This document shows, one piece after another, positions 1 through 64,000 of a stretch of 64,000 bases of DNA. A program made the position numbers and the translations under genes. Within the stretch, counting starts at the first letter, position 1; each line of letters starts with the position of its first letter. The stretch comes from Yuukianura sp. NJ FZ-2021. Lineage: Eukaryota. The notes under the pieces are model-generated. The model had not been told where the DNA came from, searched no databases, and saw only the letters and a list, made by a program, of their open reading frames with translations. The stretch is from NCBI GenBank assembly GCA_046563655.1, contig CM102285.1, forward strand, positions 5,828,001 to 5,892,000, in the 5' to 3' direction.

Positions 1-2927
1 AGAAACCCTTTCGGCGGCCAGAATTTTGTCTTTTCGGAAAGTTGAACTTTTTCAACTTCCGAGACGAAAGTTGTCGGCGCCACTTTTTCTGTGCATACCT
101 CACACCAGACGAGAAGCAATACTTTGGAACCTTTTGCTGCTTTCAGTCAAAGAAGCGCATTATACCAATTATCATGATAGAAATTATGCTCATCCCTCTT
201 CATATGGAGAATACTAGAGATTCAAAGATACGAAAATGTTTATAATTAGTGTAAGTGTAAATAATTAATTAACCTATAACTTAATTAGAGCTATAAATGC
301 TTCTGTAACCCCTTTTGGACTAAAACTGCAGCACAATTCGTCAGTTTAGGTACAAAAGGTTTACATTGATGACATCCATAAGCTACATAGCTATAGTAGC
401 ATAGCTCTATGCTCTTTTGCTAATCAGCATATGTAATCAAGTTTGTAAACAAACCTTATTTTTGAATTTCTGAAAATGGCGCCAATCTATGGAAGACAGG
501 CATTGAGACATACAGCACACCAAGTGAAACGAAAGTTGGCCGCCGAACGTCGGCGCTACTTTTTCGTTTCACTTTGGCAGTGTGCTGTGTGGAGAGAAAA
601 AGTGGAGACGAAAAAAGTTCTGCTCCAAAAGTGGCACCGACGCGCCGTCGTTTGAGTCACGGCAGTGTGCTGTACTCAGATTCTGAAAAGACAAAGTAGA
701 GCCGACAAATCGTCGTCGCCACTTTTTCGGGCCGAAAGTTTGGTGAGCGGGAAGCTTTACACTACTTCGCGTTGTGAGTTGCTTACTATCTTTCCATTCG
801 GCTAGAGAAGGTGACTCTAGGTATTAGGAAAAACACATCGGGAAAAACGCTAATACAAAGTTGATAAGCAAGGCAACTCGGGACGTCACTTTACAGTTAC
901 GTTACATATGCTGATGAGAAAGGCAGGTCCACTGCTTGTTTTTACGGAGAGTTTACAGCTCACCAACCTCATGGGAACAGACTCATCAGCATGGAATGAA
1001 ATTGAAAGGGAATAAGGAAATTGCAAATTCCTTATGCTCATAGGCAATTTTTCATTCACTTTTTTTATTGCGAGTGACCGACAGGATTCGATCTCACAGA
1101 CAGGCAAATGGCAGAATAGAGACTCGTACCACTGCGCTACCAAGGCTCGCCCACTTGGGGCAAACATTTGCCAAGCCTTGGCCCATTACATTTTAGTCCA
1201 AACCTTGCAGCTTGGGTTCTAATGTAATCAAATCAAGGTCAGACTATTCTTATTTCAATTTTTATCTAGTTAATAAGTCGTTAGATTAGTAACCTAATCT
1301 TCCTGCTTCTTTATTCTTACACCCAAATTAGAAAGTCGTTCTCATTTGGGGAACCTTACCACCTTCATATTCATTGCTTTTTGCTATCTGCAAGATCTAA
1401 TCAAAAGACTCAACTTTAGTAGTAATTGACTTTTTTGAATTATTGGTATGCACAGAAAGTTATAAAATGTACTCAGTTTGGAACACTCAGCACATTTTTT
1501 TCTGAAGAACTGAGAAAGCGAAACTTTTAAGAAAAAATGCATGAAAGTAGTAGATCTGGTAATATTAGCAGCAAAATTCAAAATATCAAATTCATTGCTA
1601 AATATACAAGTTTTACGGGCAGCCTAGGAATTGTGCCGTTCAGGTTTGTAAGGGTCAACCAGGTCAAGGGGTCACTTTGAATAAGTGCCCTACCCGATTG
1701 ACCACTTAGCGAAGGAGCGTGGTCACCAGGCGCTAAAAAGGCCTAATTGAATGAGAGGACGAATTTTTACAGTGTAAGCTTGGAGGTCCCTTTAGGGCAC
1801 TTCAAATAAACTTAAGAAAAATTGAAGTTACTTTTGCAATTTAAAAAGATTTTGAATTCCGGTCAGCAGACCCACTTCGTCGCCTTGGGTCAGTCGCAAC
1901 TGCCATTATGTCTGCGGCGCGGAGTGGACGCTGAAAGGGCGCACCTATGAAATCCAAGGGCCCACTTAAATGTACGCCCCACCTCCTTCGGTCAGTCGCA
2001 ACTGCCCGTGTCGGAGGCGCAAGGCGCACGAAGGGAATTCCGGGGGCGGGAGTCCTAACCTTTTGACGGGAGAACCCGTCCAGGAACCGACAGGCCCTGT
2101 ACCCTTCCCAGTCTCAGTCCCTCAAATCCCTAACCAATAATCTAATTGTCAAGTTTTGTTTGTTATGTACCTTGGCTTTTTGTTTCTTGAACTGCTTGAG
2201 TGGTCCAAGCCGCAATGAATGATCTCAACGTTGTCCCTTGGTGTCAGGAAGAAATGACGAAAAGTGAAGTGGCGAAGCGAATCGAAATTTTGGTTTTGAA
2301 ATTTTATTTTTCTTAAAGGAAATTTGAACTTTAAATTTTTAAGACTCTAATTTGAAGTACGAGCTAAAGAATAAAACTTAGACTGAAAATCTAACTGAAG
2401 GAAATGATCTGATGTCTGCACACTTGCAGCCTGTATTTATAGATGTTACTTTTAGTTGCTACCCTGCAACTCTTGACATTGTATCTTTTTCGTAAATTTT
2501 GGAAAATTAGCAACTTTGTATATTTCTAATCTAAAACCATGTTCAAGCCATAAGCAATCTCAATTGCTGGTGACTTGATCTTGGTTTCTTCCCATGCACT
2601 CTAATGCAACTGAAATTTAGAGTTGAACTCTTTTAATCCCATTAAGCGTCTCAGCCCTAGTGTTTGCTATCTACTTTATGATACTTGATTTTTCCACATT
2701 TTTGCAAAATTTTTATGAAATTTTTGAAAACAACACAATGAATGAATCTATGAAAACCGGTTCTAACCGGATTTATGTCTAATTGCTACCTGAGTACTTT
2801 TTCTCGGATTTAAAAAATGCTGATGTTTTGATGAAATCGAAATTGATTTAGCAAAGTAGAATTGATAAGTTAATGATACATGGTTAAAAGTAATTCATTT
2901 AGTTGTTAATTACGTTTTTGTTTTCAG

Positions 2928-4740
2928 TGAACAATGTGAGCTGAGGAAGTTTATGACGCTGAACGTGAATCGCGTTTTTGTTCAACAAGTTTACCAAGAA
3001 ATTTCCACTGCCATTGAAGTTTCACGTAGAAACCCCGACTGCTGGAAAGAAATAATTTCGCTCGATGAATCCAAGCTCCTCAAAGCATCTCGTCCAATAC
3101 TTCAAGTAATTTAGTGTAATTACTTCTAATTACTTGAATTACTTGAACTCCTTAGTTCTTAGGGGTGGGCAGCACAGCTCACTGTTCATCTCCAGTGTTA
3201 GAAGTTATGTTCTTACAGTTTTTTTTATGTTTCATATGGCGTGGCTCTGATTGGTCGCAACGTAGTTGACACTTTGAAACTCGCTTTGAAGGATTTGCCC
3301 TCACATTACGATCAAAGAAAATTCTGAATCCAGTTCTCACTGCATATCGAGGAAGTTGTTTTGAAGTATTCGGAAGCATAATTCGGTTGGAAGAGAAGAA
3401 GGTGATATCGGCATCCATGGGGGAAGATGCAGACATCGAGCGTCTGCTCAAATCGCTTCCTAATTGGTGCAAATTGATGAACAGACAAGCTGAGAACACT
3501 GATGACAGTCCGGAAGATGTTCGGTATCAGAATTTGCGAAAAGCTAATTTGTTCGTGGGTCTGTTCGGCGGGAAATCCATTTCACAGCAAGATGTCATGT
3601 CGGATGTGAAACTCGTGGAGCAGTTGGCTCGTTTTCATGAGAGCATGGTAAAACTTTAGACAAAAAGTTTTTATTATGGTTTAAAATTTTTAAAAAGTAA
3701 ATATTTTTGGAATTTCAGGAATGGATGGAACTTGTAGAATATGTGGAGCAAATTTTTTGGGGCGGAGCAGACGTAATTCAAAGCGACGAACTTGGTGATT
3801 TGCTCGGCAGAGTTCAAAAGTTGGCGGCGTTGTTTCGAGAGTTGGGTTCAACCTGTCTATTGATTATTTACTTGGAAGTAAGTTCAAATATTCAAAGTTT
3901 TCTTTTTCAAGCTTCAAATTGTAATCTCTGAAACTGAAACTATTGAAATTTTGATGATTGCATTTTTTTCAGATTCGCGTTCAGTCGTTTTATTACCTTA
4001 GTTCAATTCCACATAAATCCGATTTTGCTCCCGGTGTGGACAGTCAAGTTGGTGATTCAGAAGTCACTCAACTGACGAAGTACTTGACAGTAGTCGAAGC
4101 TCTACTGGTCAACTCCTTGCAATCAGTCAAGACCAAGGGGAGTGACACGGTAGCACGCCGTTGCTCAGAATCAAATGCTTCGAAACCAATTGCTTCGAAA
4201 GGCCCTTTTTTCCGAAATGGGATTAGTGTACATCGTATTTTTTCGGTTTGTGATTTTTAGTATGTTTTTGGAGGACTGGGTCAACTCATTTCGACAATTT
4301 GTGCGAGGAGCGGGAGATATAAGAAGAATCAATGACAACGGAGTGAAGAAAATGTGCAGAAACATTTTCCATATTCAGCAAGGTTTGTGTGCCATCACGA
4401 AGTCACCCGAAGTATCGCTCGACATGGCCAGACAGTTTTATGAAATATTTTTTCATCCGCTCCAGGTTTGTCTTTACTTAGACTCTTTTGTAAAAAAAAA
4501 AATTCTGTTTTGGTTGAATTTTATTTATTTATTCTATTCATTTTTTTCAATATTTTTTTGAATCTTTAGGAGCTGTTTGATGTTATTCTGGAAAAGGGCC
4601 CACAGTTTCGTGAGATCGAGTACATGAATGCTGTACAACTGTGGTACAGAAGTAAACCTGGTGCATATTCCAAAGAGCCACTCAATGACCATCTCCCTCG
4701 ACTGTCAAATATTCTGGGTGATGTTGGTGTTACTGTTTAG
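2928..4740 (+). CDS. Sec8: Exocyst component Sec8/EXOC4-like gene, 3' half (multi-exon, with two apparent frameshifts)
   Basis: Manually spliced exons (about 2928-3105, 3230-3647, 3719-3876, 3973-4137, 4261-4465, 4570-4740) give Sec8-like motifs EEKKVISASMGEDADIERLLKSLPNW, CLLIIYLE-IRVQSFYYL, GVKKMCRNIFHIQQ and LDMARQFYE. Stop TAG at 4738-4740. 5' exons were not found in the window. Confidence 0.85.
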
Positions 4741-4942
4741 GATTAACGTAAAATTATTGAATAAATTCGGCAGATATCAACATGTAAGCGTTCTACACTT
4801 TCGATTAGAGTTTTTGTGTTCAAGCGTTTTAGAGTTAATTTGTGATTGATTGAATTGTTAGAAATTTAATAGAAACTTTGTTAAAAAAATTTTTTTTTGA
4901 ATACGTTTAGATTTTACATCGTTCATCTCGTCTCCATGTTGA

Positions 4943-6477
4943 TTATTCATGAGAAAATGGGCTTCTCATCGGATCAGAGCAGTGTTGGTGGATATCCACT
5001 TTTTCAGCATTTCGTCCACGGCTGGATATCCAGTGGAAGAAATGGATGAAATGGATGAATCCAAAGGGGCGGAGCTTTGCCCGCGGGATTTAAATTAATT
5101 AAATACAAAAGGCTTAAACAATTCAAAATATCATACAGAAACGAAGGAAACATCGTTTTTGTACGAGTTTGAAATAAATAATTTATTATAACGATGAAAG
5201 AAACTCTATTTCATATTATTTTACAATTTTAAATTTGAATTTGCTTGAATTTCGCGCTAATTTCTTAATTTCTTCCATCCATTAAAAGTTTCATCCATTT
5301 CGGGTGCATTTCTTCCAGTGGATATCCAGTGGAAGTGGCAATTAAGCCACTGGACGTTTAAGCATCCACCAACACTGGATCAGAGTAATCTGAAGACTCT
5401 GGATCGGAAATTGGCGCAGGTTTTTTGACATAGCCAAACCCGCCAGGCTGATGGACCCGTTTAGAAAATCCCTTTTTAGTCCGATTAACATGCAGAAAAC
5501 GTTTTCTGGCACCCTTTCCAATTATGTGGTGTGTTGTGTGTGGGCATCTACACCGTTCGACTTTGTATCGTTCTTGAATCGGTTCTGAGCAACTGGCGAA
5601 TTTACCCCATATCACTTCATCCTGTGGAATGGGAATCCGACTACGCACTTTGACCACACTTTTGCCAGAGATGTTGCATTGGATAAACCGTACGTTCCGG
5701 ACTTGAGGATTACAGGCGTGGTTGATAAATCCTGAGAGATTCCCGCGCTGCCTGGCATCGATGTATAGTTGTTACCTTCTACCGGAAGTAAGTAGTTGGT
5801 CAAGACTAGAGATAACAGAAAACTGTCAAAACGTGATTTCTGCCGGGCAATTGTTCGGAGTGATTAGAATGTTTCATTTCAAGGAATAAAAACGGCATTA
5901 ACCTTCCCCTTTGTCATCTGTTGCTGATTTTGCCTCTTGCTCCTCCATTTTCTTTTTGTCCTCTTTCGTAATGACGTCTCCAGCATATAGCATTAAATCT
6001 GTGTTCGCAGGAATGTCTCTCGCCGCTCCTAGCCCGAGACTTCCGATGGGCTCGTCGTAGTAAACATAAAACCAAATTCCATCCAAATACTCTTGGCAAA
6101 CTTCGACATCATTGTACACCACTGCTTCCGTCAGGACAAAGTTATTGATATGTAGTTGGTCCAGAAATTCTAAAGCCTTGGTATCCGTCCGAAGGTAATG
6201 AAATCCTGTTATGTGTTTCTAGAAAAAATGACAAATTACTGCAATTACTAATACTTTGGTGCTTTGTTATTGTGATAGAGACTACTAGCAGTATAATAAC
6301 TAAAAACTACTAAAAACTAATGTAGGTTCCTGTAGGCTGCGGATATGTTTAGGGCGGCGCCAACGGTCAATTTTTGTTTTTAAATGTATTCCATTTTTGA
6401 AATATCATTCAACTTATATATTTTGTAACAGCAAAACAAGCAAGAAAACTCACCTTGAGTCTATCTTTGCCTGACAT
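4943..6477 (-). pseudogene. Small SET-domain (lysine methyltransferase-like) gene, copy 1, frameshifted and carrying a MITE
   Basis: Motifs GLGLGAARDIP..L..YAGDVI, IDARQRGNLSGFINHACNP and post-SET-like RCRC. A 2-bp insertion near 5763 (relative to copies 2 and 3) breaks the frame. A hAT MITE sits in the C-terminal codons. Confidence 0.75.
4980..5377. mobile_element. hAT-type MITE
   Basis: TIR CAGTGTTGGTGGA...TCCACCAACACTG. Perfect 8-bp TSD GATCAGAG at 4972-4979 and 5378-5385. Subterminal GGATATCCAGTGGAAG repeats. Confidence 0.9.
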
Positions 6478-7006
6478 TTTTCATGAATTTGAATCACCGT
6501 CTGGATCTTCAAAACTAACTTTGATTTTATAAAAATCAAAATCAAAATTATGAAGTATTATAAAAAATATAAAATAAAAACGCCCAATATGGTATATTGG
6601 ATAATTTTGTTTTGATTTACACAGGCTATGGAGATTGAGTGTTTTGAGGGTGTCACTTACTTCCTGAATCCTCAGAGGTGTCAAATTGTAACAACCTCAA
6701 GAGGAAGAAACTCGTAAAACTGAACAAGCAAGTTACAGTTGATTATAATTCCAAATAATAAAATAAATAATTAAAGAAATTGTTTTTTTTTCCTAATTGT
6801 AGAATTTTCAGTGGAATTGGAATCCGTTGTGCCGGATGATTTTGGCATAGTACTTGGCAGAGTCCTTTGCTTTCCTCGTTCGCTCCGTACTCGTGAAGTC
6901 CACATGATGCAGGCCGAATCGAACCCTTAAGTATTCAAATTTAAATTTTCGAACTTTTGAAGTTGATTTGAAATTATGAAAAGCGTGGTTCTTACGTGTA
7001 TCCGGC

Positions 7007-7405
7007 TGTTTAGAGAACTGACAGCGTCAGTTCTCTTAAAAGTAAGTCCCCCTCACCCCCTCTCTAATTCTCATTTTCAAACAAACCGAATTTGTTTCGT
7101 TTCTTTTTCTAATTGGAACTGCGCAGGCGTCAGAACATGTTTCAACATGTTCCTCAGCCTCGCAGCTCCTCTCCCTCTCCTTCATAAGTTAAGTTCAAGT
7201 ACTTGGTACAATCACAATTCTCACCTCTCTCGTAATTAATCAATTAATCAGTGATTAATTGATCCCTTCTCACTTTTGTTCATTCTCCCCCTTTTATTAG
7301 TATAAATAAAAGGGTGCAAGCCCAGAAAAATTGGATTTCCGTCTTGGTTTCCGTTTTTCAGTTCTTTTTAAATTAAAACCTAAAACGTTGGTTCTTAAGC
7401 CAACA
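7007..7405 (+). repeat. BEL 5' LTR
   Basis: Direct repeat of 13100-13497, TG...CA ends. Confidence 0.97.
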
Positions 7406-7454
7406 TAATTTTTCCAATTTTCAACAGTGCTTATTCCAAACAAACTCCTAATCA

Positions 7455-10400
7455 GTGAACATGGCCTCCTCTAACAGTGAATCCCCAGTGTCATGTTCCA
7501 CTGCCTTTTTTGGACTCAATCAGCTGAGGAAGAAAATCGTTCGTTTTCAAACAACTCTCTCTCCCAGTGTTTGGAAACCAACCAGTATCCCCGAACTTTC
7601 AGTGAAAGAAGGCAAGTTCACTGAACTAAAAAACGAACTCAACTTCTTCCAGCAACATCTCCAGCGCATCTTCGGTGCTTCGGAAGAAGACAAGGATAAG
7701 TCGTGGATAGACGTAGAGGATATCACAAATGACTGCGAAGACCTCTTCGAAACGATTCATCTCGTCCTTCTGTCTACTCGTGAGTCTCTTTCACCGAAAA
7801 ATCAGTCATCAGTTCCTAGAGTTGACACTAATCCGAATTTTGAATCTGAGTTTCGCCTGGAGAAGACGAAACCTCCGACTTTCTCCGGCAAGTACACCGA
7901 ATGGCAGAGCTTCTCCGATCTTTTTCATGTTGCTGTCATCAACAATCCGAAGATTTCCGGCGGACTGAAGCTCGTCTACTTGAAGAACAGTCTCGTCGGG
8001 GACGCAGCATCAATCGCCAGTCAATTTCCCTCCACTAACATCAGCTTTCAAGATGCCTGGGACTTAGTGGAGAAACGTTACTACAAGAAACGGGAAATCG
8101 TCTTCGCTCATCTCCAGAAGCTGTTTTCACTGCCTTCAGTTCAAGACACAACTAAAGGTATTCTCACGCTAATCGACACCATAAATTCATGTTTGAAGAA
8201 TCTGGAGCTACTTGAAGTCAACGTTGATTCTTGGGATGTTTTTGTTGTCTACTGGGCCCATTTGAAGTTAGATCCAGAGACAAGGAAGCAGTGGCTACTC
8301 AACACAGATGACGAACTACCTCAACTCACTCAATTCCTTTCATTTCTTGAAAAGAGAGCCGACGCCCTCAATTCCAGATCTACTGAAAAGGAAAAACCGA
8401 AGTCATCTTCAGCGTCATCTGCTCATCATGTCACCACTCCAGATCCAGGAAACAAGAAACGCTGTCCGAAATGTGACGGAAGTCACAAAATCTACTCCTG
8501 TTCAAAATTCCTGGAATTGACACCGCATGAACGTACAGCCTTCGCCAAGCAGAAGAAACTTTGCATCAACTGCCTGGGAAGTCATTCGACCAGAGATTGC
8601 AAGAGTACGATTGTGTGTCAGAAGTGCTCAAAACCACATCACACACAATTACATTTTGAATCCCGGTCAACTCCCGCCTCAACCACTTCACCGTCAACTT
8701 CAACCTCAAATTCAGGTCAACGTTCCGCTCAAGTTGAAAGTTCATCAAGGCCACTTCACCCGGATGCTTTCACTACTCCACCTCCACAGAATGTCCATAT
8801 TGGCTCTCATCACTCGTCATTTCCGTCTCCGGTTTCAAGTGACAAGACCATTCTTATGGCAACACTCCTCGTGAACGTCGTCGATTCTTCTGGCGACACT
8901 CAAACCTGCCGCGTGTTTCTCGATCAGGGATCAGAAACAAACTTCGTCTCCGAGTCTCTTGTGGCTCGACTCTCACTCCGTCGCCAGAAAACCTGTGTCA
9001 CGGTTACTGGAATCGGAGGTCAAGGAGAAAGTGTCGCTCGAGGAATTGTAAGTCTCGACTTACATTCCACTGTCTCTAATTTTTCTCTCTCTATTAAGGC
9101 ACTCATCCTTCCGAAAATCACTGGGAATCTGCCAAGAAGTTCCTGCCAAAGTCAGTTTCATCATCTCATGGGACTTTCGCTGGCAGATCCTACATTTCAT
9201 CAACCGTCTTCAGTGGACATTTTGCTTGGAGCAGAAGCCACTTCTCAACTTCTTCTTCCTGGACTACGGGTTGGACCCCCAGGAACCCCCACAGCTCAAC
9301 ACTCAAGATTTGGCTGGTTTCTGACTGGAAGTGCCCCCTTAAGCCAGGTGCACACCCCCAGTCTCCATGTGACTGTATGTCATTCTTCTTGCGTCGTGGA
9401 TGAGCAGTGTCTGGACTCTTCACTTCGTCGTTTCTGGGACTTGGAAGATCCAGCACCACTCTCACCTCAACTCTCGTCTGTAGAGCAAGCAGTCGATGAC
9501 CACTTCCTCAAGACTTTTGCTCGTGACTCCGATGGCAGGTACGAAGTATCCTTACCATTCATCAACTCTGGGGAGTTGGGAGATTCAACTTCAAAAGCCG
9601 TTTCCTGCTTCAAATCTCTCGAGAAGCAACTCAACAAGGATCCTGTTCTCAAAGCAGCCTACCACACCCAAATCAAAGACTACTTGTCAAAAAACTGGGT
9701 TCAAAAAATTCCAGCTGCAGAACTTTCAACTCCGAAAATCGAAGTACACTCAATCGATGGGGAGAAAATGGAACTTCGTCCATTCTACCTCCCTCATCAC
9801 GTCGTTGTCAAACCAGACAACACCACAACGAAATTTCGGATTGTCTTCAACGCTTCTTCGAAAACAAACACCGGACTTTCCCTCAACTCCGTTCTCCATC
9901 CTGGACCGAAAATTCAAACGGATCTTCATCCGCTCCTAACCCGGTTCAGAAGTCACAAAATCGCACTTTCAGCCGATATTGTTAAATTTTACAACCAGGT
10001 GAAAGTTAATCCCTCTCATTGTGACTTTCAGCGATTTCTTTGGAGAAAGGAGCAGACGGACCCTCTACTTCACCTTCGTTTTCTTCGCGTCACCTTCGGC
10101 GTCACTTCAGCCCCATTCTTAGCCATTCGGGTTCTGCGTCAACTTGGAGAAGATTTCAAGGCTGACTTTCCCCTGGCTCACCATTCAACTCAAAATGATT
10201 TCCTGGTCGACAATCTTTTGTCTGGAGCTTCAACACTGGAAGAAGCCCTGGAAATCAAGAATCAGATCACCTCTCTTCTCGCCCTGGGAAGATTCCCACT
10301 CCAAAAGTGGGCCTCGAATCATCCTGAAGTCGTCAACTCACTCTCACCGGGTGAAAGTGAGAACATCTCTCTGGACATTCAACTGGATGAATCCATCAAG

Positions 10401-12863
10401 ACAATCGGCTTGTACTGGCATCCAGCTTCTGACACTTTCGGGGTGAAAGTCGTCTCACCTCCACCATTTGTGACCACCACCAAAAGAGAAATCCTTTCTC
10501 ACGTCGCCCGAGTTTTCGATCCTCTCCAGTGGCTGGCTCCTGTCACCATCACCTCTAAAATTCTTCTTCAGGCCCTCTGGAAGGAGAAACTCGGCTGGGA
10601 CGACCCAATTCCCGAAAATTTCGCCAGAAAATGGAGGAAGTACTCTACGGAACTGGAACTTCTTCAAGATTTTCGGATTCCCCGCTGCCTCACTTTCACC
10701 TCGTTCACCAATTCGTCTGATGTGACCTTTGACCTCGTCGGATTCTGTGACGCTTCCAATGTCGCCTATGCTGCTTGCGTCTACCTCAGGTCAAAGTGTC
10801 AAGCTGAAAGTGACCCAGTCAAGGTCACACTCATCGCTGCGAAATCCAAAGTCGCTCCAGTTGGTGGTGAAACCACCCCTCGTCTTGAACTGTGTTCAGC
10901 AGTACTTCTCTGTCAGCTTGTGAACACAGTACACTCCGCCCTTACTCCAACCAAGATTCAAATTTCTTCAGTGAGCTGTTTCACCGATTCAACTGGCGCT
11001 CTGGGACAAATCTTTTCAAAGGAAAAACAGCCAGTGTTCGTCGCAAACAGAATTCGCAAAATCAAGCTCTCACCAGTCTCCATCCAGTGGTTCCATGTTC
11101 CTGGAGAAATCAATCCCGCGGATTCATGTTCCCGTGGAATTTCTCCGCTCAACTTTTTGCAAAATCTTCAGTGGCTGCAAGGACCACCTTTCCTTCTCAC
11201 TGAAGAGATTCCACCTCAACCGTATTCGGAGTCAGTGGCTACTTTCTCTACCTTCGTTGATCCGGGGAAAGCATTCGTCCACGACTGCCTCATCAATTTC
11301 ATCTCCAAAACCTCATCATTTTCAAAGATGAAGCGGCTCCTGGCCTACTGGGTTCGTTTTCAGAACAACCTCAGGAAGGGAAAACTGCCGATGTTTGGAC
11401 CGCTCACCTCTCAAGAACTCAAGATTTCTCAAATTTCTTTGGTGAAAACAATTCAACAACTCTCACTTTCGGCTGAAGTCGACCGTTGTTCCAGGATGAA
11501 GCAAGTCAAGTGCGAAATTCGCTTTCTCTCTCCGTTCGTTGACTCAGATGGAATCCTTCGTGTTGGTGGACGCATGCAGATGTCGGCACTCAACTTCGAC
11601 AATCGTCATCCGATTCTTCTGCCGAAATGCCACACCCGTCCATCTACTCCAGCAGAAAAAATCGCAAGTCACTTCGCACTCTGCGTCGCTCGTGACTTTC
11701 ATCTCCGAAATCTTCACGCCGCACCAAAATTGCTGCTTGCTCTCCTCCGTGCAGAATTTTGGATTCCAAGAGCTCAAAATTTGTGCAGCAGAGTCTTCCG
11801 TTCCTGCATCTTCTGCTTCAAACAGAATCCGCAGCCTGCTACACAAATCATGGCTCCTCTTCCGTCATCTCGCATTACCCCAGACTTTCCATTCATCAAA
11901 GTGGGACTGGACTACGCAGGCCCATTTGAAATCGCAGCCACTCCCGGACGCAAACCACGCCTCATCAAAGCTTATGTCTGCGTCTTCGTCTGTATGACCA
12001 CCAGGGCCATACATCTGGAATTTGCTGGTGGACTCTCTACTGAAGATTTCATTGCCGCTTTTCATCGCTTCTGCTCCATTCGGAATTACCCCTCAGACAT
12101 CTACTGCGACGGTGGGAAGAATTTCCTTGGAGCAAAGAATGAAATGGAAGCGCTCAAAACCCTACTCGCAAGTCCAGAACATCAAGCCAAAGTAGCCCTC
12201 TTCTTCACTGGAGAAAGTGTCAACTACCACTTCTCTCCACCTTACGGACCTCATCATGGCGGACTTTGGGAAGCTGCTGTGAAGAGCATGAAGCTCCACC
12301 TCTCCAGGGTCATCCAAGGTCACCACATCTCGATTGAAGAGTTCATCACACTTCTGGCTCGGACTGCTGCTGCTCTAAACTCTCGACCTTTGACCCCACT
12401 CTCCAACAATCCGGATGACTTCGAAGCAATCACTCCATTCCACTTTCTCTCGCTTCGCCCTCCGAAGTTCATTCCGGAAGTTGACGTCACCTCTCACAAA
12501 TCTCATCGCACTCGCTGGGAATTGGTGCAGCAGATGACTCAGCATCTCTACAAACGCTGGACTGCAGACTTTCTCCAATCTCTCCAGCAGCGCAACAAAT
12601 GGCTGGACCCGCAACCAAACATCGAAGTCGGAATGATGGTGCTCCTCCAGGACGTGGACCAGTCATTCAAACACCGACATTGGATTTTGGGCCGAATCGA
12701 CGCTGTCTTCCCTGGACCAGACGGAAAAGTCCGAACGTGCGACGTCCGAGTTCCAGTCCAAGGAGACGAGAAGTTCGCCACCAAGGTCTTCCGTCGCCCC
12801 ATCACTCGAGTTTCTCCACTTCCTCTTGATGAAGACGTCACCGAAGCCTTCATTTCACTGTAG
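7455..12863 (+). CDS. BEL/Pao Gag-Pol polyprotein (DUF1759-type gag, Cys/His knuckles, protease, RT, RNase H, integrase)
   Basis: PTFSGKYTEWQSF, three knuckles (CPKC..H...C, CINC..H....C, CQKC...HH), protease LDQGS, RT YLPHH/FNAS/SADI/FGVTSAPF/LVDN, RNase H FCDAS/PRLEL/FTDS, integrase DYAGP/CDGGKNF/GGLWEAAV. PR-RT-RH-IN order. Confidence 0.96.
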   Translation: MNMASSNSESPVSCSTAFFGLNQLRKKIVRFQTTLSPSVWKPTSIPELSVKEGKFTELKNELNFFQQHLQRIFGASEEDKDKSWIDVEDITNDCEDLFETIHLVLLSTRESLSPKNQSSVPRVDTNPNFESEFRLEKTKPPTFSGKYTEWQSFSDLFHVAVINNPKISGGLKLVYLKNSLVGDAASIASQFPSTNISFQDAWDLVEKRYYKKREIVFAHLQKLFSLPSVQDTTKGILTLIDTINSCLKNLELLEVNVDSWDVFVVYWAHLKLDPETRKQWLLNTDDELPQLTQFLSFLEKRADALNSRSTEKEKPKSSSASSAHHVTTPDPGNKKRCPKCDGSHKIYSCSKFLELTPHERTAFAKQKKLCINCLGSHSTRDCKSTIVCQKCSKPHHTQLHFESRSTPASTTSPSTSTSNSGQRSAQVESSSRPLHPDAFTTPPPQNVHIGSHHSSFPSPVSSDKTILMATLLVNVVDSSGDTQTCRVFLDQGSETNFVSESLVARLSLRRQKTCVTVTGIGGQGESVARGIVSLDLHSTVSNFSLSIKALILPKITGNLPRSSCQSQFHHLMGLSLADPTFHQPSSVDILLGAEATSQLLLPGLRVGPPGTPTAQHSRFGWFLTGSAPLSQVHTPSLHVTVCHSSCVVDEQCLDSSLRRFWDLEDPAPLSPQLSSVEQAVDDHFLKTFARDSDGRYEVSLPFINSGELGDSTSKAVSCFKSLEKQLNKDPVLKAAYHTQIKDYLSKNWVQKIPAAELSTPKIEVHSIDGEKMELRPFYLPHHVVVKPDNTTTKFRIVFNASSKTNTGLSLNSVLHPGPKIQTDLHPLLTRFRSHKIALSADIVKFYNQVKVNPSHCDFQRFLWRKEQTDPLLHLRFLRVTFGVTSAPFLAIRVLRQLGEDFKADFPLAHHSTQNDFLVDNLLSGASTLEEALEIKNQITSLLALGRFPLQKWASNHPEVVNSLSPGESENISLDIQLDESIKTIGLYWHPASDTFGVKVVSPPPFVTTTKREILSHVARVFDPLQWLAPVTITSKILLQALWKEKLGWDDPIPENFARKWRKYSTELELLQDFRIPRCLTFTSFTNSSDVTFDLVGFCDASNVAYAACVYLRSKCQAESDPVKVTLIAAKSKVAPVGGETTPRLELCSAVLLCQLVNTVHSALTPTKIQISSVSCFTDSTGALGQIFSKEKQPVFVANRIRKIKLSPVSIQWFHVPGEINPADSCSRGISPLNFLQNLQWLQGPPFLLTEEIPPQPYSESVATFSTFVDPGKAFVHDCLINFISKTSSFSKMKRLLAYWVRFQNNLRKGKLPMFGPLTSQELKISQISLVKTIQQLSLSAEVDRCSRMKQVKCEIRFLSPFVDSDGILRVGGRMQMSALNFDNRHPILLPKCHTRPSTPAEKIASHFALCVARDFHLRNLHAAPKLLLALLRAEFWIPRAQNLCSRVFRSCIFCFKQNPQPATQIMAPLPSSRITPDFPFIKVGLDYAGPFEIAATPGRKPRLIKAYVCVFVCMTTRAIHLEFAGGLSTEDFIAAFHRFCSIRNYPSDIYCDGGKNFLGAKNEMEALKTLLASPEHQAKVALFFTGESVNYHFSPPYGPHHGGLWEAAVKSMKLHLSRVIQGHHISIEEFITLLARTAAALNSRPLTPLSNNPDDFEAITPFHFLSLRPPKFIPEVDVTSHKSHRTRWELVQQMTQHLYKRWTADFLQSLQQRNKWLDPQPNIEVGMMVLLQDVDQSFKHRHWILGRIDAVFPGPDGKVRTCDVRVPVQGDEKFATKVFRRPITRVSPLPLDEDVTEAFISL

Positions 12864-13099
12864 ATTAGTTTTTCTTTTCAACTTAAAGTAAACCTAATTT
12901 ACACTCAAATTCTAAAATTTCTAAATTTAATTCTTCTAGAGTTAAGTTCAAATTCTAAATTCAGTTGTTCTAGATTTAGTTCTTCTAAATTTAGTTTCCG
13001 CGCATGTCAGATCTCTGAACATTCCATCTTCTCTTTTCAGCGTAAAATTCAAGTTTAGTTCTGGTTTTGGTGGATTTAAAATCCACCAAGGCCCCGGAA

Positions 13100-13497
13100 T
13101 GTTTAGAGAACTGACAGCGTCAGTTCTCTTAAAAGTAAGTCCCCCTCACCCCCTCTCTAATTCTCATTTTCAAACAAACCGAATTTGTTTCGTTTCTTTT
13201 TCTAATTGGAACTGCGCAGGCGTCAGAACATGTTTCAACATGTTCCTCAGCCTCGCAGCTCCTCTCCCTCTCCTTCATAAGTTAAGTTCAAGTACTTGGT
13301 ACAATCACAATTCTCACCTCTCTCGTAATTAATCAATTAATCAGTGATTAATTGATCCCTTCTCACTTTTGTTCATTCTCCCCTTTTATTAGTATAAATA
13401 AAAGGGTGCAAGCCCAGAAAAATTGGATTTCCGTCTTGGTTTCCGTTTTTCAGTTCTTTTTAAATTAAAACCTAAAACGTTGGTTCTTAAGCCAACA
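13100..13497 (+). repeat. BEL 3' LTR
   Basis: Direct repeat of 7007-7405. Confidence 0.97.
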
Positions 13498-13827
13498 CCG
13501 GCGAACCACTCGAAGTTGTCCATGAAACTCCAGACAGCGTATGCCTGTACGTTGCATCCGTCTAGAACAATTGCCTTGAGCATGTTGTTGATGTAGTCGC
13601 GCAGATGGGACACACGCTGTGGGTAATGCACTTCCTCACTCTTCTCACCACCCGCTCCATTCTCTATGAAGTTGAATTGTATTATTTTATTTATAACATT
13701 TTATTAGGTCACTTGCAACTGGAATTAGTTATGGGATTACCTGTGACGAAAACAACTGGGTTGCCATATGTGTTTTTGACCCAGTTCAGCGCCTTTCGAA
13801 ATCCCCCTAATCCAAAAATGCTTGAAA

Positions 13828-13913
13828 CTGTGCTGGCAATACTGGCAACTGCTGTAAATGTACTGGCAATACTAAGCAATGTATAATACTGGCAATACTA
13901 AGCAATACTAGCA
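13828..13913. repeat. Degenerate ~9-bp minisatellite (TACTGGCAA/TACTAAGCAA) in a GH1 intron
   Basis: Several tandem ACTGGCAAT-like units visible. Confidence 0.6.
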
Positions 13914-14970
13914 AAAACAGGAAAAAAGCAAAGCAAAAGGTTTAAAAGAGCGCTTGTTACGGAACAGTGCTTACATGGGACGACCTGTGAACCATGGATT
14001 GGCAGTTCCTTCCCAAGATGGATCCACGTATATGTAAATATCTTGGTTTCCAGTATACCCAGGAGTCGAATTCCTATCATACCGAACCAATTCTATCAAA
14101 CAACAGCATATGTTGTTTAGATTAGGCAGGCTAAATTAATTAATTTCGCTCTTACGCGTAGTGTAGTGGTTCACTCCCAGGAAGTCATAGGATCCTGAAA
14201 TATATTGATATAATATAATATATTGCATTATAAGTATATATTAATATAACATGTATAAAATATGTATCTTATTATATATTATTTACAAGTACCCCTGAGT
14301 ATTTTCTGCCACAGGGGCAGGGGGTTGAAGGTTGGCAGTCTTGACTGCGGCAGTCCCTCTGCCTTGCTCTTCCTGTCTACAAACTCCCGCATCACTTCTG
14401 GGTTGTCGCCAAAGGATAAGGGTGAGGCAATCCATCCAAACTGGAAAAAAACGAAAAAAAAATCAACATTTTGAAGAAAACTATCTTTTTCGAATTACTT
14501 TAGTTTTTATATACCTGGAATTAAAGTCCGCGTTCTGCTGCAGCGATGTCCCTCCTGTGTGTACTTCCTGGTTCGAGCCAGACGTAGTTAAGTGTGATTC
14601 CGCAGCGTCCTGCTTGTACCGGTTTGAACACTGCGTCGTACATTCTGTACGCAAATGCATGTGCTTTGAGCATTGTATGTGCGCAGCGCATGTGTATGGT
14701 TTGGTAGCGTCCTTAGTCCCCGGGGGGAATGTGCCAAGATCGTTGCTACCAGTACAGTGGATGACAGGTTCGTTGAAAGTGGCCCACGTTTTGACTCGGT
14801 CACCGAAAGTCTCGAAGGCAAAGAAAGCGTATTCCCCAAAGTACTGAACATGGTCGTCGTTCAACCAACCACCTAAGTTTTGCAGAGCGCTACATTAAAA
14901 AAAAACGAAAAAAAAAGTAAAGTTTTTGTGAAAAAAAAATTTTTGGTTTTGTTTTTTGAAAAATTGTACT

Positions 14971-15239
14971 AAAGGTTGCTAAACAAAAAAAAACTTTATA
15001 TACACCAGGTTTTTTTAACAAAAAAATATTGTCTATTTTTACACCAGGTTATCCAATAACTCCAGGGTTTTAAAATTTGTTTGAAATTGGTAAATCTACA
15101 TCTCTATGGTACTTTTTTGCATGTAATGTAAATAGGATTAAACTGGTAATAAAAGTTGTGTGAAGCAAGGTTTTTGAAAACCCTTGAGTAATTGGACAAC
15201 GTGTTGCAGGAAATACAGTTCGGTTGTCAAGGAACCTTG
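14971..15239. mobile_element. MITE of the CAAGGTT family (8-bp TSD) in a GH1 intron
   Basis: Ends AAAGGTTG...GGAACCTTG, flanks ATTGTACT/GTTGTACT, internal inverted CAGGTTRTCCAATWACT. Related to copies at 53762, 59557 and about 61370. Confidence 0.65.
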
Positions 15240-15587
15240 GTTGTACTAGAAGAAATTTTGGACGCAAACTCACTGGCAAGTCGAAGTGGTAGAGAGTCAC
15301 AACTGAAAAAACGTAGTTGAACCGATTATGGACAGGTTAGAATTTTTGATTTGGTAAAAGAACGGGCGTGTCATTCGTTGAATGCAAAAGGTTTGAAAGG
15401 AATTGGACCAAAAGTTTTGTTCCAATTTTTGTCGTTCCAATTTAGTTGATAATTTGACCCAACCTGTGTCGAACCAGTTGTTTTTGACACAATTTGTGGC
15501 TTGATACAATTGCTTTCGAACAAATTGCATTTAAAGAAAAGATAACGTGGTTGAATGTCGTGCTTTAGAAAGAGATCGATGAGGTTA

Positions 15588-15680
<93 letters not shown>

Positions 15681-16785
15681 CTAAGAAATTACATTTTTCG
15701 AAAAATACTCTTTTTTTGAAAATTTGAAATTGAAATTCAAAATTTGAAAATTACCCCCATTTTCTTGAGTAGTTTGAAATGCAAAGGGTATCTGTAATAG
15801 GAGTCGCAGGCAATGTCGCCCGTATTTCCGTCCACAACTGGACTAGGTTCTTGATGTACAAAAATGTACAAAATCGTCCCAAATACTCGGCCCGTCCCCT
15901 CAGCATTCCAACCACCTTAAAACATATTTAAAAATAAGTTTCAAAATTTTGAAACAATTTTAATAAAAGTCAAAAATTATAAAATTTGTTTATGATTTTT
16001 GTCTCTGGCGAAAGCTCTTTTGTGTTGAACTTTTACCTTCGACTTGATACGCAGACTGAAAATTCAAGAATCAAAAACACTTCAGTAAAAACATTCATTT
16101 TTTTTTAAATTAACTTCTTTCTTTGTAGTTTTTGAATTTTTTTTTTTGTTAAAAATTGAATTTTAATGTTACCGTTCCTGCCCCCCATTGGAATCTTGGT
16201 GGGAAAGTTCCTTTGAAAAACCTTCCATTGAATTGGTTGTAGTGTCGATACGATTCGTCGTGTCCCCCGACACCACGCATGCGCGAAAAACTCGCCTGGA
16301 CGCACAGGAACAACAGCAAACTGCGCATGTCTGTCATGTACGAGGTTTTGTCTGACGATATCTGCTTATGCTTACGACGTACGAATCCAACTGACGATAA
16401 TCCGTTTTCTAACGAACAACTTTGTTCTAAAATTCCTGACATGAGCCTTGTTCTAAAAAAACAGACAAGGTAAAACCCAGTTTTCTTCACAGTAGAAACA
16501 AAAACAGTTTTCTTCACCAGTTCAAAAAGAAAAGAAATTAAGCACAACCTGTCAAACCACAGTTTTTATAATGTGAACAATAGAGGTTGAACTTTGATTT
16601 GGATCAGAACCTAATTTTGGAGTAACTGAAAAAATGAACAGTCGCATTCATCTCTTTTCTTTTATTTAAAAAAAAGTTATTGAAATCTGAAACCATATTT
16701 CATAGCGTTTAGAATACTTTAAGTGGCTTATATATTATTTTTATACTAACATTTACATTTTGCTGTGTATTACAACATTGCATGT

Positions 16786-16982
16786 TCACTCCGTAGTGGT
16801 TTGATGTCTTTCGTAATGTTGTCTGAGCCTTTCCACTTTAGAACTGACAATTGTGTTACACGTAAGACACTTCTGCTTCAACATTCCGTCAACTGCCAGT
16901 TGCATGAATTTAGTCCAAACTGGATCTCTGGCTCTCCCGCATCTCCCGGCTTCTGGCCAGTTATTAGCTTCAAAATTTTCAT
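16786..16982 (-). CDS. BED zinc-finger terminal exon A
   Basis: TTGCAG acceptor; RDPVWTKF...KCLTC..VSSKVERLRQHYERH; stop. Confidence 0.75.
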
Positions 16983-19900
16983 CTGCAACAAAAAAAGTGT
17001 CAAAGTAAACCAATTTTTTTTTACAGTTCCAACTCGTTTGACAAAACTTTTCGAATCTGTTCCATATTTGTTTCAAATTTAATTTTTGAAGTTATTTTTC
17101 CCCCCGAATTAAAGTTTGTTTAAAATTTTTAATTCATGCGCTCCCTCGCACGCGGGGCTTTCACCAATGATAAAGGTGTAAAATGAATAAAACAGCAAAT
17201 AAATTCTAATTTTTCTATTACACTAAATTTATTACCAAATTTTTAGCAAACACAAAGTAATACACGGTACATACAGTACATAATTCACTTATGGAAGTGA
17301 AAAATTTAATTTTGTTTACACTTCACAGCAAAATTAGAATAGCATGTAGTGTAATATTTGTAAAACTTTACTGCATTACAAAATGATGGATTCATCGCTG
17401 CAACCGAAACGAAACCGTCATCTTACTCTGGAAGTGTTCCGGGATGAATATTTCTCAAATGGGACAACAAGTGAGAAGTAGGTCGAGTGGGTGGAAGTTG
17501 GTATCGTCTAAAAACAAAAATCATTACATATTTATACCAAATGTATATACACTTATTATATAAAAGTGAATGAAAACTAAGTTACTTGTCTGGACAGTAT
17601 TTGCAGGAAGCAAACACAGTTCCATCAATATTTTCTTCTCGGAAGTGTTCCCAAACTGGACTGCGTTTCTGCCAAACTCCTTGCTTTCGTCCTCCAGTGT
17701 TACCCAATCTTGAATCTGTTTCAATTGGAAATTCACAATTTGTCACTTTCAAAACTCCACAAATGTAACACAGATAATAAATAACCATCGAACAATTCAC
17801 CAACTCAAATCTCCGGCTAGAATAGAATCTCCACAAAATAGCCGAATAATGATCCCAGTATTTAGAAAAGAAAATTAATTTTATTAGCAGACATGCCAAA
17901 AACAGTATTACTAAAAACCCGCGAAGTACATACAACGTGTACTTTGGTATCATAAAGGACAATCATTCATCCCCGTCCATGAGGGTAATAAAAAAAATTC
18001 TGTTCAATTTGTGAAAAAAAAAACTTTTATTCTAAACTTCATTAATTTATAATAATATACAATACATTTTATAAAAACTGAAACATTTTGATGAAATATA
18101 CTACAAATAATATAATAAGTGAAGATGGTAAAAAAGGGTCGTGTTCAGTTAGTACTTTCCACAAATTCCGGGTGGTGTTTTTTTAAATGCCGCCGGAGCG
18201 GTGTTGTGCTTGCTTCTTTACCGATCTTGTGAACGCTATTACAAAAAAAATACCTTATTGAGGCCAAATTTCGAAACCACCGCTACGATTCTTTATTGTA
18301 GCTAACTTAAAATTAAAGTTAAACAAGTGAATGTACTTACAAGTCTGGACAAATGTTGCAAATGGCTGACCGTTCTTCCCCAACTTCGTTGAGATTGAAA
18401 TAGTACCAAACTGCACTGCTATGCCCACGACCCCGCTTCACTACGTTTTTGACTTCCGCTTTGCAATCTATTTTCCAAATTTGCTTAATTTAATTTTCAC
18501 ATTTTCAAAAAAATACTTACAAAAAAAAATCTGCACGACTCGCACACATCTCCGATTTTCGTGTTTTCTACTAAATACTCTGCGGTAAAAAAGTACCTAG
18601 GTATAAAAATTTGTGGAATGATAATTCAAGAAAGTTTATTTAGCCAAATTATTTTGTTACACAAAACCAAAGGAAAAATTGTCAAACATATTTAAGATAA
18701 GTATTCTGCAACTTCTCTGCCTCATATATTTCATATTCTGCGTCATGGTATCGCTGCAAGTGCCTCACCATGCCCTTAGATGAGGAGCCCCTTCCAGTAC
18801 CATGATAAACTTCAGCCATACAAAAGCATATTGCGTTCCTTGGATCCGATGCTTCCGTAAAAAATTTCCAAATAGGATTCTTAAGTCTCGCTTTCGCATT
18901 TCTTGAACCATCAACTGCAATTCAATCCAAAGACACGACACGTTGTTAAGAGTTCCCGCTTGATTTCATAGCGAACTTACTAAAAACGCTGGGCGTAAGC
19001 AGTAAAACGCAAAGTAAGTTTTTTATACCCCAGCAGTAACAATTTGCCAGACAATATTTACAATATATTTCCCATAGAATATATACATGAAATATTATGT
19101 ATTGTACCATATAGTGTATAGTGTATAATAAGTAATAGCTCTACATCCTACTCATTTACAACCGAAATCAGTAAATTCCCGATTCATCATCTTGAAAACT
19201 TATTAGTTTTAAGATGTTGCATCAATTGTCAAAAAAAGTGAGAAAAAACTCACATTGAAATATTGGAACGGTTCAACCAGACTTCGGTAGAGATTCAATC
19301 AATTGTTTCAGTCCTTGATTTCTCCTTATTAGTCTTTGACCCACAAATAAGTCTCATCACTTTTTCTTTCTCAGCAATGTAAACTTCATATTGAGCGGGA
19401 TGATAGCGCTGCAAATGCTTGACCATGTTGATGCAAGTAGATCCCCGCCCAATTCCACCACGAGAAACTCCCACAGAGCAAAAGCATGTTGTCCACTTGG
19501 GATCGTCGTGGCATTCCGTAAAGAAGTTCCAAATTGGATTTTTATTCTTCCTGGTTACCACATTTGGCGCCTCAACTGCAATTCAAAATCAAAAATACTG
19601 TTATCCTTTAGTTTCAAATCACTTCAATGTCATTTTCCAACGAATCATAATTGGATTTGGATCGCAACAATACTTTAATGTCGAAATTTCTCTGCCCCCC
19701 TCCCGCGATAGCACATAAAATCAGGAAGAATTACCTGTGGTCGCTTGATGTATGTCGTAGCTGTGGTAAATTTGTTGAAATGTGTCCTGAGCCGGCCAGC
19801 ATTAGCACTCACTTTATCACCACACAGTTGATACACTGTTAGCATTTTATACTAAGTTGATTCTGACAGTAATTTCTTCATAATTAGCTCAAACCGGGTC

Positions 19901-21675
19901 TTTCATGTAGACGATGCACTAAAGCCTACTTCTAAAGTTTACAAAAGTTCTGTTCATCACCTAATATACGTCGACAACTTAGTTGATGGAGGCGAAGGTA
20001 CTTAACCGCTAAACTAATCTTTAACCTAAATAGTACGCGGGGGTAGGGTGGGGCTACGCTTCAAACGAGTACGTCTGCCAAAATATGGACAGACAGACAA
20101 AGTCGCACGCTACGACTCGTACCCCCTGCTTCAGCTTAGATCCCGTATGGATCTGGATCGGTACTATTTCCAACATCCTACTGCAAGAAACGGGCTTGGT
20201 TTCAACTGGGATTAATTACACACCCAATTTCCGAAGTCACGTTTAACCATAAACGATTACTGTTTTTCTTAGATTCAAAGAAAACAGGACTTGTTCACTT
20301 ATTAGGTAAGATTGAAAGAGATATTGGTTACCTGTAGATGTTTCTGCAGCCGAACCACCAACCTCCGATTCCTTCTTCAGTGGGAATAAATCGACGGCGA
20401 AGTCAGCATGCTTATACCTGAGATGTCTGTGGAGAACTGTTATCCCATTTCCTTTCTTTACTTTCAAAATAGTTTGCACCCCGCCTTCATCGCAAAGTTT
20501 GCATAGTGCCGACTCCCCATTTTCCTCTCGCAAGTAGTATTTCCAGACCGGAGTTCTGGTAACAAGTTGGCCCGGTTTTGCTGGTTCCTCAGAATAGTAA
20601 TTCACAAACACCTTCCTTTCCATAGTGGAATCCTCAGTGTTCTCTTCTATTAAATGAATTATATGATTTAGATTTTGGAAGTTAGTTTTGCAGGTTTTGC
20701 ATCATTCCATCACTGTGTTAAAAAGTTGAGATACGGGTTAAGTTAACTCGTCGTATCTCAACTCCGTAAAACAGTGATGGAATCCAAATCCAAATCTAGA
20801 ACACAGATTCAGAATACCATTGTTATTCTCCCCATCAGCATCCCCAGCAGCTGTACCAGTGTCGCCTTCATCTCCAAAGGTATCAACTGGAATTGGATCC
20901 TCTTGTGGGCTAGCATTAGCATCAGAAGCAGATTCGGAATCAGATTCGCCTAAAAAAGAAAACGAACCGTTTATTACACGATGAGGAAGTGTTCAATATA
21001 GAAATTATCAAATCACGAAAACATAAATATCTAAGAAGGTAAGGTAATCTTACCATGTTCTCGATACCTAGATTTCACTTTCTTTTGACGATCCCTCCTT
21101 GCAGAGGCGCTGGAAGCTTTCCGCTTTGCGGATGATCCCTGTCTGGGTCCGGTACTCTTCAGCGGTTTCTCGGCAGTTTTGTCATCATGAGTACTCAAAT
21201 GGACGTCATTTTGCCCATCATCAGTAAACTTCAGACAGAGCCCAGTGGCAACCAGATCTGGAATGTTCTTCCAATGGGACAACACATTCTCATGAAGTGC
21301 CTGCTCTCGTTCTATCAGCTTCTTCTGAACCACGAACATTTCTGCAAGATTAAGGAATTAAGTCATATGGACTGCAATTCAAATAGCAACGTAATTATAA
21401 ACTGTGATATACTCACCATTCCTCGTTGATAAGATCTGCTGCATGATGCTCATTTTCATGTCAACTTCTGCTCGAAACTTCTTGAGTGCACTTTCGAGTT
21501 GGGACACTTTATCTTGCAATTTACCATCCTGTGTACTCCCGGAGCCGGAATCAGAAACATTCTCGTCGTTTCGTGTCTTGTCAAAACGATTCAAGGATCT
21601 CAAGCTCATCGTTCTCGAAATTAATGCTTCGTCGGAGACTTTCTTCAATCTGTTATTCGTCTTGTTCGTAAGCCC
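16786..21675 (-). CDS. Multi-exon gene: shared coiled-coil/basic/acidic 5' exons plus an array of alternative BED zinc-finger exons
   Basis: Shared exons ~21675-21417, 21341-21054 and 20949-20818 each end in a phase-1 GT donor. Six BED-finger exons downstream each begin at a phase-1 AG acceptor. Start codon not securely identified. Confidence 0.7.
17423..17715 (-). CDS. BED zinc-finger terminal exon B (small internal intron 17585-17508)
   Basis: RSPVWEHF...ASCKYC-KRYQLPPTRPTSHLLSHLRNIH; stop at 17423-17425. Confidence 0.78.
18145..18467 (-). CDS. BED zinc-finger terminal exon C (small internal intron)
   Basis: SSAVWYYF...AICNIC...STTPLRRHLKKHH; stop at 18145-18147. Confidence 0.78.
18682..18914 (-). 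CDS. BED zinc-finger terminal exon D
   Basis: KNPIWKFF...AICFC...SSSKGMVRHLQRYH; TGCAG acceptor; stop. Confidence 0.75.
19295..19575 (-). CDS. BED zinc-finger terminal exon E (paralog of D)
   Basis: KNPIWNFF...TTCFC...STCINMVKHLQRYH; TGCAG acceptor; stop. Confidence 0.75.
20243..20646 (-). CDS. BED zinc-finger exon F (terminal, or internal via a donor at 20332)
   Basis: TPVWKYY...ALCKLC...GITVLHRHLRYKH; phase-1 acceptor and a phase-1 donor ACAG/GTAACC. Confidence 0.78.
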
Positions 21676-22958
21676 TTATTAGAGAAATTGCAATTGTACG
21701 TTGCAGCTGTAAACGCAGAACGCGCGTTTATAGCTGACCACTTTCTTTCTGCGTTAGCTGGCAAAGTTCACGTAGGGATTCTAAGTTGAAATCGCACGTT
21801 TGAACTTAGAATTTTTAAACTTACAAATTCCAAGAATGGAACTTTAAAAATGGAATAGAAAAACCACCATAAGCAAGTATATCCGGTACAAGCATGCTGA
21901 AAACTTTTTACCACTTACATAAACAGGCTTATTCAACAAACTTTCAACCCCACGACCGCTAGGTCACAAAACGCTTGGAGTCAAAGGTCACACATTGACC
22001 TGGGGTAACAATATCTATGCAACTGATATACTCACTGGAAATGGTTTGACCTCTTGAGTCATACAATGTTTATATGCTGCGACTTTTGACCTTCAATTCA
22101 AAAATTAGCGCAAGTCACGCGATGACCTAGCAGTTGACCCCCGAGTGACTTTTGAACCAAAAATCAGAAATTGCAACATTTCATGAATGAGAGTATCACG
22201 CCCTTTCCAACGATATTTTTCTTGCATAAATTCACCACATAATACAATGTGGTGACCTTTGACCCTAGGTTCTCATGTTGTGCGGAATAAAAATTTGGTA
22301 GAGCTACTGTAGTAAATAAATCATAGTTATAGCCTATCAGTTCATTTATATAGATATTTTATAATACAGTATAAGGTTATATTACATTAGTATATTAATA
22401 TAAGTTATATTTATCAATTACGTCATAAATATAACTTATTATAATTAATATAATAACAATTTATTCCAATATAATTGGAAATCCAGCATCTAAAACTGAA
22501 CGTAGGTTCAAACACGCAATGGATGATTTGTACGTTCAAACTCATCCAAACTTATAAGTTTACGTACGGAGAAAGCCCTCCGCACTAGCGCCCCCTAACC
22601 CGAAAAGCTCGCGTAACTCAAAACTCCTACGTGAACACATAAGTTTACGTACGATTGCAATCTACCTATTGTTTACTGTGGTCTTTTGTTTTTCGTCAAA
22701 CTCACAACGCAACGGCTAAAATTAAACGGGCCTGACTAATTCTATGAATCTTCTGAAAACTGTGAATCCTCAGACTTTTGTCGTAACGTCTATATTGCGA
22801 CCCTATTACTTTCCAAGAAAGAGTGGGAAACACTTGCGCAGTGATGGGAAATGAAATTTAAGAATTTCCATGCCGTTGCAATTTTTGAAAAGGTCAAAGG
22901 TAAAGAATTAGTAGAACTCCCCTGAGACATCAGACTCCATTGCTCCGAAAGTTGATTT

Positions 22959-23171
22959 GGGTGAAGTAAGGCAGATGAGGAATAGGTTAATCTTCCATAT
23001 CCCCTCCCGTATGCACTCCAGTGGACCTAACTTTGATGTTGCCACTATATTCAGACGTTACCTAACCTAACCTAACATTAACAATCGGCAACATCAAACA
23101 TCGCTCCATTGGAGTGCATATCGGAGGGGATATGGAAGATTAACCTATTGCTCATCTGCCTTACTCCTGCC
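22959..23171. mobile_element. MITE with GG-starting long TIRs and 8-bp TSD (Merlin/MULE-like)
   Basis: ~65-bp imperfect TIR, TSD GTTGATTT at 22951-22958 and 23172-23179, empty site at 44977-44984, central CCTAA repeats. Confidence 0.9.
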
Positions 23172-23990
23172 GTTGATTTAACTCAAAGTTATTTTACAGT
23201 TTAATTAGTATTAGGATTGATTGAATTTTTAGGAATTTAATACAAGTTTTTATTAAAAACTGTTTTTTAAACATACTTTGAGAACTTAAATTGTGTATCT
23301 AAGTCTCCATTCGAAAAAGTATACGATATTCACCATGTCAGGAAAGTAAAAACATACCAAAGACTTCCGTCGAGAAGCGAGGAACTTACAAAATAATCTG
23401 ATAAATCAATAAATATTTATAGAAAAGTGTTAAAAAAAATAGTTATTTATTATCGGAGTCGGAGTAGTCACAAGACTTTGGATCAGAACGGCGCTTTTGT
23501 ATTTTAGCGAAGCCCTTGCCACCGGGATTTTGACGGCGTTTTATAAATTGATTATTTTTACCCCGGAACTGGAGGAAATGACGTTTCTTTGCCCCCTTTC
23601 CAATTATGTGATGGGTTGTGTGTGGGCATCTACAACGTTAGACTTTGTATCGTTCTCGAATCGGTTCTGAGCAACTGGCGAATTTACCCCATATCACTTC
23701 ATCCTGTGGAATGGGAATCCGACTACGCACTTTGACCACACCTTTGCCAGAGGTGTTGCATTGGATAAACCGTACGTTCCGGACTTGAGCCTATAATCAT
23801 TATAGGCGTGGTTGATAAATCTTAAGAGATTCCCGCGCTGCCTGGCATCGATGTAGTTGTTACCTTCTACCGGAAGTAAGTAGTTGGTCAAGACTAGAGA
23901 TAACAGAAAATTGTCAAAAATTGATTTCTGTCGAGCAATTGTTCGGAGTGATTAGAATGTTTCATTTCAAGGAATGAAAAGGGCATTAAC

Positions 23991-24393
23991 TGTGAGAAAA
24001 AGGTCACTCCCATGACCGTACAGCCCAACTGTCGGAGTAACCTAAAACTTAATAGTTCTAAGAATTCTTTCTGTTTCTGTTTTTGACATTTATTATCATG
24101 TTTTATTGCTTCCTTTTCTCCCAGGACTTAAAAATTGTAAAGGTCAGTTTTCAGTTTAAGCTAAAGTTTCATATTCTTTAGTTCCCAGAAAAAGGGGCCC
24201 CACCCCCTCTGTTTTCTTAGTCCAGCAGCTGGACACAGATGTGCATTTTCTTTAAAATCAGAAGACTAACTTAGGAATCGAAGCCAGTAGTCAGTTAACT
24301 TTCAGCAGCAGTTCAGCTTCATTTTTTAATTCTTATTCTAATAAAGCAATTGGATTTTATTCATCTGACTTTCTAAGTGTGAATACGCTCACA
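23991..24393 (+). repeat. Copia 5' LTR
   Basis: TG...CA, direct repeat of 30822-31224, contains AATAAA. Confidence 0.97.
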
Positions 24394-24411
24394 TGGTAGC
24401 AGAGGGAGGTT
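24394..24411 (+). promoter_or_regulatory. Primer binding site complementary to the 3' end of initiator tRNA-Met
   Basis: TGGTAGCAGAG immediately after the 5' LTR. Confidence 0.9.
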
Positions 24412-24494
24412 TAGCTAAATCCAGTTAAGCAGAATAAGTTTTTTTTGAGTGAAAGCAGTTAAGCAGTTAATTGACTCTTTTGTTTCCATCAAAA

Positions 24495-27400
24495 ATGGCA
24501 TCAACGAAAACATCGGTGAAAGTGGTCAAGTTGAAAGACGATAACTATGACCACTGGAGGCTTCAAGTCTCCCTTGTGTTAAAAGCAGCCAAGTTGTGGG
24601 ACGTGGTGGTTGGCAACGCCGTACGACCCGCAGAAGCAGCCGAGGATTGGGATCAAAAGGACGTAGAAGCACAGTCCATTCTGGTCTCCACCCTCGATCA
24701 AAAGCAAACAAATCACATCGGAAAAGCCAAGACTGCAAAAGAAATTTTTGACACTCTTGAGAAATACCATTCCGATCACAGTGCCTTAAACAAACAGCAT
24801 ACTCTCGCGGAATTTTTAAACTTCAAAGTGAAGCCAAATCAACAACTAACTGACATCTTTTCAGCTGTAGAGAAGCTTCAAAGCAACCTGAATAAGATGG
24901 GAGTTACCATCGACGACGCAACTTGCATTACAAAAATAGTAAGTTCGTTACCCGATAATCCTCATAAGGCATTTAAGAAAGCTTGGGACTCAGTCCCAGA
25001 TGACTCACAAACAATGGAGATACTTCATTCCAGACTAAAGAAGGAAGATCTGGAGCTTAAGACAAAGTCTGAGGCTTCAACTTCAGCCACTCCAAAAGAA
25101 AATGTGAAAGCTTTCCATTCTCAGGGAAGTGGTGAAAGTCATAAGCCCAACAATGGTGGACATAAAGGTAAAAACATTGCTGAACTTAAAAAACGCACAA
25201 ATTGTGCCAAGTGTGGTTTACGGGGTCACTGGGCAAAAGAATGCAAAACACCCACTGGAAAGCCAGTTCAGCCAAAAGTGAAAGCCACAAACAATGTGAA
25301 TGCCTTTATGACCGTTGAAAGTGAAAGTGAGTGTAGTGATATGTGGATCTGTGACTCCGGTGCGTCACAACATATCTGTGGACAGAAGGATTGGTTAAGT
25401 GACTTTTCAGTTTTTGAGGAGCCAGCAGAAGTTACACTGACAGACAAGAGAAAAGTCCAAGCAATAGGACAAGGTGAGGTTCCAATTCTTGCTTATGCAC
25501 AAAATGGTTGGGTGAACTGTATTATACAAAACGTTTGGTACATTCCGGGAGCCATGAATCTCTTTTCTGAGTCTGTGATGACGAAGAAGGGATTCACAAT
25601 TGTTAAAAATAACAAAACAGTGAAATTCACTCACCCGGAGGGAAGAATTTGTCCGAGTGCAACTTTTAAAAGAAACATGTACGTCATGGACTTCAAACGA
25701 GCATCTGTTGCTATGACCTCGTTGAGTGACAGTAAAATTCACGAAAAATGTGGACACATCAATTCAGCTTACATCAACCAAACTGTCGAAAAGGGAGCAG
25801 CAATTGGTTTGGAGAAAGTGAAAGGCTCTTTCACTCATTGCCGACAGTGTCTGCTTGGAAAACAGAACCAAAAGCCGTACCCTCGAGTGAAAGTGAAAAG
25901 AGAGACAAAAGTCGGTGAAATGGTACATGCGGATTTGGCGGGAAAAATCAACCAAAAATCACTTGGTGGCTCGTCATACTTTCTTCTGCTGAAGGATGAT
26001 GCCTCAGGTTATCGAACTGTGCATTTTCTGAAGAAAAAGTCAGAAGCAGCAGATCATATTTTCGAATATGTGAGGTTCATGGAAAACCAGGTTGGTCGTA
26101 AATTAAAAACATTCAAAAGTGATTTAGGAGGAGAATTTATCTCGGAGAAAGTTAGCCAATTTTTTGCAGCTGAAGGAATTGTCCATGAGACCTCTGCCGC
26201 TCATTGTCCTCAAAGCAATGGGAAAATTGAGCGGGAAATTAAAACTGTTAAGAATATGGCCCGAACACTTCTCCAGAAGCATAATACTCCAGTATTTCTT
26301 TGGGCAGAGGCCGTGGCGACATCCGTTTACTTGTTAAACCGAATTTTAAATAAGCAGAGTCCGGAAGTTACTGCCTATGAACAAGTTTTTCAGCGAAAGC
26401 CGAATTTGGAACATTTGCAAATTTTTGGCTCACCAGCAGTTGCTCATGTGGCTTCGGTAAACCGAAGGGTTTGGGACGCAAAGAGTAAAGAATGCATTTT
26501 TGTTGGTTATGCTGCTGATCATGGGCAGTACAGACTTTATGATCCTTCCACTCGAACAATTTTTGTGGGGAGAAACGTAACATTTTTGGACAGTGAAAGT
26601 GATTCTTCTGAAGTGACAGTACGTTTGAATCATCAGCCACATGAAGTGAAAGATGAGAGTGAAAGTGAAGGGGAAGATTGGGATGAACCCGCAGGTAGTG
26701 ATCGTGGAGAAGACGATGAGGAGAAAGTTGAGCATGCAGAGGAAAGTGAAAGTGACGAGGAAGGGAGCGACGAAGAGAAAGTTGAAAATGGTGACAAGAA
26801 GGGAGTGGAGGAGACTCCTTGTAGTTCCACCCCCTCCCCACAAGTCAAAAGGACAACAGAAGGAGACCCTTCCCAGGGTCCCTCCAACAACAAAATTAAC
26901 ATCATAATAAAAACTCCCTCCGGAGATTTTGTTACTGAAGTCCCCACAGATCGCACTTCCACAATAAACCTGAGGGACAGAAGTAAACTGAAAAAACCTT
27001 CCCGTTACGGTCTGTTTGCCAATGGTTGGCAAAATTTAGCCCCATTGACCCCAGTGACCTCTGACACGACAACTTCCCATAATACCTCGCCCCAAAGTGA
27101 AAGCATGATGAACAAACAGGAAACCCTCATGGCTTTCTTCAATTTAGAATTCAGTTCAAATCACACTTTGACTGAGTTCTATGAGGAGATCAGACAGTTA
27201 GCCGAATCTCTCAACGAAATGGGAGTGAAAGTCGACGATGCCCAAACAGTGGTTCGCATTGTCGCAGCACTTCAAGATGACTCTCACTCTAGCTTTAAAG
27301 AAGCTTGGTCCAGAGTTCCAGCAGAAGAGCAGACCATGGCTATGCTCCATGATATGCTTAGAGAAGAAGAGACGAAAGTGAAAGCAGCTCAGGATGTGGG

Positions 27401-30400
27401 GGAAAATGGCCAAAATGCAATTGGGTTCCTCTCAAGTGCAAGTTCAAGTGATGGTATCCTTGAACCTAAACATTACAAGCAAGCTTTGGCGTCTCCTGAA
27501 AGAGAATTATGGGAGAAAGCCATGCAGGAGGAACTTGATAGCCATGCAGAAAACGGAACTTGGATTTTAGTTCCTCGCCCCGACAAAGTGAAAGTTCTGG
27601 ACAATAGGTGGGTATTTAAAATAAAACGGAACCCCGATAATTCGGTTCAACGCTTCAAAGCCCGTCTTGTCGTCCGTGGCTTTCTCCAGGAAGAGGGCAT
27701 TGACTTCCAGGAGACTTTCTCTCCTACATGCCGATATGAGGCGATACGTATTTTACTAGCCATCGCAGCATCTCGTGGTTTCCACATAGTTCAAGCAGAT
27801 GTTAAAACTGCTTTTCTCTATTCAGAGTTAAGTGAGCAGATTTACATGGAGCAGCCTCCTGGCTACATAGAAGGAACTGATGACGTATGTTTACTAAAAA
27901 AATCACTTTATGGGCTTAGACAAAGCCCAAGATATTGGAATCAAACTTTTTCAAACTTTTTGCAACGTTTCGAGTTTACCCCCACAGTGAGTGACAATTG
28001 TGTGTTCATCAGAAAAAGATCAGAATTTTCTGAATACTTAGCTGTGACGGTAGACGATATCCTTGTCGTCTCTCCTTCACATTCGTCAGCAAAAGAAGTT
28101 ATAGAACGGATTGGGGAGGAGTTTCAGATCACTTCAAGTGACCCGTCAACTTACGTGGGAATTCAACTAGAACGTAATATGGATGGTTCTATTCGAATCC
28201 ACCAACAAGCATATGCGCAGAGCATTTTGGAGCGATTCAATATGGCCGACTCCAAACCAGCAAACGTACCAATGCAACCAAATACCCAACTTTCTCCAGG
28301 GGGTGAAAGTCCTAAAGAGTTACCATACCGCCAGCTTATTGGAGCCTTAATTTTCCTTGCCAGGCTCACTCGACCCGACATTGCTTTCACCGTCTCAAAA
28401 CTTTCTACTTATGTGAACTCTTATGCAAAAGACCATTGGGAAGCTGCAAAGTCCCTCCTTCGCTACATTCAAGGAACAAAAACTTTTGGTCTAGTATATT
28501 CCAAAGGTGATACTTTGACCCTGAACGGCTACAGTGACAGTGACTTTGCGGGAGACACACGAGACCGAAAATCTACGAGTGGTTTTGCTTTCTTTCTTGG
28601 TGAAAGCCTAATCAGTTGGTGTTCACAGAAGCAACCGATTATAGCGTGTTCCAGCACTGAAGCCGAATATATTTCTCTTCACGATGCTGCACGAGAAACA
28701 GTCTGGATTCGTAGACTACTAAATGAACTCGGCTTGAATCAAAAGGTTCCCACAATTATCCACGTGGACAATCAAAGTGCAATTCGTCTAGCCAATAACC
28801 CAGAATTCCATAAAAGAAGCAAACACATCGATGTAAAATTTCATTTTACACGAGACCTCGTAATGACGAAAACAATTGAGGTCAAATATGTACCCTCTGA
28901 ATTCCAAAAAGCGGATATTTTGACAAAATCCATGATGAAAATCAGACATGCCAAACTGACTCAATTGCTCGGGCTGGTGGACATGCGCAGAACTCCCGTG
29001 ATTTTACAAAATTCAAAAGATGAAGAAGCAGAAGAAAAAGTTTTGCAGTTGGACAACGCAAGAGGAGTTGACCAACCCTCAACTAAGGACCCTCCAAAGG
29101 ACCCTTCAATCATAAACGCAAAAGACAAAGACAAAGGGGAAGGAGCACCAACAGAAGTGAGAGAAAAAGAAAAGGGCCAAAAATCCAATTGGAGTAATTT
29201 CGCTCACTTTTGCCTATTCTTGTCTTTGATCCTTGTCTCCACCCCTCCGTCCTTTGCAGTGACAACTAAAAATTCGCAGCCGATTCTCTGGAGACGGAGC
29301 CTAACCCCTATTACCACTGGACACAATCAAGTTCATCTGCTTATCAAGTTCGTATCTCCTTGTGACCTCCTGACGGAAGAATTAGTTCATCGTGACGTCC
29401 TTCCGTCACTCAAAGAAAAATGCGAAAAAGCCTACAGGGAATTATTTCTTGAAGAGATTGAACGGATGTGTCCACGGCATTCCAGGACGGAAGTCACACT
29501 CCAACACAATCCTAATGATGTACTAAACAGAGAGAAAAAGTTCATCATTACAGCAGCATTAATCCTCATTGCAACCCTTGTTGTTTCTGTCGCTGTGGGA
29601 GCAACGGCCTTGGGTGTGTCTATAAGCAACTCCAACAGCATCTCCGATATTCAAAGCGAATTAGCTAAACAAGAGCAGAGACTGGACGAGGAGGCTAATC
29701 GTCTGACTAGAGCAGAAATCGCAATAAATGAATTGAAGCAAAGTCTCAAATTATTGGCAATGGAAGTGAAGGTAATTGAAAGAGACTACGGCGAATTCAA
29801 AGCTACATTTGGCGATACAGTTTTTGGAATTTCCTACATTACAAATCGACTTTTGAACGGAAATCAAATCATCAAGGACGCTCGTCGCCTTTGGCTTGAA
29901 AAGAAAGTTCATCCTACGCTGTTTGACTTCTTCAATTACACACTGCCATGCGGAGACTCCTGTCCATTAAAATTCGCCTCGGCCCAGAACTGCTGGTTGT
30001 CAAGTGACAGATCAAAATTATTTATGGACTTCACCGTACCGGAAATCAATCCGGACCTACACTTAGTGAATGCAGATCCGTTCTTTCTCCTACACCAAAA
30101 GGAAAATCAAACTTGTAAAATAATTTACACCGGTCCTCAGAACGCCGTTATTTCTGATGTCCAGGACTGCATTTACGCAGTGAACGTCCATCGAGATGAT
30201 TTGATTCTAATGTCAAATGGAAAATGTGACACGATTTCTCACAATTCAGAAGCCAACAAATACTTTGCATTGGACAAATGCTTTCCACGCTCGGCTGGAG
30301 ATGCCTGGAATTTTGTTCAAATCAAACCAGCCTACGGACACTACCACATTTATTGTGCAGGGAACGAGATTTCAATTGGAGGAAGAAAGGAGCAGTGCCC

Positions 30401-30809
30401 CAACGAAACGTTTCTATTGCCGATAGCCACTCCGTTCAAAATCAATGACCATTATTTCAAGGGCGGAGTAGTAAGGCTAAATCATCAGGAATCATTGGAT
30501 CCCATCCTTTCCGTGCGGACGAATTGGCACCTCCGGCCGAATATGAACTTGGACGAAATCATTTCAAAAATCGATGGAATTTCGAAGCTGGAGCAAAAAC
30601 CGAATGCGGAAGGCAGTGGGGGCGGAGCATCTTCCCACCGCGGCTGGTACATCACTATACTTAGCGTTTTGGCAGTGGTGGGAGCAATTGTCGTCCTGAT
30701 GTTAGTTCATCAGTGCCGTACTCGGGTCATCCGGGTCATCTCATCTCCTGCTGAAGCAGCTCCTGGCAGACTCCCCGCCCCACCAGAAGAAATCGAACTT
30801 CAAGTTTAG
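24495..30809 (+). CDS. Copia Gag-PR-IN-(extra Gag-like domain)-RT-RH-Env-like polyprotein
   Basis: First ATG at 24495. CCHC CAKCGLRGHWAKEC, protease WICDSGAS, HHCC, integrase VHADL/KSDLGGEF/NGKIER, RT RFKARLVVRGF/KSLYGLRQSPRYW/TVDD, RNase H YSDSD/SSTEAEY/DNQSA/ADILTK. IN-before-RT order identifies it as copia. About 540 aa of glycoprotein-like tail follows. Confidence 0.95.
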   Translation: MASTKTSVKVVKLKDDNYDHWRLQVSLVLKAAKLWDVVVGNAVRPAEAAEDWDQKDVEAQSILVSTLDQKQTNHIGKAKTAKEIFDTLEKYHSDHSALNKQHTLAEFLNFKVKPNQQLTDIFSAVEKLQSNLNKMGVTIDDATCITKIVSSLPDNPHKAFKKAWDSVPDDSQTMEILHSRLKKEDLELKTKSEASTSATPKENVKAFHSQGSGESHKPNNGGHKGKNIAELKKRTNCAKCGLRGHWAKECKTPTGKPVQPKVKATNNVNAFMTVESESECSDMWICDSGASQHICGQKDWLSDFSVFEEPAEVTLTDKRKVQAIGQGEVPILAYAQNGWVNCIIQNVWYIPGAMNLFSESVMTKKGFTIVKNNKTVKFTHPEGRICPSATFKRNMYVMDFKRASVAMTSLSDSKIHEKCGHINSAYINQTVEKGAAIGLEKVKGSFTHCRQCLLGKQNQKPYPRVKVKRETKVGEMVHADLAGKINQKSLGGSSYFLLLKDDASGYRTVHFLKKKSEAADHIFEYVRFMENQVGRKLKTFKSDLGGEFISEKVSQFFAAEGIVHETSAAHCPQSNGKIEREIKTVKNMARTLLQKHNTPVFLWAEAVATSVYLLNRILNKQSPEVTAYEQVFQRKPNLEHLQIFGSPAVAHVASVNRRVWDAKSKECIFVGYAADHGQYRLYDPSTRTIFVGRNVTFLDSESDSSEVTVRLNHQPHEVKDESESEGEDWDEPAGSDRGEDDEEKVEHAEESESDEEGSDEEKVENGDKKGVEETPCSSTPSPQVKRTTEGDPSQGPSNNKINIIIKTPSGDFVTEVPTDRTSTINLRDRSKLKKPSRYGLFANGWQNLAPLTPVTSDTTTSHNTSPQSESMMNKQETLMAFFNLEFSSNHTLTEFYEEIRQLAESLNEMGVKVDDAQTVVRIVAALQDDSHSSFKEAWSRVPAEEQTMAMLHDMLREEETKVKAAQDVGENGQNAIGFLSSASSSDGILEPKHYKQALASPERELWEKAMQEELDSHAENGTWILVPRPDKVKVLDNRWVFKIKRNPDNSVQRFKARLVVRGFLQEEGIDFQETFSPTCRYEAIRILLAIAASRGFHIVQADVKTAFLYSELSEQIYMEQPPGYIEGTDDVCLLKKSLYGLRQSPRYWNQTFSNFLQRFEFTPTVSDNCVFIRKRSEFSEYLAVTVDDILVVSPSHSSAKEVIERIGEEFQITSSDPSTYVGIQLERNMDGSIRIHQQAYAQSILERFNMADSKPANVPMQPNTQLSPGGESPKELPYRQLIGALIFLARLTRPDIAFTVSKLSTYVNSYAKDHWEAAKSLLRYIQGTKTFGLVYSKGDTLTLNGYSDSDFAGDTRDRKSTSGFAFFLGESLISWCSQKQPIIACSSTEAEYISLHDAARETVWIRRLLNELGLNQKVPTIIHVDNQSAIRLANNPEFHKRSKHIDVKFHFTRDLVMTKTIEVKYVPSEFQKADILTKSMMKIRHAKLTQLLGLVDMRRTPVILQNSKDEEAEEKVLQLDNARGVDQPSTKDPPKDPSIINAKDKDKGEGAPTEVREKEKGQKSNWSNFAHFCLFLSLILVSTPPSFAVTTKNSQPILWRRSLTPITTGHNQVHLLIKFVSPCDLLTEELVHRDVLPSLKEKCEKAYRELFLEEIERMCPRHSRTEVTLQHNPNDVLNREKKFIITAALILIATLVVSVAVGATALGVSISNSNSISDIQSELAKQEQRLDEEANRLTRAEIAINELKQSLKLLAMEVKVIERDYGEFKATFGDTVFGISYITNRLLNGNQIIKDARRLWLEKKVHPTLFDFFNYTLPCGDSCPLKFASAQNCWLSSDRSKLFMDFTVPEINPDLHLVNADPFFLLHQKENQTCKIIYTGPQNAVISDVQDCIYAVNVHRDDLILMSNGKCDTISHNSEANKYFALDKCFPRSAGDAWNFVQIKPAYGHYHIYCAGNEISIGGRKEQCPNETFLLPIATPFKINDHYFKGGVVRLNHQESLDPILSVRTNWHLRPNMNLDEIISKIDGISKLEQKPNAEGSGGGASSHRGWYITILSVLAVVGAIVVLMLVHQCRTRVIRVISSPAEAAPGRLPAPPEEIELQV
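29187..30809 (+). other. Env-like class-I fusion glycoprotein region of the copia polyprotein
   Basis: Internal signal-like hydrophobic stretch, basic site REKK followed by a hydrophobic fusion-peptide-like segment (starts 29541), heptad repeat, Cys-rich ectodomain with NYT/NQT/NET sequons, C-terminal TM (about 30645-30710), short tail. Confidence 0.8.
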
Positions 30810-30821
30810 GTTAAGGGGGTG

Positions 30822-31224
30822 TGTGAGAAAAAGGTCACTCCCATGACCGTACAGCCCAACTGTCGGAGTAACCTAAAACTTAATAGTTCTAAGAATTCTT
30901 TCTGTTTCTGTTTTTGACATTTATTGTCATGTTTTATTGCTTCCTTTTCTCCCAGGACTTAAAAATTGTAAAGGTCAGTTTTCAGTTTAAGCTAAAGTTT
31001 CATATTCTTTAGTTCCCAGAAAAAGGGGCCCCACCCCCTCTGTTTTCTTAGTCCAGCAGCTGGACACAGATGTGCATTTTCTTTAAAATCAGAAGACTAA
31101 CTTAGGAATCGAAGCCAGTAGTCAGTTAACTTTCAGCAGCAGTTCAGCTTCATTTTTTAATTCTTATTCTAATAAAGCAATTGGATTTTATTCATCTGAC
31201 TTTCTAAGTGTGAATACGCTCACA
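30822..31224 (+). repeat. Copia 3' LTR
   Basis: Direct repeat of 23991-24393. Confidence 0.97.
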
Positions 31225-31625
31225 TTAACCTTCCACTTTGTCATCTGTTGCTGATTTCTCATCTTGCTCCTCCATTTTCTTTTTGTCCTCCTTCGTAATG
31301 ACGTCTCCAGCGTATAACATTAAATCTGTATTCGCCGGAATATCTCTCGCTGCTCCTAGCCCGAGACCTCCGATGGGCTCGTCGTAGTAAACATAAAACC
31401 AAATTCCATCCTCTTGGCAAACTTCGACATCATTGTACACCACTGCTTCCGTCCGGACAAAGTTATTGACATGTAGTTGGTCCAGTAGTTCTAAAGCCTT
31501 GGAATCCGTCCGAAGGTAATGAAATCCGGAACAAGTTCGGCAAAACGGCCACTCGATTTTCTACGATTAAAATATCGTTTTATATCAATTTTTGGGTGTA
31601 GATTCCAAATCTGAAATTCGTTTTT

Positions 31626-31904
31626 GGCGGTCGCACCTCCTTCCTGGTAAGATTAATTAATTAAGATTTTAATTAATAGTGTATGCATTTCACATGCAGA
31701 ATGAGTGTGTAACCAATGGAGATTCGAATTTATTGTTGTTATATGCTAACCAAACCTAACGCGCGCCTGCGGCGCGGAGATATAACAAACAACAATCCTT
31801 GGTTTCCATTGGTTACACCACAAATTCTCATTCTGTTTATCAAATTCACACTGTTAATTAGACTCTTAATTAATTAATCTTACCAAGAAGGAGGTGTGAC
31901 CGCC
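31626..31904. mobile_element. MITE-like unit nested in the palindrome arm (mirror copy about 33722-34000)
   Basis: TIR GGCGGTCRCACCTCCTTCYTGGTAAGATTAATTAATTAAGA at both ends; no TSD seen. Confidence 0.7.
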
Positions 31905-32240
31905 GAGGAATATACGTAGTTGTTTCTGGCATTTGCGTAGTAGTTTCTTGGTGTTCTGCTGGTGCAGGACCCTTGGTGGATTTTTCGTCCAGATCGTCGT
32001 CTCGCCCGATTGCATAAGAAGAGTTATGGGGAGGAACTTCTTCTTTTTTGGATTGACAATTCCGGGTAACGGAGGATCCGGGACCTTCCGAGGCACTGAA
32101 ATCAATTTGTTTTCCGTTGACACTGATGTCGCCTAGGCAGCCTTTGTAGTACTCTTCAGATTCTGCGGAATCAACCTTCATCTGGAAGTCTGTCGGGCGA
32201 CCACCGAACAACAACGTTGATCCGGGAGAAGACAGAGAGA
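31905..32240 (-). pseudogene. Laminin-G domain C-terminal fragment plus Thr-rich hinge (mirror copy on + at about 33386-33721)
   Basis: LLFGGRP...YKGCLGDISVNGKQIDF...C followed by TTTQMPETTT, typical of the end of an LG domain and the hinge of laminin alpha chains. Confidence 0.65.
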
Positions 32241-32500
32241 TAGTGGACCAGACGGAGCATTTTATAATTATATATCTCAATATTCATCTATTGTTGCTGT
32301 TAACTGGATAAATGATTTAAATTTTTTTTCTTTATGATTTTATGATTTAAACTATTTAAAAAAAGCAAAAAGAAAAGTTTTTTCTAACTGTATCTTTTTT
32401 AGTACTTACAGAGTAAAGCATAATACTTTTTTTAATGAAAGTCTACCCTTGTAGTCGTAACGCTTTTAAGTTGTTGTACCGCTAAAAACTCTATTTGTAG

Positions 32501-33126
32501 CAGGTCATTAGCGCGAAAACAAAAGGCGCGAATTCACTAGGCGCGAATGCATTAAGCGCGAATGCAATAAGGGCGTATGTAAATAAGCGCGAAGGTAATT
32601 AAGCGCGAATGTAAATAAGCGCGAATTCAATTGGCGCGCCCCTGCATTAGCGCGAAGGTAAATAAGCGCGAATTTCCAATAAACAAAGTCATAAATTTAA
32701 ATTCGTTAGTCTGCCATTTTTAACAACGGACTAGATGCTTGGAAACCTAACCAAACCTAACCTAAGCGTCATAAAACTATAGTTGTATGGTTTAGTGTAA
32801 CCTAACCTATGATAATTAAGTAAAATAAAACCAAAAAATATATTAAAAAAAAGACAAACCTACTAACCCTGTTCGAACTTTAAATTTTCTCAAATACAAG
32901 GAATTTGAAACCCAAATTAAAAAACCCAACTTCAGTTTCCATTTTAAATACGAATTCGCGCTTATTTACCCTCGCGCTAATGTAGCGGTGCGCCAATTGG
33001 ATTCGCGCTTATTTACATTCGCGCTTAATTACCTTCGCGCTTATTTACATACGCCCTTATTGCATTCGCGCTTAATGCATTCGCGCCTAGTAAATTCGCA
33101 CCTTTTGTTTTCGCGCTAATGACCTG
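32501..33126. mobile_element. MITE-like core of the palindrome with GCGCGAA subterminal repeats
   Basis: CAGGTCATTAGCGCGAAAAC...GCGCTAATGACCTG; about 10 (A)GCGCGAA-like units per side; CCTAA motifs in the spacer. Confidence 0.7.
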
Positions 33127-34201
33127 CTACGAATAGAGTTTTTAGCGGTACAACAACTTAAAAGCTTTACGACTACAAGGGTAGACTTTCATTAAAAAAA
33201 GTATTATGCTTTACTCTGTAAGTACTAAAAAAGATACAGTTAGAAAAAACTTTTCTTTTTCCTTTTTTTAAATAATTTAAATCATAAAATCATAAAGAAA
33301 AAAATTTAAATCATTTATCCAGTTAACAGCAACAATAGATGAATATTGAGATATATAATTATAAAATGCTCCGTCTGGTCCACTATCTCTCTGTCTTCTC
33401 CCGGATCAACGTTGTTGTTCGGTGGTCGCCCGACAGGCTTCCAGATGAAGGTTGATTCCGCAGAATCTGAAGAGTACTACAAAGGCTGCCTAGGCGACAT
33501 CAGTGTCAACGGAAAACAAATTGATTTCAGTGCCTCGGAAGGTCCCGGATCCTCCGTTACCCGGAATTGTCAATCCAAAAAAGAAGAAGTTCCTCCCCAA
33601 AACTCTTCTTATGCAATCGGGCGAGACGACGATCTGGACGAAAAATCCACCAAGGGTCCTGCACCAGCAGAACACCAAGAAACTACTACGCAAATGCCAG
33701 AAACAACTACGTATATTCCTCGGCGGTCACACCTCCTTCTTGGTAAGATTAATTAATTAAGAGTCTAATTAACAGTGTGAATTTGATAAACAGAATGAGA
33801 ATTTGTGGTGTAACCAATGGAAACCAAGGATTGTTGTTTGTTATATCTCCGCGCCGCAGGCGCGCGTTAGGTTTGGTTAGCATATAACAACAATAAATTC
33901 AAATCTCCATTGGTTACACACTCATTCTGCATGTGAAATGCATACACTATTAATTAAAATCTTAATTAATTAATCTTACCAGGAAGGAGGTGCGACCGCC
34001 AAAAACGAATTTCAGATTTGGAATCTACACCCAAAAATTGATATAAAACGATATTTTAATCGTAGAAAATCGAGTGGCCGTTTTGCCGAATATAAGCCAA
34101 ACGGTTTCTCAGTTCTTCTACAGTTTTGAGACAGGCCGGTTTAAGTCGCATCAATTGTCAACTCCCTCCAGAAGACCTATGCTCAACCCTTGAGCATTGC
34201 C

Positions 34202-37200
34202 CTACCTTGTTTGAAGTAACTTTTCGATTTCTTGATTCATAATTTCTCGTACATTTGGTGAGTATGAGTAAGGTGCGACTGCAATTGGTCTGCCTTGAGT
34301 TTCGATCTGATGACATCCGAAGCTTGTTCGTCCATAATTTCCATCCGGTCTTGCGACATCAGGGAATTTTTTGAGTACCTCCAGTACTTTTGCCTCTCTC
34401 GGATCTACTTTTTCATTTTCTTGAGGATTTTCAGTTGTCACTGTTAGAGCTACTATTTTAGCATCTCGTTCTGGAGAAAATTTGGTTTTGAATATTTCGT
34501 TTGGTCTTGACTTGAACCAAAATTGATCTGTAGAAACATCAATGACGATCTGGTACTTGTGCATGACATCACGACCAATGATTAAAGGAAATGGAAGTGT
34601 CTGCATCACAAAGGCTTTGACATGGATGAATGTTCCTCCAAATTTGAGCTGAAGATTGATTTTTCCTAATGGCTTCAATTTTGAATTGTCAGCAATGGTA
34701 AGTTGAAGTGAACACGGTTCGAAGAGTTTTTGAATTTTGTGAGCCAAATTTTTGTGAATTAGGGTGTAGTCACTGCCGGAATCGAATAACGCGTGAATTT
34801 CTTCTTGAGAATTTGAGGTTGCGCAAAGAGAACTCAATTTGAGAATTGGGAGTAAATAAGATTGCGCTGTCTTATTCTCCCTCAATAGTTTAAATTTTGA
34901 GATGAATTTTGTCCCTATCCCTCTAGGACTTGAAATTCTTTTTGTTCACTTTCTCCAGTGAATAGAACAAGCGGTTTCTTGTTGCCACATTCGTTAGCCC
35001 AATGCCCATAACCTTGGCACTTTGGGCATTTCCCAGGGGGATCTTTCTGCGATTTGGAACTCGGTCCTGGCTGTTGATTGTCATTGTTTCTTCCCTGTTC
35101 GGGATTTCGATTTTGGGAATTCCCATATCCTTGGTTCTGATAACCGCGTTTGTAACCTCGACGAAATGGTCTGGAAGAATTGTACCCACGATTGGAGTAC
35201 TTAGCCACATATCCTTCATCTTGCGATCCGGAATTTCGTTGAAAAGGGTTGTAATTTGGATTGTAGTTTCTGCCTTTGTAATTTGGGTTCTGGTAGTGTC
35301 CGTGTCTTGGAACACGTCGGTAAAATCCTCTAGATCGTTGTTTATGATTTGGGAACCATCCAGGTTGAGATTGATTCTGTTGTTGAGATTCTTGTTCCGG
35401 ATTCAATTCGGAATTGTAAACGACTATCGAGTCTTGTTGATAATTCTGAGTATTGTTATTTCCTCGGCCACTATAATTTTCGTACGGGCGGGATTGAAAT
35501 CTCTGCGAAAAGTTTCCTCGCTGATCGCTGCTTGTATTTTGCAAACTGGATGCAACAAGCGGAGGTAGAGCGTCATAAATTCTGCGACTTTTGTCCTCTG
35601 CAGTAAGATTTTCATGTGCAACTCGACAAGCTGCAAATAATTCTTGTGGAGTCTCGAACTCTCTTTCCCCAAGCGGGGTTCTGAGTCTTGGAAACAATGA
35701 AGCTTTGACTCTTTTGATCATTTATTTCAGTGTTTCACTTGGAAAACACAACTTTGCTAAGCGTAGCATTTCATAGATCGTTTCCGTAGGATCTCGGAAG
35801 TGTTGAACTCTGTTCGTGAAATATTTGATCCGATTTCTCTGTTCATCCTCTCCGTCGAAACGTTGAATGAAAATTTTCTTAAATTCTTCCCAATCCTTTG
35901 TTTCGGAATTAACATGTTGCCACCAAGCGTGACTTTCCTCTGGAAGAACAGTTTTGACTAAATATAACCATTGTTGAGGTGCGTGACCTTGCGTAGTGAA
36001 GAAACGTTCAACGTCTTTGAGAAATGATTCTGCGGTATGCCGCTTTGGATTAAACTTTGGAAGTATCAGTTGAGAATTAACTGCTGTGACACGAACAGTT
36101 TTGAGAGCTTCAGCCAAGGCTTCCGTCGTAACGAAGCTTGAAGTCGGAGAGGCTGGTGAATGTGAAGTCAAAATTTGTAAGCTTTTGGGCCGCTGTGATG
36201 AAGTTGATTGAATTGGGGTTGATCCAATTTGTTGTTGACCCAGTTGTTGTTGATCATTTGTCTGAACTAATTGTTGCTGTTGAACAGCTTTTCTTTGAGC
36301 TTTAGCTGCGTGCTTGGTCCGTTCCGCTTCATTGAGAGCAGCGGAGAATAATTGAGCAAGAGCTGACATCTGTCGGTCACTGAATGGATAATCTCCTTCT
36401 TCTTCTTGTTGGTTTGATCTGTCAGTCATTTCTTGATCCAAATTCAAATTCGGCTCGAAATTTTGATTTTCTGGCGTAGAATGTGCGGTACTTGCTGAGC
36501 TTCCAGCTTCCTCTGACCTTTGACCTTCTAGGTCTGACATTGCTGTAGTTGATTTGCGAATTATTCGTTCACTTCGAGTTTTACTTGGTCCAAATGTTGC
36601 AGTTGGAATTTTCGTTTGCGTAGGTTTTTTGCTCATTAAGCACTTTTCAGAATCCTTCTAGGATTTATCGTTATGAATTTTGATTTTTTAATTTAAAATT
36701 GTTCAATTTAACAGTTAACTTGTTTTAAAAACTTTAATTTTTTAACGAAAATCCAATTTTTTCTTTGCTTTAAGAAGTTTGTCAATTGATTTGCAAATTA
36801 TTTAAATCGTTAACGAGAATTAATTAATTAAAATCTTTACAAATGTGCAAAAGTTCGTTAAAAGTTATTAATTAACAATTTGTCCCTCTAGGACTGAGTT
36901 TGTTTGCTTTACAGTTGAGTCTCTTTTGAATTTAAAAACAAAACAGTTATTTTTTACGCGAAAGTTTGAATTTACCAATTGTTTTTATCGAACAGCTGAC
37001 TTTTGTTTTTGTTTTGAATTGAAATGTCAATTTTTAGCGAAATTGGAATTTGTTTTTGCAATCAGCTGACTTTTGTTTATTTTTACATCTCAAATGTCAA
37101 ACGTCAAATGTCAATTTTTAGTTTTGCAATTGGAATTTGTCTCTTGTTTTTTGTTTTGCAATTTTGCAACTTTTCAATTGTACTTTTGTACGTTTTTTGA

Positions 37201-38030
37201 CATACGTCAATTTGCTCAATTCTGATTGGCTGTCTTTTCACCTGTGGTGGTATGGTCGGGTGGGAACATAATCTCCCCTTCTTCTCGCTTTTTTCTTTTT
37301 TCCGTTATGGGCGTGGCTTCTGAACAGCCATTTTAACTTTTTGACAAGAAAACGCTATCTCCTTAGATTTTTTGAAAAATCGGGCAGCACCCGTGCCCCA
37401 ATTTACAATTTGTAAAAAAAATCGCCTTCCAGGCCTTATGTCGTTGACCCCTGACCTTCTGGTCGCTTGAAGGGGTTATGCGGTGCTGTAGAGATGGAAA
37501 AGGAAGAAAAAGAAAAAAAATCTTCCACTTTATGTTTTTAAAAATTTTTACAGTTTTAGGAAATTTTAGCCAATTTTAACTTTTTATCTTTTTAAATTTT
37601 TAACTTTTTAGTTTTTAAACTTTAAGTTTCCCGTCTTCTGCTCCACTGACAGGCTTTGTTTTAAACGAAAATCGCGAAAATGAAGCGAAAAGGAAAGGAA
37701 TTCTCTTTGACTTTCACATTTTGACAATTTTTGTTAATTTTTTACCGCTGTTTCAGTTGTCTCCGAGGATTGCAGGGTAGTCTCCTTGATTCACGGAACG
37801 TCACGTGTGCCGGATGGGATGACCTGTGACCTGAGATGCTGGTGAGCCGAAGGAAGGAAGCGGACGACGAGAGAGAGACAACCAAGAGAGATGAGAAACC
37901 AAAGGATGGTTTATTGAGATTGATATGAGTGTGTGTATGTATGAATGCAATAGCCTATCATAGCCTATGGGGGTGAGTCGGGGTGCTGTATATGGGGTGT
38001 GGTATAATACGAATTGGGAAAAGTTATAAG
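34202..38030 (-). mobile_element. Truncated, degenerate Ty3/gypsy retrotransposon (gag, protease, start of RT; probable 5' LTR about 37410-38030)
   Basis: Gag at 36636-34915 has one in-frame TAA at 35722-35724 and CCHC CPKCQGYGHWANEC. Protease LFDSGS...IIGRD, then RT start PIAVAPY, then truncation. LTR limits uncertain. Confidence 0.8.
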
Positions 38031-39212
38031 GCGTGATCACTATATTACCCTTTAATGGGTGTCCTTCTTGAAATTTTCTTGTTGGAGGAGTTCGCTCACC
38101 TTTGAAATTCATTCTTGCCACGCTAATTCTAATTCCTACAAACGTATCATAAGGTTGATATCCAGTGAATCTAAACATTCAGTGATTTCAGTCGTGAGTC
38201 ATTTCTGTCCATGGTGGCGTAATTTATGAACAGTAGATCGTAAAAAAACATGAACTTTGACCCAATCTTGGAAGAAATTCCTGAATGATTGATACGATGC
38301 TCAGAAAAATACAACCAGTTTTCACATCAGCATACGCTGCAAATCATCGCTTAAATCATTTTTTACGTTTTTGCAACCGTTTAGCCGTAGGAAGGAAAAC
38401 AACTACATATAGCAAAAATACGATCACAAGTTTCACGAATGGGCTTCAGAAAACCTAGGCTTGGATGAAGCGTAGAGTTTTGACAAAATAAAATATTTAA
38501 GTGAAATTTTCCAGCGTATGCTAATGCCAAAAGCGTGGTTGTAGTTTCCTGATAGTCATATCAATTATTAAGCAATTGTCTCCTAAGTCCTTTGGGAAAT
38601 CACATCTTAACGAAACTGTCCAACAACTCATTAAGGTGAAAACAGATGAGCTGATATCGAAGTTTCGAATACTGTTTCAGTTGCAGACTTGGACTTGGTT
38701 TCTAATAAACTTCCTGCAAAGACGATATAAACAAGTATCGTCAGATCAATTATACAGAAAAATTTTATATTCTGGACATTCTAGTGAGGGGCTCGGTTTT
38801 TTCGTTTGGGTTACGCCTTCTGCATCACCTTTTATCTCGAAAAACCAGCCCCTCATTTGCATGTGTATAATCTAAAATTCTCTCTGTAAAGAATCGCGGT
38901 GCAGAATATTTTGACCTTGACCTATGCCATTATTAGAGGTTGGAACAGTTGGAACGGTTGGAACAAGCAACAGTTGGAATCTTAGCCCATGGACGTGGAG
39001 TTTTAAGAACACGTTTTTATAGATAATTTGTTTTAGAGTTTTATAGATAACCTTTAGGCAAGTAGTTAAAACACGACAATAATTTCCATTTTACGAATAA
39101 AGTGTAAAATTGGTAGTTTCGATACTCTAATTTTGCAGATTGTCATTTATTTACTTTCAATTTCAAACATGTTGCTTACTAGGAGACAGAAATATTTGCA
39201 TGCATACCACTA

Positions 39213-40153
39213 CCGTAAATGCTCTAATGCAAGCGCGTATTCTAATATAAGCGCATACTCTAATGCAAGCGCGGTTTCAGTGGGGGCAAATTGCGTTATA
39301 AGCGCGGTAGCTAACCTGAGTTTAAAGCAGAGCCTAGAGCAAAGTGACATCATCTGTTTAACTTCTACGTTGCTAATTTGACTCAAATCAAAATGTAGCA
39401 CTTAAATACAAGTTTTAAAATGGTGTAACTAAAATACGATCGTTTGATCTCAGTTTTAAGTTAAAAGTGGTTCAGTACGCTTCTACTAATACCACGGATG
39501 GTAACGTAGCTCACTTCGTAATACACCGAAAACAAGTCTTCAGTTGGCTGAAGCAAAAGGATAAAATCGGTAAAAATTTAACTAATTTTACCTTTCGATT
39601 CGAGAAAACAACTTTCTAAAGAAGCAGACAAAATGGTTTACGATTGGATTTTAAATCAGCGCACCAACCAGCAAAGTGTCTCCTTCAAATCTATTCGCGT
39701 GAAAGCTAGGGAAGTCTACTCTGCAGTGCTTCAAACAAACGAATTTCAGGCCAGCAGTGGTTGGCTACAAAAATTTATGAAGCGCCATGACCTCAGTTTG
39801 AGAAAGAAAGCGTCGTTGGCTCAAAAAGATCCAAATTCGTTATTTGAGTAGCTTGTCGAGTTCGTCATGTACACACTTCCAACCTCGCTGTTACGAATAA
39901 AATTTCCAACCCAAATATTATTGCCATGACTGGAATATTTTTTGACATGCCAAGTATTACTACAGTGGGCACATTTGGAGGAGGCTTGAAGAAAGCAACA
40001 GTGACACCAGCGACGAATGGGATCACTATTAATTGAATTTTGGCTCACTTAAAACTTATTAATTATTGCGGTAATAAATAGTGTTCTAATAGAGGCGCGT
40101 CCGAAAGGTCGAAAATTCTTATAAGCGGCGCGCTTATATTAGAGCATTTACGG
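39213..40153 (+). mobile_element. Internally deleted pogo/Tigger DNA transposon
   Basis: TIR CCGTAAATGCTCTAAT...AGAGCATTTACGG with TA TSD; CENP-B HTH remnant FQASSGWLQKFMKRHDLSLR; empty site in the paralog at ~42913. Confidence 0.9.
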
Positions 40154-40190
40154 TACTTTTATTTAAACAAAGAAGATTCTCTCATTCTGT

Positions 40191-41431
40191 TCAAAATGCA
40201 AGGAGAAGGTTTATAATGGGGCCCACAACCACTTCAGCCCAAATGAACAAAATGAATTCTCTAGTTTCAAAAGAGGCCGCAGTTCCAACGTGGATTCGTA
40301 GCGGAGTCATTCCTTTCCAAAATTTTGAATCGAATTTTGAGTGTTCTCGGGCATGACGACGAGCATTTTGAATAAAATCGTTAGACAGAATATGCTGGTT
40401 TGTTGAAAGACTAATAATCAAATTTGCTGAAACTACGCAAACAAAATCAGCACAAATCATAGTGAATACGATCACAAAGGAATACCCAGAACTCCTCATT
40501 GTGAAAAACGTTGTAATGATAATGACCATGAGAATGTTCAGTGTGATGAAAGAAATTGCATCTTCAAATGCTACTCGAAAGGCTTCAGCAGCCACCTTGA
40601 GTTTCAAGTACGCCATATGCACCTCTGAACTGTGTGCCCAGAAGCGATTCGCATCCGTATCTAAGCCTGTTTCACTGCCAAGTAAAAATATGTTGTACTT
40701 TAAGTAGCAACTCTTGATTTGAAACTTTCTTACCAAGTGAGATCCTTTAACCTTTGAATAGTTGTAAATAAATATGTATACATCCAGTGACCGAAGACCA
40801 TACAACTGATGGCTGAATGCGCCAATCCAATTGCAACAATAAATATAAGACTAAATTTACATGAGCTGAAAATCCAGGAAAAGGCAGCAGATTCTGGAGT
40901 GCTAAATTGTGAAGCAATAGTAGACATTCCATTATGAAATGTAGTGAAAAGCCCAGGAAATGTCCATGACACTGCATACAACATTGGACCAAACAACATT
41001 GGATATAAGACCGAATTGTAGAAGCAGATGTAGCAGATTAGTTCATAAAAGAAGGGCAATTTTTTGGACAAGTGGAACATGGTATCCAGAGCGACGTTGA
41101 CAACATTAATACAATGGTTTCTAGAATCTGGGATGAGTATAACATATTGTGTTATGTGAAATATGCTAAAGCCGCCGTTCAACCCAATGGCAAATATTTT
41201 TTCCATTTCTGTTGTAGCTCCGAATACTACTTCGTAGTACAAGTAAGAAATAAACAAACCTACAACAAATGTTGAAAATATTCCAAAAATTCTACACACT
41301 GACTGAAAGTGGACTGAGTGAACTAAAGTATCGGGTTTGTTACGTCCAAAGGTGTACTGAACAGGGACATAATTCAGGGCTCCTGCCCACATGTACAACA
41401 ACTTCACACACAATTTTAGCGTTTTCTGCAT
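40191..41431 (-). pseudogene. Intronless multi-TM chemoreceptor-like (GR/OR superfamily-like) gene with one frameshift
   Basis: Two overlapping hydrophobic ORFs join near 40740 into a ~410-aa 7TM-like protein ending PLRIHVG...INLLLAF. The family assignment is inferred. Confidence 0.55.
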
Positions 41432-42947
41432 TCGAAAATTTAATATACTATTCAATACGCAAAGTTGTCGTTTTTACTATTATACGCTATTACGTTAACC
41501 AAGCAAAAAATAATAATTTGTACAAATACTACCAACACTTACAACAAAATCTACAACTGAAGTCGTACACCAAAGTAATAAAGAAAGTTTGAAAAATTTC
41601 CTATAATTTCCTATTTCAGAAACCAAAGTTTACCTCCTTTTCAACTGGTCAACCGCTGCATCCGAAATGGATTTCAATACCAGGTGGGTGTCGTGTTTTC
41701 TTGTTGGGCCCTCATCCACTTTATTTTTAATTTATATGTCAAACGAGTCGATTTTTTCAGTTTATAGGATCTAGAATTGAAAATGAGTGAAGCTATTGCC
41801 TGCCGGGTTAAATTTTTCGCTGCCAATTCTGAAACAGAAAACAATGTTAAAAGCCGCGGCATCGTCGTCGCTCTGTCTCATAACTTCATTATGATTGCTA
41901 CATAATTGAGTTGTATCATGGCACATTTACATCTGATAAAGCTGAAGAAGTAAACACATTACCTATCTTTTGCTAATTCTTAGTTGTATAACTTTGCTAT
42001 TTTGAGAGTCTCGTTTAGCTCAATCAAAAATTAAATGACAACCATGCAGGGAACCGATTTCGACAATTTTTCCAAGTAACGAACCTGTTAATTGAACATG
42101 GAAATGTTACAAATCAATAACTTCTTTTCTTCAGAAATAGGCTTTCTTGCGAATAATGTTAACCTTACATGAAGAAATTTATTAAACGGAACAGACTTTT
42201 TTTCTTCTAAAAAAATGTGATTTTTGGAATAACAGCTTCTTTTAAAAGTGTCGTTTTTTAAATCTTAATCGCTGAGATTGTTGCCTTCAAAGACTGTAGG
42301 ATTTGGTCTGTTCTGATAAGGTTGAAAGCATTTTTGACATCTTGAGCAGTACCTTGCGAGACGGATGAGTAGTAGTATTTGAGTATAATCTACTACCATG
42401 AACGACAGCTTCGGTATCATTCGGCACACCAAAAAGCTTGAGTAGGTGTGACTACGAAGGTTTTGCGTCGTTGTTGACCTAAACAACTGTTTTTTTTAAG
42501 AACCTTGAGCAGCATACTAAATTAAATCGTCAAATTAATTATTCAGCATTCATTGTTTATCACTCAACGCGAAGCTCAATAGGTTGCTATTATATGGCAT
42601 GACTTAAGGAAGTTGAGTAATAAATATTAAATACGTTTAACATAAAACCTGTGAATAATAAATTACAAAATTTGGCCCACACACGGTCTCACCTTTTTCG
42701 GCCGATTAAGTGTTATTTAGTTTCCGGTGGCAATATAGCACTGGCTGCTTCATCTTCTGTTTGACGTGACTTCACAACATCTTCTAACGAGAGAAACATT
42801 TTGGCGTGCTCTCCAAGTTATGAATTTTAAAATTAGAGTCATTCTATACATGCCGCATGTATATGCCGAAAGAAAATTTTCTGCAGTAGTTTCGGTTGCG
42901 AACGCTTACCACTACTTTTATTTAAACAAAGAAGGTTCTCATTCTGT

Positions 42948-43277
42948 TCAAAATGCAAGAAGTAGGTAAGTAGGTTTACAATGGAGCCCATAACCACTTC
43001 AGCCCAAATGAACAAAATGAATTCTCTAGTTACAAAAGAGGCCGCCGTTCCAACGTGTATTCGTAACGGAGTCATTCCTTTCCAGAATTTTGATTCGGAT
43101 TTTGAGTGTTCTCGGGCACGACGACGGGCATTTCGAATGTAATCGTTAGACAGAATATGGTGGTTTGTTGAAAGACTAATAATCAAATTTGTTCCCATTA
43201 CGCAAGCACAATCAGCAAAAGCCATAATAAATACGATCACAAAAGGATAACCACAGCTCCTGATTGTGCAAAATGTT
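42948..43277 (-). pseudogene. 3' fragment paralog of the 40191-41431 receptor-like gene
   Basis: Aligns with 40191-40510, is cut at 43278 by duplicate B, and an 8-bp tandem duplication shifts the frame. Confidence 0.75.
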
Positions 43278-46093
43278 CTTCAGACAGAGCCCAGTGGCAA
43301 CCAGATCTTCTTCTTCCAATGGGACAACACATTCTCATGAAGTGCCTCGTTCTATCAGCTTCTTCTGAACTACGAACATTTCTGCAAGATTAAGGAATAA
43401 GTCATATGGACTGCAATTCAAATAGTAACGTAATTATAAACTGTGATATACTCACCATTCCTCGTTGATAAGATCTGCTGCATGATGCTCATTTTCATGT
43501 CAACTTCTGCTCGAAACTTCTTGAGTGCACTTTCGAGTTGGGACACTTGCAATTTACCATCCTGTGTACTTCCGGAATCAGAAACATTCTCGTCGTTTCG
43601 TGTCTTGTCAAAACGATTCGAGGATCTCAAGCTCATCGTTCGTGCTCGAAATTAATGCTTCGTCGGAGACTTTCTTCAATCTGTTATTCGTCTTGTTCGT
43701 AAGCCCTTATTAGAGAAATTGCAATTGTACGTTGCAGCTGTAAACGCAGAACGCGCGTTTATAGCTGACCACTTTCTTTCTGCGTTAGCTGGCAAAGTTC
43801 ACGTAGGGATTCTAAGTTGAAATCGCACGTTTGAACTTAGAATTTTTAAACTTACAAATTCCAAGAATGGAACTTTAAAAATGGAATAGAAAAACCACCA
43901 TAAGCAAGTATATCCGGTACAAGCATGCTGAAAACTTTTTACCACTTACATAAACAGGCTTATTCAACAAACTTTCAACCCCACGACCGCTAGGTCACAA
44001 AACGCTTGGAGTCAAAGGTCACACATTGACCTGGGGTAACAATATCTATGCAACTGATATACTCACTGGAAATGGTTTGACCTCTTGAGTCATACAATGT
44101 TTATATGCTGCGACTTTTGACCTTCAATTCAAAAATTAGCGCAAGTCACGCGATGACCTAGCAGTTGACCCCCGAGTGACTTTTGAACCAAAAATCAGAA
44201 ATTGCAACATTTCATGAATGAGAGTATCACGCCCTTTCCAACGATATTTTTCTTGCATAAATTCACCACATAATACAATGTGGTGACCTTTGACCCTAGG
44301 TTCTCAAGTTGTGCGGAATAAAAATTTGGTAGAGCTACTGTAGTAAATAAATCATAGTTATAGCCTATCAGTTCATTTATATAGATATTTTATAATACAG
44401 TATAAGGTTATATTACATTAGTATATTAATATAAGTTATATTTATCAATTACGTCATAAATATAACTTATTATAATTAATATAATAACAATTTATTCCAA
44501 TATAATTGGAAATCCAGCATCTAAAACTGAACGTAGGTTCAAACACGCAATGGATGATTTGTACGTTCAAACTCATCCAAACTTATAAGTTTACGTACGG
44601 AGAAAGTCCTCCGCACTAGCGCCCCCTAACCCGAAAAGCTCGCGTAACTCAAAACTCCTACGTGAACACATAAGTTTACGTACGATTGCAATCTACCTAT
44701 TGTTTACTGTGGTCTTTTGTTTTTCGTTAAACTCACAACGGCTAAAATTAAACGGGCCTGACTAATTCTATGAATCTTCTGAAAACTGTGAATCCTCAGA
44801 CTTTTGTCGTAACGTCTATATTGCGACCCTATTACTTTCCAAGAAAGAGTGGGAAACACTTGCGCAGTGATGGGAAATGAAATTTAAGAATTTCCATGTC
44901 TTTGCAATTTTTGAAAAGGTCAAAGGTAAAGAATTAGTAGAACTCCCCTGAGACATCAGAGTCCATTGCTCCGAAAGTTGATTTAACTCAAAGTTATTTT
45001 ACAGTTTAATTAGTATTAGGATTGATTGAATTTTTAGGAATTTAATACAAGTTTTTATTAAAAACTGTTTTTTTAAACATAATTTGAGAACTTAAATTGT
45101 GTATCTAAGTCTCCATTCAAAAAAGTATCCGATATTCACCATGTCAGGAAAGTAAAAACATGCCAAAGACTTCTCTCGAGAGAAGGAGGAACTTACAAAA
45201 TAATCCGATAAATCAATAAATATTTAAAGAAAAGTGTTTAAAAAAATAGTTATTTATTATCGGAGTCGGAGTAGTCAGAAGACTCTGGATCAGAACGGCA
45301 CTTTTGCCTTTTAGCGAAGCCCTTGCCACCGGGATTTTGAGGGCGTTTTATAAATTGATTATTTTTACCCCGAAACTGGAGGAAATGACGTTTCTTTGCC
45401 CCCTTTCCAATTATGTGATGGGTTGTGTGTGGGCATCTACAACGTTAGACTTTGTATCGTTCTCGAATCGGTTCTGAGCAACTGGCGAATTTACCCCATA
45501 TCACTTCATCCTGTGGAATGGGAATCCGACTACGCACTTTGACCACACCTTTGCCAGAGGTGTTGCATTGGATAAACCGTACGTTCCGGACTTGAGGATT
45601 ATAGGCGTGGTTGATAAATCTTAAGAGATTCCCGCGCTGCCTGGCATCGATGTAGTTGTTAACTTCTAACGGAAGTAAGTAGTTGGTCAAGACTACAGAT
45701 AACAGAAAATTGTCAAAAATTGATTTCTGTCGAGCAATTGTTCGGAGTGATTAGAATGTTTCATTTCAAGGAATGAAAAGGGCATTAACCTTCCCCTTTG
45801 TCATCTGTTGCTGATTGTGCCTCTTGCTCCACCATTTTCTTTTTGTCCTCTTTCGTAATGACGTCTCCAGCATATAACATTAAATCTGTGTTCGCAGGAA
45901 TGTCTCTCGCCGCTCCTAGCCCGAGACCTCCGATGGGCTCGTCGTAGTAAACATAAAACCAAATTCCATCCAAATACTCTTGGCAAACTTCGACATCATT
46001 GTACACCACTGCTTCCGTCCGGGCAAAGTTATTGACATGTAGTTGGTCCAGTAGTTCTAAAGCCTTGGTATCCGTCCGAAGGTAATGAAATCC
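43278..46093. repeat. Segmental duplicate B (5' part of the BED-array gene plus SET gene)
   Basis: Near-identical to 21229-23990 joined to 31230-31527; continues to ~46500 with similarity to copy 1 (6200-6700). Confidence 0.93.
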
Positions 46094-46366
46094 TGTTATG
46101 TGTTTCTAGAAAAAATGACAAATTACTGCAATTACTAATACTTTGGTGCTTTGTTATTGTGATAGTGACTACAGCACTAATGATAGTGCAATATTAAAAC
46201 TATAGCAAAACCAATGTAAGCCTCCTGGTGGCCGATTCGGACAGGATTAATACCGCGGCATTCCACTTTTTTTCCAATGTATTCCATTTTTGAAATATCA
46301 TTCTTTATACTTTGCAGCAGCAAAATAATTAAGAAAGCTCACCATGAGTCTACTTTTGGATGACAT
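45250..46366 (-). pseudogene. SET-domain gene copy 3
   Basis: Contiguous SET motifs YIDARQRGNLLRFINHAYNP, but premature TAA at 45445 (GAA in copy 1) removes the post-SET RCRC. Confidence 0.75.
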
Positions 46367-47093
46367 TTTAGTAAATTCGTTGATGCAGTTGTACGGTTGT
46401 CTCGATAGTCAAAACTTACATGATTTTATCAAAGACACATGGACATGGAGATTCAATGTTGGGAAGGTCTCACTTATTCCCTGAATTCTCATATGCATCA
46501 GATTGCAACAATTTCAACAAACTGGTAAACACGGAACACCGTCATGGAATTGAGGCTGTTTAAACATTGCATTTTTTAGTGCAGACAACGTGAGACAACG
46601 TGTCGAAACTGCAGCTTTTACAAGTTATTCAAAGGAGAAGTACCAATAACAGACAGACGGACAGAGGGACCGGTTCCACCCATAAAGTAGCTTTTGCTCC
46701 TTTAGACAAGGATTTCTTGAAAATCAACTAAAGTTGTGAAACAATTTTTTTTTGAACTGCTCCATGCATCGCTACGTGTTTAGTTTCAAATAAAATGAAT
46801 AATGACTAGTAGGTTAATTTATATTCAGCGCTTGTTGACCTTTTAGTTAACAACTTTTCCGGAATCTTGGACCTTGGGATCACAGATTACTGATATGTCA
46901 AATAGCATACAAATTTTCAAAGTTGTTTAGTAATTGGACCAAGGGTTTTAAGTGTAGATTTTTAGAATCTGCAAATGATCAGTTTGTGTCTGATAACCTG
47001 ATAAGGTAATGGTAAGTGCTCATAAATTGCCTCACAGTCTTCTACCTTCACTCATTCGCTGTGTTGCTGAAACTGGTCAAGCATTTTAAAAAA

Positions 47094-50000
47094 ATGAAGG
47101 TTGGAATCTTACTTTGTGTTGCAGCAATCCTAGCTTCAGCAGCGGAAGCGGTTGACAAAGGCGTGGTTGTAGCAACGAACTACGGAAAAATTCGAGGAAC
47201 GACCACAACGGCAACTAATGGCAAAACCATTTACTCGTTCAAGAACATTCCATTTGCAAAATCTCCTGCTCGGTTCCAGGTAAGTGGACAACTGTTTAGA
47301 ATTTTGATGTGAGATTCAACTATTTTCAAACGTTCAAAAATGTTAATGTTTTAAGGCGCCGCAACCATTAAACCCTGCCGAAGACTCCTGGGGAGACGAA
47401 ATTCGGGATGGCACTAAAAACTCGCCATCTTGCGCTCAGTACCTCACGAATTTGGCACCAGTTAGCGAAGACTGTTTGTACCTCAACGTCCATATGCCAA
47501 TGGTAAGGTTCCTCGCAAGCGTAATAAACGCTTGTTTAAAACAAGGGGTAAATCTTGTTTTAAACAAAACGTCAAAAATTGGCAAAATTACGTGAAAAAT
47601 TTTCAAAATTATGGGGGAAACCGCTAAATGTTCCGAAATTTTTAGTGGAATAAGTTTTATCGGAAAACTTTTTACAGAAAACGTCGTGAAAGAGGTCATA
47701 GGGACCCTTTCCAAGCCCTAGAAACGTTTTCTGTATCATAAGTGGACGTTTTTGAACATTGTAATTTGGCGGTCCTGTGCTTCTAATGGTTGAAAGTAAA
47801 AAAAACGTTTAAAGCATAAAAAAACACGTTTTATGTTTTTTTTAAAAAAACGTGTTTTAAGGATACCCTGCTCGCAAGTAACCGTTGTAAACGACGTGTG
47901 TAGCATATGTATGTAAACAAGTAGCGAAATGAAAATGAAGCCTAGTAAGTGACATCAAAGGTCAACGTCGCCTACACAACAGTTACTTCTCCCATTGCAA
48001 TGAAAAACGTTGGTAGGTGTAGTTTTTTTTCGATTTTTATGAAAAAAATTGTTTCACCATGAGCTTTGACCCGCAACTTACTCACATTCGGATAAGTAGG
48101 AAACCGCTTCATCACCTTCTGACAGTGAGAAATTCATCTCTGAATACGGATTGCAAAGCGGTTCCTCGTTTCCAAGGTTATTCTCAATTGTAGACACAGA
48201 CGGAAGGACACACAAACAGACAGACACGGACTAATACATAAAGCATAAAACTACTTGCGCTACTTAATAAGTTAATTTATTAAATGAAATTGAACTGAAT
48301 TACTTAAACTCCTCGCATCAGGAAACTTCAAAATAAATAACTATATAGGGATGATTTAGAAATTCTTCAGTTGGTCGTCTCGTGTTCTGTGTTGCCCCCA
48401 AATTTTTGTTGAAATTCAAAGGCCAATCGCCTCCAATCTTCTGATGGAGGTTGAAATTCGTCGTCGCTATTCTCATCATCCAACACGTCCTCATCTTGAT
48501 CGCTTTCATCTGATGAAAACTGGTCTGGCCCGTAAAGGTCTGGTCGCTCTTTCCACCAGTGCAACCTCTTGTATACCCACATGCCTTCAAACTGAGGAAA
48601 CATAACTTCCTTGTAGCTCTTCGCTGATTTGATGTGTATAGTAAACTCCCCGTCAAACACTTCCGATCGTTTGGCATATATTCGCACATGAGTTGTTTTG
48701 ATTCCTTGTATTTCTGTATCGAGTTTCTCTTCAGAAGGGGGAATAGTGTTTGCAAGTTGGTAGATACTGCGCATGACAGCTTCTAATTGATCAATAGGCA
48801 TCAGTATGTCGGCTCCTGTAGGTGGATGCGTCTGTTTGATGTGAATGTACCGTTGGTTAGTGTACTCCGAATATGTCACGTATGGTTTAACATATTCGCG
48901 TATGAATGGCTTTTTTGTAGAAGTACCCTCTCCAGAATTTTTAGAATCAGATGCGGTTCGTTTTTTACCGTTGTTTTGTGCAGAATACTCTCCAGCGAGC
49001 GTCGCTCTGTCCGTTTTGTAAGGAATTCTCCTTACAAACCCAAGCTCTCGTAGCCTTTGAAGTACTTTTTCCTTTTCCTTTTCTGTACCGTTTGTGTAAA
49101 CACAAATAACATGACTATTTGTTTCTCCGCCAATTTCAATGGGTTTTCGTTTTCTTGTTGAAACTTTTGAAGCAAATCCCAACTCTCCATTTTCCGTAGC
49201 TGTTTTAATTTTGTTCCATGCCGCGTCAATATCTCGTCGTAGTTCGAAGATTAAGAACTTCCCCGTACCCTCATTCTGCTGTATGGGTATGGGTGAGTCA
49301 TCTGCCGCAGTAGATTCCGCTTTTAAATCCAAGATTGGATCGACGTTAGATTTTGATTCATGATTCGGAACATTGCCAAACTGAAGGCTAAACTGTTTCA
49401 TTGCAACTAACCACCATGTGCGTTTCGTTTTTGATGGTTTAGGGATTTCGCGTCCTTCCATCTTTCTTTTCTAAACGGCTTCCCTGTAAACGTACAATAC
49501 GTTAGTTCAACTTATAACCTTGCTGTATAACTTTGTTATAAAATATTCAATCCTTTAGTTGAAAGTCTCACTTTAAAACGTTTCAATCGAATGAGCCTCC
49601 GTTTGATTTTGCAAGAACGTGTTGTTGAGGATACCAGATGAACTTAACGTTATAACGTTTGAACAACAGAACGAAAACAAAACAAGACAACCCCCTAGGT
49701 GAAATTTGGTGAAGTAAATGAGCAGTGAGGGTAACACTATATAGGTGATAGAGTTAGAAATGCTGTTCCTCCCTTTCATAATGAAAAGAGACTGGTATGT
49801 AGATTAATGCCGAAAGCGGCGTCGGAGGTCGGCGTTTTTTATGCCACTACGGTATTTGAGTTTTGTAGGTTGGTTCAATCCATGCATCTCAGGCTTTCCT
49901 TGCTCAATTTTTATGATTTTTCTTAAAATTGTAATGATTATTTTGCAAACACGTAATAATGTAAACCAGTTATTATACTACAATACGGAAACGGAATAGC

Positions 50001-51918
50001 CCGACATTTGTTGCAACCATTTGCACGCGTCGGGTGCGACATAGATCCAAGTTTATATGGACAGACAGACAGACGGACATAATAAAACATACAGTAGCGA
50101 ACTAATTTTTCTACTTTATTAACGTTTTTTGTCTTACTCGTTTTTGTAAAATTTTTAGAAACCAGGGACATCGAGCGTCAAGTTACCAGTTATGGTTTTC
50201 ATCTATGGTGAGTATGTTTCAAACAGTTTTTAAAATTATTTAAACAATAAATGCATTGTATCAATTTTCAATTGTAGGAGGAGCCAACCTACTTGGAGAT
50301 GCTGTTCTGTATGGACCGAATCGTCTAATGGCATACGAAGACATTATTCTAGTTGTGCTGCACTACAGACTTGGAGCTTTTGGATTTTTGTCTACTCAAG
50401 ACACCGTTGTTCCAGGAAACAATGGATTGAAGGATCAGCGAGAAGCATTGCGCTGGGTTCAAGCAAATATTGAATCTTTCAATGGCGATAAAGACCAAGT
50501 AACACTTTTTGGAGAATCGGCTGGAGCATCAGCAGTCTTAGCCCAACTTCTCTCGCCGTCAACCAAAGGTTCGTTTTTTCAAAAAACGAATAAAATTTTC
50601 AAAAAAAAAACTTTTTTGAAATTTTGATTTTCTTGTCCAGGATTATTCCACAAAGTAATTGCTCAAAGCGGAACTCCAATTGCCCCGTGGGCCAGAGATC
50701 CCAATCCCCTGGAATCTGCTCAACGGTTTGCGTTGTCCGTTGAATGTACTGATTTGAGCAGTACTCAAACGATGGTGGACTGTTTGGCGGGAAAACCGTG
50801 GGAGGATTTGGCGAAAGCGTCACTTTTGAATTTGGTAAAAACTAATTCAAAATTTCAAAATTTCAAAAAAATGCAGTTTACGATTTTCAATTTGTTTTAT
50901 TTTGAATCTTCCAGTTTTCTGACTTGTCAAATATGAAAGTAAATTTTGGAGGGTTGTCTCCTGTAGTAGAACCGGAGCATGACGGAGCCTTTTTCACTAA
51001 ACATCCACTCGATATTTTGAAAGAAGGCGACTATCCGCATATTCCAGTCCTTTTGGGAGCCAATCAGCATGAAGGATCACTTCCTCTGGGACTTGTGTAC
51101 TCCTTGTACTACGAAGAATCTGGAGAATTGGAAGATCCAAACTACGTTCGACACGAACTGGTTCCCACCCTGTTGAACACAATTTCTCTGGGAGACGAGC
51201 TCATTGGAGCACCAATTTCCCAATCAATGGCAGATTATTACTTTCCACCGAGTGCTTCCAAGGACAACTTTACTCAAATCACTGATGGACTCGTGGATAT
51301 GCTCAGTGTCGTTTTTTTCAAAGCCCCCATTCTCCTTACGGCGGACTACCTCAGCCAATTCTCTGATAAAATTTACTTCTACTCATTTGAACACGAAGGA
51401 ATGAATTCCATTTGGACCATAACCTTTGACCTCATCTCAATTTTGCTTGGTCTTGAACCACCGCCAATCAAACACGGTAGGAAACGTTGCTTGAGTATTG
51501 CCCAGAAATATGAAAGGACTTAATTTTTTGTATGTAAAAACTTATAGGAGTAATGCATGGCGATGACTTGATGTACTTTTGGACCCTCCCATTTGTGATT
51601 ACTGGAGAAGATCGTCAGTTTTCAAACATGGTGTGCAAAATGTGGATTGATTTTGCAAAAACTTCGTACGTCATTCAGCATAGACTGTCAAAAATTTGGA
51701 AATGTTAAAAAAAAATTTTTTGACTTAAAATGTACTTATTCGACTTTAACAGAAACCCGACTCCTGGAAACGAGTGGCCAACCTGGGAACGTTATACGAC
51801 ACAGGATCCAAAATATTACAAACTAGACTTAGAGCCTCAACTGCTGGTTGATTACACAAACAATTGGCGAAAAAGCTCCCAGAGTTCAGCTAGCCCAGCA
51901 CAACAAAACAGAAGTTAA
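47094..51918 (+). CDS. Secreted carboxylesterase (type-B carboxylesterase/cholinesterase family), multi-exon
   Basis: Signal peptide, NIPFA, SEDCLYLN, LPVMVFIYGG, YRLGAFGFL, GNNGLKDQ, FGESAG (Ser), NQHEG (Glu), MHGDDL (His); GT-AG introns including a large intron ~47503-50158. Confidence 0.93.
47520..47870. mobile_element. hAT-like non-autonomous insertion in the esterase intron
   Basis: 8-bp direct repeat CTCGCAAG at 47512-47519 and 47871-47878; right end ...ATACCCTG; left TIR degenerate. Confidence 0.5.
47914..48268 (+). mobile_element. DINE-1/Helentron-associated-like non-autonomous element
   Basis: Starts AAACAAGTAGCG, has an internal (ACAG)n/(ACGG) microsatellite, ends with the inverted CGCTACTT; no TSD. 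Confidence 0.45.
48367..49461 (-). CDS. Intronless gene: DUF1917/Bles03-like (eIF4E-like fold) domain, possible tandem PC4-like domains and an acidic tail, nested antisense in the esterase intron
   Basis: GKFLIF..DIDAAWNKIK.AT..GELG.ASKVST...HVICVYT...LRELGF...IPYKTD.ATL.GEY matches the DUF1917 pattern from memory; YVTYSEY..QRYIHIK resembles PC4. Confidence 0.7.
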   Translation of the reverse strand: MEGREIPKPSKTKRTWWLVAMKQFSLQFGNVPNHESKSNVDPILDLKAESTAADDSPIPIQQNEGTGKFLIFELRRDIDAAWNKIKTATENGELGFASKVSTRKRKPIEIGGETNSHVICVYTNGTEKEKEKVLQRLRELGFVRRIPYKTDRATLAGEYSAQNNGKKRTASDSKNSGEGTSTKKPFIREYVKPYVTYSEYTNQRYIHIKQTHPPTGADILMPIDQLEAVMRSIYQLANTIPPSEEKLDTEIQGIKTTHVRIYAKRSEVFDGEFTIHIKSAKSYKEVMFPQFEGMWVYKRLHWWKERPDLYGPDQFSSDESDQDEDVLDDENSDDEFQPPSEDWRRLAFEFQQKFGGNTEHETTN

Positions 51919-53761
51919 ATGCTAAAATGCTTTTCGATGCTAAATGAATCAATATTACGAAAACAATAAAGTTAATTATTGGGTTTACTGAACTTGTATT
52001 TAAAGTGAATAAACTCAACAAAACAGTAAAAACTAAGTGTGTTTTTTCAGTCAGGAAAAAAGACACATCTATAGTGGCGATTTACATGTTTTTACCGGCA
52101 ATGTTGCACATAAAAGCCCAATTGTATCACACTTCTTTTAAATTATGTTTTTAATTGTTAAAACTATTTTTTTGATGTTTTGTTTTCGCTTGCGCTCATA
52201 ATATTTCCACACAAGGTAGCGCAGAAGTTAGTTCCTTGTTAAGTGCTGATCTGTGTTTGACTTCATCCAATGTTTTTGGATCAACTTCGACTGTACCAAG
52301 TTCAGCCTGTGATGTACGCAGTAACATAAGTATACCAACATGTAGGTACAAAAGACGGTTATTCCCATTACTATTTTGCCTCAGCTTAGTTTTTACAATA
52401 TTTTTAATTGTAATATATTTAGGTATCAAAATGGACTCAAACAGCGCAGAACAAAGTGCTAGGACACATCCAGACGGTAGTAATACAAAGACCAACAGTA
52501 TTCTGGAACCCAGACTCAATGTTTTCGGTCGCCCAACTAAAACAGAATCAGGAGATTTGAGTGTCACTCGAGCCTCCTCCATGTGACGCATATAAGCAAA
52601 GATACTATGCCGACTAATCATTATACCAGATCCCGCTAGCCGCCTAAAACTCATTGGTAAAGTTAGTTGCATGATTACATCACGGTGGAGGATTTCGAAA
52701 CCATGGACCATATCATTTGGAAACAAGGTTTTGTCCAGAAAGAAATAGACTTTTCTAGACAGGTTTCTTCCAAGGGTTGATTCCAATTGATATTCATAGA
52801 ATTTCTTGGCGGTAAAAATACTCATAAAGGTAGGGTGAATCCCAAATTCCTTTTTACACTGTATAAAGTTTTTTGTATAATCTACATTACACGGCAAGAT
52901 TTTAAGGTTCTGAAGTAACTTGTATATAGGAAGGTTAGAGTTGTTTTTTTGTTTCATTTTGTTCAACTGTACTTGCACACCAGCAGAAACTGACTCATGA
53001 GAATCATCTGTTCCAAAGTTGTTGAACGTCCTCAACCATTGATATTGCGCGAAAGGAGTAATGTATTCTTCACAACTTTGGCCTGGTAACTGTAGGTTTG
53101 TTTGTAGTTGTCCGTTAGAGTTACAACAATCACTGTATTTGGGATGTCGTGTAGGCACATCCACAAATGTGTAGTTACGAGCCAGCGCTTCTTCAATTGA
53201 ATCCAACTCATACTCTGGAAATGGAAGTGCAAGTGATGTAGTGACAATTCCTTTGTAGCCATTTGTAAGCACTAGAGCCATCAACAGAAATGTTGCGGTA
53301 AATGCTCGTAGTCCCTTGCTCCGAATGCCTGGAACATTTGACCATGATGGTCCGACTTCCAACAAGGTTGCGTAGATAAACAACGGAACTTTGTAGAATA
53401 ATGCTTTGTATTGCGGGCAAACAAAGAAAAATATACAAATGAATGCGAAAGAAGTACATATGCAGAGCCACGTTCCTTTAGTAAATGGGCGCGTGTAGTC
53501 TCCGAACCCAAATCGAAGGCCTTCTTGATGGCATGTCAACCCATACAAGCGTAACGAACTCAACGGAAAGATATGAATTTCACCAGTAATGTTTCCGCGT
53601 GAAAATATTCCAAAAGTTACAGCCATTGTACCTAAAGCAAAAATTTTAACATTGGTTTCATTGTATGAGTCTATAATCTCTTGGTATAAATGTATAGAGA
53701 GGACGACAAATCTAGTTGCAACAAGCTTCCCTTAGTTGTTGCGGGCATGTTCGCAATAATA

Positions 53762-53965
53762 CAAGGTTCCTTGAAAACAATTTGTAATTCCTACAACAGG
53801 TTGTCCAATGACTGAAGGTTTCCAAAAATTTTACTTCAAATAAAAACGTCAGCACCAATTCTGCACCAATCCCGTTTACATTACGTCCAAAAAAATTATA
53901 ATAAAAAGGCAGATTTTCTATTTTCAAATAAATTTTAAAACTTCCAGTTCTTAGACAACCTGGTG
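53762..53965. mobile_element. CAAGGTT-family MITE (partial)
   Basis: CAAGGTTCCTTGAAAAC...CAACAGGTTGTCCAAT and inverted GACAACCTG; related to 14971-15239. Confidence 0.55.
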
Positions 53966-54112
53966 AAGAAAAAGTTTTTTGAAATCTATTTCGTAGTTGC
54001 GGTAATATCCAGAAAGTTTTGTATTCTGAATTGCAATTTGTTTTGTATTTTGCAACATTTCATAAGTTGGAGACTGTTTTTTCTATATAGACCACCTACC
54101 ATACTACACTTA

Positions 54113-56358
54113 CGAGGCATGCTTTTTCACGTGATCTCGAAATTTTGAATTTTAGAGTTATAGTCGAGTTCCTGAAGTAAGCACAAACATTTTGGTGCTA
54201 ATTTTAGTTGCGAACGCAAAAAAAAAAAAAAATTCTACCCCAGTATTTGAACCTGCGTTCCCCGCCTCAAAGAACAAAAAAAGACCAGAAGCTTTCTCCC
54301 CCGCCACACAGGGGATCTCATGGACAACTGGATGAATATTCTCCCCTTTGTCGTCGACACAAAAACGTTTTTTTCACGGGAGAAAATTAATTTCAAAAAC
54401 TCCGTTTTTTTTTCAAAAAATGGACGTGAATCCAATCGAAATTGCGAAAAAGTTCGTCAAAATTGTTGAATATGAGTTTGGAGAGTATAATTTATCCACT
54501 ATGTGTGAAAGTACAGACGCTTTTGCTGACAAGTTGTACTCAACTTTCCTCCAGCTCCTTGATGACTTTGTTTTTGGAGAAGAAGAGGACTTGATAGCTC
54601 CAGGTAAGTGAAAGTCAAAAGTTTCTCTCAATAGTCCCTTCAAAAATGTTCCACAACTTTGTTTTTAAACATTTTTTAGACACAGTCGATGAAAATTTTG
54701 AATCTGAAGATGAAAGTATTGAGGCCAACGAAATCCCTTTACGCGAAAAGAAAAGAATACTGGATTTTGTTGACTTACATCCTAACTACAGCCTACCTAC
54801 TCTAAAACGTAAAGGATGTGCTTCACTTCCATCCAAATCTCGTCTACCCTTTTGGAGAAAGCAAATTCTGGAAGGAGGAACGAAACGAGAAAAGCTACGC
54901 CAAATTAACAAGTTTGTGCTTCAAAATTTTGTGGCTTCACGTGACTCAGGCAAAATCCTCCGGACAAAAAATCTGCAACAGTGGGGAATTCAAAAGGCAA
55001 CCGAAATTCAAGCAAATTTTTTTAGAGCAAGTAGAAGTTGGGCTGACAATTTTAAATCAAAACATCGAATTAAAAGCCGTCGAATCAACCTTCTCCTAAG
55101 CCGTCACGAAGTATCCAATTCAGAGGATCTCATGGAGAAAGCAGAGTCGTTTCGAGTGAAAGTGAAGGAGAAAATGAAAAATTACACACCAGCCCAAATC
55201 ATCAATACAGACCAGTGTGGTTTTGCCTACGAAATTTATTCTGCAAGGACCTTAAACTTCATAGGAGAAAAGAGGGTGAAAGGCTGCGTCCTTTCTCCAA
55301 AAAATCTAGTGACACATACATATACTGTGCAGTATGTCATTTCTGCTCAAGGAAATATTGTTGGGAATGTGTTCATTTGTCTCCAAGAAAACAGCGGAAG
55401 GATTGGACCAATAGTGGAAAATTCACTTTTTCCAGCACCAAACGTGACCTTGACCTGCAGCCATTCGGGAAAACTCAACTCCAGTTTGGTTAAATACTTC
55501 AACGAGAAAGTGGTAGCTCCGGAAATGAAAGAAGACTTTCTCTACCTCATTGATTCTTGGAAAGGTCAAACAAATTTAGACATTTATGATGAAGTTTTTG
55601 GAGAAAGTACAGTGAAAGCAGAAGTTCTCGTCATACCTGAAAAATGTACCTCAACTTGCCAACCCCTTGATACATATTTCCATCGTCAACTGAAAATTCT
55701 AGCTCGAGCAATGATCAACCACTGTGACATTTTTGTGGAACCAAATGGAATCCATCCACAAGACCGCATAACAACAAGAAATGGAATCATAAAAATGCAA
55801 AGCCTACTTCACCACCAATTATCAGCTCCAGTCTTCAATGCCATGATTCGTTATTGCTTTTTTTCAGCAGGATTTCTGGAAGAAGATGACAAGGAGGAAT
55901 TTTTATCAGTTCAACAGGTCTGTTTTCACTGGGAAAAGGAAAATTCTACTATTTGTGAAATTTGCGCAAAGGAAAATCGGTTCATTCGTTGCAGCCGTTG
56001 TTTTAAAACTTTATGTTTTTCTTGTTTTTTTTTATGTACCACTTGGCGGAGTGTCAAAAGTAATTAAAAAGTTTTACTGAAATTAAATTTGAAAAAGTTT
56101 TTGGTGAAAGTGAATTATGGTGGCTAATATCTAACCATTTACATTCGCTAGATTGAAGTTTACCTGATGTTGCATGTGAGAAAGCGTCTGGTCGTTTTTT
56201 GTACTTTGAGGCGCGTGACGCGGGTTCAAATACCGGGGTAATTTTTTTTTTTTGCGTTCGCAACTAAAATTAGCACCAAAATGTTTGTGCTTACTTCAGG
56301 AACTCGACTATAACTCTAAAATTCAAGATTTCGAGACCACGTGAACAAGCATCCCTCG
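54113..56358 (+). mobile_element. Tc4/Tc5-type DNA transposon, full length
   Basis: ~185-bp imperfect TIRs CGAGG...CCTCG; TTA duplicated in a C-TTA-G context, the CTNAG target typical of Tc4/Tc5; transposase inside. Confidence 0.88.
54420..56067 (+). CDS. Tc5-like transposase, join(54420..54603,54680..56067)
   Basis: CENP-B/Tc5 HTH FRASRSWADNFK; DDE core INTDQCGF/LIDSWKGQ/CQPLDTYF; Cys-rich C-terminus; phase-1 GT-AG intron keeps the frame. Confidence 0.88.
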
Positions 56359-56417
56359 TTAGCAATACGTTATAAATGAAACAAAATGAAACGTTATCAG
56401 TAAATTCGTTACAAGTA

Positions 56418-57145
56418 CCGTATTTTCCCTAATAGTACACCATACCTAAATAGTACACCAGGTCCCTAATAGTACACCAGGTCCAGGGCCCGAAAAATTA
56501 ATTAGTACACCGTCCCAAATAGTACACCAGGTCTCTAATAGTACACCGGGTCTTTGGTAATACACCCAAGGAGTATGCCCAGTGTTGCTGTATGCTTAAA
56601 CATCCAGTGGCTTAATCCATCCGGATATCCAATAGACTAAATGGGGTTGTAGTGGACGGTGAATGCAACAAATTAAAAATTCAGCGGAGTTCAAATAAAT
56701 TTATACGCCTACTGGAAAAGTTTAGCTATATTTAATTAAATTCAGTGTTGGTGGATGGATAAAATACTTCTTCCACTTCCCTCAAAAGTGCTGGATATAT
56801 CCGGATTTTCTTGGTTTCTTCCGGACGAAACTCAATTTCGTCCATCTGAAACTGGATTTCATCCGGATTTATCCATTTATCCAGTGGATATATCTTGGAC
56901 GAAATGCTCAAAAAGTGGATATCTACAAAATACACATCATTTACAGGCTTCTTTAAAATTTTTACAAGCAAAATTCGAATATTTCTTGCGTAATTTCAAT
57001 GAGAGGTTAGTAAAAAATAATAAGCTTTTTGGAAAAAAGAATTAATACACCGTCCCTAATAGTACACCAGGTCTCTAATAGTACACCACCCCCAGAAGTC
57101 GAAAACAAAATTAGTACACCAGGTGTATTATTTGGGAAAATACGG
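56418..57145. mobile_element. pogo/mariner-type MITE with nested hAT-MITE fragments
   Basis: TIR CCGTATTTTCCC with TA TSD; many AATAGTACACC subterminal repeats; internal CAGTGTTG(G/C)TG pieces related to 4980-5377. Confidence 0.85.
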
Positions 57146-58727
57146 TATTACACTATGTGTTACCAGCAATTGCATCGTCGGAACTTTGATTGAATGGAGC
57201 CAAAACAAAATCGCGGAAAGATGGCATCAAAAAAATGTGGACATTTGACTCTTCACGCGTATCGAATGATAACCTTCTCGGTATGGTTTCGAAGGCTCGT
57301 TTTTGAACATATTCAAAGTTAAGAGACACTGGCAGTGCGGTTACATTTAAACCAGAAAAGTTCAGTATATCCAATCCAGGAACTTCAGCAATAACTTCAT
57401 ATTTGCCAGTTGTTGCTCTCATACCACATGTCATGTAAATCACTCTAACAAGAATACGACTCATATACATGAAGTACCAATTTCGTACAATTGACCCAAG
57501 GTCAAGGCGCTTATCAGCAGAATGGGAAGTACACGAATCAGTTACTACTTGTAAATGGATATTTTGCATGAGGTATGCCATTGGCACGTCAAACTTCACA
57601 CGTCTAATGCTCGAAAGATTTTTTTCTTGCTTCATGTAAAAAGAAATCTTAATCCAATATAAATAGAGGTAACGAAAAATTTCAAGTTCTTCCTCAATGT
57701 TCTGCGGAAAAACAGAAGTGACGCCGATGCAGTTGACAGTTTTTGTTGTATACTGAGGATTATCTTGTGCACAAAATGAGGACGTGGTTATTTCAGTTAC
57801 ATTGTTTCTCCTATCCACAACGGCACAAGAACTGTTTTCAAAGCGTCTCGGTAGATATATTTTGCCGATTTGACTTAATGTTAGTGCATGTGAACTGTAG
57901 ATATGAGTGTAACTCGAGTACATGATCACATGGTTGTAGCAATTTGTCCAACTGCCACCCAAGTACAAATCCAGATTTATGTGTTCAATGAATGTAGACT
58001 TGTCGTTTTTTCCGTAGACCAAATTTAAAAATAAAATTATATATAAAATGATTTCGAGTTCCATTTTGCACTTAGAATGGGAAAATGTTCGTTCAGCACT
58101 TGAAAATAAAGTAGATTTTTTTTGGCGTCCAGAACACAACTAAGTATGAAATTTGAAATGCAACTGTCATGTCAAGTCAAAATGTTTCCTCGCTAGTGAA
58201 AACATTGCTACCAACTTTTTCGCGATGTTTGATCAATAAACTAAAAACCGAAGACATTGATCCTCTCGTGTGACATGCAATTTTTAACATCGTCACACCT
58301 ATAAGCCATGTAAATAATTTAGTATTATTTTTCTTTGCTAAATTTAGATAAACAAGTAAAGTAAGACAGACATTATTCAACTTTAGAGCGAAACTTTTAA
58401 ACAAAAACTTAATTTCTATGTCATTAAGTTTCATTCTAAGCGTCATTTTCAAAATTTTGTTATTTGTCTTTAAAAACGTGAAATTTGAAATTTAAAATAG
58501 ATTTTAGTACTCGAATAGCTGTGGCGACAAGTATTCCTGCACCAATTGCTGTGCTGATTTCGTTGTAGTTGTGAACTTTCTTGCTATAATAGGCTATAAT
58601 AATATTTATTATACAATAATTTTTATTAGTATGATGATCATTATAATTATTGCTTATTAATTATTAATTAGCATGACGTCGCTGCTTGCTGCTAATATAT
58701 TGAGGCAGTTGTGTTGACCTTGGCTTT

Positions 58728-60747
58728 AATAAAGTTTCACAAATTGTTTGTATGCGGAATCAATGCTGAACCGTAGTTCCTGTTTAAAATAGCTTCTTTT
58801 TTTTTATAGATATTTCAAACGTTGTCGGTGTTCAATTCTTTTTCGTTTCTTGAGTATTGATTTTTGATATTGAATTTGAATAAATAACCTACCTTGTAAA
58901 GATTTAGCAACCTTGGTAACGACTCCAATTAATTGGGAGACTTTTGATGATAATCGCTCATCTTTAGCGAGTTCCAGAAAATCCATTAAATTTGCGCGCG
59001 CAAGACGTTCCAATTCTGGACTGTCTTCAAGGGAAACGTTTTTCCTTGAAGAAGTATAAGAAGCATCAAATAATACTGAATTGCTTAATTTTTCTAATTG
59101 TAACCTTCTGTTACAGTTCAATTTTGAAAGTATTGAAATTCTGAAATTGTAAAGCCTCACCAAACAATGTATTCAATCGCATGCGACTTGAGAGCGACAA
59201 GTCTGTTGGTTACAGCGTGAGAGAGTGCCTCCGCTGCGTTTTCGGGGGTTAAATTTTTACATAAAATTGACTCTGCCTCCGATTTTAACTTGTCCAGGTT
59301 GAAGAAATCTGCAATTTGTATAAATTCTGGAGCCAATGCTGGAGTGACAACAGTGGTGTCATCGGAGTACAAGTACTTCAACATTCCTTTCACAATTTCT
59401 GGAGAGAAGTCATCAATTCTGATGCAGTTGGATGATGATTCTTTCATTGGCGCTTCTAACATGGCCTTAAACACCGGGCTTCGTCCTTAATAAATTGCAA
59501 TCAAATATTTAAAATAAATTAAAAACCAATTGGAAAGATCAAACTACAAGAATACCCAAGGTTCTTATAGCAACGAAATTGTTTTCCTTTAACAGGTTTA
59601 GCAAAAAGTCCTGTTTACAAAAAATCCCGCCCGAACAATTTTTTTCGGCCAATCCCATATGATTACATATAAATCATTGCTATAAGAAGGCACGGTGAAA
59701 CATGCTTTACTAATTTTTTAAGAAATTGAAAATGTTCTAGGTATTGGCTAACCTGTTGAAGAAAAACCTATTTTTTTGTTTACGAACCTTGAGAATACCG
59801 AAATACTCACCGGCTAGTATGGCTTTGTGAGCTGGAAATGATTCTGTTCCGGAGCAAATTGAAACGTCAGAAAAAATTGAATTTCGAAAAATTAGACTAA
59901 AATCGGTAATCAACGTAGACGGGACATTGCTGTCGTGTATTTTTGATCCTAGTCCGGATTGTTTTACTGGACTCCTTCCAAGGCGTAATTGAATTCTGAG
60001 GTTCCCATTGTACAGCAACAAATCCAAACACTCCTTCAGATCAAATGGGAATGCTATGGAAATGCTAGTCGAATAATGCAGACCAAACGTAGTCGGCGTT
60101 ACTACTCAGAATGTCAAAGCGTAAATTCCAAGTGAGTATATTAAAGTCTAAGGTCGTAACCCTGTACTACTATTTATCCGTACCTGGTTTCCATCCTTCG
60201 GGTTCAAAAATTTTTCCATGCTTATCCACAAAGTGCACCATGGGTGTAACATAAGCGGTAGCATTGCCTGCAACAAAAATCCGGTTTTAAAGTGTTTTAA
60301 TAAAGTTTGAAAACAGTTTAAAAAGTGCTCGTTCCAGTGAAATTCAAACTGTAGTTGATTCTTTGCTTTTATGACTCACCGTTACTATAATTGTGCACCA
60401 AAGTTAAGGTGTAAACGTTTAGATGAAGTTTCCTAAACAAGGTAGAAAAAAATTCTGTGATGTTTTGAACATTGGTTTAGAAAATCAACTCTCAGTCAAT
60501 CACCAGGAATTTTGTTCGTCATCAGTGAAATATGGCGATTCAAGTGCGAAGTTTTGGATGAATTTGAAACCGACACAGGTCCAAACATGAACAAAGTCTT
60601 TCTTCTCCACAACCTGCAATAAGAGTATCCATGAAGATTTTTTGGACGCGATACGCTATGAATTTAATTTTGAAGATAATGATTGGAGATATTTTGAAAT
60701 TAAGATTTTAGAATTCTGAATACCTCTGTCCAACTGGCAGTGTTCAT
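58728..60747 (-). pseudogene. MATH/BTB (SPOP-like) gene, probably defective
   Basis: BTB motifs FSDVSIC..FPAHKAILA-RSPVFKAML..MKES...I.DFS...ML.YLY..AD.F.L..LK...E; in-frame TGA at ~60500 in the N-terminal exon. Confidence 0.75.
59557..59791. mobile_element. CAAGGTT-family MITE in a BTB-gene intron
   Basis: TIR CAAGGTTC...GAACCTTG; perfect 8-bp TSD AGAATACC at 59549-59556 and 59792-59799. Confidence 0.88.
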
Positions 60748-61819
60748 TGTTGAAATTGAAGGTTTGAACCGAAAATCCAGATGAATTTCAATTTAGCTAA
60801 GGTAAGGTAGTACTTTCGTGTAGTAACTATTTCTTTGCTTTTTAACGTTAACTATAAACCCGGCAAGACAAAAAAAAGCTAAATTGTATCTTTATCTAAA
60901 TCCGTAGATGAAATATGTCGAAGATGTTGAAGAGTGTTGAGCGAGTTAGGTTATGTTAGGGTTCAAAAAATTGCTGCAAAAGGACTCAGGTGCAGAGGTT
61001 TTCTTTAAAATTTTGGGACAAACTGTTAGAAATCGGCCTTTTTTAAAAGTTATTTTTGAACATTTCTTGGTTGAAAAGCTTCACGACAGCCCTTTATTTT
61101 ATTTTTTGAACATGCCTTTGGACTGCATGAACTGATTTATCATTTTTGTTACAATCAAGTGCTGAGTTTAGGCAATTTTCATTTTGCTGTAAAATGAAGC
61201 AATAAATTTTTATTCAATAAAAGATGGGGGTTAATAAGTTTTATTTGCTTTGGAATGTCAAGGATCAAGCATTGAGTTGGAATAATTTTTTTAATTTTTG
61301 AAAAGTAATGAGTAGAAAAGCTGAACATTCGTCGCAAGAAAAAAGATTGGTTTCTAGTTCCGTTTTCAGGGTTCCTTGACAACCGAATTGTATTTTCTAC
61401 AACAGGTTGTCCAATAACTCGGCGTTTTCAAAAATCTTGCATCAAACAATTTTTTCCTCCGATTTTCTCCCCATTTTGTTTATAACTTTTTCCACGTTTC
61501 TTTTCAAACTATATCACATAGGAATAAGAAAAAAAAATGACAGTAAAAAATTGTCATAGAAATGAAGGTGAAGCTTTAACGGGTTTCATTTTTGAACATT
61601 TTGGCAAAAAATTAAAAAAACACAAGGCAATGGACAACATGATGCAGAAAAAGCTTTACTTTGTTTACAAACCTTGTTCTGTTTTCAAATTTTTAAACCA
61701 GTTTCATTTTCAAAAAAAAAACTCAGTTCTAAGTGTCGTTTCCGTATCCCCATGGAAACGGAACGGAACGGAACTTGAAAACCTCTTTCACCGTACGTCT
61801 ATACACCGTACGTTAGAAC

Positions 61820-62480
61820 TGGAATAGGCTCCTTGTCATGTTCTGTTCCATGTTTGACTGCATCCGAGGATTCCACATCAATGTTGACCGTGGCAAGCTC
61901 AGCTGGCGGTGTGCGCATTAGAAAAAGTAACTCCAATGTGTAGGGCCAAATCACCGTTACTCACGTTGCTATTGTGCTGTAGTTTAGTCCTTACAAAAGT
62001 TTTGATTGCAGTGTATTTAGGGATTAGAACGGACTCCACTATTGCAGAACAAAGTGCCAAAGGACAACTAGCAGGCAGTAGTAAGAGTACAAACAATATT
62101 CTGGATTCCAGGCTCAATTTGCTCGGCCCTCCAATTGGCGTACCGTCAGAAAAAGTACTTCCTATCCTAGCCTGGTTTCTCGTATCCATGTAAGAAGAAA
62201 TACTCACACGACTAATCATAACACCAGATTAAGGATTTGACGACATTATTTAGGTTGAGGATAGATGATTTGAGGTTTTAAGGATTGGGATACAATTGAG
62301 GATGAGGTTTTGAAGATTTGAGGACTAGAAATCGAGTGAGGATAGAGGAGAAGAGTACTTGAGGATCGGGAATCGATTGAGGATAGAGGATTTGAGGACG
62401 TCCTCTTTGAGGATGCCTGAGGGCAAACAAAAAAAATATGCAAATGGATACGAAAGAAATACACATCAAGAGAATACAAA
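61820..62480 (-). pseudogene. Remnant paralog of the IR-like gene
   Basis: SGVMISR...PSKLSLESRILFVLLLLPASC matches the 52196-53626 ORF. The TM1 remnant at 62420-62480 is joined to it through a TGAGGAT-rich insert, and the middle is deleted. Confidence 0.7.
62230..62418. repeat. Degenerate TGAGGAT repeat tract (probable TE remnant)
   Basis: About 10 TGAGGAT/TTGAGG units. Confidence 0.6.
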
Positions 62481-64000
62481 TCATAAAACTATTATGAAAT
62501 TACATTGTACTTTTTTTTTCAGCATGTCAAACTTTCCTCGTCAACAGACCAAAAACTATCTGAAAAAATCACCTAAATTCCGAGATATTTTGTGAAACTA
62601 TTATAAACAGGTATGGATTTTACCTTGATCCGGAGTCAAAAATGTCTTGGCGTTGATTTCTACATTAGAATTTGGTTTTATATTTGTTACGTTTTTGTCG
62701 GTAATACCTAAAAAGCTGAGGATTGTTTTCAAAAAATTTATTTTGAAGCTGAATTGAAATAACAAATATGAAACCACATCCACGAATAGATAATCGCCAT
62801 AAGATGCCAAAAATGGAAAATACGTCTCCACAGCCATCACAAGTTTATAGTTTTTATGTCTAATTTTCTGCCTATGTGTATTTTGTCTGAAGTTCACGAT
62901 AGGAATGGACTCTTGTCCAGCAGAAGATGCGTCTTATCCAAACTTTCAATCAAAACCTAAAAAAGGGAACGTTTTTATCAAACTATTGTGTTGTAACCGT
63001 TGGTGTTCCTTTTAATTTTTGATGTCAAGGCAACTTAACTATTAAGTTGTTTTATTATCATCGTATTTACAAATGCCATAATTATTATGCCAGATTATGA
63101 TTATGTTATGTCATTGAGGAAATTCCAATTTGGCTGAGTTTCTTAACATAGTCAAACTTTTCCCAGTTTTGACACGCCCTACCTCAATTAAAAGTTAGTA
63201 CAAACAAAAATGGACAAATCGTTACAAAAGTAGCAAAAATACGTTAGAACAGAACCAACATGAGCAGCACAATGCAAAGGCAAAAAAGGAGGTTGGTAAT
63301 ATCCTAGTTTTTAAACGAAGGTGATGAAACTTATGTTAGTGAATAAAGCTAAGTTGTGTAAAACTTATGCAAATTTGTAATTGGTAAATGGTTATTTTCG
63401 TATTACGGATAATAGGATTTTTAAACTAAAACGCAAATTTTTTTTTGAAACTTTTGGAGGTAATTATAGAGAACTCAAAGGTGCGGAAAATTTGAATTAG
63501 AATGTGTGTTCGTGTTACATCAAAGACAAATGTCAATTAATTGGGGCACTTTTGTTGCCATCCGCTCGTCTTTTAAAGCTTCAAAACTCTTTTCTACTTT
63601 TGAGAGCAAGTTCCCGCCAGTGCGGACTGTGGGCGAGAGGAACACGTCTTTGCTTTAAAAAATATTTTTTTTTTTTTGCGGGGTTTATTGACTTTAGCAT
63701 ATGCTCTATCAACAAGGGTTAGGGAATTTCTGGGTTGGGTTGAGGTCCTATGAGGTGGGGCGGTGGTACAGTCAGATAGTTGGCGAGAAGTACTGAGGGA
63801 AGGACGAAAGGCTTTCTGCTAGAGCTGAACGGGCTAGGGCCCTACCACATATCACAGCTCCAGGCAAGTGACAGGAACAGCATCGTACGCATACCGGCCC
63901 ACGACCCCCCTCCACAACAGCAACTACTGACCTCTTCACACGCACCCATAACCCCCCAAACTGACCTATCATCCGAACACCCCATCTGGGCTAGGAAAGT

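Follow-up and report, generated by a model that had tools for sequence, protein, structure and literature searches.

To our knowledge, it is mainly in a few insect BTB genes that alternative last exons encoding zinc fingers are known to form arrays. In these genes dozens of DNA-binding specificities per locus are presented on one self-associating scaffold. In Drosophila longitudinals lacking (lola), common 5' exons are followed by tandem alternative 3' zinc-finger units that each end in their own stop codon, and the shared N-terminus, a BTB/POZ domain, is self-associating, while the fingers are of the C2H2 type. The mod(mdg4) gene also has a BTB N-terminus, which is joined to FLYWCH fingers, and produces over 30 isoforms that are all trans-spliced from independent promoters, some of them on the opposite strand.

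Two further arrangements are relevant. [quoted passage not shown] As far as that partial source and a limited literature search extend, BEAF is the only described single-gene case of BED-finger isoforms, and no description of a BED-finger alternative-last-exon array was found in the same limited search. According to PMC6191721, the 3' variable regions of PGRP-LC, CG42235 and Pip are governed by competing RNA pairings, in which a docking site pairs with a selector located before each cassette.

The locus described here lies on the minus strand of the window, the whole stretch of 64,000 nucleotides that was analysed, and is read as one protein-coding gene extending from approximately 21.7 to 16.6 kb, with a probability of roughly 0.55. 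It appears to be a gene of arthropod type, in which a shared front that includes one fixed zinc finger precedes five alternative BED last exons (Table 1). A layout similar to that of lola and mod(mdg4), with alternative terminal BED exons, is likely but unproven. As in lola, there are five tandem 3' units (A–E), every one of which has an acceptor, encodes a zinc finger and ends in a stop of its own; in contrast to lola, no BTB domain was detected, the fingers are of the BED type, one finger (F) is apparently common and there are just five alternatives. Unlike mod(mdg4), all units are on one strand and cis-splicing would be sufficient. BEAF has two alternative N-terminal fingers and a shared C-terminal part, whereas here five 3'-terminal units would follow a shared N-terminal helix, and the BESS domain of BEAF was not detected by Pfam. 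PGRP-LC, CG42235 and Pip likewise have alternative 3' cassettes in tandem behind one shared donor, but the docking site reported there has no counterpart here above shuffled controls.

Table 1. Features of the locus in 5' to 3' order along the minus strand; coordinates are positions in the window.
Feature	Position	Strand	Length	Properties
Exon 1	21417..21609	-	193 nt	ATG at 21609; phase-1 GT donor ATG|GTGAGT
Exon 2	21054..21341	-	288 nt	both ends phase 1
Exon 3	20818..20949	-	132 nt	both ends phase 1; acidic; weak donor ATG|GTATTC
Intron 3	20647..20817	-		nearly all of its length folds into one long hairpin
Exon F	20332..20646	-	315 nt	BED finger without a stop; phase-1 donor CAG|GTAACC
Finger-like relic (possible)	19675..19851	-		short open frame in the F–E intron, then GT; ..LCGDKVSANAGRLRTHFNKF..
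Terminal exon E	19295..19575	-		phase-1 acceptor ttgcag|TT; BED finger; own TGA stop
Terminal exon D	18682..18914	-		own stop; AATAAA 42 nt past the stop
Unit C, first part	18341..18467	-		phase-1 acceptor; W..F; Cx2C; GT donor within the finger
Unit C, second part	18145..18235	-		His pair RHLKKHH; stop; AATAAA 114 nt past the stop
Unit B, first part	17586..17715	-		phase-1 acceptor; W..F; Cx2C; GT donor positioned as in C
Unit B, second part	17423..17507	-		His pair HLRNIH; stop; ATTAAA 113 nt and AATAAA 190 nt past the stop
Terminal exon A	16786..16982	-		phase-1 acceptor; W..F / Cx2C / Hx3H; stop; AATAAA 120 nt downstream

Exon structure and the BED fingers

The exon structure was examined with a scripted exon model, which bore out the tandem of six divergent BED fingers on the minus strand that the original prediction had proposed. 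AG precedes all seven of the acceptors named there (16982, 17715, 18467, 18914, 19575, 20646 and 20949), and each of the six fingers begins in phase 1 at its AG acceptor. Both named donors, 20818 and 20332, are followed by GT and are in phase 1, and exons A–E each run in frame to their own stop codon, as had been stated. In the model phase-1 GT donors end finger F and all three upstream exons, so that the introns following the common exons and F are all of phase 1. Fingers B and C are each interrupted by a short GT..AG intron just past the Cx2C pair. These two introns are absent from the original description.

The BED signature, which we take to be an aromatic W..[FY] followed by Cx2C ... Hx3-5[HC], was recognised in all six fingers, with W..[FY], two cysteines and two histidines at the expected spacing, except that D and E carry CxC in place of Cx2C, which is off the usual BED spacing. 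The assignment was only partly upheld by the Pfam profile zf-BED (PF02892; curated cut-off 20.6 bits): D scored above the cut-off (26.5 bits, E 6.6e-6), E and F were slightly below it (19.5 bits each, E 1e-3), and the two split fingers also gave sub-threshold scores with their first halves (B, 17.8 bits, E 3.4e-3; C, 15.3 bits, E 0.021). Finger A gave no Pfam match, yet has W..F, Cx2C and Hx3H. A profile built from the fingers matched human ZBED2 in its BED domain (2djr_A) with an E value of 1.2e-4, while sequence searches of the PDB with fingers F and D singly gave nothing relevant. The AF2 model of F had a mean pLDDT of 60.5, with 70–82 in the core; when it was submitted to Foldseek, ZBED2, ZBED1 and ZBED3 were ranked 1, 2 and 4 with E values of 0.63–3.0, none of which is significant.

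The cluster of BED fingers is far beyond chance. A regular expression for the BED signature, applied to both strands of the 64-kb window, gave four full matches together with the first-half motifs of B and C, the two split fingers, and all six fingers found in this way are on the minus strand between 16.8 and 20.5 kb. A half-motif expression gave ten matches in all, six of them within these fingers, while 30 shuffled sequences contained five full matches altogether. With a stop-codon fraction of 0.069 in non-exon frames, the chance of each finger frame being open is between 5.6e-4 and 9.7e-3, and the chance of five more acceptors sharing the phase of the first is 0.004. The fingers are intact and divergent, with pairwise identities of 17–31% apart from the pair D and E, which are paralogues with 47% amino acid identity lying 661 nt apart.

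Comparison of D with E gave a pN of 0.337 and a pS of 0.647, corresponding to a dN/dS of 0.30. Against the metagenome relative L001, described below, exon 1 gave a pN of 0.26 and a pS of 0.77 and exon F a pN of 0.23 and a pS of 0.90; for exons 1, 2 and F together the range was 0.23–0.26 against 0.77–0.90, with synonymous sites that are saturated against relatives. Judged by these substitution patterns, the exons are under purifying selection.

The common region

The shared part had been described as coiled-coil, basic and acidic, and the sequence indeed reads as a conserved heptad helix followed by a basic patch and, last, an acidic tail. In exon 1 a short N-terminus leads into the first half of the heptad helix, and the exon has 21 invariant columns when the window, L001 and L002 are compared; L001 also retains the start codon and the residues 'MSL'. 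The helix spans the junction of exons 1 and 2 and was examined as two halves together with a scripted heptad count, which gave hydrophobic residues at seven of eight a/d positions between residues 29 and 60. Exon 2 encodes, in order, the continuation of the helix (VQKKLIEREQALHENVLSHWKN), an acidic stretch and a basic NLS-like patch with a net charge of +11 over residues 126–160. The AF2 model of exon 2 contained a helix at residues 2–24 with a pLDDT of about 90 and was of low confidence elsewhere. Exon 3 has a net charge of -13, and both L001 and L002 have acidic counterparts at its position. No Pfam family, BTB or other, was found in exons 1–3 at an E value below 0.01, in agreement with the original prediction, in which no BTB domain was recognised in the visible shared part. 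No further coding-looking frame was found upstream of exon 1 up to 24.4 kb.

A HMMER search with exon 2 gave 12 matches at E ≤ 1e-3, ten of which are metagenome ORF fragments of 70–156 amino acids that have the exon 2 motif in common. Two longer candidates were rejected as spurious: a 2848-aa repeat protein (P0001) had no matched stretches and a 711-aa protein (P0005) had 23% identity over eight stretches. Among longer proteins no homologue of exon 2 was found in 137 candidates and none of exon F in 261, and a query of the ESM Atlas with exon 2 returned no usable match. The exon 2 and F searches found short ORF fragments only, and since none of their matches was an annotated homologue for the common part, the gene family seems to be absent from public protein sets.

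Finger F and related metagenome loci

A metagenome scan with alignment A2 reduced 119 pattern matches to three loci. The first, L001, contains exons 1–3 and an internal F-type finger with a donor, and its F finger has 64% amino acid identity to that of the window. The second, L002, is arranged as exons 1–3, F (39% identity), a 99-nt intron and a terminal BED exon, with every intron in phase 1. Two features of these loci count against the proposed array: the best F donor of L001 is one base off phase, and the terminal finger of L002 has an in-frame TGA between W..F and Cx2C, which indicates that relatives can have a terminal finger that is dispensable or in decay.

Since an internal, donor-bearing finger follows directly after exon 3 in both L001 and L002, F is probably a constitutive first finger within the common region and not an alternative. 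The proposal of an array of alternative BED last exons on a shared N-terminus stands in its anatomy, which fits and is contradicted by nothing found here, and is changed in its membership: with F likely to be common, the switchable set would consist of the five units A–E, and most isoforms would contain two fingers.

The terminal units

Four of the five terminal units (A, C, D and E) lack an in-frame ATG before the finger and hence need an upstream coding exon; the open frame of B has in-frame ATGs upstream of the acceptor. The stops of A–E fall 8–35 codons beyond the last histidine. In D, C, B and A a poly(A) hexamer (AATAAA or ATTAAA) is found 42–120 nt past the stop, and nine were counted in 1949 nt compared with 1.39 per kb over the minus strand as a whole. 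For E, neither hexamer occurs in the 380 nt past the stop, which counts against the proposed array, as do the poor polypyrimidine tracts at the acceptors of C (0.29) and B (0.47). Unit A, the last of the array, has an acceptor with a good pyrimidine tract. The segment at 19675..19851 bears a weak resemblance to the second half of a finger, without the W..F part, and is possibly a decayed finger exon.

Chaining of A–E into one multi-BED protein was ruled out because no usable phase-compatible donor lies past any of the fingers, as scored with a crude donor matrix.

Proposed splicing and alternative interpretations

The common region would consist of exons 1–3 and, most likely, the finger exon F, and the protein part that it encodes would comprise a heptad helix of approximately 60 residues, then a basic patch resembling an NLS, an acidic tail and a first BED finger. 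The helix is a candidate coiled-coil module for self-association. The F donor at 20332 would be cis-spliced to just one of the terminal units E, D, C, B and A, which would exclude one another, each supplying a different BED finger and its own stop, with a nearby poly(A) hexamer in four of the five. If F is skipped, the exon-3 donor at 20818 could be used instead. Acceptor choice would be coupled to cleavage and polyadenylation and would yield five isoforms, a number that skipping of F could raise to as many as ten, having the same body and differing in the C-terminal DNA-recognition finger. Alternative use of the terminal exons is inferred from the phases, the stops, the missing start codons and the selection; cis-splicing, self-association of the helix and the binding of different DNA by the fingers are likewise proposed parts of this reading.

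Intron 3 contains an inverted repeat with 32-nt arms that are 88% complementary, and the resulting hairpin places the exon-3 donor beside the F acceptor. Its minimum free energy of -58.8 kcal/mol corresponds to a z score of -9.1, none of 200 shuffled sequences was equally stable, and the hairpin is unique within the window. It is not conserved in the relatives, where the corresponding intron of L001 has a z score of -0.8 and that of L002 is 60 nt long.

A search for a common docking site pairing with the five regions upstream of the terminal units found none beyond shuffled controls, which counts against the proposed array. The best helix covered four of five selectors at a helix length of 11, a value reached by four of 40 shuffles; profiles in 24-nt windows gave isolated pairings only, and a duplex run gave z scores of -2.1 to +2.2 with duplexes that are unrealistically long. 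The structure of the whole F–E intron is not unusual (z -0.73).

It is possible, if rather unlikely, that the layout is as proposed and that some terminal exons alone are still used, the others being young or decaying and rarely or never spliced. Exons still in use might be, for example, E as the proximal one, or D and A, which are well signalled. Such partial use would fit the weak acceptor tracts of C and B, the missing zf-BED match of A, the in-frame stop in the terminal finger of L002, the finger-like relic in the F–E intron and the finding that a D and E profile had no cross-species relative among three candidates of similar length, a result that also counts against the proposed array. 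Against it, all five frames are open (P 1.3e-3 to 9.7e-3 each by chance), the zinc ligands are all intact, as are the GT..AG introns inside B and C, the D/E comparison indicates constraint, and the fingers are old by their divergence yet intact.

The anatomy is equally compatible with trans-splicing, since every unit opens with an acceptor, and the in-frame ATGs upstream of the B acceptor would suit finger units that have promoters of their own and whose transcripts are linked in trans with a common 5' transcript. All mod(mdg4) mRNAs arise in this way according to two sources (PMC13490949, PMC6237743). Here, however, all units are downstream of the common exons on one strand and within 3.6 kb, so that cis-splicing suffices, nothing observed points to internal promoters, and we regard trans-splicing as improbable.

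Transposases of the hAT type typically carry BED fingers, and mobile elements (Pao-type and copia-type retrotransposons) abound in the window, but the idea that the fingers are unrelated hAT-type remnants or separate small genes outside the upstream gene is very improbable, because the longest ORF between 15000 and 23000 is 152 aa, leaving no hAT transposase body behind any finger, as originally predicted, and because the units share one strand, phase-1 acceptors and individual stops, lack a start codon in four of five cases, show purifying selection and recur in L002 in the order of F followed by a terminal finger.

With the preferred reading of a common region spliced to alternative terminal exons, the gene may, tentatively and at somewhat less than even odds, represent a family of isoform-switching factors, architectural or transcriptional, that has not been described before and in which a conserved coiled-coil N-terminus replaces BTB and a fixed BED finger is combined with one of several interchangeable, transposase-derived BED fingers. 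If true, such a BED locus without BTB would show that the exchangeable-finger logic is independent of BTB and that fingers derived from transposases can be taken up serially to act as exchangeable modules, and would offer a compact five-unit system in which to study terminal-exon choice.

The array is followed on the same strand by a GH1 gene, located at 14484-14894 (E 1.2e-19).

Exon organization of the array

The minus strand was read from 21800 to 16600 and every coordinate was verified by script. In the resulting exon model AG precedes all seven acceptors of the original prediction, GT directly follows both of its donors, and each of the terminal finger units A–E ends in its own stop codon, as had been claimed. 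Exon 1 has a length of 3n+1 and exons 2, 3 and F, the last being a finger exon without a stop that follows exon 3, are multiples of three, so that all junctions are in phase 1. Owing to this uniform phase each of A–E can follow either donor, that of exon 3 or that of F, in frame, and the earlier proposal of in-frame joining holds in that all five then read through to their own stops. In units B and C a short GT..AG intron splits each finger directly after the Cx2C pair, at the identical place; these internal introns were absent from the original prediction. The acceptor string of D (18914–18926) and E (19575–19587), TGAATTGCAG, also occurs in intron 1 (21371–21383); this copy, 31 nt before the exon-2 acceptor, could serve as an alternative acceptor.

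Exons of the minus-strand gene and isolated pairings, in window coordinates
Feature	Position	Strand	Description
Exon 1	21609-21417	-	193 nt, ATG at 21609
Exon 2	21341-21054	-	288 nt
Exon 3	20949-20818	-	132 nt
Exon F	20646-20332	-	315 nt, open, GT donor
Exon E	19575-19295	-	own stop
Exon D	18914-18682	-	own stop
Unit C	18467-18341 + 18235-18145	-	own stop
Unit B	17715-17586 + 17507-17423	-	own stop
Exon A	16982-16786	-	own stop
Pairing	20793-20770 with 19697-19650		-20.8 kcal/mol
Pairing	20195-20172 with 19717-19693		-27.3 kcal/mol
Pairing	20248-20230 with 19288-19269		-21.8 kcal/mol

The clustering of the fingers was compared with chance. A BED signature regular expression applied to the whole 64-kb window gave 4 full matches and, in each of the split fingers B and C, the first-half motif; these six sites all lie on the minus strand between 16.8 and 20.5 kb; 30 shuffles gave 5 full matches altogether. 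Using the stop fraction of 0.069 measured in non-exon frames of the locus, the chance probability of an open frame was 5.6e-4 to 9.7e-3 per finger, and the phase agreement of five further acceptors had a probability of P = 0.004. The gene itself is likely to be real.

BED identity of the fingers

The assignment of all six fingers to the BED type was upheld in part by Pfam. Finger D matched zf-BED with 26.5 bits (E 6.6e-6), above the curated cut-off, E and F fell slightly under it with 19.5 bits and E 1e-3 each, and the first halves of B and C were likewise sub-threshold (E 3.4e-3 and 0.021 respectively). No zf-BED match was obtained for A in the Pfam scan; this finger carries W..F, Cx2C and Hx3H. 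The finger profile matched the solved BED domain of ZBED2 (2djr_A) with E 1.2e-4 and that of ZBED1 more weakly. An AlphaFold model of F had a core pLDDT of 70–82, indicating moderate confidence, and a Foldseek search with this model placed ZBED2, ZBED1 and ZBED3 at ranks 1, 2 and 4, with non-significant E-values. Pairwise identity among the six fingers was 17–31%, with the exception of D and E at 47%. In both D (18820–18870) and E (19478–19531), on the minus strand, a CxC (C-F-C) replaces the usual BED Cx2C; nevertheless, D scores highest of the six against Pfam zf-BED. Within the F–E intron, a short open frame at 19675–19851 on the minus strand looks like the latter half of a finger and has a GT directly after it; it may be the remnant of a seventh finger exon that has decayed.

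The common part of the protein

No Pfam family, BTB included, matched exons 1–3, in agreement with the earlier statement that the shared part has no BTB. Its basic and acidic character was also recovered, together with a putative coiled-coil. Residues 33–90, encoded by the end of exon 1 and the start of exon 2, are without proline or glycine, and hydrophobic residues occupy 7 of the 8 a and d heptad positions between residues 29 and 60. Conservation within the protein is highest in this stretch, the exon-2 half of which is a confident helix in the AlphaFold model; a basic patch (net +11) and then the acidic exon (net -13) follow. From these sequence features we infer that the common part comprises a putative coiled-coil self-association module, an NLS and an acidic region.

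Related loci and selection

Protein searches found no annotated full-length homolog, and a search for relatives of the D/E finger type found none. The search with exon 2 gave ten short metagenome ORF fragments with the common motif VQKKLLEREQxLYxxLLxHWKN, and three metagenome contigs were retrieved. The related locus on one of these, L001, is 55–64% identical and contains exon 1 with the identical MSL start, exon 2, the acidic exon 3 and an F-type finger exon with a GT donor, the best F donor being out of phase by one base. The contig ends 400 nt past F, and the intron after F is filled up to the contig end by a tandem repeat of about 40 nt (2380–2727, plus strand; ..gtgagcctggaaatcaca..). In the more distant locus L002 these four exons are likewise present and every intron is in phase 1; after F, a 99-nt intron leads to a terminal BED exon that has a stop codon of its own (1543–1760, plus strand). 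This terminal exon contains an in-frame TGA between its W..F and Cx2C parts, which could be a polymorphism, an error of sequencing or the mark of a pseudo-exon.

When exons 1, 2 and F were compared with L001, pN was 0.23–0.26 and pS 0.77–0.90, synonymous sites being saturated, which indicates that the common exons and F are conserved coding sequence. The paralogs D and E gave a pN of 0.337, a pS of 0.647 and a dN/dS of 0.30, which argues that both have been retained under constraint since their duplication.

Proposed gene architecture and choice of terminal exon

The simplest reading of the locus is a single gene with five mutually exclusive terminal units, of which one at a time would be joined to the donor of F or, alternatively, to that of exon 3. 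Isoform switching by this route is a prediction from sequence and unproven. The original prediction had counted F among the switchable fingers, which is less likely: F is an internal exon in both L001 and L002, with short flanking introns in L002, and for this reason it is assigned to the common region.

In four of the five terminal units, A, C, D and E, the open frame contains no in-frame ATG before the finger, and so these four, on the predicted frames, cannot serve as first coding exons. Chaining of A–E into a single multi-finger protein was ruled out because no plausible phase-compatible donor follows any of the fingers, as scored with a crude matrix. An AATAAA or ATTAAA lies 42–120 nt past the stop of D, C, B and A, and neither was present within 380 nt past the stop of E. 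Because a GH1 gene starts downstream of A on the same strand, A is the last member of the array. On the upstream side, no frame between exon 1 and the copia-type element at 24.5 kb looks coding.

The locus resembles lola and mod(mdg4) in having common exons and a row of alternative zinc-finger ends, but it lacks their defining BTB and its fingers are of the BED type. The nearest described BED case is BEAF-32A/B, in which two alternative N-terminal BED fingers are attached to a shared self-associating body (PMC5021357). No description of an array of BED-finger last exons was found in the literature searched.

Intron structure and RNA pairing

Pairing of a docking site with selectors ahead of each unit was tested against shuffled controls. 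No common dock for the terminal units was found beyond these controls, only isolated pairings, and the structure of the whole F–E intron was not unusual (z -0.73). Intron 3 (20647–20817, minus strand) forms almost wholly one exceptionally stable hairpin, unique in the window, with an MFE of -58.8 kcal/mol (z -9.1) and arms of 32 nt that are 88% complementary. As modeled, this hairpin would place the weak exon-3 donor beside the F acceptor. The orthologous introns of L001 and L002 have no such hairpin.

Neighborhood of the locus

The window contains arthropod-type genes together with Pao-type and copia-type retroelements. A Pao/BEL-type retrotransposon at 7452–12860 (plus strand) and a copia-type element at 24471–30806 (plus strand) each retain a very long intact open frame, of 1803 and 2112 aa respectively; the copia-type frame continues for about 800 aa past the polymerase with a membrane-protein-like tail. 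Similar open-frame fragments (..IDARQRGNL..FINHA.., ..RCRCPHTTHHIIGKGA..) lie either side of the locus at 5358–5771 and 23443–23951, both on the minus strand; the one copy scanned had no Pfam match at 1e-5, and the pair looks like a dispersed repeat. Two near-identical 137-aa open frames at 31870–32283 (minus strand) and 33343–33756 (plus strand), with no Pfam family for the one copy scanned, are inverted about 1.1 kb apart and represent an inverted duplication.

Follow-up and report, generated by a model that had tools for sequence, protein, structure and literature searches.

The DNA analysed here is a 64,000-nt window from Yuukianura sp. NJ FZ-2021 (GCA_046563655.1, contig CM102285.1, 5,828,001-5,892,000 of the forward strand). 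In it lies a complete, intact, young retrotransposon of the Ty1/copia group (Pseudoviridae), recently inserted, that also encodes an F-type Env. Positions given below are those of the window, and all features lie on its + strand. The element begins with a 403-bp LTR (23991..24393) that has the ends TGTGAG...CTCACA, and finishes with a second LTR of the same length (30822..31224). By blastn the two match over 404 bases with 99.75% identity and one mismatch, the 404th base being a chance identity past the LTR end. The 5 bases TTAAC, evident by direct reading, occur immediately outside each LTR (23986..23990 and 31225..31229) and represent the target-site duplication. Adjoining the 5' LTR is a TGG... 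stretch (24394..24405), which we take, from the usual anatomy of LTR elements, to be a putative primer-binding site; the polypurine run AAGGGGG (30813..30819) immediately 5' of the 3' LTR is, by its position, the putative PPT. Searches with tblastn and blastn found no further copy of the element in the 64-kb window.

Between the LTRs is a single ORF, Gag-PR-IN-[CA-CTD]-RT-RH-Env, assigned from the ORF list and Pfam (24495..30809; 2104 codons from the first Met, plus the stop), and situated in a stop-free frame of 2112 codons (24471-30809). Residues are numbered from the first Met, at 24495. The canonical Gag capsid region, NTD and CTD, comes first (residues 26-192; 24570..25070); it matches Retrotran_gag_2 (PF14223) with 88.7 bits over profile positions 2-171, and the Drosophila Copia VLP protein 8vvw, residues 12-189, with E 9e-07. 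A CCHC zinc knuckle follows (residues 237-251; 25203..25247), recognizable as CxxCxxxGHxxxxC in the translation and by weak, sub-cut-off matches to PF00098 and PF13917. Next come the protease region, a Pol beta-barrel domain (residues 284-367; 25344..25595; PF22936, 70.6 bits), and the integrase (residues 395-702; 25677..26600), which comprises a pre-integrase zinc region (PF13976), a catalytic core (rve, PF00665, residues 472-570, 37.1 bits) and an SH3-like domain (SH3_retrovirus, PF25597, residues 632-702, 83.2 bits). An acidic low-complexity linker (26601..27011), defined from the translation and from alignment A1, ends in LRDRSKLKKPSRYG, a motif common to relatives. Beyond it are a lineage-specific insert of 135 residues (840-974; 27012..27416), the reverse transcriptase (RVT_2, PF07727, residues 1020-1261; 27552..28277; 204.5 bits) and, at the C-terminus, 515 Env-like residues (29262..30806). 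The order PR-IN-RT-RH, with integrase ahead of RT, assigns the element to Ty1/copia, as do the RVT_2 and Retrotran_gag_2 scores, and the direct TG...CA LTRs with their 5-bp target duplication.

The insert contains a second capsid-like segment, which we call gag2 (residues 870-963; 27102..27383), to distinguish it from its counterpart in the canonical Gag, the gag1 CA-CTD (residues 96-189; 24780..25061). The initial annotation had described 27111..27374 as collinear with Gag at 24789-25049, strongly diverged and yet in frame, and closer inspection bears it out. Both translations are exact, and BLASTP aligns the two segments gap-free, with 37/87 residues identical, 57/87 similar, and E 2e-30 for this single comparison. 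With longer flanks, the ungapped match extends to 94 residues (870-963 versus 96-189), 39 of them identical. Pfam recognizes both segments: gag2 by itself scores 32.2 bits with PF14223 (E 9.1e-08; profile 74-169 of 172), above the curated cut-off of 27 bits. Gag2 is in frame within the element ORF, between the integrase SH3-like domain and RVT_2, with neither an NTD upstream nor an NC or zinc-knuckle part downstream; a Ser/Thr/Pro-rich linker and a short polar linker, both flexible, flank it. In short, Pol contains a diverged copy, in frame, of the C-terminal region of the capsid. A sequence search of the PDB with gag2 alone as query returned no E below 0.77.

Structure prediction gives the same answer. 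AF2 models gag2 as a bundle of five helices, with pLDDT 95-97 over model residues 21-110, and 53-73 and 60-65 in the flanking linkers. The model superposes on the Drosophila Copia CA-CTD (8vvw_A) with Z 12.6 and rmsd 1.7 Å over 94 aligned residues, model residues 20-114 lying on chain residues 93-186. Its top structural matches are retroelement CA-CTDs or C-lobes throughout—8vvw, MOAP1, Ty1' (9rxw, Z 9.9), PNMA2, PEG10 and Arc among them—and, besides 8vvw, 14 more capsid CTD or C-lobe entries score Z 8.6-10.5. Foldseek E-values are weak (0.019-0.034; none at or below 0.001). Judged from the model, gag2 is predicted to be a complete, foldable CA-CTD of the Arc C-lobe fold, present from the first helix to the last.

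The 135-residue insert falls exactly where, over a short junction, the conserved end of integrase gives way to the conserved start of RT. In alignment A1 it occupies columns ~1101-1242, where P0004, P0005, P0022 and P0116 are all gap and P0007 has five residues and otherwise gap. The motifs LFAN, just 5' of the insert, and NAIGFL, just 3', both resemble a junction motif that is single in relatives, and in the same alignment the IN/RT linker varies greatly in length and sequence from one relative to another. A second Gag-like stretch occurs in none of 15 long relatives, comprising the five just named and ten Gag-Pol(-Env) proteins, each with one Gag-like stretch at the N-terminus. Nor is the Gag-like stretch directly preceded by integrase, or directly followed by RT, in any of 131 Gag-like hits from a database of 1.84 billion representatives: in 58, Gag is followed by ZnK/PR/IN, and 73 are Gag only. 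A word-index search with residues 840-1030 against proteins of 30-1156 aa produced 921 candidates, none with E at or below 0.001. When residues 620-1100 were compared with proteins of 1157-3682 aa, the insert was left uncovered in the best 120 of 2517 copia proteins, the local alignments spanning 18-31% of the query. A metagenome scan with residues 700-1100 found two distant loci (L001, L002) in which IN passes straight into RT with no Gag-like piece, and a scan of viral contigs found no relative. In the literature, among the matches listed by a search with most subscription journals outside its range, a Gag domain within copia Pol is undescribed. The initial annotation knew of no such domain in the standard copia architecture, and these comparisons support that view: among the relatives examined, a CA-CTD between IN and RT is absent. 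A different extra folded domain has been fixed in the coding sequence of another Ty1/copia family, in those arthropod Copia elements that captured a methyl-CpG-binding domain (PMC6673714); that domain is host-derived and DNA-binding, whereas gag2 has the capsid fold of the element itself.

Contigs from three sequencing runs (X1, X2 and X3) of one sample, which may be the window's own source, cover the insert in part or in full. The X1 contig (26868-28021) spans both edges of the insert with zero differences, and the X2 and X3 contigs cross the 3' edge. The X3 contig, over 27046-27703, shows 14 differences and is gap-free; it is ~2% diverged, and represents a second copy holding gag2. The segment thus recurs, free of indels, in another copy of the element, though possibly one whose sample is also that of the window. 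The sample further contains diverged contigs from the gag region of related subfamilies.

How old is the duplication? The codon-position identities of gag1 and gag2 are 51/87, 59/87 and 28/87, with ~0.26 expected by chance at third positions, and identical codons specify 14 of 34 identical residues compared with 12.9 expected from codon usage. Estimates of dN are 0.51-0.55, and of dS 2.5 or undefined. Of 15 columns with conservation of 80% or more across 102 canonical Gags, gag2 retains 11, with all the large hydrophobic ones among them (F, L, I, L, F, W, V, L, L); it has lost four, by K>R, P>Q, S>R and R>M. Only 7 of the 102 canonical Gags keep as few of these columns as gag2, or fewer. Silent sites that are saturated, together with a hydrophobic core that is kept, show that the split is old, as the initial annotation proposed, and that the fold was under selection, either at its present position or earlier, elsewhere. 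This signal of selection could stem from an earlier period, in which the segment belonged to the ordinary gag of another element. Because the four lost residues are polar or Pro, the surface contacts of canonical Gags may no longer be made.

The source of the copy is a separate matter. In the ML tree gag2 stands beside (gag1, P0123) with support 95/80, on a branch of length 0.83 compared with 0.19+0.21 for gag1; other placements survive AU tests (p 0.453 and 0.431). P0123 is the sole close relative of gag1 (81% over 88 columns) and is a 283-aa fragment from a 3353-base contig. In the helix 2-3 stretch gag2 has QLAESLNEMGV...TVVRIV and gag1 KLQSNLNKMGV...CITKIV, and P0123, too, is unlike gag2. 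Part of the original proposal, that gag2 duplicates the element's own Gag, consequently needs qualification: that it copies the C-terminal region of a capsid stands, but that the element's own gag was the donor does not follow from the tree. We envisage that the insert arose in the ancestry of this family, after it had split from relatives that lack it, when CTD-coding sequence was copied into the IN/RT junction from its own gag or from that of a closely related element, template switching during reverse transcription being the likely route. Thereafter, gag2 would have changed at roughly twice the rate of the resident CTD but retained its hydrophobic core.

What such a domain might do in Pol can be approached by analogy. 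The best structural match of gag2, the Drosophila Copia CA-CTD (8vvw, 8s41), belongs to the same Pfam family and corresponds to it along the whole CTD. There, however, the CTD follows an NTD in Gag and builds the shell, whereas gag2 has neither NTD nor NC and has lost 4 of the 15 canonical residues. One study places the Copia CTD at residues 91-186, with CTDs at the capsomer periphery touching those of their neighbours (PMC11835246). In Ty1, according to another, the CA-CTD is an obligate dimer that forms through a hydrophobic surface of helices 1 and 3, a surface likewise conserved in Ty3 and dArc (PMC8458377). The reading that we favour, tentatively and at somewhat less than even confidence, is that gag2 is a putative Gag-binding module on Pol that pairs with other CA-CTDs. 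If gag2 still pairs as CA-CTDs do, then the Pol product that bears it—the IN C-terminus, the RT N-terminus or a freed peptide—would gain a handle on the Gag shell. With this handle, Pol products would be retained at the wall of the capsid, or the assembly and maturation of the lattice would be modulated. Certain considerations temper the proposal. Since all 15 relatives manage without the domain, it is dispensable for the basic cycle; and since the element has a single ORF, Pol is already joined to Gag before cleavage, and a tether is less needed. Prediction of a complex between Gag residues 10-200 and gag2, performed without alignments and without controls, scored 0.00 in two runs, a value that speaks neither for nor against pairing.

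It is nearly as likely that gag2 is a tolerated passenger: a CTD piece placed by a template-switch accident in the variable, disordered IN/RT linker, the part of Pol that is most permissive, and without a function of its own. The great variability of the IN/RT linker, the 15 relatives that do not need the domain, the roughly twofold faster evolution of gag2 than gag1, and the loss of 4 of 15 strongly conserved residues would all suit a passenger. So would a small family, which this may be, one further copy with gag2 having been seen. On this account gag2 persists because a stop or frameshift within it would abolish RT, RNase H and Env, all of which lie downstream, and because a domain that folds compactly is less harmful than one that does not; and if the segment came from another element by capture, the conservation it shows requires no selection at the present site. 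If both copies have shared one element since they split, on the other hand, gag2 has been exposed for as long as it took the silent sites to saturate, and free drift would have erased the match, and instead 39/94 identical residues, an above-cut-off Pfam score and the whole hydrophobic core persist. In-frame loss of a passenger would be harmless, moreover, and yet the domain is complete from first helix to last.

Some capsid fragments act as inhibitors. Like gag2, Ty1 p22/p18 (7nlg, 7nlh, 7nli) are CA-CTDs of the Ty1/copia group, able to stand alone and additional to full-length Gag. The initial annotation drew this analogy, and at the level of the fold it is apt: the gag2 model matches 7nli with Z 9.5 and 7nlh with Z 9.4 (rmsd 2.3-2.4 Å over 90-92 residues). 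Yeast Drt2 (9rxy; Z 9.2) is another diverged, extra CA-CTD that exists apart from a working gag; it is, according to the reports, a restriction factor domesticated from the CA-CTD of Ty1' (PMC10951436, PMC12530519). Drt2 is a host gene outside elements, whereas gag2 rides in an apparently active element as part of Pol. By these parallels gag2 could be a built-in inhibitor that is freed by the protease, or made from an internal start, and caps Gag lattices, thereby limiting the copy number of its own family or poisoning the capsids of competing copia families. The flexible linkers on either side would allow this, and the junction-like motifs LFAN and NAIGFL would fit two cleavage sites. Competitors exist, to judge from the gag contigs of related subfamilies in the same sample, and p22 itself acts through CTD-Gag interaction, according to the published accounts (PMC8458377, PMC4599808). 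We consider such an inhibitor unlikely, nevertheless. P22 comes from an internal gag transcript and has the same sequence as Gag's C-terminal half, as these sources describe it (PMC4599808, PMC8458377); gag2, though it too consists of a Gag CA-CTD, is instead a distinct segment, fused in frame at the IN/RT junction, and is only 41-43% identical to gag1 rather than the same in sequence. As RT follows downstream in the same frame, gag2 is made at the level of RT, with no separate dosing short of an internal transcript.

Two Met codons lie immediately before gag2, and might be thought to mark an internal start; the position aligns with a Leu that canonical Gags conserve (SAL-NKQ versus SMM-NKQ), and conservative substitution explains it equally well. 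Splicing from the border between the NTD and CTD of gag1 to an acceptor before gag2 was also considered by eye and dropped: the border lacks a GT donor, and the pyrimidine-rich AG before gag2 is unconvincing.

A related and similarly doubtful idea, built on the same analogies, is that gag2 serves as a weapon or governor inside Pol, a diverged capsid-binding domain that would reach each particle or cell at Pol stoichiometry, docking IN/RT on the inner capsid wall or capping the lattices of related copia families that compete with it. As an equally improbable part of this joint reading, the element's own Gag would have drifted away from gag2. Were it true, an animal element would carry a naturally occurring, cis-encoded equivalent of Ty1 p22 and Drt2, of independent origin.

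Merged gene models such as P0036 and P0081 also have two Retrotran_gag_2 stretches in one predicted protein, but in models of this type the second Gag is full and is followed by its own PR-IN, which identifies nested or tandem elements; in P0036, a full Gag (profile 2-171) with its own ZnK-PR-IN comes after a truncated RT. That gag2 stems likewise from mis-assembly, or from a chance read-through of two broken elements, nested or recombined, is very improbable, given that only the CTD half is present and RT rather than ZnK-PR-IN follows, that the frame is open over 2112 codons, that LTRs one base apart and a TTAAC duplication on both sides make gag2 part of one mobile unit rather than a junction of two fragments, and that contigs from the one sample cross the edges of the insert, that of X1 doing so at both edges without a difference and those of X2 and X3 at the 3' edge.

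Retroelements and hosts alike, as Ty1 p22/p18 and Drt2 illustrate, put CA-CTDs to renewed use in the control of capsid assembly. Fv1-like factors are also among the capsid-domain pieces reused for capsid control. Here, the mobile element itself carries an old, diverged and, by prediction, folded second CTD in its enzyme polyprotein, at a position that is empty in the relatives examined. If gag2 binds Gag, it would constitute a new link from enzyme to shell, or a means of controlling the element itself or its rivals, and the gag1 CTD and gag2 would make a small, easily expressed pair for studying how CTD-CTD specificity evolves. If gag2 is a passenger instead, it still marks the IN/RT junction as a site where copia accepts whole domains.

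The Env-like region at the other end of the polyprotein is predicted to have the fold of a class I fusion protein of the paramyxovirus F type. Its AF2 model is of middling quality (pLDDT 70.8); Foldseek aligns it with hPIV3 F (1ztm, E 7e-11) and with 8tve and 3rki, and among the matches listed, of 232 with E at or below 0.001, F proteins occur throughout. The region matches no Pfam family and is common to all 14 long relatives aligned. A basic motif followed by a hydrophobic stretch, and a further hydrophobic stretch at the C-terminus, can be read in the translation and in alignment A1. The F fold, to which these motifs and the Foldseek matches assign the region, is characterized by a small N-terminal part, a basic cleavage motif with a hydrophobic peptide after it, a long helix, a beta-rich head and a C-terminal membrane anchor.

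The element is bounded by two LTRs (23991–24393 and 30822–31224), direct repeats that begin with TG, end with CA and differ from each other by one base; the pair is flanked on both sides by the five bases TTAAC. Directly 3' of the 5' LTR is a stretch beginning TGG, and directly 5' of the 3' LTR a run of purines; from their positions these would be the primer-binding site and polypurine tract. Between the LTRs lies a single stop-free frame of 2112 codons, and this intact frame and the near-identical LTRs point to recent insertion of an element that is probably still mobile. Counted from the first methionine (window position 24495), Pfam places copia Gag at residues 26–192 of the polyprotein, a CCHC knuckle at 237–251, the Pol beta-barrel/protease region at 284–367, integrase (IN) at 395–702, and reverse transcriptase (RT; RVT_2) at 1020–1261. 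Between IN and RT come an acidic linker and then an internal Gag-like piece, which we call gag2; after RT come an RNase H region and a membrane-protein part of 515 residues that ends the frame. The order, with integrase ahead of RT, is that of Ty1/copia elements.

The initial annotation described gag2 as a diverged, collinear copy of the element's own Gag (gag1), and its translations of both segments proved exact. The alignment is gapless, with 37 of 87 residues identical (BLASTP E 2e-30), and with its flanks it grows to 39 of 94: residues 870–963 (27102–27383) against 96–189 (24780–25061). Alone, gag2 scores 32.2 bits against PF14223, the Pfam copia Gag family, over positions 74–169 of a 172-position profile. 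The curated cut-off is 27, so chance resemblance can be set aside on sequence grounds. An AlphaFold2 model of residues 853–992, built from an alignment of 64 rows, predicts five helices with pLDDT 95–97 over model residues 21–110, and lower values in the flanks on both sides. Foldseek's best matches to this model were all capsid C-terminal domains (CA-CTDs), at weak E-values of 0.019–0.034, none at or below 0.001. A second structural aligner ranked first the Drosophila Copia capsid (8vvw_A; Z 12.6, rmsd 1.7 Å, 94 residues), followed by MOAP1, Ty1', PNMA2, PEG10, Arc, Ty1 p22/p18 (7nli 9.5, 7nlh 9.4) and Drt2 (9.2), Z-scores of a kind that helical bundles easily attain. Model residues 20–114 superpose on 8vvw_A chain residues 93–186, and the 8vvw report gives the Copia CTD as residues 91–186 (PMC11835246). 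Because this superposition spans the CTD, and agrees with both the Pfam match and Gag's own sequence alignment to Copia, gag2 is, as modeled, a complete CA-CTD set between flexible linkers. It has no NTD upstream and no zinc knuckle downstream.

The copy was also claimed to be old and retained, and its age is borne out. The CTD-coding stretches of gag1 and gag2 are identical at 138 of 261 nucleotides—51, 59 and 28 of 87 at codon positions 1, 2 and 3, where chance alone would give about 0.26 at the third. Identical residues, Met and Trp excluded, use the same codon in 14 of 34 cases, against 12.9 expected were silent sites fully randomised under the ORF's own codon usage. With silent sites saturated, and with dN at 0.51–0.55 against a dS of 2.5 (LWL85) or undefined (NG86), the sequences indicate an old split, and purifying selection along the path between the two copies. 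Fifteen columns are shared by 80% or more of 102 canonical Gags. All 15 are kept in gag1 and 11 in gag2; 7 of the 102 keep no more than gag2 does (canonical median 0.93). Every large hydrophobic conserved residue is retained, and the four replacements are K>R, P>Q, S>R and R>M. Conservation is higher at columns where gag1 and gag2 match (Mann–Whitney p 0.0004), a comparison confounded by gag1's own history.

In a tree of 54 CTD segments and 88 columns, gag2 falls beside gag1 and the database protein P0123 (support 95/80), with a tip of 0.83 against 0.19 for gag1 plus a stem of 0.21. The simplest account is a duplication in the ancestry of the element itself, after which gag2 evolved about twice as fast. 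Both copies would then be of the same age, the saturated silent sites would mean that gag2 itself has been selected, and the branch shares would put a rough upper bound of about 0.3 on its omega. Alternatively, gag2 could have been captured from a related element at some unspecified date, and the argument for selection at its present position would then fall. By AU tests, trees in which gag2 is placed elsewhere are not rejected (p 0.453, 0.431). The length of the gag2 branch, and its unusual loss of polar residues that Gags conserve, speak against capture in very recent times. The anatomy and age of the copy stand; its source may be the element's own gag or that of a related element.

The initial annotation judged the domain foreign to standard copia architecture, and the relatives we examined lack a second Gag stretch of this kind. 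The nearest long database proteins, 37–44% identical and of the same full layout, Env part included, have about ten residues where the element carries its 135-residue insert (residues 840–974, 27012–27416): across it P0004, P0005 and P0022 are entirely gap, P0007 has five residues, and P0116, which is further removed (29%), is without it too. With either segment as query, phmmer matched only the N-terminal Gag of the long relatives. HMMER, run in full against 1.84 billion representatives, returned 131 hits, among them ten more Gag-Pol(-Env) proteins of 1741–2005 residues, each with one matched stretch, near the N-terminus. By domain order, 58 hits have Gag followed by zinc knuckle, protease or IN, 73 have Gag only, and none has an IN–Gag or Gag–RT adjacency; the Gag-only rows are mostly too short to judge: of the 71 that gave a local hit, only 7 continue for at least 150 residues beyond the match. 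In four of the 131 the match lies at another place in the protein: an allergen-repeat protein and a PPR protein are spurious hits, the third is a LINE-plus-Gag gene model, and the fourth a Gag extended at its N-terminus. At two distant metagenome loci IN passes directly into RT. Some gene models, P0036 and P0081 among them, do hold a pair of complete Gag domains, as the product of merged nested elements. By these comparisons gag2 is not a feature of the wider lineage.

We know of no copia element with a capsid domain placed between its IN and RT, and found none described in the literature, our coverage of which was incomplete. Extra domains as such are familiar: Ty3/gypsy integrases carry chromodomains. 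Arthropod Copia is reported to carry an MBD (PMC6673714), and fixation of extra domains in LTR elements is called rare in one report (PMC9289625). A CA-CTD between IN and RT is seen so far in one family in one genome.

What gag2 might do can be approached by analogy. The CA-CTD of Ty1 forms obligate dimers by way of a hydrophobic face on helices 1 and 3, common to Ty3 and dArc, and p22/p18 restrict Ty1 by engaging Gag (PMC8458377); Copia CTDs lie at the capsomer periphery in mutual contact (PMC11835246). We tentatively favor a Gag-binding handle on a Pol product, which would keep RT or IN close to the capsid shell or modulate its assembly. Nearly as likely, gag2 may be a passenger tolerated in the most permissive part of Pol. 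A p22-like inhibitor of the element itself or of rival families, whether released by proteolysis or translated from an internal start, seems unlikely. That the arrangement is an artefact is very improbable. The insert occupies the ten-residue stretch between two motifs conserved in relatives, with junction-like residues on both sides, which would fit release as a free peptide.

There is no second copy of the element within the 64-kb window. We aligned to it contigs from three runs (X1–X3) of one sample, possibly the window's own source. An X1 contig (26868–28021) spans both insert edges without a difference, and an X2 contig (27046–28108) is likewise identical; an X3 contig (27046–27703) has 14 differences and no gaps. 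Within this single sample, therefore, gag2 is kept in frame in one or more additional copies or alleles diverged by about 2%. The remaining X3 contigs on the element show ~0.5–1.7% difference. Some gag-region contigs are more diverged (e.g. 29 differences and 2 gaps in 375 bases), contig ends are loose at the LTR edges, and a joint in X1 and X2 (25699>31172) skips 5472 bases; the family thus has more insertions, and an internally deleted derivative retaining LTR, gag and the start of the protease, which would account for the greater summed depth across gag.

The C-terminal 515 residues of the ORF (29262–30806, + strand) are predicted to adopt a paramyxovirus/pneumovirus F-type class I fusion protein fold: the AlphaFold2 model (pLDDT 70.8) has 232 PDB matches at E ≤ 0.001, including 1ztm at 7e-11. 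A basic motif precedes a hydrophobic peptide, and a membrane anchor lies at the C-terminus. All 14 long relatives aligned share this part (25–37% identity, 13 invariant Cys), so that, on the modeled fold, a whole Ty1/copia lineage carries an F-type env in frame with pol; a brief literature search found no description of one. The signal-peptide-like stretch of Env (29040–29330, + strand) has no start codon near it, the nearest in-frame Met being about 70 residues upstream. Splicing of the mRNA or cleavage of the polyprotein is the probable source of Env.

The element sits in a minus-strand reading frame (31228–31560 on one side, 23697–23951 on the other) that ends exactly at the LTR edge. It has a weak, below-cut-off match to the SET domain (PF00856, E 0.042), and the ORF on the element's other side has an RFINH-like motif; an exon coding for part of a SET-domain protein may be interrupted by the insertion. 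Further on, a unit of ~280 bases occurs twice, 2096 bases apart (31626–31904 and 33722–34000; families D4 and D5). Its copies are 91% identical and its two 57-base ends form an inverted repeat, so that it resembles a MITE. Two blocks (32553–32674 and 32954–33061; families D2 and D3) consist of short tandem units built on TAAGCGCGAAT; they are mutual reverse complements and lie about 280 bases apart.
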